Of a DNA stretch of 64,000 bases, positions 1 through 64,000 are shown one piece after another. The first letter of the stretch is position 1, and each line of letters starts with the position of its first letter. This DNA comes from a virus. A model generated the notes under the pieces. It was not told where the DNA came from. It searched no databases and saw nothing but the letters and a program-made list of their open reading frames with translations. Where the stretch lies: IMG/VR virus record IMGVR_UViG_3300028394_000038; one strand, written 5' to 3'. Position numbers and translations under genes: made by a program.

Positions 1-1
1 G

Positions 2-724
2 CGTTGGAAACAAAGCCATACCAATGTGGTTCGACGTGTACTGGGACATGCCAAACGTGGCACCAGAGTCATATATGTGGCAGGCAATCACGATGAGTTT
101 TTAAGGCCAATGATACCATATGGTTTCAATTTTGGACTTATAGAAATACACAATCAAATAGAACACATAGGTGCAGATGGCAAACACTATCTTGTTACCC
201 ATGGAGATTTATTTGATGGCATTACTCGTCTTGCACCATGGATAGCATTCCTAGGAGATAAAGCATATGACATTGTTCTTACACTCAACAATAAGTTTAA
301 TTGGATTCGGCGCCGTATGGGTTTTGGGTACTTTAGCCTTAGCAAGTATCTTAAATACAAGGTTAAAAAAGCAGTAGACTTTGTATTCAAATTTGAAGAG
401 AACTTGGCCAACTACTGTAAGAAGCGTGGCTTTGATGGTGTTATATGTGGACATATACATCATGCAGAGATAAAAGAAATCAACGGTGTCACATATATGA
501 ACGATGGTGACTGGGTTGAGTCATGTACTGCCTTAGTAGAACACTGGGACGGTAAGTGGGAAATAATTACATGGACTAAGGAGAGGGATGATGTGGTTAC
601 TAATCCTGATAGCAATTCACGTGAAAGACCCGACAGACCAGCCAGGAAGAGTGGAGTTACTGTTTCCAGATCAAAAAACCTGCGAGCAAGCCCTAAGCAC
701 ACTCAAGTGGCAGTTGAAGTTTAA
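2..724 (+). CDS. metallophosphoesterase, PlcP/LpxH-like (5' truncated by window edge)
   Basis: GNHD, HGD and GHIH motifs plus NDGDWVES; frame is open back to position 2. Confidence 0.8.
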   Translation, partial: RWKQSHTNVVRRVLGHAKRGTRVIYVAGNHDEFLRPMIPYGFNFGLIEIHNQIEHIGADGKHYLVTHGDLFDGITRLAPWIAFLGDKAYDIVLTLNNKFNWIRRRMGFGYFSLSKYLKYKVKKAVDFVFKFEENLANYCKKRGFDGVICGHIHHAEIKEINGVTYMNDGDWVESCTALVEHWDGKWEIITWTKERDDVVTNPDSNSRERPDRPARKSGVTVSRSKNLRASPKHTQVAVEV

Positions 725-745
725 AAGTTTTAAAGTAGAAGCAAA

Positions 746-1747
746 ATGTCAAAAACAATCTTAATCATAACTGATAACTTACCGGAGCAGATTAATGGCG
801 TTGTCACAACTTACACGAACATCGAGGCTTGTGCGATTTTGGATGGTTATCGCGTTGTTTACATTACTCCCGGGGACTTCCGCCACTTTGATTGTCCTGG
901 CTACAACGAAGTCAAGATTGCCTATACAAGGCAGATGGGCAAGAAGATTGAGGCGGTCGGTGCGGATTATATCCATATCGCCACAGAAGGTCCTGTTGGT
1001 CTGTCTGCTAGAAAATATCTTTCAAAACGTAATCTTCGCTACAATACTGCTTATCATACTAAGTTTCCTGAAGGACTCCGTGCTTTATTTGGAATACCTG
1101 AAGCCGTTACTTGGCCTCTAGTGCGGTGGTTCCACAAACATTCAGGTAAAGTGTTGACCACAACTGACACAATGGTTGCAGAGTTAAGGGCACATGGATT
1201 TGACGGCGATGTTATTTCTTGGACTCGCGGTGTTGATCGTGACATATTTTATCCAGCAGACATTACTGTTGAAAAGCAACCTTTACTAGTTTGTGTCAGT
1301 CGTGTGAGCAAAGAAAAGAATTTAGAAGACTTTTTCAAATTAGATTATCCCGGTCATAAGATCATGGTAGGCGATGGTCCCATGTTGGAAGAATACAAAG
1401 CTGAATATCCCAGTGTTGAGTTTGTGGGTGCAAAGCGTGGTGTTGAACTTGGTGACTACTATCGTATGGCAGATGTGTTTGTATTTCCCAGCCGTTGGGA
1501 AACATTTGGACTTGTGATGATTGAAGCAATGGCCTGTGGTACACCAGTTGCGGCTTACCCATGTCAAGGTCCTTTGGATGTTGTAGACGAGGGTGTCACA
1601 GGGTGCTTGAATGATGAGCTTAAACAAGCAGTCAATGATGCCTTAATGTTAGACCGTACAAAAGTGTGGCAAGGCAGTGCTCGTTGGACCTGGGAAAATG
1701 CTTGGGAAATATTTAGAAACAATCTTGTATCTGTAAAATCATTGTAA
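746..1747 (+). CDS. GT4 family glycosyltransferase (Agt-like)
   Basis: IHIATEGPVG, RVSKEKN and ETFGLVMIEAMACGTPV motifs. Confidence 0.88.
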   Translation: MSKTILIITDNLPEQINGVVTTYTNIEACAILDGYRVVYITPGDFRHFDCPGYNEVKIAYTRQMGKKIEAVGADYIHIATEGPVGLSARKYLSKRNLRYNTAYHTKFPEGLRALFGIPEAVTWPLVRWFHKHSGKVLTTTDTMVAELRAHGFDGDVISWTRGVDRDIFYPADITVEKQPLLVCVSRVSKEKNLEDFFKLDYPGHKIMVGDGPMLEEYKAEYPSVEFVGAKRGVELGDYYRMADVFVFPSRWETFGLVMIEAMACGTPVAAYPCQGPLDVVDEGVTGCLNDELKQAVNDALMLDRTKVWQGSARWTWENAWEIFRNNLVSVKSL

Positions 1748-1804
1748 TCGATTATCCGTTAAATAGTTATGTGCCACAAGCACACTAACCACAAGGAGCT
1801 CAAA

Positions 1805-2122
1805 ATGAAACTTGAAATGACAGTACACGGGTTAAATGTTAATTTAGAATTAGATGATGGTGCATACAACGGTTTAGAGATTTTACAACATGTTAAAGAT
1901 CTAGTCGACGAGCTATCAACATACGACAAAGTTATGTTGTCAGTAGTATCAATACCAGATGATGAAGACTTTGAACAGGCTCTAGAAGAAAATGAAGATT
2001 ATGAAGAAGTAGTTGCAGAAGAGCATATTGCTCGTGCAACATGGCCGTTTCCAGAAGGCGGATTAGACGATCAAGGTGCAGAAGTAGTTGCTTTTGTTGA
2101 GCCAGAACAAAAGACAGTTTAA
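1805..2122 (+). CDS. acidic hypothetical protein
   Basis: ORF track 1769..2122; ATG at 1805 follows AAGGAG. Confidence 0.65.
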   Translation: MKLEMTVHGLNVNLELDDGAYNGLEILQHVKDLVDELSTYDKVMLSVVSIPDDEDFEQALEENEDYEEVVAEEHIARATWPFPEGGLDDQGAEVVAFVEPEQKTV

Positions 2123-2166
2123 ATCGTCCACAAAGATTGAGTGGGGCTGGAACTCGTAACCAGCAG

Positions 2167-2189
2167 TAGGAACTTAGGTTCCTATTTTT
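2167..2189 (+). terminator. intrinsic terminator
   Basis: TAGGAAC/GTTCCTA hairpin followed by T run. Confidence 0.6.
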
Positions 2190-2231
2190 ATGAGCAAGCT
2201 AAATAGTAGTAGTTAATGAAAGGACACAGAC

Positions 2232-2369
2232 ATGGGCATACTAGAAGTCATAGTATATGGGTTTTTCACCGCATTTGGCTGGTGGGGCGCAAATCACTAC
2301 GTAATTGAACCTTACTTTCCTCCACCAATTGAGCGTAAAGTAGAAGAAAAGAAAGATGATAAAAAATGA
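2232..2369 (+). CDS. small membrane protein (45 aa), not in ORF track
   Basis: MGILEVIVYGFFTAFGWWGANHY...; upstream AAGGA; stop overlaps next ATG. Confidence 0.6.
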   Translation: MGILEVIVYGFFTAFGWWGANHYVIEPYFPPPIERKVEEKKDDKK

Positions 2370-2611
2370 TAGATTATGCTACAACATTTTTTGCAATCTT
2401 TTTGCTAGATGTTGTTTATACATATTATTTAAGATGTGTGGCCGATGACAATGTATTAGGCGCAAGTTTTTGGTCGGTGGCTTGTTATATTTTAGGAAGT
2501 ATAGCAGTTATAAATTATACAACTAATCATTGGTTGATGATTCCAGCAATAGCAGGGGCATTTGTTGGAACATTTGTTGGAATGAAAATTAAAAAGAATA
2601 CAGTATCATGA
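2366..2611 (+). CDS. small multi-pass membrane protein
   Basis: 81 aa hydrophobic ORF, coupled to neighbours. Confidence 0.7.
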   Translation: MIDYATTFFAIFLLDVVYTYYLRCVADDNVLGASFWSVACYILGSIAVINYTTNHWLMIPAIAGAFVGTFVGMKIKKNTVS

Positions 2612-3270
2612 AACCTACCATTGCCTTATTTTTGTACGATCCTAAGTGTAGCGTACAGTCGGGCAATGGTGTCATTAAAGCGTTACAATCAGATTACAAT
2701 TTTAAAATATTCAGCATTAATCCGTTAGAAGATAACTTCTTCGATGACGTAGATATGATAGTTGTTCCTGGCGGGTTTGGTGATGCTAGTACGTTTGATC
2801 GTGCATTCAAACATATTAAAGATAGAGTTAAATCATTTGTACAAAACGGTGGTAAGTACTTGGGAATTTGCATGGGTGCTTATTGGGCAGGTAAACACTA
2901 TTTTGATATACTGGACAGTGTTGATGCTGTGCAATACTTAGCACAGCCTAATACAGATACACGTAGACCACATGCTAAAAATATCAGTATAACATGGCAA
3001 GGCAATCCAATGAACATGTTCTGGTATGACGGCTGTGCCCTAATAGGCAACACTAATAAATTTACTACTATTGCAACATACGCCAACGGGGACGCAATGG
3101 CTATCGCCCAGGACAACATAGGGCTAATAGGATGTCACCCCGAAAGCGAACGGTTTTGGTATGACAGCTACACATGGATGAAAGGCAAGTATCATAACGG
3201 GCAACATCATCAACTGCTTTTAGACTTTGCAAACCAGCTAAATACTGGATGCTTAAAAAACTCTTACTAA
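2608..3270 (+). CDS. BPL_N-like class I glutamine amidotransferase-like protein
   Basis: VPGG, GGKYLGICMGAY nucleophile elbow, CHPE. Confidence 0.75.
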   Translation: MKPTIALFLYDPKCSVQSGNGVIKALQSDYNFKIFSINPLEDNFFDDVDMIVVPGGFGDASTFDRAFKHIKDRVKSFVQNGGKYLGICMGAYWAGKHYFDILDSVDAVQYLAQPNTDTRRPHAKNISITWQGNPMNMFWYDGCALIGNTNKFTTIATYANGDAMAIAQDNIGLIGCHPESERFWYDSYTWMKGKYHNGQHHQLLLDFANQLNTGCLKNSY

Positions 3271-5291
3271 GCCCCTGGACTGCTCTATTAACTCTTGCGT
3301 TAGTAGTGGGCATACGTGTTGCAGATCCCTCATTTGTTGAAAGCGTAAGACTACGCTACTTTGACACGCTGATCACAGCAAAAGCTCCAACAGAGAATAA
3401 CATCTATACGGTCAACATAGACGAAGCCGCATTAGACAAATACGGCCAATGGCCACTACCGAGGGTTAACTATGCTGAAATTATTGAAGACCTGTATCGT
3501 CGTAATGCTGGCCTTGTTGTGCTTAACGTGCTCATGGCTGAGCGTGATCGTACTGGTGGAGATAGGGATCTTGGAGCCGCTCTTAAACATTATCCAGTAG
3601 TACTAGGAAGTGTCCCAAGTGCTAAAACAAAGAATACACCCCGTGTTCCTGGATCAGCAGTATTAGGCCCAGAATGGTTAGATCAAATTGTACAGTATCC
3701 GGGACTTATTGCCAATGTACCAAGTTTAGAAAACTCCGCTGCCGGAGTTGGAATAGTTAACACACTCCCAGAGGTGGATGGTGTGAATCGCCGTATACCG
3801 TTAATCGTTGCAGTTGACGAAAAACTTTATCCGAGCATAGCTCTAGAGACACTCAGAGTAGCGGCCGGCGATTCCACTTTCCAAGTTAAGTTATTTGAAG
3901 GTGGCGTTGAGAAAATGCGTATACCAAAGTTTGGACCTGTTACTACAGACAACCTAGGACGCATATGGATTGATTGGAGTCAGACAAACAAATCAGTTAG
4001 CCTAGTGAACTTGCCAAAAGACTTTGGCGGTGCTATTGTTGTAGTGGGACCAACTGCCGCAGGTATTGCTAATCCCTTGCCTACTAGTAAAGGTGCAGTA
4101 TTTCCACATGATGTGCATGCCGCAGTTATAGCAACTATGGCAAACGGTGTTGTTATTGAACGTCCAGACTATGCAGACGGCTTAGAAATTATTGCTATCT
4201 TAGTCGCAGGCTTACTATTATTATTTTTAACAAGGTGGACTTATGTTGGACTTGCGTCAGTTATTGTGTTGGTCGCTGGCGGTATTGTTGGCAGTCAGTA
4301 TGCTTTCACTAACTTTTTATTCTTATTCGATGCTACTGCCTTTGCAGTTGGCACAGTCTTGGTCGCTTTGCATGCCTATGGAGTTAAGTTTGTTTCAGAG
4401 TTCCTACAAAAGCAAGCCATAAAGAAACAGTTTGCTGGTTATTGCAGTAAAGAAGTTGTAGAGCTATTACAAAAAGATCCAGACCTAATCAAGCGTGGTG
4501 TACGTAAAGACGTATCAGTTATGTTTAGTGACCTACGTGGATTTACACCAATTGGTGAACACTATGGTGATGATGTTGCCGGCTTAGGCAAGTATATGAA
4601 TGGCTATATGGATGCTATCAGCCAGCCCATGTTAGATAACAAAGGTATGGTTATCAAGTATGTGGGTGATGCGAGTATGCACATACATGGTGCTCCTATT
4701 GAAGATCCTAACCATGCACGAACAATCGTTGCTGTTGGCTTAGAGATGTTGGACAAAGTAGATGAATACACTAAGCTAATGGAAGCACAAGGATTACCGC
4801 CTGCCGCTATGGGCTGGGGTTGTAACTCAGGTATTGGCTTTATTGGTGAGATGGGGTCAACAGAAAGACACAGCTATGACATCTTAGGTGATATGGTTAG
4901 TACTGCGGCTCGTTTAGAAGCACGTTGTAAGGCTTATGGTGTGTTGTGTATTATTGGTGCTGAAACATATAATCGCACTAAAGATGATTTCTTCTATCTA
5001 ATGTTAGACAACTTACAACCAAAAGGTAAGACTGTAGCAGACTTAATCTATACAGCACTACGTACACGCGGCGTTGATTATAGCAAAGACAAAGCACAGC
5101 ATGAAGCAATGCATGCCTTGTACAAACAGAAGAAGTTCGACGAAGCTGCCGTCATGTGTACTAAGCTAAAAGGCAACTTTGGTGGGCAGATGGACAAGTA
5201 CTATAAAATTTGGATTGAACGTTGCGACTTTATGAAACAACAGGATCTAGGCGATAACTGGAACGGTGAGTTTGTAGCTCACGAGAAATAA
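3249..5291 (+). CDS. CHASE2-domain class III adenylate/guanylate cyclase
   Basis: N-terminal TM, CHASE2-like GQWPLPR and DGVNRRIP, 3 TMs, FSDLRGFT, KYVGDA, YDILGDMVSTAARLE. Confidence 0.9.
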   Translation: MLKKLLLSPWTALLTLALVVGIRVADPSFVESVRLRYFDTLITAKAPTENNIYTVNIDEAALDKYGQWPLPRVNYAEIIEDLYRRNAGLVVLNVLMAERDRTGGDRDLGAALKHYPVVLGSVPSAKTKNTPRVPGSAVLGPEWLDQIVQYPGLIANVPSLENSAAGVGIVNTLPEVDGVNRRIPLIVAVDEKLYPSIALETLRVAAGDSTFQVKLFEGGVEKMRIPKFGPVTTDNLGRIWIDWSQTNKSVSLVNLPKDFGGAIVVVGPTAAGIANPLPTSKGAVFPHDVHAAVIATMANGVVIERPDYADGLEIIAILVAGLLLLFLTRWTYVGLASVIVLVAGGIVGSQYAFTNFLFLFDATAFAVGTVLVALHAYGVKFVSEFLQKQAIKKQFAGYCSKEVVELLQKDPDLIKRGVRKDVSVMFSDLRGFTPIGEHYGDDVAGLGKYMNGYMDAISQPMLDNKGMVIKYVGDASMHIHGAPIEDPNHARTIVAVGLEMLDKVDEYTKLMEAQGLPPAAMGWGCNSGIGFIGEMGSTERHSYDILGDMVSTAARLEARCKAYGVLCIIGAETYNRTKDDFFYLMLDNLQPKGKTVADLIYTALRTRGVDYSKDKAQHEAMHALYKQKKFDEAAVMCTKLKGNFGGQMDKYYKIWIERCDFMKQQDLGDNWNGEFVAHEK

Positions 5292-5678
5292 TTAACTGCT
5301 ACCACCGGCAGCTTCTTTCTTGTCGCTAGGGTCAACTTTTTTGTTCTTATTACTTATATTATCTGCTTCGTCCATAGCATCGTGAAACTTAGCGTTAGCT
5401 TGTGCTTCCACTATAGCTGTTTCCATAACACGATCACTTTCAATCATCTTACCTCGAATAGTTAATACTGTGTTGACCTTTTGATTTAAACGAATCAAGT
5501 CGTTGTCTAACATACGTATTCGATCGATAAGAGCAATAAGAACTGAGTTAGCTTCTGAGATTACTGGCTTAACTTCTTTTGTTGCCCACTCCCAAACGTA
5601 TTTGATAATGAAGCCCATGCCCACTGCCATAACAATGGGAAAGCCATACTTATTAACTGCATCTGCTATTTCGTTCAT
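5292..5678 (-). CDS. single-TM coiled-coil membrane protein
   Basis: N-terminal TM (GFPIVMAVGMGF); similar to 6836..7117. Confidence 0.7.
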   Translation of the reverse strand: MNEIADAVNKYGFPIVMAVGMGFIIKYVWEWATKEVKPVISEANSVLIALIDRIRMLDNDLIRLNQKVNTVLTIRGKMIESDRVMETAIVEAQANAKFHDAMDEADNISNKNKKVDPSDKKEAAGGSS

Positions 5679-5698
5679 TTTTCGCTCCTCACGAGTAT

Positions 5699-6481
5699 TT
5701 ACCTTCCAACATATACTTGTGGTTCTGCTTCTTTACGACGATTCTCTTCACTTTTAGGAAATAATCCATTACCGTATTGCGGATACTTTTGCTGTCGGTC
5801 ATATGCTACATACATAAACATTCCACCCATTGTAAATATTATTACAATAATAAAGATACCTATAATAAAATCGTCTCTAAGCTGTTTCATACGGATTGCA
5901 CGTCTGCGATCCTGCATAGCTTGACGTTGCATTTGTTGAGCAATAAGAACTTTTTGTTCCTTCCCCATTTGCTTCATCATTTCTTCTACTTCTGTATACA
6001 ATGCGCCTAGTTCTTTAGGGCTTTGATAAACCATTAGTTCACGCAACTCAATTTCCATTTGTTGTAATTGTTTTCTCATCAACACACGTTGTAAAGCACG
6101 TTTGCCTATACTATCATCACCTTTATAAACTTCAGTTTTAGCACGGCGCTCTTCTTCTTCAAAAATTGCTATACACTTATAAAAGTTATCATAGTATGCG
6201 CCAAGATGATTACCTATCTCTTGATAAATTCCTGTGTGTTCGTCTTTATTAGCTCGCTTGTTTAAATCTATTACACGATTCTTTTCTTCTATATAAGCAT
6301 TGCGTTGTGCTGTAGTAGGAGGTTTTTCGGCAGGATGAAGTTTGTGAAACTGATCATCTAGATCTTTAAGTACTTCTTTAACTTCTCCGGCGGCGCCTTT
6401 TATATCCTTATACAGTTTACAGCCAGCCTTAACAGCAGACACTGCTCCGTTGGCTAAAGCAAAGAGGGTGATTGGATCCAT
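5699..6481 (-). CDS. coiled-coil protein with C-terminal TM
   Basis: 260 aa ORF; hydrophobic segment near C terminus. Confidence 0.7.
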   Translation of the reverse strand: MDPITLFALANGAVSAVKAGCKLYKDIKGAAGEVKEVLKDLDDQFHKLHPAEKPPTTAQRNAYIEEKNRVIDLNKRANKDEHTGIYQEIGNHLGAYYDNFYKCIAIFEEEERRAKTEVYKGDDSIGKRALQRVLMRKQLQQMEIELRELMVYQSPKELGALYTEVEEMMKQMGKEQKVLIAQQMQRQAMQDRRRAIRMKQLRDDFIIGIFIIVIIFTMGGMFMYVAYDRQQKYPQYGNGLFPKSEENRRKEAEPQVYVGR

Positions 6482-6502
6482 ATGGTCCGCACCAGCCCCT
6501 CT

Positions 6503-6649
6503 TTAGAACATAAGACCGATTAAAAATCCAACAAATGCGCCAACCGCGGCGGCTTTGGCTAAATCTACGTCATGCCATAGAGGTTGTGATTTTAAATATT
6601 CTTGTGTACTTGGGTTTAAACTATCCCACCATGCGTCCCATTTATTCAT
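6503..6649 (-). CDS. small membrane protein (48 aa), not in ORF track
   Basis: MNKWDAWWDSLNPSTQEYLKSQPLWHDVDLAKAAAVGAFVGFLIGLMF fills the gap in the minus-strand run. Confidence 0.55.
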   Translation of the reverse strand: MNKWDAWWDSLNPSTQEYLKSQPLWHDVDLAKAAAVGAFVGFLIGLMF

Positions 6650-6836
6650 TGCAGTTCACCTTATGTCCTTTTATAAATTGTTCTACTGGATCTAGTTTAA
6701 CTAACATAGCCTGACCGTCGACATTGACAATCTTAAAACAGTCGCCAGCCTTCCAACCTAGTTTGTCTATGTTTAACTCAGGGTCAAACTTAATCCACTC
6801 GGGCTCTAAGTCCCAATCGTAATCGTAATGTCGCAC
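6642..6836 (-). CDS. hypothetical protein
   Basis: 64 aa ORF in minus-strand operon. Confidence 0.6.
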   Translation of the reverse strand: MRHYDYDWDLEPEWIKFDPELNIDKLGWKAGDCFKIVNVDGQAMLVKLDPVEQFIKGHKVNCNE

Positions 6837-7117
6837 TAGTCTCTCCTTGCGTCGTTTTTACCATCAGCACGACTAATACGATCAACGTCCGGACGCAAGC
6901 CTAAAGCGTTTGAAACAATTGTGTCAATACGTATAACATCGTGGTTCATGGTTTTTACTCTATTATCCAAAGCAGTAATAATACCTGCCATTCCTTTGAT
7001 ACTGCCAAGCACACCCTGTAACAACAGTTTGATAGTTAGATACACAAAGTATCCGCCAACTAACGCTGCCGCGACCGGCATTCCCAGGTCACCAATAAGT
7101 TTGAATATTTCGCCCAT
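6836..7117 (-). CDS. single-TM membrane protein, paralogue of 5292..5678
   Basis: GMPVAAALVGGYF TM; ALDNRVKTMNHDVIRID resembles ALIDRIRMLDNDLIRLN. Confidence 0.7.
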   Translation of the reverse strand: MGEIFKLIGDLGMPVAAALVGGYFVYLTIKLLLQGVLGSIKGMAGIITALDNRVKTMNHDVIRIDTIVSNALGLRPDVDRISRADGKNDARRD

Positions 7118-7164
7118 TTTTTGCTCCGCTCTTTATGTGAGTATTTATCTGAGCAGAAAATATC

Positions 7165-7193
7165 TTGACTTGAGTAAATACTATTGCTATAAT
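7165..7193 (+). promoter_or_regulatory. sigma70-type promoter
   Basis: TTGACT-N17-TATAAT. Confidence 0.7.
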
Positions 7194-7218
7194 AAGCACA
7201 CTTAACTAAAGAAGGAAA

Positions 7219-7500
7219 ATGGTACATAATCAGAAATTTGAATCTAGTATGTTTGACTACTGCTCTACCCAAGCAGAACGTGCATATAAACTACTAGAGG
7301 ATGGGGAAATTGACGTGGGTCTGCAATTTTTGGCACATTTAGCCGATGTTTTGCAGATGCTAGTAGAGGCTAAATCTAGTCAAGGCATTACCAATATCAA
7401 CGAGTTTGCTAAACTTGTTAAGGAAATGGATGAACTAGATAAGGACCAAATATACAGTCATTTTATAGAATACGGATTTGGTCAGTACATTCCTGAATAA
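7219..7500 (+). CDS. hypothetical protein
   Basis: 93 aa ORF with AAGGA, behind promoter. Confidence 0.65.
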   Translation: MVHNQKFESSMFDYCSTQAERAYKLLEDGEIDVGLQFLAHLADVLQMLVEAKSSQGITNINEFAKLVKEMDELDKDQIYSHFIEYGFGQYIPE

Positions 7501-7538
7501 TACAGCTAAATAGGTATAGTAAGCTAGGAGCCATTACT

Positions 7539-8270
7539 ATGGGTAGCAGACAGCCGTTTAACTGGTCACTTTTAGATCGAAATACGTTGTACTCTATGCT
7601 CTACGAACTCAAATCTGAGCTAGTGGATAAACGCCTACCTATTGGCCAAGTTTGTAAGATTATTAGCCGACACATCAAACAACATCTTCCCGTTAAAGTA
7701 ACTAGCAGTAAGTTTGCTCCTGTACGTAAGGGCGAGCTTTGGTTGGGCGGTGTTTATTACTCAGGTGACGACTCAGCGGGTAAAAAACGTTTTATCGAAG
7801 TACAACTTGCTTACCCCCCAGATGCACAGACTATGAAAATAGGACAGTATCGCTGGGAGCGAATTTGTACTGTATTTGCTGATATCATGCTACATGAAAT
7901 AATACACACTAGACAATTTCGTGCTAGAGATTTTAAATCTATCCCAGGGTATCAAAGTACTGCTTACTATATTAAAGATCGTAAACAACAAGAGTATTAC
8001 GGCGATAGAGATGAAATGGGCGCTCATGCTTTTAACATTGCTCAAATGATGATTGACAAGTTTGGTTGGGATCCAAAAGCTATTAGTGATTACATGGACA
8101 GCAACATACCAAAAAGAGTTCGGCCCAATGATTGGGGACGCTTTATGAAAACATTTGACTACAATCACGATCATCCAAAAGTTCGACAAATGAAGCGTAA
8201 GATAATGAAGCAGTTAGAATACGCCTGTCTAGGAAAACCATTTAAAACACCAAACCACTTGACTTACTGA
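7539..8270 (+). CDS. hypothetical protein with HExxH motif (putative zinc metalloprotein)
   Basis: MLHEIIH and downstream DEMGA; AGGAG RBS. Confidence 0.65.
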   Translation: MGSRQPFNWSLLDRNTLYSMLYELKSELVDKRLPIGQVCKIISRHIKQHLPVKVTSSKFAPVRKGELWLGGVYYSGDDSAGKKRFIEVQLAYPPDAQTMKIGQYRWERICTVFADIMLHEIIHTRQFRARDFKSIPGYQSTAYYIKDRKQQEYYGDRDEMGAHAFNIAQMMIDKFGWDPKAISDYMDSNIPKRVRPNDWGRFMKTFDYNHDHPKVRQMKRKIMKQLEYACLGKPFKTPNHLTY

Positions 8271-8287
8271 TAAGTAGGCAGTATAAT
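8259..8287 (+). promoter_or_regulatory. sigma70-type promoter
   Basis: TTGACT-N17-TATAAT. Confidence 0.7.
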
Positions 8288-8294
8288 ATATTTT

Positions 8295-9137
8295 ATGGCA
8301 CACCACTCATCATACTGGTCATGTAGTCCTTTCGCCGATTGGCTACGTGGCACTAAAAAACTCAATGCAGGAACCTCGGAAGAATGGGACGAATGGACCA
8401 CCGCGGCTCAAATGAAACACAACTTCCGGTACTGGCTTGCAGAAGAAGCACTAAGTCATATACAAGATTTTGTCACATGGCCCGAAAGAAAACTAAATGA
8501 CGTTAGATATTATATTAATAACCGTTGGATTAGTCGCAGTCATGGCCTTACTGCTCATGCTCGTGACATTAAGCCTGGTAGTTGGTGTGATGTGGGCAAT
8601 CGTTTCCTTCCTTGTCTGTTTAACGAGTTGGTAGATTTTGTTGAAATAGAACAAGCATGGCATCATTGCATATGGAGTGACGAAGCTAAGACCAAATTTA
8701 ATGTGCCTTGGTATCGCAAGGGTTGGTTACGTTGGAGAACTTGGCGTTGTCCAGAAGCTGGCCTAGAGTATCTAAAGTGGGCTAGCGAGCTAGTCATTGA
8801 CAAAAACATGGGCGCAGAGCCTGGCGAAAAAGGCTACGGCGAACCTACATATCAGGCCAAGGCCGCAAAAGAGATTATTGAACTATATACTTGGTGGACT
8901 GTGACTTACCGCAATCGTCCAGACCCCTACGAAGCCAGTGGATGGACTGCGGCATGCGAAGCAAACCGTGCGGCCAATGGCGGCAAGCTGAGTTTCAGCA
9001 CTCCAAAAGATCCTGTGCTTAAAAAGCAAAGCGATAAGGCACATAAGTTGCTTCAAAAAATTGAAGCCGATTACGAAAAAGAAGACGAAGCTATGATGAT
9101 CCGTTTAATCAAGATCCGTCAAAGTCTTTGGACCTAA
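8295..9137 (+). CDS. Trp-rich phage hypothetical protein
   Basis: 280 aa ORF starting just after the -10 box (possibly leaderless). Confidence 0.75.
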   Translation: MAHHSSYWSCSPFADWLRGTKKLNAGTSEEWDEWTTAAQMKHNFRYWLAEEALSHIQDFVTWPERKLNDVRYYINNRWISRSHGLTAHARDIKPGSWCDVGNRFLPCLFNELVDFVEIEQAWHHCIWSDEAKTKFNVPWYRKGWLRWRTWRCPEAGLEYLKWASELVIDKNMGAEPGEKGYGEPTYQAKAAKEIIELYTWWTVTYRNRPDPYEASGWTAACEANRAANGGKLSFSTPKDPVLKKQSDKAHKLLQKIEADYEKEDEAMMIRLIKIRQSLWT

Positions 9138-9167
9138 AACATACATAATAATACAAGGAGAAACATT

Positions 9168-9362
9168 ATGGCACAAAACAAATACGCAGAATTTACTGCT
9201 ATCATTGAAGCAATGGAAGCAGACTTTGAAAAGTTCTACGATAAAGAAGTTGGTGCTGCCGGTACTCGTGTTCGCAAGCATTGTCAAGATTTGGCAAAAC
9301 TCTGCAAAGAAACACGCAATGACGTAACAGCAGTAAAGAACGAACGTAAAGAAGCTAAGTAA
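9168..9362 (+). CDS. Hc1 / histone H1-like small helical protein
   Basis: DFEKFYDKEVGAAGTRVRK pattern; AAGGAG RBS. Confidence 0.6.
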   Translation: MAQNKYAEFTAIIEAMEADFEKFYDKEVGAAGTRVRKHCQDLAKLCKETRNDVTAVKNERKEAK

Positions 9363-9366
9363 TAGT

Positions 9367-9783
9367 ATGGACAAACAGGAAAAGAAAAGAGATGTGGCAG
9401 TATTTGCCAACATGCTCAAAGAACTAATGAACGATAGTCTAGATGATAACTTGGTTACACTAGATCGTGATTTACAACATTTTCTATATGGTCGTGTTGC
9501 TGTGTTGGTAAAACACAATGAAGGACAACCAATTGGAAGTGTTGGAGATCTAGGTGCTATCGTAGGTGGAGCATTTGCTACTATCCTAGGAGAATTTATT
9601 TCTTCTAGAGTACAGACAGCAGAAGATTTACAAAAGTTAGTTTTAACTGCCAAAGAAAATATGGTAGAAGGATTTGAACTAAGAGCACCAGTGCTCAAAC
9701 AAAGTGATGAAACGCCGGCGACTGCCTCAGGGGGTGATATAACAGCGCCAGAAGCATCACAAGAAAAAGTAGAGTCAGTATGA
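9367..9783 (+). CDS. hypothetical protein
   Basis: 138 aa ORF in operon. Confidence 0.65.
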   Translation: MDKQEKKRDVAVFANMLKELMNDSLDDNLVTLDRDLQHFLYGRVAVLVKHNEGQPIGSVGDLGAIVGGAFATILGEFISSRVQTAEDLQKLVLTAKENMVEGFELRAPVLKQSDETPATASGGDITAPEASQEKVESV

Positions 9784-9974
9784 TTCCAGCATATAGTGAA
9801 GAAGTAAAAATCACTATCAAGGAACAGGGCCTAGATCCAAATTTGGAAACTAGGGTAAAAGAGTTACATGAACAGGTAAGGCTTCTAACAGAGACTGTCG
9901 AGTACATGAACAGAGAACGTAGCAGGATGAAATCCGAGTTGGACCAACTCCGAGCCGCGATTAACCGACAGTAA
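9780..9974 (+). CDS. small coiled-coil protein
   Basis: 64 aa ORF, overlaps upstream stop. Confidence 0.6.
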   Translation: MIPAYSEEVKITIKEQGLDPNLETRVKELHEQVRLLTETVEYMNRERSRMKSELDQLRAAINRQ

Positions 9975-10000
9975 CATGTCAGAAATAGGAAAATAAGTAA

Positions 10001-10204
10001 ATGGCAACAGGTAAAGTAAAATGGTTTAATGAAACCAAAGGTTTTGGATTTATTACTCCAGACAACGGTGGTGAGGATTTATTTGCTCACTACTCAGCAA
10101 TACAGACTCCAGGCTTCAAAGTTCTGCAAGAAAATCAAGAAGTAACTTTTGATGTAGTGCAGGGCATGAAAGGCAAGCAGGCTAGTAATATTCACCCAGC
10201 GTAA
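10001..10204 (+). CDS. cspA: cold shock protein
   Basis: [21 protein letters not shown]1 and [11 protein letters not shown]2. Confidence 0.95.
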
Positions 10205-10220
10205 GCTGAGTGTAAAGAGA

Positions 10221-10551
10221 TAGTTGTAATCCCTTCAAAGTGAAGGCATTCTGGACGCGGGTTCGACTCCCGCCAGGTCCACCATAAAGTATATTCGGTT
10301 GGCACATAGCCAACAGAGACATTAGAAACGTGAGTATACTTCATAATGGGCCTGCCATGGTTTCGACAGGGTGAGATAATAGAGACGGCAACTCAGTAGG
10401 CGATGACTGTAAATCAAGCAAAACTCGTAAATGCAAACGCAAATACATTCGAGTACTTCACCGTAGAAGGCTTCACAGCTGAAAGCGGTCTAGTAGCAGC
10501 CTAAGAAACTGCAACTCCGGGGTAGGACAGGCCTTGTAAAATAACATAACC
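10221..10551 (+). ncRNA. ssrA: permuted two-piece tmRNA (outer ends approximate)
   Basis: T arm and CAGGTCC-ACCA ending at 10284 lie upstream of the GGGCCTG 5' strand at 10348 (G3.U70 pair); tag frame 10433..10504 ANANTFEYFTVEGFTAESGLVAA*. Confidence 0.9.
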
Positions 10552-10580
10552 AAGGGCGATTAATTTCGCCCTTTTTTCTT
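10552..10580 (+). terminator. intrinsic terminator
   Basis: AAGGGCGA/TCGCCCTT hairpin and T run. Confidence 0.75.
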
Positions 10581-10649
10581 GACACTCAGTGTTAAAGAAA
10601 ATAAAATCAAACACAGACTAAAACAGTCTTTTAAAAAAGGAAATAAAAT

Positions 10650-11360
10650 ATGAAGAAGCTTTTATTAGCATTAATGATGGTGGCAGGTATTTCTGTTGCC
10701 CAAGCACAGGTTACAGGCAATTTGGGCTTGACCTCAGACTACAGATTCCGTGGTGTAAGTCAAACCCAAAATGCTCCAGCAGTACAGGGTGGTATTGATT
10801 ACAATCACGTAAGTGGTTTGTATATTGGTAACTGGAACAGTTCTGTCTCAAGCCAACTTTACACAAACGGTGCTGGTGTAGAATCTGATGTATATGCAGG
10901 TTTTAAGAAACAAGTTTTTGGTAACTTTACACTCGATGTAGGTACAATGAACTATTTCTACCCACGTGCAGGTACAAACGGTAGTTTTGACACTAACGAA
11001 TTGTATGCTGGCATTGGTTACAAAGAACTTGTTACTGTAAAATACAGCCACGCTATCAGCGACTACTTTGGCACAGCCAACAGCAAGAACAGCTACTATG
11101 TTCAAGCAGATGCGGCAATCCCAGTTGTTGGTAAATTGGTAGCACTTGCACACGTTGGTCGCACTAATGTTGCCAACAGCTCATCATTAGACTACACTGA
11201 CTACAATGTTGGTCTTGGTTATGATTTGCAAGGTTGGAACTTGGCCGCCAAGTACTACATTAACGACAACAAGACATCAACATTTATGACTGCTAATACT
11301 GTTAACGGTCAGAAATTGTACAAAGATGCTTTGGTATTTTCTGTAGCAAAATCATTCTAA
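10650..11360 (+). CDS. TorF / TIGR02001-like outer membrane beta-barrel protein
   Basis: signal peptide, SDYRFRGVSQT, PAVQGGIDY, terminal Phe. Confidence 0.85.
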   Translation: MKKLLLALMMVAGISVAQAQVTGNLGLTSDYRFRGVSQTQNAPAVQGGIDYNHVSGLYIGNWNSSVSSQLYTNGAGVESDVYAGFKKQVFGNFTLDVGTMNYFYPRAGTNGSFDTNELYAGIGYKELVTVKYSHAISDYFGTANSKNSYYVQADAAIPVVGKLVALAHVGRTNVANSSSLDYTDYNVGLGYDLQGWNLAAKYYINDNKTSTFMTANTVNGQKLYKDALVFSVAKSF

Positions 11361-11379
11361 TGAATGCGTAAAAGGAAAC

Positions 11380-11403
11380 AGGACCTACGGGTCCTTTTTC
11401 TTT
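11380..11403 (+). terminator. intrinsic terminator
   Basis: AGGACC-TACG-GGTCCT and T run. Confidence 0.7.
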
Positions 11404-11481
11404 ATTAATTTTTTCAATAAGCGTTATAGAAATAATTATTGGAAAAACCTATTGACCTTATGGATTAATAGGATATATAAT
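11404..11481 (+). promoter_or_regulatory. promoter with OxyR/LysR-like box
   Basis: ATTA-N7-CAAT-N7-ATAG-N7-TATT and ATTG-N7-CTAT next to TTGACC-N18-TATAAT. Confidence 0.4.
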
Positions 11482-11512
11482 AACAGTAAGACAACACACA
11501 CAAGGAGATATT

Positions 11513-11962
11513 ATGTCTGTTACACTAGCAAACTTAGGTAGCGCATTAGCCGGTGAAAGCCAAGCTCATGTCAAATACCGTTACTTCGCAAAGATCGCTC
11601 GCGAAGAAGGATTCGAAGATGTTGCAAAACATTTTGAACACACAGCAGATCAAGAACTGCTACATGCATGGGGCCATTTAGAATTGCTAATCGGCAAGCC
11701 ATCAACAAAAGAATGTTTGGAAAAAGCCATTGAAGGCGAAACTTACGAGTACACACAAATGTATCCACAGTTCCAAGCTCTTGCAATTCGTGAAGGCGAA
11801 TTAGAAGCGGCCAAAGAAGCTCAACATCAAATTGAAGAATCAAAAGAACATGCCGCACAATTTGCCGCTGTTCTAGCCAAAGCAGAAAAACGTTTCAACG
11901 CACTAAAGAAAGTTGAAGAACGTCATGCCAATGCATACAAACAAGTTTTGGAGACACTATAA
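11513..11962 (+). CDS. rubrerythrin (ferritin-like)
   Basis: AGESQA, QELLHA, GETYE, ESKEHA, VEERHA diiron motifs. Confidence 0.88.
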   Translation: MSVTLANLGSALAGESQAHVKYRYFAKIAREEGFEDVAKHFEHTADQELLHAWGHLELLIGKPSTKECLEKAIEGETYEYTQMYPQFQALAIREGELEAAKEAQHQIEESKEHAAQFAAVLAKAEKRFNALKKVEERHANAYKQVLETL

Positions 11963-12099
11963 TGAACGATCAAATATATATCTGTGTAGTCTGCGGACAC
12001 GAACACAATGAAGAACTAGAAGGCAAGTGGGATGAATTAGATGAGTCCTTTACTTGTCCCGAGTGCGGTTGCGGTAAAGACGAATACGAGGCATTCTAA
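11962..12099 (+). CDS. rubredoxin (45 aa), not in ORF track
   Basis: MNDQIYICVVCGH...FTCPECGCGKDEY, two CxxCG motifs. Confidence 0.85.
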   Translation: MNDQIYICVVCGHEHNEELEGKWDELDESFTCPECGCGKDEYEAF

Positions 12100-12494
12100 T
12101 GCTAGACTGCCTAATACTCGGTGATTCAATCGCAGTGGGAACTGCACATTTTCGTCCGGAATGTGCTGTCTATGCTAAAAGCGGTATCAACAGTCACAAC
12201 TGGTTGAACAAGAACGTAGACAAAAATCTAACTGCAAAAAGTGTTATCATTAGTCTTGGATCAAATGATCACAAAGGTGTAAAAACATTTCACGAGTTAA
12301 TGGCAATTCGTCAGCTAACTGATGCGGGTAGAGTCTATTGGATTCTACCTGCAAACAAACCAGAAGTACGAGAGATAGTTGAAATTATTGCTAAAAACTT
12401 TGGCGATACAATACTGCCCATTAGTAAACTAAGTAGCGACGGAGTACATCCTACAACTGCCGGATACAAGGAATTAGCAGAAAAATCTCAATAA
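12099..12494 (+). CDS. SGNH/GDSL hydrolase
   Basis: GDSI, GSND, DGVHP. Confidence 0.8.
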   Translation: MLDCLILGDSIAVGTAHFRPECAVYAKSGINSHNWLNKNVDKNLTAKSVIISLGSNDHKGVKTFHELMAIRQLTDAGRVYWILPANKPEVREIVEIIAKNFGDTILPISKLSSDGVHPTTAGYKELAEKSQ

Positions 12495-12501
12495 ATACTA
12501 G

Positions 12502-13035
12502 ATGAAACAATACAACTTTGAAGATTATTTTTCTACTTTAACAATTCCTGAAACTTGGGAAACTTTAGAAGACTTTATCGAATGGTTTATGGACTCTAGA
12601 ATGCCATGGATGATTCCCGAAGACTCAGAAGTCTATGTTACTGATAATGCTAGTTCTATCATATTGTTTAGACACGATCGTTATCAAGTAGAGCTGTATG
12701 TTAATTATCCTTCAACAAAAGCACCATTACACGGTCATCCGGGCATGGATTTAATTACTATGCAAATTGGAAGAATGAATCCTATTCAATGGGCATATGC
12801 TGGCAAGATATTAAAAAGTGGCAAAAAACATAATGCTAACTTTGCTAGCGAAAAAGGAACTGTTTTCTTAACATTTGAAAAATGGCTACCTGGAATACCA
12901 ATGACTAGTGCGTCAGTTAACTGGGTAGGACCTACAGTTGGCCCTATACACGAAAAATTAATTAAGCGTCATTTTCCTAATGTAGAGATTGTAGACGGTG
13001 TATCTATGCTTTCACTTGATTTACTACAATCATAA
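12502..13035 (+). CDS. hypothetical protein (possible cupin fold)
   Basis: 177 aa; PLHGHP motif. Confidence 0.6.
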   Translation: MKQYNFEDYFSTLTIPETWETLEDFIEWFMDSRMPWMIPEDSEVYVTDNASSIILFRHDRYQVELYVNYPSTKAPLHGHPGMDLITMQIGRMNPIQWAYAGKILKSGKKHNANFASEKGTVFLTFEKWLPGIPMTSASVNWVGPTVGPIHEKLIKRHFPNVEIVDGVSMLSLDLLQS

Positions 13036-13059
13036 ATAATAGATAAAGGAAAAATTGAT

Positions 13060-13314
13060 ATGACTAAAAAAGTTGTCCTAACATGTCGGACTTTAAAAGA
13101 ATTAAAAGGTTCTCCGGAAAGGGTAGCCGAGAGAACAGCACAGATTGCCAAGATGGTCGCTGAAGGGAAAACTGACGGCATATCAAATTTTGTTCCTCCT
13201 GCTACTGCCGAACTTACATTCATAGACCAAGCGGCAGCTGAAGAGTGGGTAACTTGGGGGACAGCAAATTTAACCAAGTACGGCATCACTCCTGTATCAT
13301 TAGAAATTCAATAA
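13060..13314 (+). CDS. hypothetical protein
   Basis: 84 aa ORF with AAGGA. Confidence 0.6.
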   Translation: MTKKVVLTCRTLKELKGSPERVAERTAQIAKMVAEGKTDGISNFVPPATAELTFIDQAAAEEWVTWGTANLTKYGITPVSLEIQ

Positions 13315-13346
13315 CCCTTCATTTTGACCGGATATCGCCAAAAGTC

Positions 13347-13375
13347 TTGACAACAAGACTAAATAAAACTATAAT
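13347..13375 (+). promoter_or_regulatory. consensus sigma70 promoter P1 of RNA island
   Basis: TTGACA-N17-TATAAT, perfect. Confidence 0.8.
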
Positions 13376-13408
13376 AGAGTCATGTCAACAAAGACCAGCG
13401 GCATCTAA

Positions 13409-13428
13409 CTGTTGTAGAAATACAACAA
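13409..13428. repeat. 20-nt palindromic repeat, copy 1
   Basis: CTGTTGTAGAAATACAACAA, identical at 23563..23582. Confidence 0.8.
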
Positions 13429-13447
13429 ACAAGATAACCAAAAGTGG

Positions 13448-13476
13448 TTGACACAAGTGCAGAAAGGCACTATAAT
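13448..13476 (+). promoter_or_regulatory. consensus sigma70 promoter P2 of RNA island
   Basis: TTGACA-N17-TATAAT, perfect. Confidence 0.85.
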
Positions 13477-13533
13477 TAACACATGAACTAGCAATTCCGC
13501 TAGTAAATAAAAAAGGTTTAAAAGAGAAACAAA

Positions 13534-13686
13534 ATGCAATCGTTTAACAGACAACAATGTACGAAACATTCGATAGCCCAGGTGGGAGGCTTTATGCCCT
13601 CTTATTGGCTGGCGATTAATAGTACAAGTCTATCAAATGATCGTTTACCAGAGATTACAAGGGTCCGGGAGGGCTGGGATGGTTAA
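13534..13686 (+). CDS. putative attenuator leader peptide (50 aa, all 20 amino acids)
   Basis: MQSFNRQQCTKHSIAQVGGFMPSYWLAINSTSLSNDRLPEITRVREGWDG*; lies between promoter and terminator. Confidence 0.65.
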   Translation: MQSFNRQQCTKHSIAQVGGFMPSYWLAINSTSLSNDRLPEITRVREGWDG

Positions 13687-13754
13687 GTAACACACTTAAT
13701 TACATTTCAAAACTTCAAGGACCCTAGGATTAAAACCCTGGGGTTTTTGTTTTT
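13660..13754 (+). terminator. antiterminator/terminator switch
   Basis: terminator ACCCTAGG(13721-28)/CCTGGGGT(13737-44) plus T run; competing AGGGTCC(13660-66)/GGACCCT(13719-25). Confidence 0.75.
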
Positions 13755-13767
13755 AAGGAAAGGAAAA

Positions 13768-13944
13768 ATGAAAGAGATAGATTATACAAAATTAAACGAA
13801 CGTATTGTTGAACAGGCTTATGAAGCCGCTCTTAGTAATACTCTTACTAAAGAACAGCTTCAAAAACTTATTCAAGATAAGTTTGAACGTGCTAGAGTGT
13901 ATCACGAAGCGTTAGCGAAAGCACCAACGTTTAGTGTAAACTAA
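13768..13944 (+). CDS. hypothetical protein
   Basis: ATG 13768 after AAGGAAAGGA; track ORF 13747..13944. Confidence 0.6.
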   Translation: MKEIDYTKLNERIVEQAYEAALSNTLTKEQLQKLIQDKFERARVYHEALAKAPTFSVN

Positions 13945-13952
13945 AGTACAAA

Positions 13953-14145
13953 GTGTGAACATACAGGAAACGAGGTCCTGGCTCTGCACTTAAAACATGG
14001 AGCGAACGGGCGGCCTATCGGATGAAACTCCTCTTCTGGAGCGAAAAATGGTAGCGTATTAAAGCACTCTCAGGTTCTGGGTAATCTCGGAGCAAGTGGG
14101 TTCATCCATGAAGAGTGCTTTAATACACACATTCTAAAGAGTGTG
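13953..14145 (+). ncRNA. multi-hairpin ncRNA candidate
   Basis: several short hairpins and a perfect 15-bp stem 14056-70/14112-26. Confidence 0.45.
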
Positions 14146-14150
14146 TTAAC

Positions 14151-14237
14151 GGAGGTTGTTCCCTATTGCCGGCTGTAACCCGGTAGGCATAATAAGTAGG
14201 GTGGCGCCAAGTGGTTCGATTCCATCAACCTCCACCA
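14151..14237 (+). tRNA. atypical tRNA-Tyr(GUA)-like RNA, no D arm
   Basis: 8-bp acceptor GGAGGTTG/CAACCTCC, GCCGG-CTGTAAC-CCGGT, TTCGA loop, ACCA. Confidence 0.65.
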
Positions 14238-14242
14238 AATTT

Positions 14243-14316
14243 CCTCTTGTAGTTAAATGGTATAACAATCGGCTGATAACCGGTCATTACAAGTTCGATT
14301 CTTGTCGAGAGGACCA
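14243..14316 (+). tRNA. tRNA-Ile(GAU)
   Basis: cloverleaf, loop CT GAT AA, CCA. Confidence 0.9.
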
Positions 14317-14320
14317 AGTT

Positions 14321-14378
14321 TAGGATACTAACAGCAAATCTTAATCAACTTTCAAATGGTGAAAAAGAATGTATCCTG
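14321..14378 (+). ncRNA. ACAGCAA-family RNA 1 (Glu UUC anticodon-like loop)
   Basis: TAGGATAC-ta-ACAGCAA...GTATCCTG. Confidence 0.75.
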
Positions 14379-14387
14379 TTTTATTAT

Positions 14388-14462
14388 ACTCCGGTCGTCT
14401 AGTGGCTAGGACGCCAGCCTTTCAAGTTGGAGAAGCGGGATCGAAACCCGTTCGGAGTACCA
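14388..14462 (+). tRNA. tRNA-Glu(UUC) copy 1
   Basis: loop CT TTC AA; T loop ATCGAAA; CCA. Confidence 0.88.
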
Positions 14463-14466
14463 ATAT

Positions 14467-14541
14467 GCCGTTGTAGCTCTCTGGGAGGGTAACTGATTGT
14501 CTATCAGATTTAGGCGAGTTCGATTCTCGTCAGCGGCGCCA
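14467..14541 (+). tRNA. tRNA-Asp(GUC) copy 1
   Basis: loop TT GTC TA; CCA. Confidence 0.85.
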
Positions 14542-14618
14542 GAGCAGATCCTGTTCGTGTAGCAAAGCCCCACACTGGTGGGTGGCTCAGGATGTAGAAA
14601 ATCACGAACCAAATCTAT

Positions 14619-14697
14619 TCCGTGAAATCCAAGCATGGTGCAAGGACCTGACTGTTAATCAGTGATTAGGTGAGTTCGATCCTCACACACGGAGCCA
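14619..14697 (+). tRNA. tRNA-Asn(GUU) copy 1
   Basis: loop CT GTT AA; enlarged D loop; CCA. Confidence 0.82.
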
Positions 14698-14766
14698 ATC
14701 AACAAACACATTTCCGACAGTAGGCGGAGGTGACAATGTCCATTCGGGTGAATGTGTTTTTTAATT

Positions 14767-14841
14767 GGGGGCAGTAGCGGGCTACGGTTCTCCCTTGCAA
14801 GGAGGATGTCTAGAAGGGTTCAACTCCCTCGGTCTCCACCA
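14767..14841 (+). tRNA. tRNA-Ala(UGC) copy 1, atypical D arm
   Basis: G3.U70, loop CT TGC AA, ACCA. Confidence 0.78.
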
Positions 14842-14847
14842 AATTAT

Positions 14848-14923
14848 CTCGCATTCGGTTAGCGGCTATGCCACCTGGTTTGGGGCCAGGAGTTCGAAGG
14901 TTCGAGTCCTTCATGCGAGACCA
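14848..14923 (+). tRNA. tRNA-Pro(UGG) copy 1
   Basis: loop TT TGG GG; CCA. Confidence 0.88.
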
Positions 14924-14929
14924 AGTTAA

Positions 14930-15003
14930 GCCCTATTAGTTAAATGGTAGAACACCTGTTTTGTAATCAGGGGATGGCAGTTCGATTCTGTCATGGGGCA
15001 CCA
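14930..15003 (+). tRNA. tRNA-Thr(UGU) copy 1
   Basis: loop TT TGT AA; CCA. Confidence 0.88.
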
Positions 15004-15006
15004 GTT

Positions 15007-15067
15007 TAGGATAGTAACAGCAAATTAAAAAATCTTTTCTTGAAAAAAAGCCAAAAATGCTATCCTG
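15007..15067 (+). ncRNA. ACAGCAA-family RNA 2 (Ser UGA anticodon stem-loop)
   Basis: TAGGATAG-ta-ACAGCAA...CTATCCTG; CTTTT-CTTGAAA-AAAAG. Confidence 0.78.
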
Positions 15068-15179
15068 TTTTATTTTAATGTTCAAAGGAGAACGACATGA
15101 AACGTGCTAAACGTTAGTGTCATCCTAGACCCCCGTATGGTCCTGGATGGCACGTAAAAGAAAATCAATTACGAATCAT

Positions 15180-15255
15180 CCACAGCTGGCGTTAACGGTA
15201 GCGTACTCGGCTCTTAACCGATGAGGTGTCAGTTCGAATCTGACGCTGTGGACCA
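15180..15255 (+). tRNA. tRNA-Lys(CUU)
   Basis: loop CT CTT AA; CCA. Confidence 0.88.
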
Positions 15256-15258
15256 TAT

Positions 15259-15333
15259 GGGGGTATAACTTAACGGCTAAAGTAGTAGGCTTTTAACCTA
15301 TTAATCAGAGTTCGATTCTCTGTGCCCCTACCA
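15259..15333 (+). tRNA. tRNA-Lys(UUU)
   Basis: loop CT TTT AA; CCA. Confidence 0.88.
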
Positions 15334-15419
15334 TATGAAAACATATTCGATACGGACATAGTCTGTGTGCGGCAAGATCACCTTCCTTTGACGAGAACGA
15401 TCCGAGTGTGTTTCCATAT

Positions 15420-15494
15420 GGTAATGTAGGACAATGGTAGTCTTCCTCCTTCATACGGAGAGTGTTACTGGTTCAAATCCAGTCATTACCACCA
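15420..15494 (+). tRNA. tRNA with CAU anticodon (elongator Met or Ile2)
   Basis: loop TT CAT AC; CCA. Confidence 0.85.
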
Positions 15495-15499
15495 AGTAT

Positions 15500-15573
15500 G
15501 TATCCCTAGTGTAATGGCAGCATTACAGTCTCCAAAACTGTCGGTCGGGGTTCGAGTCCCTGGGGGTACGCCA
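15500..15573 (+). tRNA. tRNA-Trp(CCA)
   Basis: loop CT CCA AA; CCA. Confidence 0.9.
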
Positions 15574-15577
15574 TTTT

Positions 15578-15641
15578 AAGGATGTTAACAGCAAACATTT
15601 ATACATTGAACTTTTAATTCAAACCGTAAAAATACATCCTG
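15578..15641 (+). ncRNA. ACAGCAA-family RNA 3 (Lys UUU anticodon stem-loop)
   Basis: AAGGATGT-ta-ACAGCAA...ACATCCTG; TTGAA-CTTTTAA-TTCAA. Confidence 0.78.
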
Positions 15642-15650
15642 CTTTTTTGT

Positions 15651-15724
15651 TCCCGGATAGTGTAGTGGTAACACAACAGACTTTGACTCTGCTATTGTAA
15701 GTTCGATTCTTACTCCGGGTGCCA
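15651..15724 (+). tRNA. tRNA-Gln(UUG)
   Basis: loop CT TTG AC; 1:72 mismatch; CCA. Confidence 0.88.
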
Positions 15725-15729
15725 TATAT

Positions 15730-15806
15730 CGGTCCTTAACTCAGCGGATTAGAGTGTCAGTCTTCGAAACTGAAGGTCGGGAGTTCGAATCTCTCAGGGC
15801 CGGCCA
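15730..15806 (+). tRNA. tRNA-Arg(UCG)
   Basis: loop CT TCG AA; CCA. Confidence 0.88.
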
Positions 15807-15812
15807 AAATTT

Positions 15813-15887
15813 ATCGCCATCGTATAATGGATAATACACTAGTTTGCGGAACTGGTAATTGTGGTTCGATTCCATATGGCGGTGCCA
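15813..15887 (+). tRNA. tRNA-Arg(GCG)
   Basis: loop TT GCG GA; CCA. Confidence 0.85.
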
Positions 15888-15893
15888 ATCAAT

Positions 15894-15969
15894 GGTGTCT
15901 TTAGTGTAGTGGCCTGCACCCTGCTCTGTGAAAGCGGTAGTACCGGATCGATACCGGTAAGGCACCCCA
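15894..15969 (+). tRNA. tRNA-His(GUG)
   Basis: G-1:C73, loop CT GTG AA; CCA. Confidence 0.88.
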
Positions 15970-15974
15970 AATAT

Positions 15975-16049
15975 AGTTCCTTAGCTCAGTGGTAGAGCAG
16001 TACGTTGACATCGTGAAGGTCACAAGTTCAAACCTTGTAGGAACTACCA
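15975..16049 (+). tRNA. tRNA-Val(GAC)
   Basis: loop TT GAC AT; CCA. Confidence 0.9.
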
Positions 16050-16054
16050 ATTTT

Positions 16055-16130
16055 GCTACTTTAGCTGATGTGGTCATAGCACCGGTTTGAAGCACCGAGG
16101 AACCAGGTTCGATCCCTGGAGGTAGCACCA
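16055..16130 (+). tRNA. tRNA-Phe(GAA)
   Basis: loop TT GAA GC; CCA. Confidence 0.88.
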
Positions 16131-16133
16131 AGT

Positions 16134-16349
16134 TTTGTAAGTGTCAGCAAGAGAACAACACGCTATATAGGGTAGTTCGAACTACCGAAATAGTAAAAGG
16201 CAAATGGGTTCAACTCCCACCCGCGGGGAACTGCGGAGGTCTGTAAAGGAGACTGTACTGGTTAAGTATCCCAAGTGACGTATCTTGACCCTGCCGGCTT
16301 TATATCAAGGGAGAATGGTTGCGATATGAGGGACGCAACTACTTACAAA
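16134..16349 (+). ncRNA. 216-nt closed-stem ncRNA candidate with CAGCAA and two T-loop-like hairpins
   Basis: TTTGTAAGT/ACTTACAAA; GGTAG-TTCGAA-CTACC; TGGG-TTCAACT-CCCA. Confidence 0.6.
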
Positions 16350-16357
16350 TTCAATAT

Positions 16358-16434
16358 GCCCTTGTACGCTAATTGGTAACGCGAATGGATTTAAAATCCG
16401 TTGTTTGTAGGTTCGAATCCAATCAAGGGTACCA
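16358..16434 (+). tRNA. tRNA-Leu(UAA), short variable loop
   Basis: loop TT TAA AA; CCA. Confidence 0.82.
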
Positions 16435-16435
16435 T

Positions 16436-16510
16436 ACCGCTTTCGTTCAATGGATAGGACATGATTCTTCTAAATTCATAATAGTGGTTCGATTCCACTA
16501 AGCGGTGCCA
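16436..16510 (+). tRNA. tRNA-Arg(UCU)
   Basis: loop CT TCT AA; CCA. Confidence 0.87.
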
Positions 16511-16514
16511 ACAG

Positions 16515-16588
16515 GCTCTTATAGTTTAATGGTAGAACACTCGCTTGGTATGCGAGCAATCGTAGTTCGATTCTACGTTAGAGCACCA
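16515..16588 (+). tRNA. tRNA-Thr(GGU)
   Basis: loop TT GGT AT; CCA. Confidence 0.88.
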
Positions 16589-16589
16589 T

Positions 16590-16667
16590 GCCCCCTTAGC
16601 CCAATTGGTATGAGGCGTCTCTCTCAAAAGGAGAATCGTGTCGGTTCGAGTCCGACAGGGGGTACCA
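16590..16667 (+). tRNA. tRNA-Leu(CAA), short variable loop
   Basis: TCTCT-CT CAA AA-GGAGA; CCA. Confidence 0.82.
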
Positions 16668-16688
16668 ATATAATAAGTAAATGACAAT

Positions 16689-16778
16689 GGAAATGTGGCA
16701 GAGTCCGGTTTATTGCAACAGTCTTGAAAACTGTCGGCCTGAAAAGGTCCGTGAGTTCGAATCTCACCGTTTCCGCCA
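16689..16778 (+). tRNA. tRNA-Ser(UGA)
   Basis: loop CT TGA AA; long V arm; GCCA. Confidence 0.92.
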
Positions 16779-16794
16779 ATAATAAAAAAATGTG

Positions 16795-16823
16795 TTGACA
16801 ACACGATAAAGTGATGTTATAAT
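16795..16823 (+). promoter_or_regulatory. consensus sigma70 promoter, second tRNA block
   Basis: TTGACA-N17-TATAAT with extended -10 TG. Confidence 0.85.
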
Positions 16824-16882
16824 ACATACATGTTAAGAGATTAACATACGTTCTTTAAAAATTAATTACAAGTAAACCTTGT

Positions 16883-16966
16883 GGAGTAGAAGCATCAACG
16901 GTGATGCAGTGGACTGTAAATCCGCCGTCTTAGACATGCCTGGTTCGATCCCAGGATACTCCACCA
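16883..16966 (+). tRNA. tRNA-Tyr(GUA)
   Basis: loop CT GTA AA; V arm; ACCA. Confidence 0.88.
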
Positions 16967-17034
16967 TATTAAAACACATTGACCGAACCGAGTAGACATA
17001 GTCGTTTCTGGTAGTTGTTAGTGTGTTTTAATAT

Positions 17035-17124
17035 GGAGCGGTGGCCGAACGGTAAGGCAGCGGATTGCTAATCCGTAGACCGGTGAAAGCCGGTCACTGG
17101 GTTCGACTCCCAGTCGCTCCGCCA
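17035..17124 (+). tRNA. tRNA-Ser(GCU)
   Basis: loop TT GCT AA; long V arm; GCCA. Confidence 0.92.
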
Positions 17125-17129
17125 TATTT

Positions 17130-17206
17130 GGAGAAGTAGCTCAGCTGGTTAGAGTGCCACACTGTCACTGTGGAAGTCGCGGGTTCGAGTCCCGTCTTTT
17201 CCGCCA
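17130..17206 (+). tRNA. tRNA-Asp(GUC) copy 2
   Basis: canonical; loop CT GTC AC. Confidence 0.92.
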
Positions 17207-17223
17207 GATATAGCAGACAGTAG

Positions 17224-17252
17224 TTGACCGCTACTAAATATTCTGCTATAAT
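17224..17252 (+). promoter_or_regulatory. sigma70-type promoter
   Basis: TTGACC-N17-TATAAT. Confidence 0.7.
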
Positions 17253-17268
17253 AGAAGTTGTAGTAAAC

Positions 17269-17343
17269 GCCGGATTAGCTCAGTGGTAGAGCAACCGCCT
17301 TGTAAGCGGTAGGTCGTCAGTTCAATCCCGACATCCGGCACCA
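17269..17343 (+). tRNA. tRNA-Thr(UGU) copy 2
   Basis: canonical; loop CT TGT AA. Confidence 0.92.
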
Positions 17344-17352
17344 AAAGTTTTT

Positions 17353-17436
17353 GCCCTGGTGGTGGAATGGTAGACACGATGGTCTTAGAAGCCATTGTCG
17401 AAAGGCGTGGGAGTTCGAGTCTCCCCTGGGGCACCA
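17353..17436 (+). tRNA. tRNA-Leu(UAG)
   Basis: loop CT TAG AA; V arm; ACCA. Confidence 0.92.
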
Positions 17437-17443
17437 TTTAGTT

Positions 17444-17517
17444 GCGGGATTAGTTTAATGGTAAAACAGCAGATTTCCAATCTTCGGTCAAGAGTTCGAT
17501 TCTCTTATCCCGCTCCA
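17444..17517 (+). tRNA. tRNA-Gly(UCC)
   Basis: loop TT TCC AA; TCCA. Confidence 0.9.
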
Positions 17518-17541
17518 TAGTTTAATAACGTAAAGGTATAT

Positions 17542-17772
17542 ATGAGTAAACCAATCGGTCTTAGTCGTGGTCCAGAAATTGACACAGATTTATGTGTTGC
17601 TAATGTAGGAAATAGATACAATCTAGTATTAATTGCCGCAACCCGTGCAAAAGAAATCAAGCGTCAACATAGAGACAGTGACAAGCGTGAACATGTTCAC
17701 AGCAACATCACAGCATTGCTTGAAATACAAACAGGCAAGATTGGTTCCGAATATCTGAAGAGAGTAAAATAA
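17542..17772 (+). CDS. rpoZ: RNA polymerase omega subunit-like protein
   Basis: GNRYNLVLIAATRAKEI and TALLEIQTGKI match omega signature regions. Confidence 0.75.
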   Translation: MSKPIGLSRGPEIDTDLCVANVGNRYNLVLIAATRAKEIKRQHRDSDKREHVHSNITALLEIQTGKIGSEYLKRVK

Positions 17773-17775
17773 TTT

Positions 17776-17852
17776 CGGAGTGTAGCGCAGTCTGGTAGCG
17801 CACCTGGTTTGGGACCAGGGGGTCCAAGGTTCGAATCCTTGTACTCCGACCA
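17776..17852 (+). tRNA. tRNA-Pro(UGG) copy 2
   Basis: canonical; loop TT TGG GA. Confidence 0.92.
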
Positions 17853-17863
17853 TAAGATAGTTT

Positions 17864-17938
17864 GCCTGGTTAGCTCAGGGGTAGAGCAACGCCTTTACAC
17901 GGCGAAGGCCCGCGGTTCGAAACCGTGACCAGGTACCA
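17864..17938 (+). tRNA. tRNA-Val(UAC)
   Basis: loop TT TAC AC; CCA. Confidence 0.9.
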
Positions 17939-17956
17939 AAATACAAAAAGGAAAAT

Positions 17957-18178
17957 ATGTTAAAACCCGGTAAGACATTTAAGTTAAGTAAAACAGCCAA
18001 GCGCATGATTGCCTTGATGAAAGGTGCTACAGCAGAACAACGCAACCAATACAAGCGTATGATGATTCAAGCAGAACTTGCGGCGGCTATTGTTGTTAAG
18101 ACAGCGCCACGTGATAAGAATGCTCCTCGTAACGGCGGATACATTACAACAAGTAACAGTGCCACTGCTAGCGAATAA
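17957..18178 (+). CDS. small basic hypothetical protein
   Basis: 73 aa; AAGGA RBS. Confidence 0.65.
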   Translation: MLKPGKTFKLSKTAKRMIALMKGATAEQRNQYKRMMIQAELAAAIVVKTAPRDKNAPRNGGYITTSNSATASE

Positions 18179-18184
18179 GATTAT

Positions 18185-18260
18185 TCCTCGATAGCTCAGT
18201 TGGTAGAGTGCCGGACTGTTAATCCGTTGGTCCCTGGTTCGAGCCCAGGTCGAGGAGCCA
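18185..18260 (+). tRNA. tRNA-Asn(GUU) copy 2
   Basis: canonical; loop CT GTT AA. Confidence 0.92.
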
Positions 18261-18266
18261 AGTATA

Positions 18267-19427
18267 ATGGAAAAATTTGATCCACTTTCTAATGATTGGT
18301 TACTGAATAAGTTTAATTATTATTCAGAACTTCGAGATGCTGATCAGTTGTATTGGAGTAACATGTACAACATGTATGTTATCACTAGATATGATGATGT
18401 ACTTTTTGCATTGAGTAATCCAGATATTTTTTCATCTGCAAAAGGTAACTTACTTAGAGAAATACCAACACGTTTTGGAAAAACTCTAGGTAGTAGCGAT
18501 AATCCACAACACGATAAATTAAAAGAAATTCTCAAATCAGCATACAGTAAAGATAACATTGATAGGATATTATCTGTTGTAAATTTAAAAATAGAAAAGT
18601 TTTTAAAAGATACAACGATACATGTATCAAATTTAGCAGAAGAAATTGCCGCTTGGATTGTAACAGAAATATTAAATTTGCCTTGTAATAAAGATGATAT
18701 GCAATCTTTAATACTAACAACATTTAGAACATCTAATAAGGCACTTGATACTAACAATAATGTTACTGACGAAACAAGTTTGATAACATTTATGCAATTA
18801 GTAAGAGACTTAGTGTCTAGTAAAACAGATCCATTAGGACCTGGAGTATATGCAGAAGTATTTAAATTAGAAACAGATTTTAATCTACACAATTTTACCA
18901 CACCGTTATTTGCCGGGATGTCATCAATGACAGGTGCGCTAGAATATTTGACATTAGACATAGTTAGTATTTTAGATCAGTTACAATCTAACTATTCGTT
19001 AATACCGAGTGCAGTTAATGAGTCGTTAAGATTTAATACAGCGACCGCTAGATTTGCTAGAAGAGTTCTAAAAGAAGTTACTGTACAAGGTACAGTGATT
19101 AAGCCTGGAACACGAGTAGTGCTTTGTTTAGATTCTGCAAATAGAGATCCTTCAAAGTTTACAAATCCAGATGTTTTTGATATTACTAGAACAACTCCTA
19201 ATTTAGGATTTGGGTTTGGTTTACATTCGTGTATTGCATTAGCAATATCAAAAGCAGTAATGATTCAATATTTGAGTATGTTGTTAACACATGCAGGTAA
19301 GTACAAAGTAGTCACTGATCGAGCAGGCTATCAGTTTGTTTTAACGGCACCTGGCAACTTTGATATGATTTCAAATATTATTATTGAAAAAATTAATGGG
19401 GGATTAGCTCAGCTGGGAGAGCGGTAG
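18267..19427 (+). CDS. cytochrome P450
   Basis: ESLR (ExxR), ANRDPSKF.NPD.FD, FGFGLHSCIA heme Cys. Confidence 0.88.
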   Translation: MEKFDPLSNDWLLNKFNYYSELRDADQLYWSNMYNMYVITRYDDVLFALSNPDIFSSAKGNLLREIPTRFGKTLGSSDNPQHDKLKEILKSAYSKDNIDRILSVVNLKIEKFLKDTTIHVSNLAEEIAAWIVTEILNLPCNKDDMQSLILTTFRTSNKALDTNNNVTDETSLITFMQLVRDLVSSKTDPLGPGVYAEVFKLETDFNLHNFTTPLFAGMSSMTGALEYLTLDIVSILDQLQSNYSLIPSAVNESLRFNTATARFARRVLKEVTVQGTVIKPGTRVVLCLDSANRDPSKFTNPDVFDITRTTPNLGFGFGLHSCIALAISKAVMIQYLSMLLTHAGKYKVVTDRAGYQFVLTAPGNFDMISNIIIEKINGGLAQLGER

Positions 19428-19473
19428 CTTTGCAAGCTATAGGTCAACGGTTCGATCCCGTTATCCTCCACCA
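19398..19473 (+). tRNA. tRNA-Ala(UGC) copy 2
   Basis: canonical; G3.U70; loop TT TGC AA. Confidence 0.92.
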
Positions 19474-19480
19474 AATATAT

Positions 19481-19556
19481 GCGGGCGTAGCTCAGTTGGT
19501 AGAGCATTACCTTGCCAAGGTAAATGTCGAGAGTTCGAACCTCTTCGCCCGCTCCA
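19481..19556 (+). tRNA. tRNA-Gly(GCC)
   Basis: loop TT GCC AA; TCCA. Confidence 0.92.
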
Positions 19557-19562
19557 GAATAT

Positions 19563-19637
19563 GGAGCCATCGTCTATCGGTTAGGACATCAGGTTTTCAT
19601 CCTGAGAAGAGGGGTTCGACTCCCCTTGGCTCTTCCA
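19563..19637 (+). tRNA. tRNA-Glu(UUC) copy 2
   Basis: loop TT TTC AT; CCA. Confidence 0.9.
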
Positions 19638-19639
19638 GT

Positions 19640-19775
19640 TTTGTTTATGTGTGTACGGTTACCCATATGTGAGTAGCGAGTCGCCCAAGACACTTGTTAC
19701 TGTACCTGATGTCCGTAGCAGACTTACGTCAAGTAAGTTCAGCAAGTAGCTTGGACACTACAAGCGATAAACAAA
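19640..19775 (+). ncRNA. closed-stem ncRNA candidate
   Basis: TTTGTTTAT/ATAAACAAA terminal stem, internal hairpins. Confidence 0.45.
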
Positions 19776-19781
19776 TTCATT

Positions 19782-19873
19782 GCCAGCGAGACTTGGAAGT
19801 CAGAGAGGTCTTATACACCTTTTAGCGCCAGATTAGCGTTCTTGAGAGGGTTCGATCCCCTCCGCTGGTACCA
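19782..19873 (+). tRNA. tRNA with UAU anticodon (Ile) and long variable arm
   Basis: GAGGT-CT TAT AC-ACCTT; V arm AGCGC/GCGTT; ACCA. Confidence 0.8.
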
Positions 19874-19877
19874 GTTT

Positions 19878-19980
19878 TAGGATGATTACAGCAAACAACT
19901 TTACTCCAGCCATACTTGGAGGCCGGCCCGCTTGGGGGTGTGTCGTGGGTTCGAGTCCCGGTCTTAGACACTGCATCCTG
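19878..19980 (+). ncRNA. ACAGCAA-family RNA 4 (contains T-arm mimic)
   Basis: TAGGATGA-tt-ACAGCAA...GGG-TTCGAGT-CCC...CATCCTG. Confidence 0.75.
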
Positions 19981-19983
19981 TTT

Positions 19984-20432
19984 AAACCCCGTCTTACTAT
20001 TTCTACGTTAACGAAATAGCGTCCCTGAAACGATAGAACAGGGGGTACACTAGGACCTGACCTTACAGTCTCCATTTCAGGAGATACTGAAAACTGCCTA
20101 GGGTGTGGTATAACGCCATTCCAGAAGAACAAATGTTATGGACAGAGTAACAGCTCAGTTTAGGGCTCTTGTGGTGAGAGTAGCTAAACACTTTATTAAA
20201 ACGACCTAGAATCTGTAAAAAGATCAGGTTTGGTATCCCAGTCACTGTGATCGGCATAGCCCACATACTTAATACACCTTAGGTTGTTTTACTAAAGTAA
20301 CTTTATAAATGCTTTCTGAGTAGCTACAGTGGAACACCGAAATACTTGTCAATGTCGACCATGTACAAGGACCGGCCATGAAGAGTTGGGCTACCGAGAA
20401 TTCAAGCGTCACAGAGAGCACCTATAAAGTTA
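19984..20432 (+). ncRNA. cluster of structured ncRNA candidates
   Basis: 12-bp stem 20197-208/20280-91; stem 20298-307/20423-32; several hairpins; no credible ORF. Confidence 0.45.
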
Positions 20433-20433
20433 T

Positions 20434-20509
20434 CGCGGGGAGGGTCCGGTCACCAGCGTGGTCTCATAAGCCATTGCCATCCTTGGTTCAAATCCAAGTC
20501 CCGCAACCA
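20434..20509 (+). tRNA. initiator-like tRNA-fMet(CAU)
   Basis: C1:A72 mismatch, loop CT CAT AA, ACCA. Confidence 0.83.
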
Positions 20510-20511
20510 TT

Positions 20512-20758
20512 TTTATCAGTAAGGAACTTAGGGTATCGGGAGTCCGTAATGGGAAGTATAAAGGGTCGGAAGCCTTTAATATTTGATGATTATAAATCAT
20601 ACTTCAGCCGGGTGGTAGATCAGGACATACAGTCTGGGCGATCTTCAAAAGCAGTTGATACTCCATGTTTGCTAGACAAGTAGAGCGCGACTGTATGCCG
20701 CGGGTAGCCAAGTTTGACTTTCGTCGACCAAAACTCTCCAAGTTCCTTTCTAATGAAA
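20512..20758 (+). ncRNA. about 245-nt closed-stem ncRNA candidate
   Basis: AAGGAACTT/AAGTTCCTT terminal stem; CATACAGTC/GACTGTATG internal stem. Confidence 0.45.
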
Positions 20759-20761
20759 TAT

Positions 20762-20839
20762 GCAACGGTGGCAGAGAGGCCCAATGCAACGGATTGCAAA
20801 TCCGTAAAACCGGGGGTTCAAATCCCTCCCGTTGCTCCA
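20762..20839 (+). tRNA. tRNA-Cys(GCA)
   Basis: loop TT GCA AA; TCCA. Confidence 0.88.
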
Positions 20840-20899
20840 TAAAATGCTGATTTTAGCAAAAAGAGATAAGTACGTATATAACACACGGAGTAGCGAATC

Positions 20900-21334
20900 A
20901 TGATCAAATTTATTAGAGACATTTCTAATAGCCTTTTAGAATACATTAAGGATGATCCAGTTCGGCCGAATCTATCAGTTGACTTTAGAGTCAGTGACGG
21001 ACGAATGGTTATTGCTCTAATGGATGAAGAAACCCCTGCCGCAATGGTATGTGTTAGCCTACATGACTTTATTCCGGCAAGTGTAGAAGAACTTGCTACT
21101 ACAGCAATAGAACCTACTACAGCAATTTTCTATACTATTTGGAGTTATAGAGCCGGTAGTGGTCGAGACTTGCTGTTTAAATCAGTGGAAGCTCTTAAGC
21201 AAGACTATCCAACACTAAACCGCTTTGTTACACTAAGTCCAAAGACTGAAATGGCAAAGAAATTCCATCACAAAAACGGAGCAGAAACGTTCCGTGAAAA
21301 CGAAGATACCATCAACTATGAGTATCATATCTAA
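20900..21334 (+). CDS. phage hypothetical protein (possible GNAT-like fold)
   Basis: DDPVRP, FYTIWSY.AGSGR, VTLSP. Confidence 0.7.
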   Translation: MIKFIRDISNSLLEYIKDDPVRPNLSVDFRVSDGRMVIALMDEETPAAMVCVSLHDFIPASVEELATTAIEPTTAIFYTIWSYRAGSGRDLLFKSVEALKQDYPTLNRFVTLSPKTEMAKKFHHKNGAETFRENEDTINYEYHI

Positions 21335-21343
21335 ACTTCGGAC

Positions 21344-21372
21344 TTGACCTTTTGCTGTAAAGAACGTATAAT
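21344..21372 (+). promoter_or_regulatory. sigma70-type promoter
   Basis: TTGACC-N17-TATAAT. Confidence 0.7.
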
Positions 21373-21378
21373 ATATAC

Positions 21379-21479
21379 GTGGTCGTAAGCAAATAGGCAA
21401 AGCTCCAATCCAGAAATGGTGAGGGACGGGACAAGGCTATTAGCCGTCTTTGTAGGTTCAAACCCTACCGACCACACCA
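21379..21479 (+). tRNA. tRNA-Leu-like RNA with aberrant anticodon arm
   Basis: GTGGTCG/CGACCAC-ACCA, Leu-like D loop, intact T arm; anticodon arm unclear (possibly CAG). Confidence 0.6.
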
Positions 21480-21486
21480 AATCATT

Positions 21487-21561
21487 CTCCTAGTAGTACA
21501 ATGGATAGTACGGCTCTCTCCTAAAGAGTAGATGCAGGTTCGATTCCTACCTGGGAGACCA
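21487..21561 (+). tRNA. tRNA-Arg(CCU)
   Basis: loop CT CCT AA; CCA. Confidence 0.87.
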
Positions 21562-21592
21562 AAATATATTTTGGCAAGTTGTCCAAAAGATA

Positions 21593-21621
21593 TAGACACA
21601 TAGCAGTAAAGCTGTTATAAT
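21593..21621 (+). promoter_or_regulatory. sigma70-type promoter for ACAGCAA RNAs 5-7 and DUF2828 gene
   Basis: TAGACA-N17-TATAAT with extended -10 TG. Confidence 0.7.
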
Positions 21622-21657
21622 AGACACATAGCAAGCAGAGATGCTTGTAGCAAGTTT

Positions 21658-21823
21658 TAGGATCGGTACAGCAACATTCATATACTATGGACTGTTAGAC
21701 ACTGTGGTAGTTAGTGGAGCAGAGTGCGTAAAACCACCGAGCATTGAAGGTAACTATTGAAACAAGACTAACGAGCACAGAGTGATGGCCTGTGTAAAAT
21801 AAAAGCAGTCAACAACGATCCTG
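21658..21823 (+). ncRNA. ACAGCAA-family RNA 5
   Basis: TAGGATCG-gt-ACAGCAA...CGATCCTG. Confidence 0.78.
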
Positions 21824-21831
21824 TTTAGTCA

Positions 21832-22065
21832 TAGGATGACTACAGCAATTTAAAACTCTGAACTAACTGCTATTGAAAGCGGTCGCAGGACACAGTAGAA
21901 ATACTGTTCTAGAAATAGACGCTCAAGGAATAGACGACAGAATGGAAAGACATTCTATGATGTTTGTACAGACACAACACAAACTAGTCAACATGAATGT
22001 TGATAGGGTCTGGGTGCCATGATTGGCCAGACCAGAATACTAATCAAATTGGCACGATCATCCTG
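21832..22065 (+). ncRNA. ACAGCAA-family RNA 6
   Basis: TAGGATGA-ct-ACAGCAA...TCATCCTG; multiple internal hairpins. Confidence 0.78.
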
Positions 22066-22074
22066 TTAGAATTT

Positions 22075-22132
22075 TAGAATGTTAACAGCAAACTTTAAAT
22101 TTCAACTATATCTGAAAATAAAACACATTCTG
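22075..22132 (+). ncRNA. ACAGCAA-family RNA 7, abutting RBS of DUF2828 gene
   Basis: TAGAATGT-ta-ACAGCAA...ACATTCTG (compensatory change). Confidence 0.75.
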
Positions 22133-22145
22133 TAAAGGTAAAAAA

Positions 22146-23561
22146 ATGAACGCATTTGTAAACGCAATCGCAAATCAAGAAGCCCGTACTGCCAATGGCA
22201 TGAAGGCTCGTGCATCAACAGCCAAGAAGACTGTTGACCTGTTCTACAAGATCGGTGCAAGCCGTGGTAAGAACATTGTAGGCGACTTCACTGCCGCTTA
22301 TGTAGAAAATCAAGACGTAGCACTACGCATCGCACAATGGGCACGTGATGTCCGTGGTGGTGCAGGTGAACGTCAACTTTTCCGTGACATTCTTGTTCAC
22401 TTGGAAAAGACTGACCCAGACGCCGCTTTGGCTTTGCTTCGCAAGGTTCCAGAAGTTGGTCGTTGGGATGACATCTTTGTCTTCACCAACCCTGACCTAA
22501 AGTCAGCCGCTTATACCATGTTGGGCGATGCCCTACGTGCTAACAACGGTTTGGCCGCAAAGTGGACTCCTCGTAAGGGTCAAATTGCCGCTGAAGTTCG
22601 TGCCTTCTTTGGCATGACTCCAAAGCAATACCGTAAGAGCCTTGTGGCACTTACAAAGGTTGTTGAAACCCAAATGTGTGCAGGAGATTGGGATAACATC
22701 AACTTCAGTCACGTTCCTTCTGTAGCGGCTCGCCAATACAAGAAGGCATTCAACCGTCACACACCTGCATTTGCAGAGTATGTTGCCAAGTTGGTAAGTG
22801 GAGACAAGACTGTTAAGGTTAACGCCAACGCAATCTTCCCACATGACGTGCTGAAGGGTGTGATCACTGCATACGGTCCTTCCAAGTTGGACAAGACAGA
22901 AACTGACCATGTGATCGCACAATGGGACAGCTTGCCTAACTACGTGGGTGATGCCAGCATCATGCCAATCGTAGACGTTAGCGGTTCTATGTCTTGCCCA
23001 GCAGGAAAGAACACTGGCGTAACTTGTATGGACGTTTCAATCAGCTTGGGCTTGTACCTAGCAGACAAGAACAAGGGCGTGTTCAAGGACACATTCTTGA
23101 CTTTCTCAGACAAGCCACAACTTGTTACTCTAAAGGGTAACATTGTTGACAAGGTTGCTCAAATGAGCAAGAGTGATTGGAACATGAGCACTAACTTGCA
23201 TGCCGCTATGGACAAGATCCTAAGCGTTGCAGTTAAGGGTTCAGTACCAGCTAGCGACATGCCAGCCATGTTGCTGATCTTGTCAGACATGCAGTTCAAC
23301 CAATGCGCCCGTTACGACGACAGCGCAATGCAAATGATCGAACGCAAGTTCGAAGATGCAGGTTATACTGTGCCACAGATTGTTTTCTGGAACCTAAACA
23401 GTTCAGACAACGTGCCTGTTGCCGCTGACAAGAGTGGTGCCGCATTGGTAAGTGGATTTAGCCCAAGTATAATGACTAGCTTGCTAGCCGCTGACTTGGA
23501 TCAGTTCACTCCAGAAGGCATCATGCTTAAGACTGTAATGAGTGATCGTTACGCTCTCTAA
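22146..23561 (+). CDS. DUF2828-type protein with C-terminal VWA domain (Ro60/TROVE-like)
   Basis: RTANG, RDVRGGAGER, GRWDD, AAKWTPR; MIDAS DVSGSM, ILSDMQF, IVFWNL, SGFSP. Confidence 0.82.
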   Translation: MNAFVNAIANQEARTANGMKARASTAKKTVDLFYKIGASRGKNIVGDFTAAYVENQDVALRIAQWARDVRGGAGERQLFRDILVHLEKTDPDAALALLRKVPEVGRWDDIFVFTNPDLKSAAYTMLGDALRANNGLAAKWTPRKGQIAAEVRAFFGMTPKQYRKSLVALTKVVETQMCAGDWDNINFSHVPSVAARQYKKAFNRHTPAFAEYVAKLVSGDKTVKVNANAIFPHDVLKGVITAYGPSKLDKTETDHVIAQWDSLPNYVGDASIMPIVDVSGSMSCPAGKNTGVTCMDVSISLGLYLADKNKGVFKDTFLTFSDKPQLVTLKGNIVDKVAQMSKSDWNMSTNLHAAMDKILSVAVKGSVPASDMPAMLLILSDMQFNQCARYDDSAMQMIERKFEDAGYTVPQIVFWNLNSSDNVPVAADKSGAALVSGFSPSIMTSLLAADLDQFTPEGIMLKTVMSDRYAL

Positions 23562-23562
23562 G

Positions 23563-23582
23563 CTGTTGTAGAAATACAACAA
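23563..23582. repeat. 20-nt palindromic repeat, copy 2
   Basis: identical to 13409..13428. Confidence 0.8.
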
Positions 23583-23589
23583 CCCCTTA

Positions 23590-23638
23590 AACCCTGTCAG
23601 CTGTTTTGGTTGACAGGGTTTTCTTTTGAGTTTATAAT
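23590..23638 (+). promoter_or_regulatory. terminator hairpin overlapping a sigma70 promoter
   Basis: AACCCTGTCAGC/GTTGACAGGGTT plus T-rich tail; TTGACA(23610)-N17-TATAAT. Confidence 0.7.
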
Positions 23639-23644
23639 AGTTGT

Positions 23645-23872
23645 ATGTATAAAATAATAGGAAAAGCAGAAACGTTCAAAGTTCTTACACTTGCTGAAGC
23701 AATGAACATTGCCAAAAGCATGAACGAGTTTGTAAGAATCGTTGGAACAGATTTTGAAATTGTAGGCATATTTGGAGTAGACACAGTCAAAGATGGCGTG
23801 TGCCCAGATGGCGTTGCTTACGATTGGAACAAAGCCGGCCGTATAGGTCGCGTTAAAAAGGAAAGAACATAA
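23645..23872 (+). CDS. hypothetical protein
   Basis: 75 aa ORF just after the -10 box. Confidence 0.65.
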   Translation: MYKIIGKAETFKVLTLAEAMNIAKSMNEFVRIVGTDFEIVGIFGVDTVKDGVCPDGVAYDWNKAGRIGRVKKERT

Positions 23873-24348
23873 TGCCATGGATTGAAAATATACCGTTGGA
23901 AAATGTAGCAAAAGGACAACACCATGCCTGCGGCGAGAACAGTATGCTAATACAGATCTCGGATCATGACATGGCATTCCCTACACCTAAGCATCAGTTC
24001 AAAGAAGTTCATCAGTTTATATTTTTGGATATTGAAGAAGAAGGCGATTTCGCCATTACAGATGAACAAGCCAAACAACTTGTGGCTCTTTTACAACATG
24101 CATTTGAGAATCGGATGAATGTTGTTGTTCACTGTCACGCAGGCATTTGCCGCTCGGGTGCGGTCTGTGAGGTCGGAGTCATGATGGGCTTTGCAGATTG
24201 CGGACGTTTCAGGATGCCTAACTTGTTAGTCAAGCATAAAATGATGCGGGTGCTAGGGTGGACATACGACAGCGAAGAAAAGTCCTATGATGTACACGGA
24301 AGTGTTAACGAGTGGGGCTTTATTACTCCAAAGAATCCGGTTGACTAA
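23872..24348 (+). CDS. protein-tyrosine/dual-specificity phosphatase-like protein
   Basis: VHCHAGICRS CX5R motif. Confidence 0.85.
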   Translation: MPWIENIPLENVAKGQHHACGENSMLIQISDHDMAFPTPKHQFKEVHQFIFLDIEEEGDFAITDEQAKQLVALLQHAFENRMNVVVHCHAGICRSGAVCEVGVMMGFADCGRFRMPNLLVKHKMMRVLGWTYDSEEKSYDVHGSVNEWGFITPKNPVD

Positions 24349-24369
24349 CTAGCGGAATGATGTTATAAT
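24341..24369 (+). promoter_or_regulatory. sigma70-type promoter
   Basis: TTGACT-N17-TATAAT. Confidence 0.7.
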
Positions 24370-24395
24370 AACGTTATAGTAACAAGGAGCGCACA

Positions 24396-24797
24396 ATGGA
24401 CATTCGAGTTGAAGCACGTAGCCCAAAGAAGAAGAAGTTTATAGAAGCTATTCTTCCTTCAATAGTTACACAGCTTGGTTTGGATAACAGCAGAAAATCT
24501 GTTTTGATCAGTCTTGAGCAAGACTGTGCGGGTATGGGTTTTACTTTACCTCTTGATGCTCTCGATAGTTACGTGGTAGTTATTAAGCCTTCATTGAGCA
24601 TTAAGGATATCGGACTCACACTTGCACACGAGATGGTTCATGTGCGACAGTTTGCCAAAGGTATTCTTAAAGTAAAGAATGGAGTGAACTATTGGAAGGG
24701 TAAACGGTTTACCAAGCGAACCAAGTATTTGGATCAGCCCTGGGAACAAGATGCCTTTGCAAGACAAGAAATCATTTTTAGAAAATCAATCGAGTAA
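24396..24797 (+). CDS. HExxH metallopeptidase-like protein
   Basis: LAHEMVHVRQ, PWEQDA. Confidence 0.75.
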   Translation: MDIRVEARSPKKKKFIEAILPSIVTQLGLDNSRKSVLISLEQDCAGMGFTLPLDALDSYVVVIKPSLSIKDIGLTLAHEMVHVRQFAKGILKVKNGVNYWKGKRFTKRTKYLDQPWEQDAFARQEIIFRKSIE

Positions 24798-24807
24798 AGG
24801 ATACTAA

Positions 24808-24981
24808 ATGGCAGGCAAAGCAAAATCAGTTTATCTAACGATAACTAAAAAAGGTTCAATGAAAACAGAGTTTCATAGAATGTTTTTTGATGCTAAAGGC
24901 TTTAACGAGTACGTTAAATCGGAAGAATTCAAAGCCAAATGGCCTGCTAGTGAGTATAATATTATAAAAGAAGTTTATTAA
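24808..24981 (+). CDS. small hypothetical protein (57 aa), not in ORF track
   Basis: MAGKAKSVYLTITKKG...; AAGGA RBS. Confidence 0.6.
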   Translation: MAGKAKSVYLTITKKGSMKTEFHRMFFDAKGFNEYVKSEEFKAKWPASEYNIIKEVY

Positions 24982-24996
24982 AGAAAGGAGGCAGAT

Positions 24997-25602
24997 ATGC
25001 CAAGTGTATTCTTAGTAAGCGACACGCACTTTGGTCACACTGGTGTTTGCCGCTTTACCCGTAACGATGGAGTTACAAAGTTACGTCCGTGGGACGATGC
25101 AGATGAGATGGATGAAGCCATGGTTAAGGCTTGGAACGAAAGAGTCAAGCCCACTGACAAGGTCTATCACTTAGGTGACGTGGTTATTAACCGCAAGGCA
25201 TTGAAAGTCTTAAGTCGCTTAAACGGCGACAAGGTCTTAATCCGCGGTAACCACGACATCTTCCGTGACGACGAGTACAGGCAGTACTTTAGAGAGTTAC
25301 GTGCATATCATGTTATGAACGGAATGATCTTAAGTCACATTCCTTTACACTCGGATTCAATGGGACGTTTTGGTGTTAACATTCACGGACATACTCACGC
25401 AAACCGTGTCAAGAAGGCCCGAGGTGTTGATGCTAAAACAGGAGAGATCTTATACAGTGATATGAACGATGTCCGCTACCACTGCGTGTGTGTAGAACAG
25501 ACCCCGGACTTTGCTCCTATCTTGTTTGAAGATGTTATCCGTAACATCGAAGCTGAAGGTGGAAGTGTTGGATTTAAAAACGGGAACGGGCCTACAATGT
25601 AG
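24997..25602 (+). CDS. calcineurin-like metallophosphoesterase
   Basis: SDTHFGH, LGD, GNHD, SHIP, HGHTH. Confidence 0.88.
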   Translation: MPSVFLVSDTHFGHTGVCRFTRNDGVTKLRPWDDADEMDEAMVKAWNERVKPTDKVYHLGDVVINRKALKVLSRLNGDKVLIRGNHDIFRDDEYRQYFRELRAYHVMNGMILSHIPLHSDSMGRFGVNIHGHTHANRVKKARGVDAKTGEILYSDMNDVRYHCVCVEQTPDFAPILFEDVIRNIEAEGGSVGFKNGNGPTM

Positions 25603-25623
25603 GCTCGTTTTTAAGGAGTTAAT

Positions 25624-25815
25624 ATGATTAGATTAAACGTATTTGAATTGGATAAGATCAAAAAGATCTGTGAAGAAGTTGGCACAGAATACTTTGTGTT
25701 AGAACAGACTGCTGATACAGGCATTGGTAGTATTCTTACACTGACCTATGACACAGAGATTGCAGATTATCCTGCAAAGATTTCTATCGAAGTATCAGGT
25801 GTAGAGAGCTGGTAA
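25624..25815 (+). CDS. hypothetical protein
   Basis: 63 aa; AAGGAG. Confidence 0.6.
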   Translation: MIRLNVFELDKIKKICEEVGTEYFVLEQTADTGIGSILTLTYDTEIADYPAKISIEVSGVESW

Positions 25816-26072
25816 TGAACGAGCGAATCAAAGAACTTTTAAATCAGGCTACTACTGATGCCTTGTATGAAACTAAAGATGCCGTTGACTTCTTAGATAA
25901 TCCTGTGTCAAAACAACAACGTGAATTACAGTTGGAAAAGTTCGCCGAGTTGATTGTGAAAGAATGTGCCAATCATTGTGATTTACTATTAGATCATAAG
26001 ATTAGTTCAGAATGGTCAAGAGGAACACACGATTGTTCCAGAGCGATTAAGAAACATTTCGGAGTTGAATGA
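25815..26072 (+). CDS. phage hypothetical protein
   Basis: MNERIKEL...EKFAELIVKEC...KKHFGVE pattern. Confidence 0.7.
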   Translation: MNERIKELLNQATTDALYETKDAVDFLDNPVSKQQRELQLEKFAELIVKECANHCDLLLDHKISSEWSRGTHDCSRAIKKHFGVE

Positions 26073-26239
26073 TGAAAATTAAGTTTGATAAAGATACAAT
26101 GCCTGACGAACTGTACAATGCGCTACTAAAGCATTTTGTAAACGAAGCAGTTGGTCTCGGCGTAGAAGTCAACAAGTTTACCGAGTTTACCAACTGGGTT
26201 ATCGAGTGTGAAGTAGATGTGAAAGAAGCGGTGCATTAA
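26072..26239 (+). CDS. small hypothetical protein, not in ORF track
   Basis: MKIKFDKDTMPDELYN...; coupled to both neighbours. Confidence 0.55.
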   Translation: MKIKFDKDTMPDELYNALLKHFVNEAVGLGVEVNKFTEFTNWVIECEVDVKEAVH

Positions 26240-26718
26240 TGCCTAAGTGTTATCAACTTATTGGAGTTCCGGGTGCAGGAAAATCCACTTGGTATAAAAA
26301 TCAAGACTGGTTAGGTGAGGATAAAAAGGATCACAAGTATGTTTCAACCGATCAGCATGTTGAAGGATATGCTAAGGATCAAGGTAAAACATACAGTGAA
26401 GTGTTTACAGAATATATGCCCACTGCTGTCCAGCAAATGATGGTAAATGTTAACATGGCATGTGCATTTCAGATGGACATTGTATGGGATCAGACTAGTA
26501 CTACTATCGCAAGTCGGGCTCGCAAGTTTAATGCCTTACCTGATTATGAGCATATCGCCATAGTGTTTCGTACTCCTGAACATAAAGAACTTATGCGTCG
26601 ATTAGAAAGTCGGTGGGAGGATGGCAAGATTATTCCTGAAAATGTTATTACTAGTATGATTGCCAGTTGGGAAGAACCTACTACTGAAGAAGGATTCAAA
26701 GAGATTTGGTATGTATGA
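26239..26718 (+). CDS. P-loop kinase (AAA_33 / polynucleotide kinase-like)
   Basis: GVPGAGKST, VSTD, VWDQTS, EEGF. Confidence 0.8.
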   Translation: MPKCYQLIGVPGAGKSTWYKNQDWLGEDKKDHKYVSTDQHVEGYAKDQGKTYSEVFTEYMPTAVQQMMVNVNMACAFQMDIVWDQTSTTIASRARKFNALPDYEHIAIVFRTPEHKELMRRLESRWEDGKIIPENVITSMIASWEEPTTEEGFKEIWYV

Positions 26719-26796
26719 TAACCAACATGGAGATAATTTTTAGAAGGTAATGATAAGTATTCTTACTTGTCGTTACCTTTTTTTTTTGAATTTTAA

Positions 26797-27147
26797 ATGC
26801 TAACTATCCTTTCCCTACTGCTACTCAAACATTGGTACGTTGACTTTGTACAACAGACCAGCGAACATATTCAGCACAAGGGCACGTACGGGCATCCAAA
26901 AGGTATTGAACACTCATTGTGGCATGGCCTTTATACTGCACTTATATTCTTTTTGGTCTTGTCTTTTGAAGAAGCTGTCTTATTAGGTTTGGCTGATTTC
27001 GTCTTGCATTATCATATAGATTATGTTAAAATACAGTACGGAGAGAAAGATTTGAAAGAGAAAAGATTCTGGAGTCACTTTGGACTAGATCAATTTGCTC
27101 ATCAAATCACTTATATTTTATTAACAGCAATCGCGATGGGACTTTAA
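26797..27147 (+). CDS. DUF3307-like membrane protein
   Basis: KHWYVDF, HYHIDY, GLDQFAHQ. Confidence 0.75.
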   Translation: MLTILSLLLLKHWYVDFVQQTSEHIQHKGTYGHPKGIEHSLWHGLYTALIFFLVLSFEEAVLLGLADFVLHYHIDYVKIQYGEKDLKEKRFWSHFGLDQFAHQITYILLTAIAMGL

Positions 27148-27635
27148 TGGCACAGCATTTAATGGTGGACTTGGAGACACTAGATACAAAAACTTCAGCA
27201 ACTATCCTAACTCTAGGAGCAGTGAGGTTTGATCCATTTACTAATGCTCCAATGAAAGAGCTTTATCTACGTGTAGACATTGACAGTCAAGACAAACTAG
27301 GCTGTACAGTCAGTGACGACACGCTCAAATGGTGGAGTTCCCAAAATACAGATGTTAAAGAAGAAGCATTTAATCCTCTTAACCGTATTCCAATCCATGA
27401 AGTTATTAATCAATTCCATGCACTAGCTTGGGGCTGTAGTCACTTTTGGTCACACGGTGCCACATTTGACTTGATGATTTTACAGAACATTTATGAAAAA
27501 TTAGGTCGTGCATACCCGTGGAACTTCTGGGAGATGCGAGATACTCGTACCTTATTTGAGTTAGCAGATCCGGATATGCCACAAGACTCAAAACACAATG
27601 CCTTAGAAGATGCAAAACGTCAAGCAATTGAGTGA
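27147..27635 (+). CDS. DEDDh 3'-5' exonuclease (C terminus possibly frameshifted)
   Basis: DLET, GATFD, RDTRT, HNALEDA. Confidence 0.85.
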   Translation: MAQHLMVDLETLDTKTSATILTLGAVRFDPFTNAPMKELYLRVDIDSQDKLGCTVSDDTLKWWSSQNTDVKEEAFNPLNRIPIHEVINQFHALAWGCSHFWSHGATFDLMILQNIYEKLGRAYPWNFWEMRDTRTLFELADPDMPQDSKHNALEDAKRQAIE

Positions 27636-27638
27636 AGA

Positions 27639-28226
27639 ATGTCTATAGAAAAATTGGATTTACCGGATACAAACGCTAAGGTCAGTTCTAGTCCCGAGCG
27701 TCATACCTTCCAAAAAGAAGGATATATCAAAAACTGTGAGGAAGAGGGCAAAGAACCAAATCCCGACTATGTTAATATGTACAAGACTTGGCGAGAACAG
27801 GATGAAGAAAATCTAAAAGATCCTGCTTGGCAAAAGGATAATCTCGAGTATGATCTTCGTAGCACCTCTTGGATATTAGAGAAAGCTCGTGCTAGCGAAA
27901 ACTATGCCCAAAATATCTATGCCGCGTTATGTAATATGCGTTGGCAACGTATTGGCATGTGGCCTGCTCTTAAAGATGAATACTGGTCTTGTAGTTGGAG
28001 AAGTGCAGGCGGGGTTGTTTCTGACATGTTAGGAACAGGTGACTATATTGATTGGTATTGTAGTGGCATTGGTAGTCAAGACACTGGATACGGATTAAGT
28101 GATAAGAAGCCAGAATTAGAAGCTGATGGAAGAACCTATGTACCGGAAGGTGTAGTAACTGAAGAAATACGCAAAGACTTCCAAACACTAGGATGGGTAC
28201 CTAGTGAATGGCCAGACGAAGATTAA
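27639..28226 (+). CDS. phage hypothetical protein
   Basis: YAQNIYAALCN, SCSWRSAGG, DYIDWYCSG. Confidence 0.7.
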   Translation: MSIEKLDLPDTNAKVSSSPERHTFQKEGYIKNCEEEGKEPNPDYVNMYKTWREQDEENLKDPAWQKDNLEYDLRSTSWILEKARASENYAQNIYAALCNMRWQRIGMWPALKDEYWSCSWRSAGGVVSDMLGTGDYIDWYCSGIGSQDTGYGLSDKKPELEADGRTYVPEGVVTEEIRKDFQTLGWVPSEWPDED

Positions 28227-28234
28227 ATACATAT

Positions 28235-28402
28235 ATGAAAACAACTTATCTAGTAGAAGAACTATTTGAAGACATTGAAGGCGATCCCGACAATGTCATA
28301 TTTAAAATCCCACCAGAAATCTGTGAAGCACAAGGTTGGAAAGAAGGCGATACCATGCACATTGAAGCCAGTGATGGACAACTAATTATCAAAAAAGTAT
28401 GA
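28235..28402 (+). CDS. AbrB-like small protein
   Basis: FKIPPEICEAQGWKEGD; track ORF 28208..28402. Confidence 0.55.
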   Translation: MKTTYLVEELFEDIEGDPDNVIFKIPPEICEAQGWKEGDTMHIEASDGQLIIKKV

Positions 28403-28614
28403 GCAAAGAAGAGTTGATTGAGTTGGAAGGTACCATTTCCGAAGTACTTCCGGCTAATATGTTTCGCGTTACTTTGGAAAATCAGCATGTGATCACATGC
28501 TATACAAACGGCAGACTTCGCCAAAATAAAATCAAAATGATTCTAGCAGATCGAGTTCGGGTAGAAATGTCACCATACGATATGTCCAAAGGACGTATAA
28601 CATACAGATTGTGA
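28399..28614 (+). CDS. infA: translation initiation factor IF-1
   Basis: IELEGTISEVLPANMFRV...EMSPYDMSKGRITYR. Confidence 0.93.
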   Translation: MSKEELIELEGTISEVLPANMFRVTLENQHVITCYTNGRLRQNKIKMILADRVRVEMSPYDMSKGRITYRL

Positions 28615-28615
28615 C

Positions 28616-28644
28616 TTGACTTTTAGTTAAGTTGAAGTTATAAT
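28616..28644 (+). promoter_or_regulatory. sigma70-type promoter
   Basis: TTGACT-N17-TATAAT. Confidence 0.7.
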
Positions 28645-28741
28645 TGTATTAAGGTTGAAACAGAATGTATGGAATAGGTCCATACATTGATCGTAGTAAA
28701 CCTATTAATGCTGTAAATTAAGTCAGCGAAAAGGAAACATC

Positions 28742-29938
28742 ATGGCAACAATGACTCTCGTCGCCAAACAAGCTCGCGCAACTAAGGCCAAGCCTTACAA
28801 TAAAAAACAAGCAATAAATGCTTTTGTAAAAAAATTCAAACACCAGTTTGAAATGAAGGACGATGCAATCGACCTTCGCGAAATGGCAAAGAATTATACA
28901 AACAACACGATCCCGCTTGAAGATATTCATCAAGCAATTTTGACAGTCTTAGGTCCAAAGTTCAGTAATCGAACTGTTACACCTTACGACCCAAGTGGCG
29001 GCGCAACCATTACGTACCACAATAAATCAATTAGCCCACGCTTTGGCTACATCATGTGGGACCAAGCATACCTCTGGACTGTGTTCCAACGTGACGTTGC
29101 TCCTAACCATTGCGAAAAAATTGACCGTGATTGGGATCACACCTGTGCTATTGTGCCTTGTGCCATTCGTCTTACTCTTAAAGACGGCACAGTAATTTAC
29201 TGTATCTGGGACGGACACCATACTATTCAAGTAATGAAATTACAGGGCTATACTAGTTTCCCAGTTTGGTATATTGACATTGATCATATTTTGGACGAAG
29301 AAGTAGAAGATGCAGGTTTTGAAGCCACTGACGATGGTCGCATTGCTTATGGCGCTTACCTTGCTGGTACTAACATGCGTATGATCAACGGCAAAAACAA
29401 ACGCCAGTTGAGTGCATATGATGACTTTATGATTGGTCTTGAAACTAAAGACCCACAATATGTTAGCATGATGAATATTTTGCGTAAACATAGTTGTGTG
29501 CCAAAACGTCACGCAACCTGCGCTGGCGCCTTTACGCAGATTAAGTCAGGTATGGAATGCTACGACTTTGATAAGGGAGTTAGTTGGGAACGTGCTCTTC
29601 GATTGCACCGCACTAACTGGACTGCCGCACCACTTACATTAGAGGTGTTTCGTCCGCTAAGTATGTTGTTCCATCGTGCCGCATTGGAAGGCTTTGACCT
29701 TGACGAGAACTTTGAAATTGAACTTATGTCAATGTTAGTCGGACGTTGGGGCGACCCTGAGAGTGTTCAAGAAGGCATTAAGGAAAGCTATTGGAAGGCT
29801 TACAATACTGTTGGTAAGTTAAAGGGTAATATTCCAGAGCACGATAAAGAACGTGTGCTTGCAGGATTGATTAACTTTTATCGCCAAAAAGGCGGCAAAA
29901 CAATGTTGCCAGAACCCATGTGCCAGTGGAAGGTGTAA
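28742..29938 (+). CDS. ParB/Srx-like (DGQHR-type) domain protein
   Basis: FQR...IWDGHHT. Confidence 0.6.
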   Translation: MATMTLVAKQARATKAKPYNKKQAINAFVKKFKHQFEMKDDAIDLREMAKNYTNNTIPLEDIHQAILTVLGPKFSNRTVTPYDPSGGATITYHNKSISPRFGYIMWDQAYLWTVFQRDVAPNHCEKIDRDWDHTCAIVPCAIRLTLKDGTVIYCIWDGHHTIQVMKLQGYTSFPVWYIDIDHILDEEVEDAGFEATDDGRIAYGAYLAGTNMRMINGKNKRQLSAYDDFMIGLETKDPQYVSMMNILRKHSCVPKRHATCAGAFTQIKSGMECYDFDKGVSWERALRLHRTNWTAAPLTLEVFRPLSMLFHRAALEGFDLDENFEIELMSMLVGRWGDPESVQEGIKESYWKAYNTVGKLKGNIPEHDKERVLAGLINFYRQKGGKTMLPEPMCQWKV

Positions 29939-29939
29939 C

Positions 29940-30350
29940 ATGAGATTTTCATTAATGAAAAACTGGGCACCAAAGTGTGCTCACGAAGATTGTAATACCC
30001 CGGTTAGCTATCACGATAAGGGAATAAAGACAGACGGTACTCCCTGGGCTAAATGGAAATCTTTTTGTGACCACCATCGAACAATAGGAAAGGCCACACG
30101 TGACCTTTTTATAAAGTCAAGAGGAGGTTGCGAGAATCGCGATGCTAGATTAGGTTGGGTATGCGGAGATCCTACAACTCCAAGTTTAACAATCGACCAT
30201 TGGGACGGAAACAAACATAATAACAATCAAGATAATCTTGTTGTTCTATGTGCAAACTGTCATAACGAAAAGAGTAAAAAGTTTAAAGATACAGTACAGA
30301 GGTATACAAACTATAATACTCGTTTCCATGAATTATTTGAGGAAGTATAA
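29940..30350 (+). CDS. HNH endonuclease
   Basis: IDHWDGNKHNN...LCANCH. Confidence 0.8.
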   Translation: MRFSLMKNWAPKCAHEDCNTPVSYHDKGIKTDGTPWAKWKSFCDHHRTIGKATRDLFIKSRGGCENRDARLGWVCGDPTTPSLTIDHWDGNKHNNNQDNLVVLCANCHNEKSKKFKDTVQRYTNYNTRFHELFEEV

Positions 30351-30352
30351 AA

Positions 30353-30769
30353 ATGGAAGACTGGAAATTATTCTATATCTTTAAGGATCCAATGGGATCT
30401 GTAGATAGTAAAATTGGAATTACCGGTCATCCTGCTGTGCGCCTTGGCGTCTATCAAAACAGCTACAGTCGTAAAAGTCATGTAGCTTGTTTTGATGTGA
30501 TGTATGTTGGGCCAAGCAGGGCAGTGGCTAATCTTGAAAAAGCAGTTAAACAAAAGTTTGATTGGCATATTGAGCGTGACGGACGTGGAGCCAGTGAATG
30601 GATTAGCCAAACTCATACTAGTATTGAACAGCAAATTGATGAGCTTATTGAAGGCTATCAGTTTAAAGTTCAAAAAGTACCCAAAACGTACCTACCAGTA
30701 AATGTTGATAATTTAGATCGCTTGATTCTAGATTATAACCTTATTAAAAAAGTCGATTTGAAATCTTAA
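30353..30769 (+). CDS. GIY-YIG-like protein
   Basis: FYIF...KIGIT...RL..YQ...LE. Confidence 0.55.
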   Translation: MEDWKLFYIFKDPMGSVDSKIGITGHPAVRLGVYQNSYSRKSHVACFDVMYVGPSRAVANLEKAVKQKFDWHIERDGRGASEWISQTHTSIEQQIDELIEGYQFKVQKVPKTYLPVNVDNLDRLILDYNLIKKVDLKS

Positions 30770-30785
30770 TACACCAAGGACTAAA

Positions 30786-31016
30786 ATGAAAGTAGTTAGC
30801 ATATCAGATAAGAGTAAAGAAAAAAAGAAAGCAGATCTTTTAGAGATTCTTGATCATCTACGTGCCCAAGTAGAAGAAGGCACCATAACAGAGTTTGTGG
30901 CCGCCAGCATGGACGAGGATGGTGACGTACAAATACATGCGGCCTGTGCAGATTTTCCGGGTGCGGTTGGCTTGTTTGAAATTGGTAAACACATTCTAAT
31001 TACACAGGACGCATAA
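30786..31016 (+). CDS. hypothetical protein
   Basis: 76 aa; AAGGA. Confidence 0.65.
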   Translation: MKVVSISDKSKEKKKADLLEILDHLRAQVEEGTITEFVAASMDEDGDVQIHAACADFPGAVGLFEIGKHILITQDA

Positions 31017-31714
31017 TGGCTAGTTTGAAAGAGATGCCGTTTACGGTAGTCGAGGCGCTGACCTTTGCCTGTTGTATCTACAGAGAAAAAGGCTATACCA
31101 GCACCAGCAGTTATACGGCAGGGGATCAGCAGAGTTATACCAACAAGGACATGCTGACCTTTGAACTCTTGCCACAACTTGCCGGCAGTACATATCTGTT
31201 AAAGTTTACGCCTACAGTAGAAGACATTGATCAAGCATTAGCTATTATTAAACACTTTCGAAAACTTAGTTTTGGCGTTATTGGCGATACACTTAATGAT
31301 TACATGGGCAGAGTCTTCGGTGTTACTCAAAACGAAAATATTACTATGAAGGACTTTGGAGTATTAGCCAGTGTCCCGCAGGTATATGATCGTGAAATAA
31401 ATGAAAAGCAGGTCAAGGCCGCAATCAAAGATACAGTAAAAGCCTACTTGGGACAAGAAGGTGATACTATTGTACTCAATATTCGATACATACAAAGCAA
31501 ACCTGTACCTCAGATCGGATGTTTTAGCCATACTGCTATCACCGATGGCAACTATTTGGTAAGTTTTTTAAGCAAAGAGCTACTAGGCATTGCTGGTTCT
31601 AGTCAACAAATAAGAGCCAAAGTAAAAAAACACTCAGTAAACTTTACATCCAAAACGCCTGAAACACAATTAAATTATGTCAAAGTACTTGACAGAGAGT
31701 TCGTTTGGCAGTAA
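31016..31714 (+). CDS. phage hypothetical protein (possible C-terminal OB fold)
   Basis: 232 aa; ETQLNYVKV tail. Confidence 0.65.
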   Translation: MASLKEMPFTVVEALTFACCIYREKGYTSTSSYTAGDQQSYTNKDMLTFELLPQLAGSTYLLKFTPTVEDIDQALAIIKHFRKLSFGVIGDTLNDYMGRVFGVTQNENITMKDFGVLASVPQVYDREINEKQVKAAIKDTVKAYLGQEGDTIVLNIRYIQSKPVPQIGCFSHTAITDGNYLVSFLSKELLGIAGSSQQIRAKVKKHSVNFTSKTPETQLNYVKVLDREFVWQ

Positions 31715-31741
31715 AATGTAATTTTAAATAGAAAGAATACC

Positions 31742-33064
31742 ATGAGCGATCCTTGCTACACAGTTATTAGTACTTTAGAAGATCACCCAAGTCGTTTGAA
31801 TAAAGAAGCCATTATTTTGGCCCAAGCTGAAATGGGTAATAGAGAATTTTTTCATGGATGCCAACTAGCATTGGATCCCATGATAACTTTTGGTATCAAA
31901 CAAGTTCCGGAGAAAAAAGATGAAGATGGTCCTGGCTTACCTTGGGATAGTTTTACTCTCGCTCTTACTGGCTTTGTTACACGTCAAGTTACCGGTAATA
32001 CAGCACGTGATGTAATTCAAGCCATGATGAAATCCGCCACTAAAAAAGAGTGGAATGGCTGGTACCGTCGCATCCTTATTAAAGACCTGCGTTGCGGAAC
32101 TAGTGAAAAAACCATCAACAAAGTAGTGGAGAAGAAATATGCTGACTATGCTATTCCTGTATTCAGTTGTCAGCTTGCTCACGATAGTGCTAATCATGAG
32201 TCAAAGGTATCAGGTAAAAAACTCATCGAAGTTAAGCTCGACGGAGTTAGAGTTATTACTATTGTACGGTGTGATGGTCGGGTGGATATGTTCAGTCGCA
32301 ATGGTAAAGAACTTGTTAATTTTCCGCACATTGTAGAACAAATTAGTACAGTAGTTAAAAAAGCACCCCCTAAATATGATCTAGTGCTAGACGGTGAGAT
32401 TATGAGTAGCAGTTTTCAAGACTTAATGACACAGGTGCATCGCAAGAGTGATGTCAAGGCTAATGATGCGATTTTAAATCTATTTGACATGTGTCCATTG
32501 ACTGCCTTTGAACAAGGTACTTGGGATAAAAGTCAGACCCTTCGCAGTCAAATGGTGCAGGCATGGGTAGAAAAGAATCACACAGACTTACCTAATGTTA
32601 CTTGTCTTGCCAACGAACTAGTTGATTTAGATACTGCCAAAGGTCAGTTGCGTTATAAAGAAATCAATGCACAGGCAGTCACAGGCGGATATGAGGGCAT
32701 TATGATTAAAGATCCAGAAGCTGGATACGAATGTAAGCGTAGTGTAGCGTGGCTTAAACTTAAACCATTTATTGAAGTCTCTTTGGAGGTTAAAGATGTT
32801 GAAGAAGGTACAGGAAAAAATGTTGGACGTCTCGGCGCTCTTGTTTGCGAAGGTGTTGACGATGGTAAATCTATTTCAGTCAATGTGGGAAGTGGTTTTA
32901 CTGATGATCATCGCATTGAGTTTTGGGCTAGCAGGACTTTACTCCCTGGCAACATTGTAGAAGTCCGTGCAGATGCAGTAACACAGAATCAGGACGGTAC
33001 ATATAGTTTGCGTTTTCCACGTTTCAAAGGATTCCGTGGTTTTGAACTAGGAGAAAAGATATGA
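31742..33064 (+). CDS. ATP-dependent DNA ligase
   Basis: KLDGVR, LDGE, YEGIMIK, WLKLK, SLRFPRF. Confidence 0.93.
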   Translation: MSDPCYTVISTLEDHPSRLNKEAIILAQAEMGNREFFHGCQLALDPMITFGIKQVPEKKDEDGPGLPWDSFTLALTGFVTRQVTGNTARDVIQAMMKSATKKEWNGWYRRILIKDLRCGTSEKTINKVVEKKYADYAIPVFSCQLAHDSANHESKVSGKKLIEVKLDGVRVITIVRCDGRVDMFSRNGKELVNFPHIVEQISTVVKKAPPKYDLVLDGEIMSSSFQDLMTQVHRKSDVKANDAILNLFDMCPLTAFEQGTWDKSQTLRSQMVQAWVEKNHTDLPNVTCLANELVDLDTAKGQLRYKEINAQAVTGGYEGIMIKDPEAGYECKRSVAWLKLKPFIEVSLEVKDVEEGTGKNVGRLGALVCEGVDDGKSISVNVGSGFTDDHRIEFWASRTLLPGNIVEVRADAVTQNQDGTYSLRFPRFKGFRGFELGEKI

Positions 33065-33261
33065 CAGAAATCAGTAGAGTCTCTGCTCAAAATGCAGAGA
33101 TTCAAAAACAGATAGAGATTAAAAAACTAGACAAACGGCACGAGGAACTTCGTATTGAAGAACAACGTGTCAAATTAAATCTCAAAGATAATGAAGAAAA
33201 ACGAATTGAAATGAATCGCCGGATGAATCGTCCGGGACAAAATATAGATAGGATAGCATAA
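33061..33261 (+). CDS. small coiled-coil protein
   Basis: 66 aa, coupled to neighbours. Confidence 0.55.
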   Translation: MTEISRVSAQNAEIQKQIEIKKLDKRHEELRIEEQRVKLNLKDNEEKRIEMNRRMNRPGQNIDRIA

Positions 33262-33869
33262 TGAAACAAGAACTAGACGCATTGCTATGCGAGAAGTATC
33301 CTAAGATGATGATCAACCGCAACAAGGACATGAAAGAAACTTGTATGTGTTGGGGCTTTGAATGTGGCGATGGTTGGTACAATATCCTTAATCAACTCAT
33401 GGGTAATATCCAGCATCACATTGATTGGAAAGAGAAACAGCACAACTGGGCTGTCAAGTATAACGAAATGGCACAGGCTGGTAAGAGTGGTAACACAGAA
33501 CTGTTTGCTGATTTGGTAGCCAAGGAGTATGCAGACAAGCCAACCATCAGTGCAGACTACATCCGTGAACGTTGCGAAGACATGATTAAAGATCCGCTAC
33601 GTGATGTTCCAGAACTTGTTCCCCAGGTAACATTGGACCAAGTTAAAGAAAAGTTTGGCACACTACGTTTTTACTACACAGGCGGTGATGACTATATTAG
33701 CGGTATGGTTACTATGGCAGAAGCTATGAGTGGCTGTACTTGTGAAGGGTGTGGTAACCCTGCAAAAACACATGGTCCGGGCTGGATTAGAACTATTTGC
33801 GGACCTTGTGAAGAAAAGCGTGAAGCTGAACGTGCCAAATACGCAAAGCAAAATGGCTTTGAAGAATGA
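33261..33869 (+). CDS. phage protein with C-terminal zinc ribbon
   Basis: ECGDGW, QVKEKFGTLRFY, CEGCG...ICGPC. Confidence 0.75.
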   Translation: MKQELDALLCEKYPKMMINRNKDMKETCMCWGFECGDGWYNILNQLMGNIQHHIDWKEKQHNWAVKYNEMAQAGKSGNTELFADLVAKEYADKPTISADYIRERCEDMIKDPLRDVPELVPQVTLDQVKEKFGTLRFYYTGGDDYISGMVTMAEAMSGCTCEGCGNPAKTHGPGWIRTICGPCEEKREAERAKYAKQNGFEE

Positions 33870-34206
33870 CGCACAGGGGCACTTGGGTGTCAAATCAGTA
33901 AAGCCCACGTTTGAGGTTATGGTAATAGATGGCTTTGCACATCGAATCCACAAAACAGTAGTACACAAGTTTACAATGGGCGATGTTGAAGATCCAGACT
34001 TGTATGCCGCTCAGCCATTATTGGATTGGCAACAAAGCGAAATGGGCGAATGGATTATGGCTAGAGCAGTGGATACCCCTGAATGGCATAGACATGCTGA
34101 TGTAATGAGCTACGGATATCAATATGCAGTTGTTGCCAAACTAAAAGAAAAAGATTACACCTATTGGATTCTTAAATGGGGTAATGATGTTGACAAAAAA
34201 CGTTAA
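33853..34206 (+). CDS. phage hypothetical protein
   Basis: DVEDPDLYAAQP; start moved to ATG 33853 (track 33730). Confidence 0.65.
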   Translation: MALKNDAQGHLGVKSVKPTFEVMVIDGFAHRIHKTVVHKFTMGDVEDPDLYAAQPLLDWQQSEMGEWIMARAVDTPEWHRHADVMSYGYQYAVVAKLKEKDYTYWILKWGNDVDKKR

Positions 34207-34218
34207 ATGTAGTATAAT
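34190..34218 (+). promoter_or_regulatory. sigma70 promoter
   Basis: TTGACA-N17-TATAAT. Confidence 0.75.
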
Positions 34219-34224
34219 ACTAAT

Positions 34225-35085
34225 ATGAAAATCAAACTTGTATCAGACTTGCACTTGGAGTTTAGTGATATTAACATCACTAATGACGACAACTGCGATG
34301 TCCTTATTCTAGGTGGCGACATTATGATCGCACAGGATCTACACGATCATCCAGAGTTGAGCAATACTGCCGATCAACGGGCTATTGCCGCGGGTACTGG
34401 GTTGGGTCGTAGACAAGAACGTGCTCAAAGATTCCGCGACTTTTTTAAGCGTTGTTCATTCCAGTTTCCTCATGTAATCTACATTGCAGGTAACCATGAA
34501 TTTTATAATGGAAAGTTCTATGCTGGTATTGACTACTTGCGTGAAGAGTGCGCCAAGTATCCCAACATTTACTTTTTAGAATGTGATACTAAGGTCATCG
34601 ACGATGTGACATTTATCGGCGGTACACTCTGGACTGACATGAACAAGGGTGATCCTTTGACCATGCATGCCATTGAAGGTATGATGAACGACTTCCGTAT
34701 CATTAAAAACGACAAGCGTAACTATGCTCCTATGAGTTCTAGGGACGTTGCTGGCCGCCATGCTAGAACATTGCAGTACTTTAGAAGTGTACTTGCAGAA
34801 CAGCATGACAAGAAGTTTGTTGTGGTTGGGCACCACAGTCCTAGTTTCCAAAGTGCCCATGAAATGTATAAGCATGAAACCTTGATGAACGGCGGCTATC
34901 ACAGTGATTTGAGTGAGTTTATTATGGATCACCCGCAGATCAAACTGTGGACACATGGACATACTCATCATCCGTTTGATTATGTCATTGGAGAAACCCG
35001 TGTTGTGTGCAATCCGCGCGGTTATGAAAACGATGGTTACAGCGAAGACACAGGCTGGAACCCTAATATTGTATTGGAAGTTTAA
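34225..35085 (+). CDS. calcineurin-like metallophosphoesterase
   Basis: SDLHLE, GD, GNHE, HH.P, HGHTH, NPRGY. Confidence 0.88.
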   Translation: MKIKLVSDLHLEFSDINITNDDNCDVLILGGDIMIAQDLHDHPELSNTADQRAIAAGTGLGRRQERAQRFRDFFKRCSFQFPHVIYIAGNHEFYNGKFYAGIDYLREECAKYPNIYFLECDTKVIDDVTFIGGTLWTDMNKGDPLTMHAIEGMMNDFRIIKNDKRNYAPMSSRDVAGRHARTLQYFRSVLAEQHDKKFVVVGHHSPSFQSAHEMYKHETLMNGGYHSDLSEFIMDHPQIKLWTHGHTHHPFDYVIGETRVVCNPRGYENDGYSEDTGWNPNIVLEV

Positions 35086-35086
35086 T

Positions 35087-35284
35087 ATGACCTTAGAAGA
35101 TCTACAACATATCTTTGATCGACAGATAGAAGAAGGCACAGAAAAACTGTACTTCATGCTAGTTGATGGTGATTGCATGCCTGTGATCGAACGGCATCCT
35201 AGTGGAGATTTGGCTGGCCTATTGCCCATGCTAGATCATTTTCAATATGCAGGTAATGAAGTTATGCCGAGGTTTAAAAAATGA
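35087..35284 (+). CDS. hypothetical protein
   Basis: ATG 35087 within track ORF 34913..35284. Confidence 0.55.
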   Translation: MTLEDLQHIFDRQIEEGTEKLYFMLVDGDCMPVIERHPSGDLAGLLPMLDHFQYAGNEVMPRFKK

Positions 35285-35721
35285 AAATTGGACTTAGTTA
35301 TAGCCGTTGCGTTAGAGATATCGTTGACGGCAAAGTGGATATTGAAGATGTTCTAATATTAATCACTCGTACGGATTTTGATCCGCATGATGACAAACAG
35401 TGGGAAGGTATTTGGATTGGCTACGGTGGTGGTACAGAAAATGCTTACAGTCGCGGATTCTTTAGTCACAGCAATCCCGAATGGGCTGGCTATGAAGATG
35501 AAGATCAGTTCCGTAGTGTCAGCATTGAACTTTGGGAGTCTGGTAAACTACATCAGCCACGCAAGTTTGGCGCACATCCTCAGCGCCGTCCTGAGATTTG
35601 GTTAGAAGCTGTATTGCCGAGCGAAGAATTGGCAAAGAACCCTGCGGCTAAAACAGCGTGGGACAAGTTTCAAATGATTGCAGGGTTGACTAACGTAGAG
35701 TTGGACGACAAGTACAAATGA
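35281..35721 (+). CDS. hypothetical protein
   Basis: 146 aa, coupled. Confidence 0.7.
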   Translation: MKIGLSYSRCVRDIVDGKVDIEDVLILITRTDFDPHDDKQWEGIWIGYGGGTENAYSRGFFSHSNPEWAGYEDEDQFRSVSIELWESGKLHQPRKFGAHPQRRPEIWLEAVLPSEELAKNPAAKTAWDKFQMIAGLTNVELDDKYK

Positions 35722-36086
35722 TTAAAGGAATATCAGCATCCGTAGGATTAACAGTATCAGGCGGCAACACCGCACTACCTTATGTTGGACCTAATACTAG
35801 TAACCCCATGACGGGTATGCTACGCATCCACAACACAGAGATCGAAGTGTTCAACGGATCAAGTTGGCAACTGATACCTAGCAGTTACGCTACTGTGAGC
35901 ATGGATCAAGAAGTACTGGACGTAATACAATGGGCACGTACTCAACGTACTATGGCCATGAACCGTTTAGCCCTTGCTCAAAAGAATCCTGCACTGATGA
36001 AAGCTCTTGAGGCAGTTAAACGAGCAGAAGATAATTTTGAGTTACTGTCAACCATTGCTGGAGAATACGAGCATGTCGAACGTTAA
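35718..36086 (+). CDS. hypothetical protein
   Basis: 122 aa, coupled. Confidence 0.65.
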   Translation: MIKGISASVGLTVSGGNTALPYVGPNTSNPMTGMLRIHNTEIEVFNGSSWQLIPSSYATVSMDQEVLDVIQWARTQRTMAMNRLALAQKNPALMKALEAVKRAEDNFELLSTIAGEYEHVER

Positions 36087-36309
36087 GATTAGATACAGCG
36101 ATCAATGTAGTGTTAAAAATGTTGCCAGTGGCAAAAGCGTTGATGCAGAAGTCATGTCCTTTAATGAAGGTCGTAACTTAACAGTAGTCCTAAACAAAAG
36201 CGTAAAGATTCTTATGAACTGGAATGGTCGTATGTATGAAGGACGTTCAGCAGGTATGGACTTTACTAGCGACGGGCCTAAAGGTCAACAATATTCGGAG
36301 GGAAGATGA
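36073..36309 (+). CDS. hypothetical protein
   Basis: ATG 36073 after GGAG; track 36007..36309. Confidence 0.6.
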   Translation: MSNVKIRYSDQCSVKNVASGKSVDAEVMSFNEGRNLTVVLNKSVKILMNWNGRMYEGRSAGMDFTSDGPKGQQYSEGR

Positions 36310-37019
36310 GCAATGTATTAGAAGTAACTGATTGGATTAAAGACTTTGAGTTAACAGCAACCTACGAAGAAAAACCCGATACTTACAAGTTTGATCTATT
36401 AGAAGCGGCTGTTGTCCTTCATGATCATGCTCCGACATTTTTAAGCATTGAGGAGTCAAGAGTATTAGATGCTATCGATCAATCAGTTAAAGATCGTGCA
36501 GAAGCCATTCGCAAGTTCTATACCAAGCAATGGTTTTGGACTTCATTGTCAAGTAATAGAAGCATGAGTGCATTTCGTCAACGTGCTCACTACCTGTTAG
36601 AAAGCCGAACTCGAGAGGTCTTGAAGAAGGATATAGGTATATATGTAAAACTACCATGGTTCTACGAAGAAGATATGATCTATAACGATTTTAAAAAGAC
36701 ATTAAAGACAACCAAAGATATTCCAACTGTTAATCACGGTAGGAACAAAGTAGAAGTTGCTATTACATTTTTAAAGACATCAAATGGCTGGCAGGGAAAA
36801 CGTCGAACAACCAAGTATTGGTTTAAAGATGACAGTGACTATCTGTATTGTATCGATTTAGAAATGACCAACCCTCTAATGAGCATGTTTGACGAAGCTG
36901 TTAAAGAACGTGGCACTTGCAAATTTGAAACACTCATTCAGACTGATCGCATTGATCAACTATATTTTTATAAACTACACCAATATAAACTCTTAAAGGA
37001 AACAAATGAAATTTCGTAA
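36306..37019 (+). CDS. hypothetical protein
   Basis: 237 aa, coupled. Confidence 0.7.
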   Translation: MSNVLEVTDWIKDFELTATYEEKPDTYKFDLLEAAVVLHDHAPTFLSIEESRVLDAIDQSVKDRAEAIRKFYTKQWFWTSLSSNRSMSAFRQRAHYLLESRTREVLKKDIGIYVKLPWFYEEDMIYNDFKKTLKTTKDIPTVNHGRNKVEVAITFLKTSNGWQGKRRTTKYWFKDDSDYLYCIDLEMTNPLMSMFDEAVKERGTCKFETLIQTDRIDQLYFYKLHQYKLLKETNEIS

Positions 37020-37290
37020 GAAGCCGGTTGTTATAGAAGCCGTACAATTTTTCTTTACAGATGAATCAGTATCGCAGTTAGAAGAATTCTGCGGAGAATC
37101 TCTAGGCAACATTCGAAAAGAGCATGATAGTAGTCCTGCTGAAGCAGAGATTCGTACATTAGAAGATGGAACCCATTTAACTGTTAAGCATATTGCCACA
37201 GAGGGCGATTGGATTATCAAGGGGGTGCAAGGTGAGTTCTATGCTTGCAAGCCAGATATTTTTGAACAAACATATGAAAAGGTAGAATAA
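37006..37290 (+). CDS. conserved phage protein (PGDYG-like)
   Basis: [10 protein letters not shown]...[20 protein letters not shown]. Confidence 0.8.
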
Positions 37291-37291
37291 G

Positions 37292-37885
37292 ATGTCCAAT
37301 TTAGTACCAATGGTAGTTGAGTCTACTAGCAAAGGTGAACGTGCGTATGACATTTACAGTCGTTTATTAAAAGATCGCATTGTGATGTTGGATACAGATG
37401 TTAATGAGCATACTGCTAGTCTAGTTGTTGCACAAATGTTATTCTTAGAAAGTGAAGATCCAAACAAAGACATTAGTTTCTTTATCAACAGTCCAGGTGG
37501 TGTTATCACTGCTGGTATGGCCATCTATGATACAATGCAGTTTATCAAATGTGATGTACAGACTATTGTTATGGGACAGGCTTGTAGCATGGGATCATTC
37601 TTAGCTCAGGCGGGTGCGGCCGGCAAGCGTAAAATACTTCCATATGCTCGTCATATGATTCATCAACCTAGTGGCGGTGCTCGTGGTATGCAAAGTGACA
37701 TTGAGATCCAATACAAAGAGATTACCAAGATGAAAACCATCTTAACTGAACTCTATGTCAAGCATAACACTAAGGGCAAGACCTATGCTGATTTTGAGCG
37801 TGATATGGATCGAGACACATTTATGTCAGCACAAGAGTCACTAGACTACGGATTGTGTGACGAAATCATTACAAAAAGACAATGA
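37292..37885 (+). CDS. clpP: ATP-dependent Clp protease proteolytic subunit
   Basis: [32 protein letters not shown]. Confidence 0.95.
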
Positions 37886-38448
37886 CCATTCTATTTCAAA
37901 ATGGTTGGGAAACCGTTGAAACTTTTGACTTCAGTAGCCTAATCACTGCCGAAGATCAAAGACTTGCAATGACTGATATCGAACGAGTTATTGCTGATGG
38001 TAACTATTTTAAAAATAGTCCTGCCTATCAAACCAATATTAATGTCTTCAATCATCCTGGAGAACATTGGTTAAAGTTTAGAATGAGTTTTACATTTAGT
38101 TGCTTTATGTACCTAAAGAAAGAAGTAAAGATTGATCAAATACAAGCATGGAGTTTTATGACTTCAGATGCTGTTGTAGAGGATAGAGATAAGCTATGGC
38201 ATACTCATCAATACGGAAGCGAAAAGGCATTGTCAGGTATTTGGTATTTGCATATTCCAGATGATGTTGAGGATTGTAGCCAATGCGGTACCGAGTTTGC
38301 AATTAATGGAGTAGAGAATCCAGAACGTTGGGTAGCTGAGCCACAGGACTTTAGTTGGTTAATCTATCCGGGCAAGACTTGGCACAGGCCAATGCCTCCA
38401 CAATCAAGTAAGAACAGATTTATTATTGCCGCCGATATGGTATTTTAA
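37882..38448 (+). CDS. putative 2OG-Fe(II) oxygenase-like protein
   Basis: WHTH, LSGIWYL, WH.P, RFIIA. Confidence 0.55.
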
Positions 38449-38455
38449 GGAATAT

Positions 38456-38761
38456 ATGACAGACATTACAGAACTAGCAGACTTTAAAGATACATGGTAC
38501 TCAACAGCCAATGAAGAGGAACGTAAACAATTCCGCAAATGGCTTTTGGGTATACTCAATATGCATGAAACAGTGGAAGTTACTTTCAAAAAAGCAGACG
38601 GAACCATTCGTGAAATGAAGTGTACACTCAAAGAAGGCATTCGTCCAGAAGTAAAAGAACCAAAAACTTCAGATACACTCTGTACGGTTTGGGCAACGGA
38701 TGTGACTGCCTGGCGCAGTTTTAAGTTCGAAAACATTACCAAAATCAATTTTAGCCTCTAA
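38456..38761 (+). CDS. WYL_2 / Sm-like SH3 beta-barrel protein
   Basis: VTFKKADGTIREMKCTL...WRSF. Confidence 0.7.
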   Translation: MTDITELADFKDTWYSTANEEERKQFRKWLLGILNMHETVEVTFKKADGTIREMKCTLKEGIRPEVKEPKTSDTLCTVWATDVTAWRSFKFENITKINFSL

Positions 38762-38778
38762 GTTCAGCCCAAAACAGG

Positions 38779-38807
38779 TTGACAAAGTGGCCGTTTGACT
38801 ATATAAT
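38779..38807 (+). promoter_or_regulatory. sigma70 promoter
   Basis: TTGACA-N17-TATAAT. Confidence 0.75.
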
Positions 38808-38839
38808 ATGTTTATTGTTTAGTTAATCAGGAGCAAAAA

Positions 38840-40045
38840 ATGGCAACAAAGACAGCAACAAAAACTCGTGTAACCAAAAAGCAAGTTACAGCCCACCGTA
38901 CTCGTGCAGTTAAAGATCACAGTCCTGTTTGGGAAGGTTGCGAAACTTGGGATGACAATACATTCCACCGTCACTTTAAACGCTCAATGGATTACTATCG
39001 CTTGGAATCCGAAATTAAAACTTACAAGCCCACAGTAGTCAAGTGGATGGAGTCAGTTGGCTGTACCAAAGCTGATATCACTGCTTTTAAGAAAGTCAAA
39101 GACAATCGCATTAGTACCACAATGGGTGCTGTTGCCGCTTGTTTGAATCGCGGTATGACTCCACAACGTGCTGGTTTTAATAATGGCCGCGATACTGCCG
39201 CATGGATGAGAGCAGAGATTGTTAAAGTTCTTGCTGAAGGCAAAAACGATATCGACCCAGAAACACTTGCCGCTGAAAAAGAAGCCGCAAAGAAAGAAGT
39301 ATATACTCCAAGTATTCAAGAACGCCTGCGTGAAGTTGCATTAGGTATGACTGAAGAACTAGAAAACGCATACGAAAACTTTCAAACCGATCCAGAAAAC
39401 TTTGATCCAAAAGCATTTAAAGTTCTTAACGTGTTAAAGAGTCAGCAGGCTAAAGCCGCCCACGCTCGCATCATCCGTGATTTTTATGCTCGTGATTTAG
39501 CAGAGCTTGAGGAACTTGCCAGTGGCCAAGGTGATGAACAGTTACGTGAAGCATATAGTCATCGTAGCAAGAAGCAGATCAAAGCATTTATTGCGTTCTT
39601 AACTGAAATCCAAAATGCCTGTACAATGCTCATGCAAGAAGCCAAAGTCAATCGTGCGCCACGTGCTAAGAAAGCTGTTCCGGCCGAAAAGATTGTTGGC
39701 AAACTCAAGTACATGAAGACTAATGAACCTTTAAAGCTCGTAAGTATTAACCCTGCAGATATTTTGGGTGCAAAAGAGCTGTGGGTTTACAATACCAAGA
39801 ACCGTAAAATTGGTCGTTATGTTGCTAAAGAGTACGGAGACCTTAGTGTAAAAGGTACTAGTATTATTAACTTTGATGAAAATCTCAGCATACAAAAGAC
39901 TGTTCGCAAGCCAGAAGATAAACTCAAAGAGTTTAAAGCCGCTGGTAAGGTTGCATTGCGTAAGTTCTTAGATGACATTAATGCTACAGATACCAAGTTA
40001 AACGGCCGTCTTAACGAAGAAACACTACTGCTTAAGGTACAATAA
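38840..40045 (+). CDS. large-phage hypothetical protein
   Basis: 401 aa; AGGAG RBS. Confidence 0.8.
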   Translation: MATKTATKTRVTKKQVTAHRTRAVKDHSPVWEGCETWDDNTFHRHFKRSMDYYRLESEIKTYKPTVVKWMESVGCTKADITAFKKVKDNRISTTMGAVAACLNRGMTPQRAGFNNGRDTAAWMRAEIVKVLAEGKNDIDPETLAAEKEAAKKEVYTPSIQERLREVALGMTEELENAYENFQTDPENFDPKAFKVLNVLKSQQAKAAHARIIRDFYARDLAELEELASGQGDEQLREAYSHRSKKQIKAFIAFLTEIQNACTMLMQEAKVNRAPRAKKAVPAEKIVGKLKYMKTNEPLKLVSINPADILGAKELWVYNTKNRKIGRYVAKEYGDLSVKGTSIINFDENLSIQKTVRKPEDKLKEFKAAGKVALRKFLDDINATDTKLNGRLNEETLLLKVQ

Positions 40046-40112
40046 AGACTGTTTATGCGTTCGTAAAACAAGTTTACAGGCATAGATAAATACTCTAAAG
40101 TGGAGTATTTCT

Positions 40113-43100
40113 ATGTCTGTGATTAGTGCTGACGCATTTAGAAGAATTGTTTTAGTTGATAACCTTGGTACGACCCAACCCGTTTTACGAGCAGATGACC
40201 GTAATGACGTATTAACAATCCGTGCAGGCACTGGCATTTCAATTCAGAAAGATGAAGGAGATGTAAACGCCGGATTTACAATCTATAATACAGGTGAGCC
40301 GGGACCTACTAGTATTGACGATATACTAGAAATTCCAACAATTGGAGAACGTCCACAACCAGCGGGCGTAAGCTGGAAGCCAATGGAGCTTGGTAAGTTA
40401 ACTGTTCAAGATTACTTGCCCGATAACCTAACAAAAACAACAAAGATGTTCTACACCGGACACGGTGTACAGGCTCCTACTAACAGTAGTCTCTCTTTAA
40501 CCGTTGCTGGAACAGGTACAGTTATTGTAGACGGCACTTCAGCATTGCGTTTGCCAGTTGGCGACATTGCTAGTCGTCCGGGAACTACAATTGGCACAGT
40601 ACAAGCAGGTCAAATACGTTTCAATTCCGAGATACCAAGATTTGAAGGCTATGATGGTCGAGGTTGGAACACGCTAGGCGGTGTAAGTAGTATTGATGGC
40701 GGTACAACTATTGCACCGGATCCTACATTACCCATACTAAACTTTAATGCTAACGGCTACCTAGTAGCCACAATGAGTAGCTTAAACACAAAAATCTTTA
40801 GTCCGGGACTTGTAATCCCAACTGGAACTACTGCTGAACGTCCGCCTGCTATTGTTGGACAGATTCGTTTCAATACGCAAAACACTCAGTTTGAAGGATA
40901 CAATGGTAGTGGTTGGTCAAGTCTAGGTGGGGTTCGAGACATTGATGGCAACACTTACATTGTTCCGGAACTAGGCCCAGGTACAAATGAAAATACCCTA
41001 TACTTTGTAACCAATGCCAATCTAGCTCTTACTCTAGACGGCAGTAGACTGTCTTTACAAAATGGTCGTTCTCTAATGTTTAGAGAAGGCATTGCCAGCG
41101 GCAATCAAACTGCAACTATTGCACCTCCAACAAATATTACATCAAGCTACACTCTTAAATTACCAACTAGTCTTGGATCAGCTGGTAGTGTATTAGGAGT
41201 TGATGGGTCAGGACAACTAGAATTTGTCAATGCCGATTCGAGTGCGGGTAGTAAGATCAACGTATCTGAACTATTTGGTGACGATAACAATGACGGGTTT
41301 AGTCGCCCTGTTAGAACACTAAAACGTGCATTGCAAATAGCATCAGGTTATGTTTATAGCCCAACATTTATCTATGAAGAGGAAGTATGTCGACGTGACG
41401 CTGGACTTATTATTGACAGTTTGGGTTGGGACCTAGTAACAGGATCCAACTGGAGATCTTTAAAGAGCGGACTTACTTATTTTAACGCCACAGCATTGCC
41501 TGTTATAACAACTCAACGTCCTCAAACAATACAGGCTGTTTCTTTCTTAAAACGAAAAGTATTAGACCTAGTAACAAGTGAACCAACAGTTACTACTACT
41601 CTTACAAGTTTATCAAATGAGATTATTGATATATTGACTAATGGCGTTGGTGCGGCAAATGCTGTATCAATGCCCGCACTAGCAGGTACACCTAGTGGTG
41701 TTGAAAACGCTAAGAACTTACTGTTATCTAACGCCAACTTCTTAGTAGCAGAAACTATTGCATGGATCAATTATCAAGCGGCAAACAATATTGCTCCATT
41801 TGACAAGAGCATTAGTTATGATGAGACTAAGTGTCGTAGAGATACTGGATTAATTTTAGATGCTGTAGGTTTTGACCTAGCACTAGGAACAAATTATAAT
41901 GCTGTAACTACTGGACTAGCATATCAACGATATTCTTATACAACACTACCATCACAAAAAACAGTAACCCTTTCTGCTATACAATTTGCAAAAACTAATA
42001 CTCTAGCACTTGCAGGAGTTAGTGCTGATGGAACTGCTACTACTAGAGCGGGTGCGGCATTTAATGAAATTATTGACATAATAACCAATGGCATAGTTCA
42101 AACAGCAACGGCCGCGGACGCATTAATATTCCCAACACCGACTGGAGCAAGTTCAAATAAAACTAATGCTAAAGATCAACTAATAGCCAATAAAGATTTC
42201 TTAAAAGCAGAAGTTATTGCTTGGTTAAATTTAAACTACCCGTCTGTTGGATTTGACCCTGCTCTATGCAGTCGAGATATGGGATACATTATTGATGCCC
42301 TATGTTATGATGTGTTGTATGGCGGCGATAGTGCAAGCATTCAAGTTGCTCAAACATATTTTACAGGCAGTGGCGCACAAGTATTACCATTGTTTCAAAG
42401 AGCCGCAACTGTGGCTGCATTTAATAGACTATCAGAAATTGCTCAACAGGTTATTATAAAAGACGAAGTAGTACCAACTGCTGGTAATACTGTCAGTCAA
42501 GATATTATTAACCCTGCAGGCACTACAACTGAATCGAATATAGTCTTTACACTGATCTCATATATTACTAGTTCTATTGCTAGTAATACAACTGCTGGAT
42601 TACCAAGTGTAACTTATCCATCAGTTACTTGGTCAGATGCCGGCCTACAAACTGCAAAGTCTGCTATTGCATCTGCTAGATCAACTATTATTAATGATAC
42701 TATTATTAATATTAACGCTAGCAACCCGTTTACCTATGACAGTGCCAAGTGTGCTAGGGATACTGCCTTTATTGTCAACTCAGTCGCATACGATTTAATC
42801 TACGGTGGTAACAGTCAAAGTCGAGATGCTGGCTTAAAATATTACAGTAATGTAACTGGTCTAACTCTAATTGGATCTCAAAATGCTCAAACTGCGGCGG
42901 CAATAGAAAGACTTAGAGCAGTTTCAATTCAAGTTGCACAAAATATTTCGATTGTTAAAACATCAGGTAATGCACAAAATCAAGTATCGGGTTCTGCAGG
43001 CAGTAGCGGTGCGGCTGCAATTATTTCAGCAAGGCTATCAGAAATTATATCAGTTGTTAGTGCTGGAACAAGTTATGCCCCAACATTGGTAGATCCAACA

Positions 43101-46100
43101 GTTGCAATAGATCCAGCATTAGGTCTCATACAAACAAAATTAGACAATGCTAAAGATCGTATTGCTGATAACGTAGTTGCGTTTACTAGCAAATATAAAC
43201 CAAATGGCAAGAAGATTGTTGTACAAGTTGCGGCCGGTAACTATGTTGAAGACAATCCAGTTATCATTCCAGACAATACAAGCGTACTAGGCGCAAGTCT
43301 TCGTGCCTGTGACATTCGTCCGTTAAATGCTAACCAAGACATGTTCCGTTTACGTAACGGTGCATACTTTGGTGAGTTTACTTTCCGAGATGCAGTTGAT
43401 GCGAGTGGCGTGCCAACATTCACTTTTGACTACGCTACTTCGTTTGATGATGCTACTGACATTTACACTAGTCGTCTTGGTTATACTAATATGCCTATTA
43501 GTAAACCTATTATTACTGTATCTCCATATATTCAAAACGTTTCCATCTTAAGTTTCTTAGGTGGTAACGGCGCAAAGGTTGACGGTAACCTAGTTGAAAC
43601 TCCTAACATTCCGTTGATTAGAGAAACTGCTGAATTCCCATTAAGTGGTCCAGCACCTGAACAAGGTAAGTCATTTGTTGCTAACGCATTTACCACATTG
43701 AGCTTTGGCGGTACTGGCTGGCGTATTATTAACGATGCCTATGCTCAGATTGTGTCATGCTTCCAGATTTTCATGTTGAACGGTTCGTATGCTCAGTCAG
43801 GCGGATATCTATCTGTTACTAACTCTGCTACTAACTTTGGTATCTATGCGCTTCGTGCATCTGGTTACAGCCCAAATGCATTTGCCTTTGACAAAGGTTA
43901 TATTGCATCAACTGGAACTAGCAACAGTAAACAGACTCTTACTACTCTAGGATTTGGTCGTGCGCCAACACAAGATTATGTTTTAAGATTTAGAAGCCCC
44001 GACTATAAGGTTGCCTATGACTTATTGTTAGCCAGCAAACTTGCAATACAGAACGCAACTATAACTTGGATTAATTTAACATATCCAAGTTTAACATATA
44101 ACAATGCAACTTGTTTTAGAGACGTTGGCCTGATCATCGATGCTGTTGCTTATGATACCTTCACTGGTGGTAACAGCAAGAGCGTAGAAGCCGCTACAAG
44201 TTACTATAAAGGCTCTACATCTAGTCAAATAGTTATAACTGGACAACTAACTGAAACTATTGCGGCAATTAATTATGCTAGAAGTCTAGCGTTGACTGCT
44301 GTTTCTAATAGCGGACTAGGCACATATGTTGGTAGTAAGTTTGATATTATTACCAACGGCCTTGCAGACCCAGCGGGAGTTCCTGTATCAGTTGGCTACG
44401 GTAATATTGGTGATATTACCAACAACTACAAACCGGCGGCAGTTAGTGTATCATTTGATGCGGCAGTTAATATAAATCCCGCCCTTGACACTATTACCAT
44501 TAACGCACACGGATTCACAAACGGTCAAGCAATTGTTTATCACGCAAATGACAATCCAGAAATTCCAGGATTAAACAACGAGCAAACTTACTATGTCAGT
44601 TATGTTGACCTTGATACCATTCGATTGACATTTGACGAAGGCGGAACTGTTTCTGTAGACATTAGAGCCACAGGTGTTGGTACACATTTCTTCTTTAAAA
44701 ATATTCAAGAGTTCTTTGTTGATGAAATACTTGAAAGTCATAACACCTATCAAGAACTAACTCTACAAGCTGGCTCATATAACTTTGTGCCAGGTAGTGA
44801 AATTACTGGCGTAACTGGCACTTCTAGTAACAATGCATTTGTGTATAGTTATGATCCAGTTAGCTATAAACTAGTTGTTAGTCTAAACAAAGTTACTGTT
44901 GGTGCAAGTATTATTCGAAATGCCTTTGCGGCCAACAGTACTATTAATTCAGATAACGGTGCACCTGCTACAACAAATATTGTAGTAAGTGATGTACTTG
45001 CTATCAATACATTATACTCTGCTAGATTTAGCGTACAGGGCACAACTGGAAACGGTCTACTAACTAACCTAGGTAATCTTCCAAATAAACAAATTTGGCT
45101 ACATCGTCCAAGTATTGTTAACAGTTCTGGACACACTTGGGAATATGCTGGATCGGGTGTTGACTACAATGCCCTACCACAAAACGGTGGACAAAGTATT
45201 TTCAAATATGAACAGTACAGTGATTTGCCAGGTCGAGTTTACTCTTCAGGTACTAACGAACTAGGTGACTTTAAAGTTGGTGACTTCATTAAGGCTGAAA
45301 ACAAAACTGGTAATGTTAGCTTTACCAACAAGGTATCAGTTGCACAGTTAGATGCACTACGTCTAGCGGTGGGTAATATTGTTATTGACTTTATCAGTGA
45401 TGACGTTGACCTAGGTGATAATGAACCAGGTGGCGCAAGTAACAGTCGTCTAACAACACAGTTAGCCATTCGTACATTCTTATCAAACAGACTAGGCGGA
45501 TTCATTGACAAGGCTGTAAGTACCAATGCTGTACCGGGTGCGGTTATTCAGTTGAATAGCTCAGGTCAGATTAATCCAGACTTGTTGCCTGCGGTCCGTG
45601 CCTTCAACTCAGCTAAGAGCAAGGGCTTCTATAGCAGACTAAGTCTAGTTGAAGAAGTACCTGCCTACGATTTCCTAAACGGTGACATTGTAACTGAAGA
45701 ATATGCCACAGTACAGTTGACATTAAGTGCGGCAATTTCAGCACCTGTTGGTTCACTAGTTGTTCAAGCAACTACAGGCGCCAGTGGTTACCTAATTGGC
45801 GATGTACTTGCTGAAACAGTTATCACAGTTGCCAGTGTGGGCGCATCTTTTAGTGCGGCATTTAATACTGTAGATAATTTAACAGTAGCCGGTGATGCTA
45901 CACCTTCTACAGGCAACGGAGTCGTAAAGCCAAACTTGGTAGGTACTGTGGCTAGTAACGTGCCTGCAAACTTTGTATTGTCAAATGCCAATGAAGGGCA
46001 ATATTTAAATCTACGTGCAGATCAAAGTTACAGCTTTACCAACGGCACAATTGTTACCAGTGCTAATGATAACGTACAAGGTACTGTTACATCTACAAGA

Positions 46101-49100
46101 TTTGGAGTATTAGATACTGTAGACAACGGAAGCATTACTCCAGGAACATTGTATACTCCACTATCTGGATCAGTTACTTACTCTTACGTTGCACTAACTA
46201 ATATTTCAGGAAGTGGTACTGGTGGTATTGCAGATATTACTGTAACCAATGGTGCTGTTAGCAGTGTTGACTTACGTAGAGGCGGTACCGGTTATGCTGT
46301 AGGAGATGTTCTATCAGCGGCTAGCGGTACCATTGGCGGAACAGGTAGTGGCTTCAGAATCCCAGTAACTGGTATCGAACAGCGTGTATACCTTAGCTTG
46401 CTAGGTGGTGAAAGATTTACAGCTACACTAGCAAGTCCAAACTTTATTGCTGATAATAATGCTCCAGTAAAAGCAATAACTGCTACCGGTACATCTACAA
46501 AAACATTTAGTGCTAATTCAATTGGTGGTAATGTAAACTATGTTACCAGTCGAATCACTATTACCGGCCACACATATGCAGACGGCGATCCAGTAAAATA
46601 TGTCAGCAGTCCAAACACTGCTATTGATCCGTTGGTCAATGCCGAAGTCTATTATGTAAATGTTTATGATGCTAATACCATTGAGCTGTACGAAGACTAT
46701 GCGTTGATACAAAAAGTTGTATTTACAAGTTCAAGTACTGGTAATCATACTCTAACAATCTTTAATGCCAACGTAATTGATAACTCATTCTATTATGCGG
46801 CACATGGATTAACTACAGGTGACCCATTAAGACTAACAGGATCAAGTTTACCATTAGTCGGCGGCTCTGCTATTGTTACTGGTACATTCTATTTTGCCGG
46901 TTCAATAACTGCAAACTCATTTACTATCCATGCATCAAGAAGTGAAGCATTAGCAAGTATTAACGGTCTTGTAACTAATAAAATTGTGTTCACTACTACA
47001 GGTAGTGGTACACTGACATTTACCAAACAGAACGTACAGGTATTTGGAACTGTAAACACTAGTTCTACAAACAAAGACAACTGGAGCTCATTGAGTGCTA
47101 CCACTATTGATGCTTCAAGCATTACCGGTGGCGTTATCTCAACAAGTCGTTTAGCAGGTACTGGTAGTGCTAATGATACTACATTTCTACGTGGTGATAG
47201 TTCATGGCGCACAGCAGTTCAAAGTATTAGAGAAGTCAACACACCGTTGACATTTACTGGTTCTTATAATACCGTTGGTAGTAACAATTATTACTATGGC
47301 GATGTACAATTAGACATTGAAAAGGTTGACAGCAACAGTGGAGACGACAACTACACTAATCTAGGTGTTGCTAAATTCCGTAAGACACAATTTGCTGTTG
47401 GAACTAGTGTTGCGGCCGGCGAAGTTTATATTAAAGACGGCGTAGTTGATGCAGGTACCTTAGACAGTTTAGACAGCGCATACTTTTTAAATCCTGCTAA
47501 CCTAACTAGTAACGTGCCTGTTACACGTGGCGGAACTAATATTAGTTCGTATGCTGTGGGTGATTTATTGTATGCTAGTGCTACTAGTATTTTAAGTAAG
47601 GTAGCGATTGGGCCAGCTAATACCATATTAACCAGTGACGGCACTAAGCCTGCTTGGAGATCTAGTCTAACAGTTGACGGTGCATTGACTGTTGGCAGTC
47701 CGGCAGAACAAGCTCTTATTGTTACAACAGGCGGAGCTAACATTGGCGGCAACTTGTGGGTTGGTAAAAATGGGTACATAACAGGCGATTTGAATGTTAC
47801 TGGTAATGTAAACATTAAAGGTTCAATACTAACTATTAATTCAACTACAGTTAACGTTGACGATAAGAATATTGAATTAGGCAGTGTATCTACACTATCA
47901 GATTTATCGGGTACTATTAGTGGAAACATAGTAGCAGGATTAATAGACACGTCCGGATTAACTAGCGGAATGAGATTAGTTAAAACTACTGGTGCCGGGG
48001 CATTTGGTGGTATTACTGTTATCAATACTATTGTTAACCCGACAACAATTACTGTAACCCCAACAACTGCAAACACAGATGGTACTATCACGTTTGATGT
48101 ATTAACCGCAACTAATGCCACAGCAGACGGTGGCGGCATTACACTAAAAGGTACAACTGACAAAACATTCAATTGGGTCAACTCAACTAGCGCATGGACC
48201 TCAAGTGAGCACATGAACCTTGCCGCTGGTAAAGAATATCGAATTGGTGGTATAACTGTACTAACAAGTGCAAGAGTATTAGGCAAGCTACCAGGCGGAA
48301 CTACTACTGGTGACTTGGTTGATATTGACAGCACACAAACATTAACTAATAAAACCCTAACTAATCCTATAATTAGTGGAACAACTACCAGCATTACTAA
48401 CATTGGCACATTAGCAATAAGAGATGCCAGTGCGGCTTTTGATGTAACACTTGCGGCCAACAGCTCAACTGCGCTAACAGCAGGTCGTACATTAACCCTT
48501 GACATGGTCAATGCGGCAAGAACTATTAAGCTAGGCGGCAATTTAACTCTAGCCAATAACTTTACAACTGTTGGCAATGCTATAACATTAACAGTAAGTG
48601 GTGCAACTAACGTTACAGTACCAACTACAGGTACATTGGCTACCTTAGACGGTACAGAAACATTTACTAACAAGACACTAACAAGTCCAGTGATTGGTAC
48701 TATTGTTAATACAGGTACATTGACACTGCCAACAACTACAGATACTATTGTTGGTCGTGCTACTACTGATACACTATCTAACAAGACCTTGACATTACCT
48801 AAGATTAATGACACAAGTTCAGACCATACATATAATTTTGCAGTCAGCGAGTTAACGGCTAATAGAACTATAACCTTGCCACTATTAACAGGTAATGATA
48901 CGTTTGCGTTTATTGGTCAAACTCAGACATTTACTAACAAAACATTTACTGATGCTAGTACTTACTTCCAAGACGAAGCTGATAATCTTAAAAAATTACA
49001 GTTTCAACTAAGCGGAATTACTAGCGGAGTTACTCGTACATTAACTATTAATGATGTTAGCGGAACTATTGTAACAACAGGCGACACTGGTTCTATTACC

Positions 49101-50798
49101 AGCACCATGATTGCCAATGACACTATTGTTAATGCTGATATTAACTCGGCGGCTGCTATTGCCTATAGCAAACTAAGTTTGGGTAATAGTATTGTTAATG
49201 CAGATGTAAGTAGCACAGCGGCAATTGCCTATAGCAAATTAAGTTTAGGTAATAGTATTGTCAATGCTGATGTAAGTACTAGTGCGGCGATTGCTTATAG
49301 CAAACTAAACTTATCAGCAAGTATTGTTAATGCTGACATTAGTGCAAGTGCGGCGATTGCAACAAGTAAAATTGCTGGCTTGGCTGCTTCAGCAACTACT
49401 GACACAACTAATGCAAGTAACATTACAAGTGGGTCATTACCAAACGCACGTTTAACTTACAGTAGTATTACTATTGGTACTACTCCAATTAGCTTAGGAT
49501 CGTCAAGTACAACACTAGCCGGATTGACTAGTGTAACATCAACAACTTTTGTCGGAGCATTAAGTGGTAATGCTACTACAGCAACCAACGGAGTCGTTAC
49601 TACAGGTAGTTATAGTGACCCAAGTTGGTTAACAATTAGTAAGAGTAAAGTTGGTTTAGGTAACGTTGATAATACTGCTGATGCAAACAAATCAGTTAAC
49701 TATGCTACTAGCGCAGGTAGTGCCTCAGCAAATGACGTATATCCTTGGGCCAAGTCTTCTACTAAGCCAAGCTATACTAAATCAGAAGTTGGGTTAGGAA
49801 ATGTTGACAATACCGCCGACGCTAATAAATCAGTGAGTAATGCAACTACGGCTGGTGGTTTAGCAGTTGCTACTGGTCGAAATAATAGTGCTAATCAAAT
49901 TGTTCGCACTGATGCTAATGGTTATTTACAAACAGGCTACATCAACTCTAGCAACGGTGACGAAGGCAACAACAGTAGCCCAAGTAGAGTCTGGGGTACA
50001 AATGGTAGTGATAGTTATTTACGAACATACTTAACTAGTGCGTTAAGTGTTAGTTATGCGGCAACAGCAGGTAGTGTAAGTGGTACTGTAGCTAATGCAA
50101 CTAACGCAACTAATGCAACTAACGCGACTAATGCAACCTATGCACGTTATGTTTATGATAACGGTGCCTACAGCGGCGGTGCCGCTTATAGAGAACCATC
50201 TGGTATGTACGTTGTTTATGCGGCATCGGCAGGCAGTGCACCGGCTAGTGACGTTTACTCTTGGGCTAAACAACCTAATCCGCCTGCGGCAGGTACTGCA
50301 ACTTATGTGGGAGCCAGCGGATATACTGCGGTGTCAGGAGTTGTTACTATAGCAGGCAGTGGCGATACTAGTGTTACACAAAGTGGTAATACAATTACTA
50401 TTAGCTCCAATACCACTGCGGTATATGCGGCTGACTTAGCTGAGAATTATCAAGCTGATGCGGTCTATGAGCCTGGAACTGTACTAATGTTTGGTGGAGA
50501 GTTTGAAGTAACTGTAGCCGATGAAGATACTATTCGAGTCGCTGGTATTGTTTCCACAGACCCAGCTTACCTAATGAACATTGGGTTAGAGGGCGATAAG
50601 GTAGTTGCTCTAGCATTGACTGGTCGAGTGCCATGTAAGGTTAAGGGCAAAATACGCAAGGGCGATATGCTAGTTTCAGCTGGTGGCGGATATGCCCGTG
50701 CTACTGATAACCCAAGATTAGGTGCAATTATTGGTAAAGCTCTAGAAAACTTTGACGGTGATGAGGGTGTTATCGAAGTAGTTGTAGGAAGAATTTAA
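40113..50798 (+). CDS. giant virion structural / tail fibre-like protein (3561 aa)
   Basis: GQIRFN..FEGY repeats, five CxRD helical repeats, TLTNKTL repeats, C-terminal ADLAENY...GRVPCKV...GKALE domain. Confidence 0.85.
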   Translation: MSVISADAFRRIVLVDNLGTTQPVLRADDRNDVLTIRAGTGISIQKDEGDVNAGFTIYNTGEPGPTSIDDILEIPTIGERPQPAGVSWKPMELGKLTVQDYLPDNLTKTTKMFYTGHGVQAPTNSSLSLTVAGTGTVIVDGTSALRLPVGDIASRPGTTIGTVQAGQIRFNSEIPRFEGYDGRGWNTLGGVSSIDGGTTIAPDPTLPILNFNANGYLVATMSSLNTKIFSPGLVIPTGTTAERPPAIVGQIRFNTQNTQFEGYNGSGWSSLGGVRDIDGNTYIVPELGPGTNENTLYFVTNANLALTLDGSRLSLQNGRSLMFREGIASGNQTATIAPPTNITSSYTLKLPTSLGSAGSVLGVDGSGQLEFVNADSSAGSKINVSELFGDDNNDGFSRPVRTLKRALQIASGYVYSPTFIYEEEVCRRDAGLIIDSLGWDLVTGSNWRSLKSGLTYFNATALPVITTQRPQTIQAVSFLKRKVLDLVTSEPTVTTTLTSLSNEIIDILTNGVGAANAVSMPALAGTPSGVENAKNLLLSNANFLVAETIAWINYQAANNIAPFDKSISYDETKCRRDTGLILDAVGFDLALGTNYNAVTTGLAYQRYSYTTLPSQKTVTLSAIQFAKTNTLALAGVSADGTATTRAGAAFNEIIDIITNGIVQTATAADALIFPTPTGASSNKTNAKDQLIANKDFLKAEVIAWLNLNYPSVGFDPALCSRDMGYIIDALCYDVLYGGDSASIQVAQTYFTGSGAQVLPLFQRAATVAAFNRLSEIAQQVIIKDEVVPTAGNTVSQDIINPAGTTTESNIVFTLISYITSSIASNTTAGLPSVTYPSVTWSDAGLQTAKSAIASARSTIINDTIININASNPFTYDSAKCARDTAFIVNSVAYDLIYGGNSQSRDAGLKYYSNVTGLTLIGSQNAQTAAAIERLRAVSIQVAQNISIVKTSGNAQNQVSGSAGSSGAAAIISARLSEIISVVSAGTSYAPTLVDPTVAIDPALGLIQTKLDNAKDRIADNVVAFTSKYKPNGKKIVVQVAAGNYVEDNPVIIPDNTSVLGASLRACDIRPLNANQDMFRLRNGAYFGEFTFRDAVDASGVPTFTFDYATSFDDATDIYTSRLGYTNMPISKPIITVSPYIQNVSILSFLGGNGAKVDGNLVETPNIPLIRETAEFPLSGPAPEQGKSFVANAFTTLSFGGTGWRIINDAYAQIVSCFQIFMLNGSYAQSGGYLSVTNSATNFGIYALRASGYSPNAFAFDKGYIASTGTSNSKQTLTTLGFGRAPTQDYVLRFRSPDYKVAYDLLLASKLAIQNATITWINLTYPSLTYNNATCFRDVGLIIDAVAYDTFTGGNSKSVEAATSYYKGSTSSQIVITGQLTETIAAINYARSLALTAVSNSGLGTYVGSKFDIITNGLADPAGVPVSVGYGNIGDITNNYKPAAVSVSFDAAVNINPALDTITINAHGFTNGQAIVYHANDNPEIPGLNNEQTYYVSYVDLDTIRLTFDEGGTVSVDIRATGVGTHFFFKNIQEFFVDEILESHNTYQELTLQAGSYNFVPGSEITGVTGTSSNNAFVYSYDPVSYKLVVSLNKVTVGASIIRNAFAANSTINSDNGAPATTNIVVSDVLAINTLYSARFSVQGTTGNGLLTNLGNLPNKQIWLHRPSIVNSSGHTWEYAGSGVDYNALPQNGGQSIFKYEQYSDLPGRVYSSGTNELGDFKVGDFIKAENKTGNVSFTNKVSVAQLDALRLAVGNIVIDFISDDVDLGDNEPGGASNSRLTTQLAIRTFLSNRLGGFIDKAVSTNAVPGAVIQLNSSGQINPDLLPAVRAFNSAKSKGFYSRLSLVEEVPAYDFLNGDIVTEEYATVQLTLSAAISAPVGSLVVQATTGASGYLIGDVLAETVITVASVGASFSAAFNTVDNLTVAGDATPSTGNGVVKPNLVGTVASNVPANFVLSNANEGQYLNLRADQSYSFTNGTIVTSANDNVQGTVTSTRFGVLDTVDNGSITPGTLYTPLSGSVTYSYVALTNISGSGTGGIADITVTNGAVSSVDLRRGGTGYAVGDVLSAASGTIGGTGSGFRIPVTGIEQRVYLSLLGGERFTATLASPNFIADNNAPVKAITATGTSTKTFSANSIGGNVNYVTSRITITGHTYADGDPVKYVSSPNTAIDPLVNAEVYYVNVYDANTIELYEDYALIQKVVFTSSSTGNHTLTIFNANVIDNSFYYAAHGLTTGDPLRLTGSSLPLVGGSAIVTGTFYFAGSITANSFTIHASRSEALASINGLVTNKIVFTTTGSGTLTFTKQNVQVFGTVNTSSTNKDNWSSLSATTIDASSITGGVISTSRLAGTGSANDTTFLRGDSSWRTAVQSIREVNTPLTFTGSYNTVGSNNYYYGDVQLDIEKVDSNSGDDNYTNLGVAKFRKTQFAVGTSVAAGEVYIKDGVVDAGTLDSLDSAYFLNPANLTSNVPVTRGGTNISSYAVGDLLYASATSILSKVAIGPANTILTSDGTKPAWRSSLTVDGALTVGSPAEQALIVTTGGANIGGNLWVGKNGYITGDLNVTGNVNIKGSILTINSTTVNVDDKNIELGSVSTLSDLSGTISGNIVAGLIDTSGLTSGMRLVKTTGAGAFGGITVINTIVNPTTITVTPTTANTDGTITFDVLTATNATADGGGITLKGTTDKTFNWVNSTSAWTSSEHMNLAAGKEYRIGGITVLTSARVLGKLPGGTTTGDLVDIDSTQTLTNKTLTNPIISGTTTSITNIGTLAIRDASAAFDVTLAANSSTALTAGRTLTLDMVNAARTIKLGGNLTLANNFTTVGNAITLTVSGATNVTVPTTGTLATLDGTETFTNKTLTSPVIGTIVNTGTLTLPTTTDTIVGRATTDTLSNKTLTLPKINDTSSDHTYNFAVSELTANRTITLPLLTGNDTFAFIGQTQTFTNKTFTDASTYFQDEADNLKKLQFQLSGITSGVTRTLTINDVSGTIVTTGDTGSITSTMIANDTIVNADINSAAAIAYSKLSLGNSIVNADVSSTAAIAYSKLSLGNSIVNADVSTSAAIAYSKLNLSASIVNADISASAAIATSKIAGLAASATTDTTNASNITSGSLPNARLTYSSITIGTTPISLGSSSTTLAGLTSVTSTTFVGALSGNATTATNGVVTTGSYSDPSWLTISKSKVGLGNVDNTADANKSVNYATSAGSASANDVYPWAKSSTKPSYTKSEVGLGNVDNTADANKSVSNATTAGGLAVATGRNNSANQIVRTDANGYLQTGYINSSNGDEGNNSSPSRVWGTNGSDSYLRTYLTSALSVSYAATAGSVSGTVANATNATNATNATNATYARYVYDNGAYSGGAAYREPSGMYVVYAASAGSAPASDVYSWAKQPNPPAAGTATYVGASGYTAVSGVVTIAGSGDTSVTQSGNTITISSNTTAVYAADLAENYQADAVYEPGTVLMFGGEFEVTVADEDTIRVAGIVSTDPAYLMNIGLEGDKVVALALTGRVPCKVKGKIRKGDMLVSAGGGYARATDNPRLGAIIGKALENFDGDEGVIEVVVGRI
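49120..49380 (+). repeat. four imperfect 66-nt coding repeats (IVNADxxxxAAIAYSKLxLxxS)
   Basis: visible in translation; boundaries approximate. Confidence 0.7.
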
Positions 50799-50826
50799 AC
50801 GATAAATATTCTAAAGAGAACTGATT

Positions 50827-52350
50827 ATGAGCCAATTGCTTTCCATTGTTGATGATAAAATTGTTATTGAAAAACTAAGTCTAAAATATCTAGACGGCAA
50901 CACCACGCACGTAGGAACATTAGATATTAAGGGTGGCTTAAAAGTTGTTCAAAGCGTATCATTTGACACTGATCTTAGAGTACGTGGTACTTTAAATGTT
51001 GATACTATTAATGTTAAAAATCTTAATAGAGGTGATGCTAGTCAACTTGATGCATTTACTTTTTCAGCAGACATAGAGTCAGGATTAGACGGGCGTGGCG
51101 TAGTTTGGGGAGTGGGTGATACTTCTTATCAATTAGTGTTTAAATCACAGCCTCGCAGAATCTATTCAAGCGAATCGTTTGATATTAGTAAAAATTCTAC
51201 ATATCAAATTGACGGCGTTAATGTACTACTAAAAGACAGTTTAGGCAGTTCAATCAAACACTCAAAACTAACTGAACTTGGTACACTTACAGGATTAGAA
51301 GTAGATGGCAATGCTAATTTGGGCAACACAGTAATTGTAAACAGTTACCTAAATCGTGTTGGTATTAATACTGAAATCCCAAATGCCGCATTTAGCGTTA
51401 TGGAAAACGGCATTGAGATCGTTGTTGGTACAGAAGACAACCGTGCTGTTATTGGAACTTGGGGCAATCAAGCATTAGATATTATTACTGATAATACTTC
51501 TAGGATTAGTATACAAGGTAATACAGTAACCTTTGGTAACGAGTCTAGTAAAAATGCACAAGTTAAAATTAATGGAACACTAACTGTTGATAGTATTGTT
51601 AGCGATCTACGAGTTGAAAGAATTGCTCCAATTGAATTCTTGGAAGATAACAACAGCGGAGTTTACGGCAAAGGTTTAATTTGGAAAGCTAAGGGAGTAA
51701 GTTCTAGACAATTCTTTTTAATGCCAAACCCAGATAGATTTTATAGTACAGAGTCTATTGATCTTGCTAGCGGAAACTATTTTAGTATTGGTAAGAATTT
51801 AGTTATTAGCGAAACAGCCGTCGGTGAAGGTGTTAAAAACAGTAGTCTAGAAACACTAGGTACTTTATCTGGGTTAACAGTAGGCGGCAATGTCAATCTA
51901 AGTGACGCATTAAAAGTTATTGACTCAGCGGCAATTGCCAACAGATTGTTTACAGTAGCTTCAGGTGATGTAACTCTTAAATTAACTGCTGATAGTATCA
52001 GTGCTAGCGATAGCATTAGAGTATTTGTAAAAGACACACAAGAACTATCAGTTACTGATACTGGTATTACCGTTGGTAATAAAAATAATACTGCTAGAAC
52101 TATTAACGCATATGGCAAACTAGCAGTAAACATTACTCATCCAGATCCAGATGCGGCATTTAGCGTGGACGGGCCGGTGGTTATGAATGGCAAAAAGTTT
52201 GTAACCGCAGACGCAATGCCCACATCGGGCGAATGGAACGTCGGTGACATTGCCTGGAACTCTACACCGCAAACATCTAGCTATATTGGTTGGGTTTGTG
52301 TTATCAGCGGCAATCCGGGCGTTTGGAAACCTTTTGGACAAATTGCCTAA
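50827..52350 (+). CDS. virion structural protein
   Basis: internal duplication (SxLxxLGTLxGLxVxGN); C-terminal GDIAWNSTP...GWVC...WKPFG. Confidence 0.75.
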   Translation: MSQLLSIVDDKIVIEKLSLKYLDGNTTHVGTLDIKGGLKVVQSVSFDTDLRVRGTLNVDTINVKNLNRGDASQLDAFTFSADIESGLDGRGVVWGVGDTSYQLVFKSQPRRIYSSESFDISKNSTYQIDGVNVLLKDSLGSSIKHSKLTELGTLTGLEVDGNANLGNTVIVNSYLNRVGINTEIPNAAFSVMENGIEIVVGTEDNRAVIGTWGNQALDIITDNTSRISIQGNTVTFGNESSKNAQVKINGTLTVDSIVSDLRVERIAPIEFLEDNNSGVYGKGLIWKAKGVSSRQFFLMPNPDRFYSTESIDLASGNYFSIGKNLVISETAVGEGVKNSSLETLGTLSGLTVGGNVNLSDALKVIDSAAIANRLFTVASGDVTLKLTADSISASDSIRVFVKDTQELSVTDTGITVGNKNNTARTINAYGKLAVNITHPDPDAAFSVDGPVVMNGKKFVTADAMPTSGEWNVGDIAWNSTPQTSSYIGWVCVISGNPGVWKPFGQIA

Positions 52351-52359
52351 CCACAATCG

Positions 52360-52387
52360 TTGACTTTGTCTAATAAGAGTGTATAAT
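52360..52387 (+). promoter_or_regulatory. sigma70-type promoter
   Basis: TTGACT-N16-TATAAT. Confidence 0.6.
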
Positions 52388-52403
52388 TATTAGACACACA
52401 CAA

Positions 52404-52446
52404 AGAGGACTCTATGGCATCATCCCTCTATAAACACTCTGCAGTC
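52404..52446 (+). promoter_or_regulatory. preQ1-I-like riboswitch candidate
   Basis: AGAGG...CCCTCT-ATAAA in queD 5' UTR. Confidence 0.55.
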
Positions 52447-52480
52447 ATCAAACTTGCTACCTTAATAAAGGAGACTAGAG

Positions 52481-52996
52481 ATGGCAAAATTTTATTCAAC
52501 AAAAACTTACGGCAACGATAGGGGTCTATCATGCTGTTTCAGACAGTGGAGAGCGACCCATAGTCACTGCTCAACACTTCACGGATACTCAATCGGTATT
52601 AAACTAATATTTGAATGCGACACACTAGATGACAAAAACTGGTGTATGGACTTTGGCGGTCTTAAAGAATTCAAAGCATGGGCAGATCATATGTTTGATC
52701 ACACTTTGGTGATTGCTATTGATGATCCTATGATGCCTTTTTTCAAACAAATGGCCGCACAAGTCAACATGAGCTCTGAAGATCCTTCTAGCATTATTCC
52801 TCACAAACGTGGTGCTATTTGCGATATTAGAGTAGTAGATGGCGTAGGCTGTGAAATGTTTGCCAAAATGGCGTATGACAAAATGGCTGAACTTTTGGCT
52901 AGTGGCGATATGCGTTACCCAATTAACCCGACAGTAAGAGTTAAATCAGTTGAAGTATTTGAACACGGTGCTAACTCAGCTACATACGAAGGTTAA
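52481..52996 (+). CDS. queD: 6-carboxy-5,6,7,8-tetrahydropterin synthase
   Basis: HCSTLHGY, MDFG, FDH, CE, VFEH. Confidence 0.85.
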   Translation: MAKFYSTKTYGNDRGLSCCFRQWRATHSHCSTLHGYSIGIKLIFECDTLDDKNWCMDFGGLKEFKAWADHMFDHTLVIAIDDPMMPFFKQMAAQVNMSSEDPSSIIPHKRGAICDIRVVDGVGCEMFAKMAYDKMAELLASGDMRYPINPTVRVKSVEVFEHGANSATYEG

Positions 52997-53008
52997 TAAT
53001 CTTTGGAC

Positions 53009-53037
53009 TTGACCTAAATAGGCGTACATGCTATAAT
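53009..53037 (+). promoter_or_regulatory. sigma70-type promoter
   Basis: TTGACC-N17-TATAAT. Confidence 0.7.
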
Positions 53038-53068
53038 GCTGTATGTCTATTTTTTTTGATTGGTAACT

Positions 53069-54097
53069 ATGATTAAGCGTATTGGATTTGCTTGTAAGTG
53101 GATTGATGGTCCTAGCCAAATTAATGGCATTAAACAAACGGATACAGCTAAACAATACAACACAGGTACCACAACAGTAGCATGGCTTAAACGCCAAACA
53201 CGTGACGTAGCAGAACAAAAACTATGGGACTTAATGGTAAGTAACATACAAGCTACACAAAAACTCGTAGATCGAGTAGGAGAGTTAAATGAAAATCTTA
53301 GGATGGTTCGTCTTAGTAGTGATATTCTTCCTGTATACACTCAACCCGACTTTAGCTACTTCTGGCGAAGAGCCGATGTTATTGACTATCTCGAGCGCAA
53401 TTTTATCCTTGTTGGCAATAGTGCTCGCGCAAGCAATACCCGTCTTTCTATGCATCCTGGTCAGTTTACTGTTCTTGCTAGCGTTGATCCGGGCATTGTT
53501 CAACGATCGATAGAGGAATTTGAATATCATGCTGATATGGCAAAATGGATGGGTTTTGGCCGCTCCTTTCAGGACTTTAAGATCAACGTCCACATATCGG
53601 GTAGAGCCGGTCCCGAAGGTATTAGAAATGCCTACAAAAGACTTACCCCCGAAGCCCGGAATTGTATTACAATTGAAAACGAAGAAAACTCATGGGGGTT
53701 AGATGATTGCACTAGTCTTGGAGACATATTGCCTATTGTGCTTGATATACATCATCACTGGATTCGCGAAGGCGAGTATTTACTCCCCACCGATGATCGT
53801 GTTAGCAAGGTGCTTGATAGTTGGCGTGGCCTCCGCCCTACTATGCATTATAGCCTTAGTCGTGAAGATGTTATTATGGGGCATTCAACTACCAGTAGGC
53901 CAGACATGGCAACACTACTACTAGAAGGCTACAAAAAGCAAAAACTCAGAGCGCACTCTAACTTTTACTGGAATATTCCGGCAAATGAATGGGCTTTGAG
54001 CTTCTGGGATCGCTTTGATATCATGTGTGAATCTAAAGCGAAAAACCTAGCAAGTGCTAGGCTATTCGAACAAGCTGAAGAACTAGGTCTTATTTAG
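53069..54097 (+). CDS. uvsE: UV damage endonuclease
   Basis: RIGFAC, RLSS, MHPGQF, IENEE, LDIHHH, RAHS, MCESK. Confidence 0.9.
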   Translation: MIKRIGFACKWIDGPSQINGIKQTDTAKQYNTGTTTVAWLKRQTRDVAEQKLWDLMVSNIQATQKLVDRVGELNENLRMVRLSSDILPVYTQPDFSYFWRRADVIDYLERNFILVGNSARASNTRLSMHPGQFTVLASVDPGIVQRSIEEFEYHADMAKWMGFGRSFQDFKINVHISGRAGPEGIRNAYKRLTPEARNCITIENEENSWGLDDCTSLGDILPIVLDIHHHWIREGEYLLPTDDRVSKVLDSWRGLRPTMHYSLSREDVIMGHSTTSRPDMATLLLEGYKKQKLRAHSNFYWNIPANEWALSFWDRFDIMCESKAKNLASARLFEQAEELGLI

Positions 54098-54326
54098 GTG
54101 CTTTTGGAGCACGTGGCTTTTTAGCAGCCGGTGCTTTCTTAGCAGCCGGCTTTTTCTTGGCTGGTGCTTCAGCCACTACCGGGATTGCTTCTGCTATAGG
54201 AGCTACTTCCACTGCTGGTGCTACTTCAACTACTGGTGCTACTTCAACTTTATACTCAGCTACTGGAGCTGGTGTCTCTACAACTGCTGGTTTGCCTGTA
54301 AAGAACTCTTTGATTGCTTTGAACAT
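54090..54326 (-). CDS. small Ala/Pro/Val/Lys-rich protein
   Basis: VEVAP and PAAKK repeats; AGGAGG RBS. Confidence 0.7.
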   Translation of the reverse strand: MFKAIKEFFTGKPAVVETPAPVAEYKVEVAPVVEVAPAVEVAPIAEAIPVVAEAPAKKKPAAKKAPAAKKPRAPKAPK

Positions 54327-54352
54327 TTGAATGTCCTCCTTTGTTAGTTTAT

Positions 54353-54640
54353 TTATAATCTGCTAATATCATTTAGACTGCTAACGGGCGTATCCCATAT
54401 GTGTTTACGCTCTACACCGCGTTTTTGGGCAAACCGTTTACTGTCACAATTTTTACACACGTGAAAATAGTTATTACTTAATCTAGCGGGATCCATTGAC
54501 CCTTTTGGCCTAGTAAAAATCTCCTTGCAGTTATCACAGCGCAATACTACTATAGATCGTTTACGTTCGTATTCGTGTTTATGCCCTAGCTTACTAGTTC
54601 GTTCGTGTGTGGTTTTTTCTATATCTATTTTGATGAACAT
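54353..54640 (-). CDS. small zinc-ribbon protein
   Basis: CDNC...CKNC. Confidence 0.65.
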   Translation of the reverse strand: MFIKIDIEKTTHERTSKLGHKHEYERKRSIVVLRCDNCKEIFTRPKGSMDPARLSNNYFHVCKNCDSKRFAQKRGVERKHIWDTPVSSLNDISRL

Positions 54641-54710
54641 ATAGTGTATTTACATTAAGGTTATAAAACGGAAAGATAAATATCATATACAAGACTTATT
54701 GGAGCATTCA

Positions 54711-57700
54711 ATGGCACGTAAAATAGTAGACATCGGCGTAGAAGGTAATGACGGAACTGGTGATAGTATCCGCGAAGGTTTTAGAAAAACCAACGAAAAC
54801 TTTAAAGAAATATACGCTGTATTTGGGCAAGAAGGTACATTAGCATTTTTAAACTTAGGCGATGTAGAAGCCGGACAGCTTAAGAATTATTCTGCCATAG
54901 CTAATCAATTCCCTGTTGTTAACAATCAAGGGTCTGGAATTAAGTTCAAGCCCTTAGTAGGTGCTGCCGGTTTAACTATTACGTATCCAGATGATCCTGC
55001 CGATCCCAACTATAACAAAATTGTTCTAACACAGCAACGAGCTGTAGCAGAATTAGGCTCTGCCGATGCGGCTGGTAAATTTGGCAATTCTGTTGATGGA
55101 CAAGGATTTGTCTTTGGAAATATTGCAGATCCTACACAAGCTAATGTATTAAATTGGAATACTGCTTTTGATCGTCACGGTCAAACTGTTATTGGGGCTG
55201 AAAAGTTTCCGGTTCCGTTAGGATTTGCAGACAATAGGTACATTAATAAAGGTACAATACCGGGCGAAGTTGCTGATGCAATGGTAGGTTATCTTTCTGT
55301 TCCAGCAGGCGCAACGGGTGATCAAGTGCCGCAGGCCGCTGAAACTGTTCTAAAAGCCGGCGCTACAATGACCGGTAAACTATTCCTAAGTGATCATCCG
55401 GGTGATCTAGCAGGCGCAGGTAATCCAATTGGACTCGATGATAAGCAAGCGGCTACCAAATATTATGTAGATACAACTGCATATTCAAGTAAAGTTAATT
55501 TGTATGTTAGTACCAGCGGCGATGACTCACAACGCAAAACTCCAGTGGGGAAAGAAGGCCGAGCATTTGCTTATGCCTATGCTAGTCTAGTTGCGGCTTG
55601 TTTAAAAGCTGAACAGCTTATTGACGAAAGTCCATGGGAAACTGGCCCATATCGTCAGTTAATTGCTTACGGTGGAGCAAAATACTATTCAGAAATTACG
55701 CCAGGCGGTATTATTATTGGTGGCGGGTTAAACGGAACTACCCGTATTAAATTCACTAACGACAGCGGTAGCCCAGTTGATCAAGGTATTGCAAACAATA
55801 GAGATATTATTCCAGGCAAACTAGTAGTTGGTCGTAATAGCGGAGCAAGAGGTTTTATTGTAAAATATGGAACAATTGATAATACTGACTATGTTGACCT
55901 ACGAGATGTAACTGGATCATTCTCAGTTGGTGAAAACTTATTCTTTGACCAAGCTGTTAAGCGTTTAGAAATTTCTATCTTTATTGAGTCAGGTAATTAT
56001 TATGAAGATTATCCAATTCGTATTCCGCGTAACTGTTCTATTCTAGGTGATGAATTTAGACGTACAGTTATCCGCCCTGCGGATCGAATAAGTAAAAGCC
56101 CATGGGCTGGTACTTGGTTCTATCGTGATCTAGAATTTGATAACCTAGCTATTGCAGAAACAAATTGGGGATATCATTATCTATCAGACCCAACTAACAA
56201 GGCATCAACTCCAAAAAATAACAAAGACTTAGACGTATTCTTATGTAATGATGCTACTATTATTCGTCAGATCAGTTGTCAAGGTCACGGTGGATTCATG
56301 ATGGTGCTTGACCCTAACGGTCAAATTTTAACCAAGTCACCTTACTGTCAACAGTCAGGTTGCTTCTCCGGGTCATTAAACAAACAAGCATTCCGCGGTG
56401 GTCAATATGTTGACGGGCAAGCAGGAAGTATGCCTGTAACTTCAGTTAGTACTAATTCAGATAAAACTGAAATTACAGTTACTGATGCATTCCGTATACC
56501 GCAAACTCCTACTGCATTCTTTGTTAAAGGTAAACGCTATAAGATTGATACATTTACTGATAACGGTTTAGGATATCGAGGTGCTAGAGAATTACTAATA
56601 GCAAACAAAGAATTTATTGTTGCAGAAACTATTGCCTATATCAATGATGTCATTACTCCAACTTTTACATATGATGCTGTTAAATTTAGTCAAGCTGTAG
56701 GAAATATTATCAATGCAGTTGCATGGGACGTAGTATTTGATAGTAATATTCAATCTATTTTAATAGCCGAAGAATATTATGTAAGAACCAAATACACAAC
56801 GTTCCCTTCAGAAAAAACACAAACACTAGCCGCTCTTAATTATGTAAAAGATTCTCTAGTAGCACTACTATCAACTAATGCAACAGCGGCAGCCCGTGCT
56901 AGTGCAAAAATGGATATAATATTACAAATCCTTACTAGCGGTGTCAATGACCGTAATATTTTAGATGCAAGCTCATGGACTTATCTTGGCACCACTATTA
57001 CTGTAACAAAATCTGGTGGTCATGGATTGGGTGCAGGCTGGTCAGTTAAAATTGTAGATGCTACTGCAACAACCAATGCCCCTAACGGTATATTTAATGT
57101 TGCATCTATTGTTGATGCTAATACATTTACATATACTGTTACTAATGCTCCGACTGGTACTGCTGGTGGTAACATTAGATTTACCAGCTCACCAATTCCA
57201 ATTAGATCAATTCCTAACCCGCCTGTAGATCCACAGGCATTGCCTGCTACTACATTAGGCATTCAAAATAGTCTTGCATTATTAATTGCTAATAGAGAAT
57301 TAATTAAAGCTGAATACATTGCCTACATTCAAACTTATTATTCCGATTTCTTATTTGGAACTATCGGGGTTGCTGGTTATATTAGAGATGCTGACAGAAT
57401 CGTCAACGCAGTAATATATGATTCTATTTACGGTGGCACTAGTCAAAGTGTGTTAGTGTCTAACAACTTCTTTGATGCTGAAGGCAAATCAACAATATCC
57501 ACTGAAGTTACACAAATATATAATGCATTAGAATGGATTAGAGATGTTGCCAAACAAGTAGTCACTAATACAGAAATTACCGGTTTGTTACAAGTATCTA
57601 TTAGACAAGCTAGAGGAACTGCAGGTACTTTAGAAATTGCTACACTTGTAGAAGATAATTTTAATTCTGTTGTTACTGCTATTAGATTTGGTGCTGACAC

Positions 57701-60700
57701 ACTGCCTGCTGTGTCATATCCAAGTATTGAAAATGTTGTTACAAGTTTACAATCAGCAAAGAGTTTATTAGATATAAATTCAAATAATATTCGTTCAAAT
57801 ACTATTTCGTTTATTAATAACAAATATTTGTACGATGTGGCAGCGGCACAACGAGATATTAGATTCCTAGTAGATGATCTAGCGCACGATATTGTCTACA
57901 CTGGCGATTTAAAAATGGTAGAGCACGGTCTAGGATACTTTGTTGGAGATGCTAAACTTGTTAGTGACCCTGAACGCCCAAGAACACTGGCTATTCTTGA
58001 TTACATAAAACAATTAGCATTGGCTATTGTTGACAACGTTTCTATTCCAAACCCACAGTTGACCAAGGTCGGAAGTTTAATCATTGGACAAACTTACAAA
58101 ATTAATACTGCCGGATCAACTATTTGGACCGCATTGGGTTCTGCAGATAATTTACACAATACAGTCTTTACTGCAACTGCCACCGGTACAGTAAATGCCA
58201 CTCAGATTACTGTTGGTCGTACTTATACTATTGTATCAAGAGGAAGTCCAACTAATTTAACTAATTACATCAGTATTGGTTCTTCAAGTAATGCTGTAGG
58301 AACTTCATTTATTGCCAATGCTGTAGGAACTGGTACCGGCACTGTTGTACAAGGAACAGGAGATGCTAGACTTGCTAGTGGCAGTGATTTCTATAGAAGA
58401 CAATTTGGTATTAGTCAAACAATACAATTAATTTCAAGCGGTGCTGGTCCTTCTACTATTGTACCGAGTTTAACATGGGTTAATACTAACCTAGTAAATG
58501 CTTTCCAAAAATTGCAAGACACTAAAGAAGTTATTCAATCAGCAGTCATTACTTGGATCAATAACAATATAGCATCAAACGTTACTAATCCAAATAGCAT
58601 ATGGTACGGCTTCGCTTACAATAGCGGAACTTGCAGTCGAGATGTAGGATTAGTTGTTGATGCCGTCGGTTACGATATGATGTTTAACAGTAACTTCCGT
58701 AGTAGTAAAGCTGGTATGGCTTATTACAGGGGAGTTGCTAGTGCCGCTATAGTAAGAGACAATCAATTGTCTGCAACAATAGCGTCATTTGCTTATCTAA
58801 AAAATTATCTATTGTCAACTATTACATCTGCTGCCTATGGTAATACGGCTAATACTAGAGTTGGCGATAAGATGGATGTTGTTATATCAATTCTTACCGA
58901 CGGCCTTAGTGCAGTTCCTGCATTTGTATTACCGGATCCAACAGGTTTTGATATCGACTATAGTAATGCTAGAAGACTAATTAGCGATAATAAAGCGTTC
59001 ATTGTTGATGAAATTACATCATGGATTGCCGCACAAATAGTTGGAAACATTACGCCGTTCACTACACAGTTCCAATACAACTCAGCAAAGTGTGCTCAGG
59101 ACGTTGGATACATTATTGATGCTATTCGTTATGATTTAACATATGGCGGAAATTTAGAAACTCTTGTTGCGGCCAATGCATACTTTGTTGGTGCTGACAC
59201 AACATTAGGTACAGACCAAAAAGATAAAACTATTGCCGCATATGCTCGCTTAAAAGAAATTATTGGCAAGGTAGCACAAGCTGTCCAAGTATTAGATAAG
59301 AATACAGCTCTTATACAAACTACCGCAGTAAGCGGTGGTGGTGCAAGTACATCAGTAGCATTTGCTCAAGCTCGTGTTCAAGATATTATTAAACAAATTA
59401 ATATTACAGCCGTTGATAGTAAACCTCAATTAGAATATTTGATTGGCACTACTAGAACAATGGTTGCTAATACTAAACCAACGGGGTATGTATCTGCTAA
59501 AAACTTATTAGTAGCTAACCGTGCATTTATTCAAGCTGAAGTGTTTAACTACTTAAAGAATACTTACACCTTTACTATTACACAATCAACTAACAATCAA
59601 TTTGTAACAGCTAGTACTGCTAAAATGAGAGTTGGCATGCCGGTTAAGTTTCTTGGTACTGACCCGTTTCAACAAACAATTTTATCAGCATCAACTCCGC
59701 TACTAGTAGACGGCAAGTATGTAGTTACTTTTGAATTTGTAAGACAAAGAGTTAGACCAGATTCAACAAAAGAATACGAGGTTCAAGGCAATGCTAATGG
59801 CCTATACAATTTAATTGTACCAGTTGCTGTTGTACCTGATCAATCAACTACTGATACTACAACTACTAGTATTACAGTAGTATATCCGTTTAATCCAGGT
59901 GTGTTCGATTATGCTAATCAAACAACTATTCGTGTGTCAGGCGGAACATTTGGTGGCGTAAACCGCGATGCCAAATACTATGTTAAACAAGTTGTTAGCG
60001 GAACTAATTTTACAATATCAGAAACAATTAGTGGCGGAACTCCTGGATCACTATTTTCAGTAGATAGTGATACCGGAACAATGTATTGCTCGTTTGCATT
60101 TGATGAAGCTACCTGCAGAAGAGATACTGGATTCTTAGTTAGCAATATTTCTACTGATATATTATACGGTGGAAGATATAATACTATTAAGTCTGGTAAG
60201 AGATACTTAGTTGCAAGTTCTGTATTAGTTGTAACAGAACAAAGTGTTGAGTGTCGAGCCGGTATTAGTTACATTGACACGCTAGCACAACGTATTATTA
60301 ACAATCAAGCACCGTTGGTAAATTATCAAACTTTGAATAATGTTAACCCTAACGATTTTGTTGCTCAAGTTTTTGATACTAATGCTACTGGTGGTAGTGC
60401 CGCTGGCGCCACAATTAATGGGCTAGTCGGGTTAGTAAACGATATTATTTTAAACGGAAAATTATGGGCTGACAGTATTAGTAATATTCCAGATGCTGTA
60501 GTATATCCAAAATATGTTTTACAATTAAATCAAGATACTCCATATAATACATATTTGTCTGGACCATTGCCAGACGAACTAGTTCTACAAGCGGCAGGTA
60601 ATACAAGTATGTTGTCTAATGACTGGACACAGTTAAACGACTTAGCCTATGGTCTAGTTGCTACAAATAACGGATTGATTGAAACAGTATCAGTGTTTAC

Positions 60701-63700
60701 CTACTACTGTTGGACTGCTTACTATTCACGCAATGGTGGACAAATTCGTTCTGTTGCAGGTTCTAATGCACACGGTGAGTATGCTCTTGTTGCAGAAGGT
60801 AGTGACCCATTTGAAGTTCCTGATGCGGCCAACTTAGCCAATGACATGCCTCAGGTGGCTCGAATTTATAAATCCGGGCCTTTTGCCGCAGAGATGGGGA
60901 AAACAAAAACAACTGTTTACATCGATACCTATAGCTATTTGCCATATAACGTAAGTGAGATAGAAATCAATCACGGATATACCATAGTTGACGGTGCTAT
61001 CACTGATATTGGTATTACTAGATACGAAGTTGCAGGTATTACTGATGCTTCAGGAACATATTTCTCAACTGCTCAGCCATCAGCTGAGGCTGCGGCACTA
61101 TATGGAGGGAATGGCAAATATAGAGTTAAATTTACTTTTCCTCCAAAAACTTATATTCCAGATGTTGGAAGATATTATACCATTACTGGTAATGCAAACA
61201 CTGCCTACAACAATAATTTAACAGGTTGGTTATGCGTAGCATCTGATGTAAATTATGTCACTTTAGAATTTACCAGTGTCAATCCTGGAACATTTAGTAC
61301 TACTACAGCTACTACTCTTAAATTAAAGAGTGGAACTATCCTTAGATTAAATCTAAACACTAGTGGCACAAACAATACTAGTTCTACTGGTTTACAAAAT
61401 GAGTTGTTTGATAATCAGTTAGTGGTTATTAGACCAAATCAAAACTTTAAGTTCTACAATGTTGATAACATTAGCCCGACTCGACCAAGTACGGCATTAA
61501 CATTTAGAGGTGACCCACTGGATAATGCTGATGCTCCAGTATATCGTGTACTAGCGTTCAACACTAAAGATCCGTTGAGTAATCCAATGACGTTGACTTA
61601 CAATACTATTGAGAGGGCATACAGCTCTAGTAACGTAATCACTGTTGGATCAACCCTTTCACTACGTGCGGGTATGAAAGTCTCTATAGTTAGTGGAACC
61701 GGTAGTTTATCTGAATCAACTACAGTAGTTTCAATTACTAGTGATACTACATTTACGGTTTCCCCAGCCCCGGCTGTAGCATTATCAAATGCAATTATAC
61801 AAGCAGTATCTCCAACACAAAATGATATTATTTTAACATTTGACTCTAGTTATAGTTATATTGGTTTAGTTATTGATCCTGATCATAATACCTTAACAGA
61901 AGCGCAGGCGGGCATTGACGGCGGAAGTACTACTAGAACATTAGGTTCACAAATTGGAGACCAGTACTTATCTATTAGAAAAATTAATAGTGCCGGAGAA
62001 CTACAACGTATTCTAACTGGGCAAATGTGTTTTGCTTGGAACGGTCGTGTTCATAGAATTTCTAACTATCTTGTTAGAACTATTAGTAGCACTGAAGGTT
62101 ATGGTATTGTACAACTTAACGAAGTTACTGCTGATGCTACTAGGTCATATCAAGACATTAGCGGGTACGGTGGTACTGGTATTGCCGCACCAACAAGACC
62201 GGGAGAAGGATATAATATTTCTACTGCCGTATATGACTCTGATGCTCAATTAATCACATATTCAATTACTGGATTAGAGACTGCACCAAATGCGGCAAGA
62301 TTCACTGGTGTCATTTCTGCTACTACGTTAACTGTTAGTAATATCACATCCGGTACTATATTAGTAGGATCTACTATTACAGGTATCACTGGTACTAGTG
62401 TAACTGCTGGAACTAGAATAACAGAACAATTAACTTGTTCAGCGGCATCAATATATAGTTCAACTGCAACAGGAATTAGCGGAGCATATACAATAACGCT
62501 TAGTGTAGGATCAGCTAATATATTACAAGGACAATTTGTTTCTGGTAACGCGGCAACAATTGCTGGCTTACCAACTAATACATATGTAACTAATATTAGC
62601 GGTACTACTATTACATTGAGTAATGCGCTGACAAGCAACATTTCTGCTACTGTTTATTTTTTTACAGCAGGCCTAGCAGGTACATATAGTGTAAACAATT
62701 TATACCCTGCTCCAGTTTCAAGTCAGTTGATGGGAGTTCACTATACAGTGTATGGTAATAGTAATATCAGTTACAATATTGCCGGCCCAATACTGACTTC
62801 AACTTATCAGTCATTGACCATTGCGGCTGCAAAAGCAACTGTTGTTGGCTCTGTATCAGGACTATTCTTAACCGTTAATTATGTAAGCGGTAATACAATA
62901 CAACTTGGTCAAAATATTAGTGGAACTGGTTTAAGTGCAGGCACATATGTTGTAGCACAAAGTTCAGGTACACCTGGCGGTGTTGGAGTATATCAATTAA
63001 ACACTGTTGCTAGTATTCTAACTCCAACATTTACTGCGTCTATTAATAACGGTAGTGGTAGTGCAGGCACTATATTAAATGTTAGCACGGTAGATAGCGG
63101 TACAATTTTAGTCGGCGCTGATATTCAGAAAACTGGCGGGACTGGTGTAACTACTGGGACTACTATTACAGGACAGTTAACTGGTGTAACTGTAGCTACA
63201 ACTACTGCTACAGGTACTAGTGGTACTAATATTTTATCTGTAGCCTCAGTAGTAGGTATTGTTGTAGGACAACTAGTAACTGGTACTGGAGTTCCTAACG
63301 ATACATATGTCAAAGAAATTAACATAACCGGAATACAACTAGTAGGCAGTAACGGTGCAACTAGAGTATTAACACAGGCAGCAACCGGAGGTAGCTATGT
63401 ATTTGCCACTGCTGGTGGTCAAGGTACATACTCAGTAGATGTAAGTCAACTGGTTACTTCAGGAGAGATGAAGGCATTGTTTATAGCGATTCCTGGAATA
63501 TTTGGTCCAACTAGTGCTACACGTATTTTCCCAACTGAAAAATTATATAACCCTGCTCTAGTACAAGATAATACAATTACTCTACGTACTGGTTTAAGTG
63601 CCGGTGAACCTGCAGATATTATTATTAACATTAGTACTTGCCGAGTAACTGGTCACGACTTTAGTGATATTGGTACTGGTGGTTATAACCAAACTAACTA

Positions 63701-64000
63701 TCCAAATAAAGTTTACGGTGTTGGTAAAGCAAAGAATCAAAAGAAAGAAGTTGCTGAGCGTGGCACAGGTCGTGTGTTCTGGGTTGCGACTGACCAGGAC
63801 GGATTCTTCCGTGTAGGTCGATTCTTTACAGTTGACCAAGGTACTGGTACCGTTACATTTGCGGCTTCATTGGCTTTAAGTAACTTAGATGGACTAGGAT
63901 TTAAACGTGGTCGTGCTATTTCTGAGTTCTCAGACGATGACACATTCCAAGATTTATCAGATACTAAAGTTCCAACAGAACATGCGATTGACGGCTACAT
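54711..64000 (+). CDS. giant baseplate/tail structural protein, over 3096 aa, 3' truncated; absent from ORF track
   Basis: GGAG RBS; MARKIVDIGVEGNDGTGDSIREGFRKTNENF (T4 gp9/gp10-like N-terminal motif); same frame reads DTKVPTEHAIDGY at the window end. Confidence 0.85.
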   Translation, partial: MARKIVDIGVEGNDGTGDSIREGFRKTNENFKEIYAVFGQEGTLAFLNLGDVEAGQLKNYSAIANQFPVVNNQGSGIKFKPLVGAAGLTITYPDDPADPNYNKIVLTQQRAVAELGSADAAGKFGNSVDGQGFVFGNIADPTQANVLNWNTAFDRHGQTVIGAEKFPVPLGFADNRYINKGTIPGEVADAMVGYLSVPAGATGDQVPQAAETVLKAGATMTGKLFLSDHPGDLAGAGNPIGLDDKQAATKYYVDTTAYSSKVNLYVSTSGDDSQRKTPVGKEGRAFAYAYASLVAACLKAEQLIDESPWETGPYRQLIAYGGAKYYSEITPGGIIIGGGLNGTTRIKFTNDSGSPVDQGIANNRDIIPGKLVVGRNSGARGFIVKYGTIDNTDYVDLRDVTGSFSVGENLFFDQAVKRLEISIFIESGNYYEDYPIRIPRNCSILGDEFRRTVIRPADRISKSPWAGTWFYRDLEFDNLAIAETNWGYHYLSDPTNKASTPKNNKDLDVFLCNDATIIRQISCQGHGGFMMVLDPNGQILTKSPYCQQSGCFSGSLNKQAFRGGQYVDGQAGSMPVTSVSTNSDKTEITVTDAFRIPQTPTAFFVKGKRYKIDTFTDNGLGYRGARELLIANKEFIVAETIAYINDVITPTFTYDAVKFSQAVGNIINAVAWDVVFDSNIQSILIAEEYYVRTKYTTFPSEKTQTLAALNYVKDSLVALLSTNATAAARASAKMDIILQILTSGVNDRNILDASSWTYLGTTITVTKSGGHGLGAGWSVKIVDATATTNAPNGIFNVASIVDANTFTYTVTNAPTGTAGGNIRFTSSPIPIRSIPNPPVDPQALPATTLGIQNSLALLIANRELIKAEYIAYIQTYYSDFLFGTIGVAGYIRDADRIVNAVIYDSIYGGTSQSVLVSNNFFDAEGKSTISTEVTQIYNALEWIRDVAKQVVTNTEITGLLQVSIRQARGTAGTLEIATLVEDNFNSVVTAIRFGADTLPAVSYPSIENVVTSLQSAKSLLDINSNNIRSNTISFINNKYLYDVAAAQRDIRFLVDDLAHDIVYTGDLKMVEHGLGYFVGDAKLVSDPERPRTLAILDYIKQLALAIVDNVSIPNPQLTKVGSLIIGQTYKINTAGSTIWTALGSADNLHNTVFTATATGTVNATQITVGRTYTIVSRGSPTNLTNYISIGSSSNAVGTSFIANAVGTGTGTVVQGTGDARLASGSDFYRRQFGISQTIQLISSGAGPSTIVPSLTWVNTNLVNAFQKLQDTKEVIQSAVITWINNNIASNVTNPNSIWYGFAYNSGTCSRDVGLVVDAVGYDMMFNSNFRSSKAGMAYYRGVASAAIVRDNQLSATIASFAYLKNYLLSTITSAAYGNTANTRVGDKMDVVISILTDGLSAVPAFVLPDPTGFDIDYSNARRLISDNKAFIVDEITSWIAAQIVGNITPFTTQFQYNSAKCAQDVGYIIDAIRYDLTYGGNLETLVAANAYFVGADTTLGTDQKDKTIAAYARLKEIIGKVAQAVQVLDKNTALIQTTAVSGGGASTSVAFAQARVQDIIKQINITAVDSKPQLEYLIGTTRTMVANTKPTGYVSAKNLLVANRAFIQAEVFNYLKNTYTFTITQSTNNQFVTASTAKMRVGMPVKFLGTDPFQQTILSASTPLLVDGKYVVTFEFVRQRVRPDSTKEYEVQGNANGLYNLIVPVAVVPDQSTTDTTTTSITVVYPFNPGVFDYANQTTIRVSGGTFGGVNRDAKYYVKQVVSGTNFTISETISGGTPGSLFSVDSDTGTMYCSFAFDEATCRRDTGFLVSNISTDILYGGRYNTIKSGKRYLVASSVLVVTEQSVECRAGISYIDTLAQRIINNQAPLVNYQTLNNVNPNDFVAQVFDTNATGGSAAGATINGLVGLVNDIILNGKLWADSISNIPDAVVYPKYVLQLNQDTPYNTYLSGPLPDELVLQAAGNTSMLSNDWTQLNDLAYGLVATNNGLIETVSVFTYYCWTAYYSRNGGQIRSVAGSNAHGEYALVAEGSDPFEVPDAANLANDMPQVARIYKSGPFAAEMGKTKTTVYIDTYSYLPYNVSEIEINHGYTIVDGAITDIGITRYEVAGITDASGTYFSTAQPSAEAAALYGGNGKYRVKFTFPPKTYIPDVGRYYTITGNANTAYNNNLTGWLCVASDVNYVTLEFTSVNPGTFSTTTATTLKLKSGTILRLNLNTSGTNNTSSTGLQNELFDNQLVVIRPNQNFKFYNVDNISPTRPSTALTFRGDPLDNADAPVYRVLAFNTKDPLSNPMTLTYNTIERAYSSSNVITVGSTLSLRAGMKVSIVSGTGSLSESTTVVSITSDTTFTVSPAPAVALSNAIIQAVSPTQNDIILTFDSSYSYIGLVIDPDHNTLTEAQAGIDGGSTTRTLGSQIGDQYLSIRKINSAGELQRILTGQMCFAWNGRVHRISNYLVRTISSTEGYGIVQLNEVTADATRSYQDISGYGGTGIAAPTRPGEGYNISTAVYDSDAQLITYSITGLETAPNAARFTGVISATTLTVSNITSGTILVGSTITGITGTSVTAGTRITEQLTCSAASIYSSTATGISGAYTITLSVGSANILQGQFVSGNAATIAGLPTNTYVTNISGTTITLSNALTSNISATVYFFTAGLAGTYSVNNLYPAPVSSQLMGVHYTVYGNSNISYNIAGPILTSTYQSLTIAAAKATVVGSVSGLFLTVNYVSGNTIQLGQNISGTGLSAGTYVVAQSSGTPGGVGVYQLNTVASILTPTFTASINNGSGSAGTILNVSTVDSGTILVGADIQKTGGTGVTTGTTITGQLTGVTVATTTATGTSGTNILSVASVVGIVVGQLVTGTGVPNDTYVKEINITGIQLVGSNGATRVLTQAATGGSYVFATAGGQGTYSVDVSQLVTSGEMKALFIAIPGIFGPTSATRIFPTEKLYNPALVQDNTITLRTGLSAGEPADIIINISTCRVTGHDFSDIGTGGYNQTNYPNKVYGVGKAKNQKKEVAERGTGRVFWVATDQDGFFRVGRFFTVDQGTGTVTFAASLALSNLDGLGFKRGRAISEFSDDDTFQDLSDTKVPTEHAIDGY

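Follow-up and report, generated by a model that had tools for sequence, protein, structure and literature searches.

The window, that is the whole stretch of 64,000 nucleotides analysed here (IMG/VR virus record IMGVR_UViG_3300028394_000038, from a giant phage), contains a tRNA gene array headed by tandem promoters and a short leader region with a 50-codon open reading frame (ORF), a long hairpin (H3) and an intrinsic terminator (T). The promoters, the leader with its folds, the terminator, the small ORF behind it and the first tRNA block all lie on the plus strand. Promoter P2 (13448..13476) is composed of TTGACA and TATAAT boxes separated by 17 nt, with 12/12 matches to the sigma-70 consensus, and its transcript is predicted from the sequence to start near 13483. 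A perfect promoter ahead of the ORF had been noted in an initial inspection of the bare letters (hereafter the sequence-only reading); a second perfect one, P1 (TTGACA-17-TATAAT, likewise 12/12), is located at 13347..13375. A small hairpin (13410-13427) lies between P1 and P2 in the window. The promoter unit is repeated in tandem, with two copies in the window and three in many relatives, and is reminiscent of stable-RNA operon promoters.

The minimum-free-energy fold of the leader RNA starts with a stem-loop (CUAGC/GCUAG, 13488..13503). In the relatives the sequence of this stem differs while its complementarity is kept (e.g. GACAGC/GCUGUC and ACGCUGC/GUAGCGU). A Shine-Dalgarno-like AAGAGA (13522..13527), read from the sequence, lies within an A-rich linker; its GAG (13524-13526) stands 7 nt before the ATG, a ribosome binding site as weak as first judged, and the GAGAAA block at this position is conserved in most relatives. 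The leader ORF (13534..13686) comprises 50 codons and a TAA stop. It encodes all 20 amino acids with 37 distinct codons, ATA, AGA, AGG, CGG, CTA and TTA among them, in agreement with the first count. The stop codon (13684-13686) is part of the upper 5' arm of H3. The body of the ORF forms a long hairpin of its own (13536..13643; -32 kcal/mol and z -4.1 in the window, mean z -2.8 in 40 folds from the leader family), which, judging from the folding models, could pause the polymerase and synchronise it with a ribosome. The whole leader RNA is far more stable than its shuffled versions (z -4.15).

Hairpin H3 (13660..13725) consists of the base AGGGUCC/GGACCCU, followed by GGAG/CUUC and a variable upper stem. 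Its 5' arm holds the last eight codons of the leader plus the stop; AGGGTCC (13660-13666) faces GGACCCT (13719-13725) and the inner stems pair in the manner initially described. The whole leader has H3, and not T, in its minimum-free-energy fold, and that of the local segment (-26.9 kcal/mol) includes H3 too. Terminator T (13721..13754; about -12.8 kcal/mol) pairs ACCCUAGG (13721-13728) with CCUGGGGU (13737-13744) in a G+C-rich stem of 8 bp with an 8-nt loop, and continues with the U-tract UUUUUGUUUUU up to 13754. Because H3 and T both use ACCC(U), the two folds are mutually exclusive, and the proposal that the long hairpin sequesters the 5' arm of the terminator is borne out. A likeness of the GGUCCGG motif to Y RNA or SRP RNA was considered and dropped, given that it has no Rfam match and that its pairing partner is 50 nt away.

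Directly behind T lies an ORF of 58 amino acids (13768..13944) with a good ribosome binding site and without a promoter of its own. It has a weak PHROG match of unknown function and is present in some relatives only. The stretch between this ORF and the tRNAs (13945-14150) is structured, non-coding and recognisable in most relatives; it contains a long stem, UAUUAAAGC...GCUUUAAUA, and then a hairpin, ACACACAUUC...GAGUGUGU, and could be a Y-RNA-like or a processing element. An enlarged second hairpin with a consensus promoter just before the first tRNA is seen in 16 of 65 relatives. It is followed by a tRNA-like RNA (14151-14237) that has a T arm, an acceptor end bearing CCA and an anticodon loop with GUA (Tyr) but lacks a normal D arm; this RNA was not called by ARAGORN, has a weak Rfam match to tRNA-Sec (23 bits) and is conserved in many relatives. 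Together with 22 further tRNAs it makes up the first tRNA block (14151..16778), and no strong promoter lies between T and this block. The tRNA genes announced behind the leader are thus confirmed, with 22 ARAGORN tRNAs and the Tyr-like RNA at 14151 preceding the promoter at 16795. Overall, 36 ARAGORN tRNAs follow the leader on the same strand. The array extends as far as 21561, and additional promoters lie at 16795, 17224, 21344 and 21593. The last of these begins a segment (21593-22145) with about 500 nt of non-coding, RNA-like sequence and repeated ACAGCAA motifs, located before a Ro60/TROVE-like (DUF2828) gene at the far end of the array (22146-23561), whose matches in many large phages show 42-47% identity.

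Relatives of the element were collected from IMG/VR by two pattern searches anchored on the terminator and on the base of H3. These identified 165 loci, the longest contig measuring 383 kb; 121 distinct elements among them come with 300 nt of DNA upstream. One match of the first search (L013) was unrelated and was excluded. Searches with the neighbouring genes recovered the same contigs. A DNA search with positions 13300-14250 against 50,697 phage records gave no match, and the nearest virus record (G001) is without a match to the leader region. The covariance models of Rfam 15 gave no match over 13483-13760 (E up to 1). The leader peptide has no family match in Pfam or PHROG, and these searches with the neighbours returned nothing informative. 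Two or three near-consensus promoters, spaced by about 85-100 nt, precede the leader in nearly all relatives, and in an alignment of 72 of them the -10 box of P2 is conserved as TATAAT or TACAAT. The link to tRNA genes is constant: all 142 loci that extend at least 700 nt downstream have a tRNA on the same strand within 1.6 kb (median distance 441 nt), and tRNAs for 17-20 amino acids are encoded by the arrays in the DNA covered. A strong promoter between T and the first tRNA is absent from 49 of 65 relatives and present in the other 16. Such own promoters, along with those of the later tRNA blocks in the window, mean that control of the array by the leader would be partial.

The frame from ATG to stop is open in 118 of the 121 distinct elements (42-50 codons) despite indels, whereas the other two frames hold on average 2.4 and 4.3 stops over the same span. 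Length differences among the relatives are in-frame, the ATG is conserved in at least 90% of the 72 aligned relatives, and the peptides fall into 17 clusters at less than 50% identity. An open frame maintained through peptide divergence had been predicted, and so had a conserved position of the stop, which is found 24-35 nt before GGACCC in all 118 elements (TAA in 114, TAG in 4). A frame-shifting indel of 7 nt within H3 is offset by a new in-frame TAA 4 nt upstream, which leaves the stop at the apex of the hairpin. In divergent relatives the ATG follows the -10 box by only 6-10 nt, giving a leaderless or near-leaderless mRNA. Elements L019, L011, L024 and L038/L084 belong to this divergent set; they lack a 5' untranslated region and still have the content of all 20 (or 19) amino acids and the same switch.

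Selection on the peptide sequence itself appears weak. Column entropies at codon positions 1, 2 and 3 are 1.01, 0.93 and 1.03, which amounts to no codon periodicity. Among close relatives, 186, 179 and 253 changes fall on these positions, a weak three-periodicity, and the synonymous share of changes is 0.37 vs 0.23 expected; our own arithmetic on these changes gives a rough dN/dS near 0.5. This pattern suits a frame that would need to be read and whose product would matter little. The modest synonymous excess leaves room for a functional peptide, and it would also agree with a stand-alone, highly expressed small gene or a dual-function small RNA. In that case the transcript of about 270 nt (13483-13754), the 50-residue peptide or both would be the product, T would be a leaky terminator, H3 would serve as a stabilising or protein-binding structure, and read-through into the tRNA genes would be incidental. 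The unusually structured leader (z -4.15 as a whole, mean z -2.8 for the ORF body) fits such a product; a peptide without a Pfam or PHROG family speaks against it.

The amino-acid content of the leader peptides is under selection. Of 114 distinct peptides (42-50 residues), 90 (79%) have the complete set of 20 amino acids, and the average peptide has 19.7 types. Random peptides sampled from the pooled leader composition attain 20 types in 3.4% and average 17.3 types. In windows of 49-50 codons from the phage's own genes, 29.3 ± 2.6 distinct codons and 17.1 ± 1.4 amino-acid types were counted; 37 codons are reached by 0.5% of these windows and 20 types by 2.6%. When the 17 clusters (<50% identity) are considered, 8 show 20 types, 7 show 19 and 2 show 18 (P about 8e-10 for at least 15 of 17 clusters with at least 19 types). 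Most peptides contain exactly one copy of Cys (98 of 114), Trp (95), His (88) and Tyr (86). Single copies of Cys are distributed over 18 alignment columns, those of His over 11, of Lys over 10 and of Tyr over 9, and since these residues shift columns, selection acts on their presence and not on their position. A small gene or RNA acting on its own leaves both the full set of amino acids in 79% of divergent peptides and the shifting single residues unexplained.

The diversity of content that had been predicted for the relatives is found in them, with amino-acid diversity far above the null. Codon diversity follows a different rule. The leaders contain on average 35.7 distinct codons, close to the 34.5 of uniform synonymous choice and above the 29.3 of the phage genes, so that a 'pan-codon' selection beyond the amino-acid content is unsupported. 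With synonymous codon use approximately uniform, 'pan-amino-acid' is a better label than the 'pan-codon' of the sequence-only reading, of which the amino-acid coverage stands (90/114 with all 20) and the codon diversity beyond uniform synonymous choice does not. To be decoded, the window leader needs 28 of the 31 anticodon species of the phage, compared with 21.2 ± 2.5 for the gene windows, 0.4% of which reach 28.

A chance ORF in a non-coding leader and terminator region would require little explanation in the window by itself, as a frame of 50 codons in AT-rich DNA is not very rare alone and the codon count of this one leader is within the range of uniform codon use. The comparative data refute this reading and leave it with hardly any probability: the frame is kept in 118 of 121 elements through many indels with the other frames closed, and the amino-acid content across the 17 clusters has a P of about 1e-9.

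The two exclusive folds are conserved as well. H3 is part of the best local fold in 58 of 61 distinct variants, with a mean energy of -22.2 kcal/mol, compared with -13.4 kcal/mol after shuffling of the inner part and -12.3 kcal/mol for T alone. In the free leader RNA, H3 holds the common ACCC in 116 of 118 relatives. The upper stem of H3 varies widely among relatives yet remains paired, while its base, GGGUCC/GGACCC followed by GGAG/CUYC, is nearly invariant and for this reason offers no covariation support for its pairing. T occurs with compensatory variants (UAGG/CCUA, UGGA/UCCA, UGG/CCA, CAGG/CCUG and an extended UAGUUA/UAACUG), and in each case a T run comes next. The covarying stems expected earlier are thus seen in the upper stem of H3 and in T, but not in the base pairs that H3 shares with T. 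RNAalifold recovered only the terminator from a MAFFT alignment of 72 leaders and nothing from a sub-alignment; H3 was missed because its hypervariable upper stem is misaligned, and the sequences were therefore folded singly.

The invariance of the H3 base could also mean a binding site for a protein. This leads to a switch independent of translation, in which a phage or host protein (e.g. the Ro60-like protein encoded at 22146-23561; such binding is hypothetical) or an RNA would bind the invariant GGGUCC/GGACCC-GGAG/CUYC stem and choose between H3 and T, the ORF being secondary. A lower stem that is fixed under an upper stem free to vary would fit such binding, and the same array includes the TROVE/Ro60-like gene and several structured RNAs. 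The invariance is, however, also explained by one segment that has to fit two partners, and a switch operated by protein only has no need of a selected open frame, a conserved ATG, a fixed stop position and a content of all 20 amino acids. We regard a factor switch of this kind as improbable. Near-invariance of the H3 base and the terminator region, as for a binding site, would be compatible with the small gene or RNA product introduced above too, as would the fact that 16 of 65 relatives have a promoter of their own ahead of the first tRNA; in addition, RNAs derived from attenuators reportedly can act in trans (rnTrpL, PMC6614838). An H3 that is about 10 kcal/mol more stable than T and overlaps its 5' arm would nevertheless cripple a plain terminator, and the constant position ahead of a tRNA array would be left without explanation. 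A stand-alone gene or RNA is accordingly an unlikely reading of the element, if a little less so than the factor switch.

How a translating ribosome would affect the choice between H3 and T was modelled for 118 leaders by deleting the RNA as far as 12 nt beyond the first base of the codon in the A site. With the stop codon in the A site, T formed in 113 of 118 leaders, which upholds, within this model, the earlier proposal that a finishing ribosome melts the antiterminator. T was likewise obtained in 117-118 of 118 with the A site up to two codons before the H3-arm codon. Three codons before the arm the outcome was intermediate (103/118), and at four or more codons before the arm H3 formed in 103-117 of 118. 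The claim that a stall at any codon gives read-through holds in this model for positions at least four codons before the arm, and fails for the last approximately 10 codons (from two before the arm through the stop), at which termination is predicted. A masked fold that permits pairs across the ribosome gave T in only 37 of 118 leaders and was set aside, since a helix of 6 bp could not physically close over a bound ribosome. Within the predicted sensing part of the leader, which extends up to about four codons before the H3 arm, the peptides contain a mean of 18.75 amino-acid types and all 20 in 22 of 114; this reduced coverage is mainly due to the usual Glu codon three codons before the arm, at the boundary.

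Comparison of the relatives together with the folding models argues that the element is probably a ribosome-mediated (leader-peptide) transcription attenuator heading the phage tRNA array. In such an attenuator, the strong tandem promoters would fire constantly, and the fate of each transcript would depend on the partner of ACCC(U). Held by H3, this segment would block T, and the polymerase would continue into the 58-aa ORF, the structured RNAs and the tRNA genes; paired with CCUGGGGU, it would form T and the transcript would end at 13754. The free RNA is predicted to prefer H3. We infer that the ORF is translated and that its ribosome is coupled to RNA polymerase. A ribosome following closely behind the polymerase and positioned at the last codons or the TAA would cover the 5' arm of H3, allow T to form and stop transcription. 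A ribosome delayed within roughly the first 36 codons, or one that never loaded, would leave H3 intact and permit read-through. As the free RNA is the read-through form, termination would need tight coupling of transcription and translation in the host.

With one or a few codons per amino acid in the leader, too little of any charged tRNA would increase transcription of the tRNA genes. Starvation, phage codon use that out-competes the host tRNAs and tRNA-targeting defence nucleases may be causes of such a shortage, and the response would amount to a homeostat of the entire decoding pool. The leader could thus be understood as a test sentence in which every amino acid is used once, which gauges the pool of charged tRNAs and switches on the phage tRNAs and structured RNAs. 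We consider it slightly better than an even chance that this understanding is correct and, jointly with it, that the switch occurs widely across a large family of giant phages that are uncultured.

Leader-peptide attenuators of amino-acid operons, such as trpL, hisL, pheL, leuL, thrL and the multivalent ilv leader, share several traits with the phage element: a short leader ORF (translated in those operons), an antiterminator that overlaps the 5' arm of the terminator, and a stop placed such that a finishing ribosome blocks the antiterminator. Their leaders carry runs of the one to three amino acids whose biosynthesis they control, whereas the phage leader contains all 20 amino acids and is followed by tRNA products. 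In the trp/his type, pairing of segments 1:2 terminates an untranslated leader; the free RNA of the phage adopts the read-through fold instead. With its free RNA in the antiterminator form and no run of any codon in the leader, the phage element falls outside the trp/his type. T-box riboswitches bind one specific uncharged tRNA directly and without translation. Like the phage leader, they sense the decoding supply through the choice between terminator and antiterminator, but neither the T-box nor another Rfam family matched the leader (13483-13760, E up to 1).

The closest known system, and one studied by experiment, is the uORF transcription attenuator of whiB7 / wblC in Actinobacteria. There, efficient translation of the uORF leads to an intrinsic terminator, and stalling leads to an antiterminator and read-through (bioRxiv 10.1101/2023.06.02.543512). 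Expression of whiB7 is activated by the loss of many amino-acid biosynthesis genes, tRNAs and synthetases, and the uORF's make-up in amino acids sets which starvations are sensed; the uORF of M. smegmatis includes every amino acid except Cys (bioRxiv 10.1101/2023.06.02.543512). Common to both systems is a long uORF of diverse composition that chooses between terminator and antiterminator (in the phage by prediction). The two are not related in sequence, and whiB7 attenuation controls a transcription factor, whereas the phage leader precedes tRNA genes. The whiB7 uORF consists of 25-40% Ala and often misses several amino acids, whereas the phage leaders are selected for about one of each. The phage element is furthermore placed on sigma-70 consensus promoters, unlike whiB7. 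A second comparable case is the toiL uORF of E. coli topAI-yjhQ, at which ribosomes stall at various positions under many translation stresses and remodel the downstream RNA (PMC12121999). It is a multipurpose stalling uORF, as proposed for the phage leader, but acts by occlusion of a ribosome binding site and Rho-dependent termination, compared with the intrinsic terminator of the phage; it is unlinked to tRNA genes, and an all-amino-acid composition has not been reported for it.

In the literature we found no paper on attenuation of tRNA genes or on an all-amino-acid leader, and no description of regulated expression of phage tRNA arrays. In recent work, phage tRNAs are reported to rescue infection from tRNA-cleaving defences (PMC11555353, PMC11464382). 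If the proposed attenuation is real, the shortage sensed could include the action of host defence nucleases, and the element would represent a counter-defence coupled to a sensor and a homeostat of viral tRNA. No earlier attenuator would have tRNA itself as its output, and the leader would be a compact and portable sensor of the overall capacity for decoding. Among leader peptides it is, moreover, the clearest case to date of selection on amino-acid content and not on sequence. Under the same premise, a leader deprived of its only Cys or Trp codon should no longer respond to that particular shortage, and for whiB7 an effect of codon removal on the response to one shortage has been shown (bioRxiv 10.1101/2023.06.02.543512).

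Further features were observed around the array. A permuted (two-piece) tmRNA with a tag of 23 residues is located 3 kb upstream of the leader (10192-10595; ARAGORN, and Rfam tmRNA_permuted with 139 bits), and a tmRNA also lies upstream of the leader in the loci of 9 relatives. The ACAGCAA motif occurs 31 times in the window vs 15 expected. Two giant ORFs lie on the plus strand, at 40113-50798 (3561 aa) and 54699-63998 (>3100 aa).
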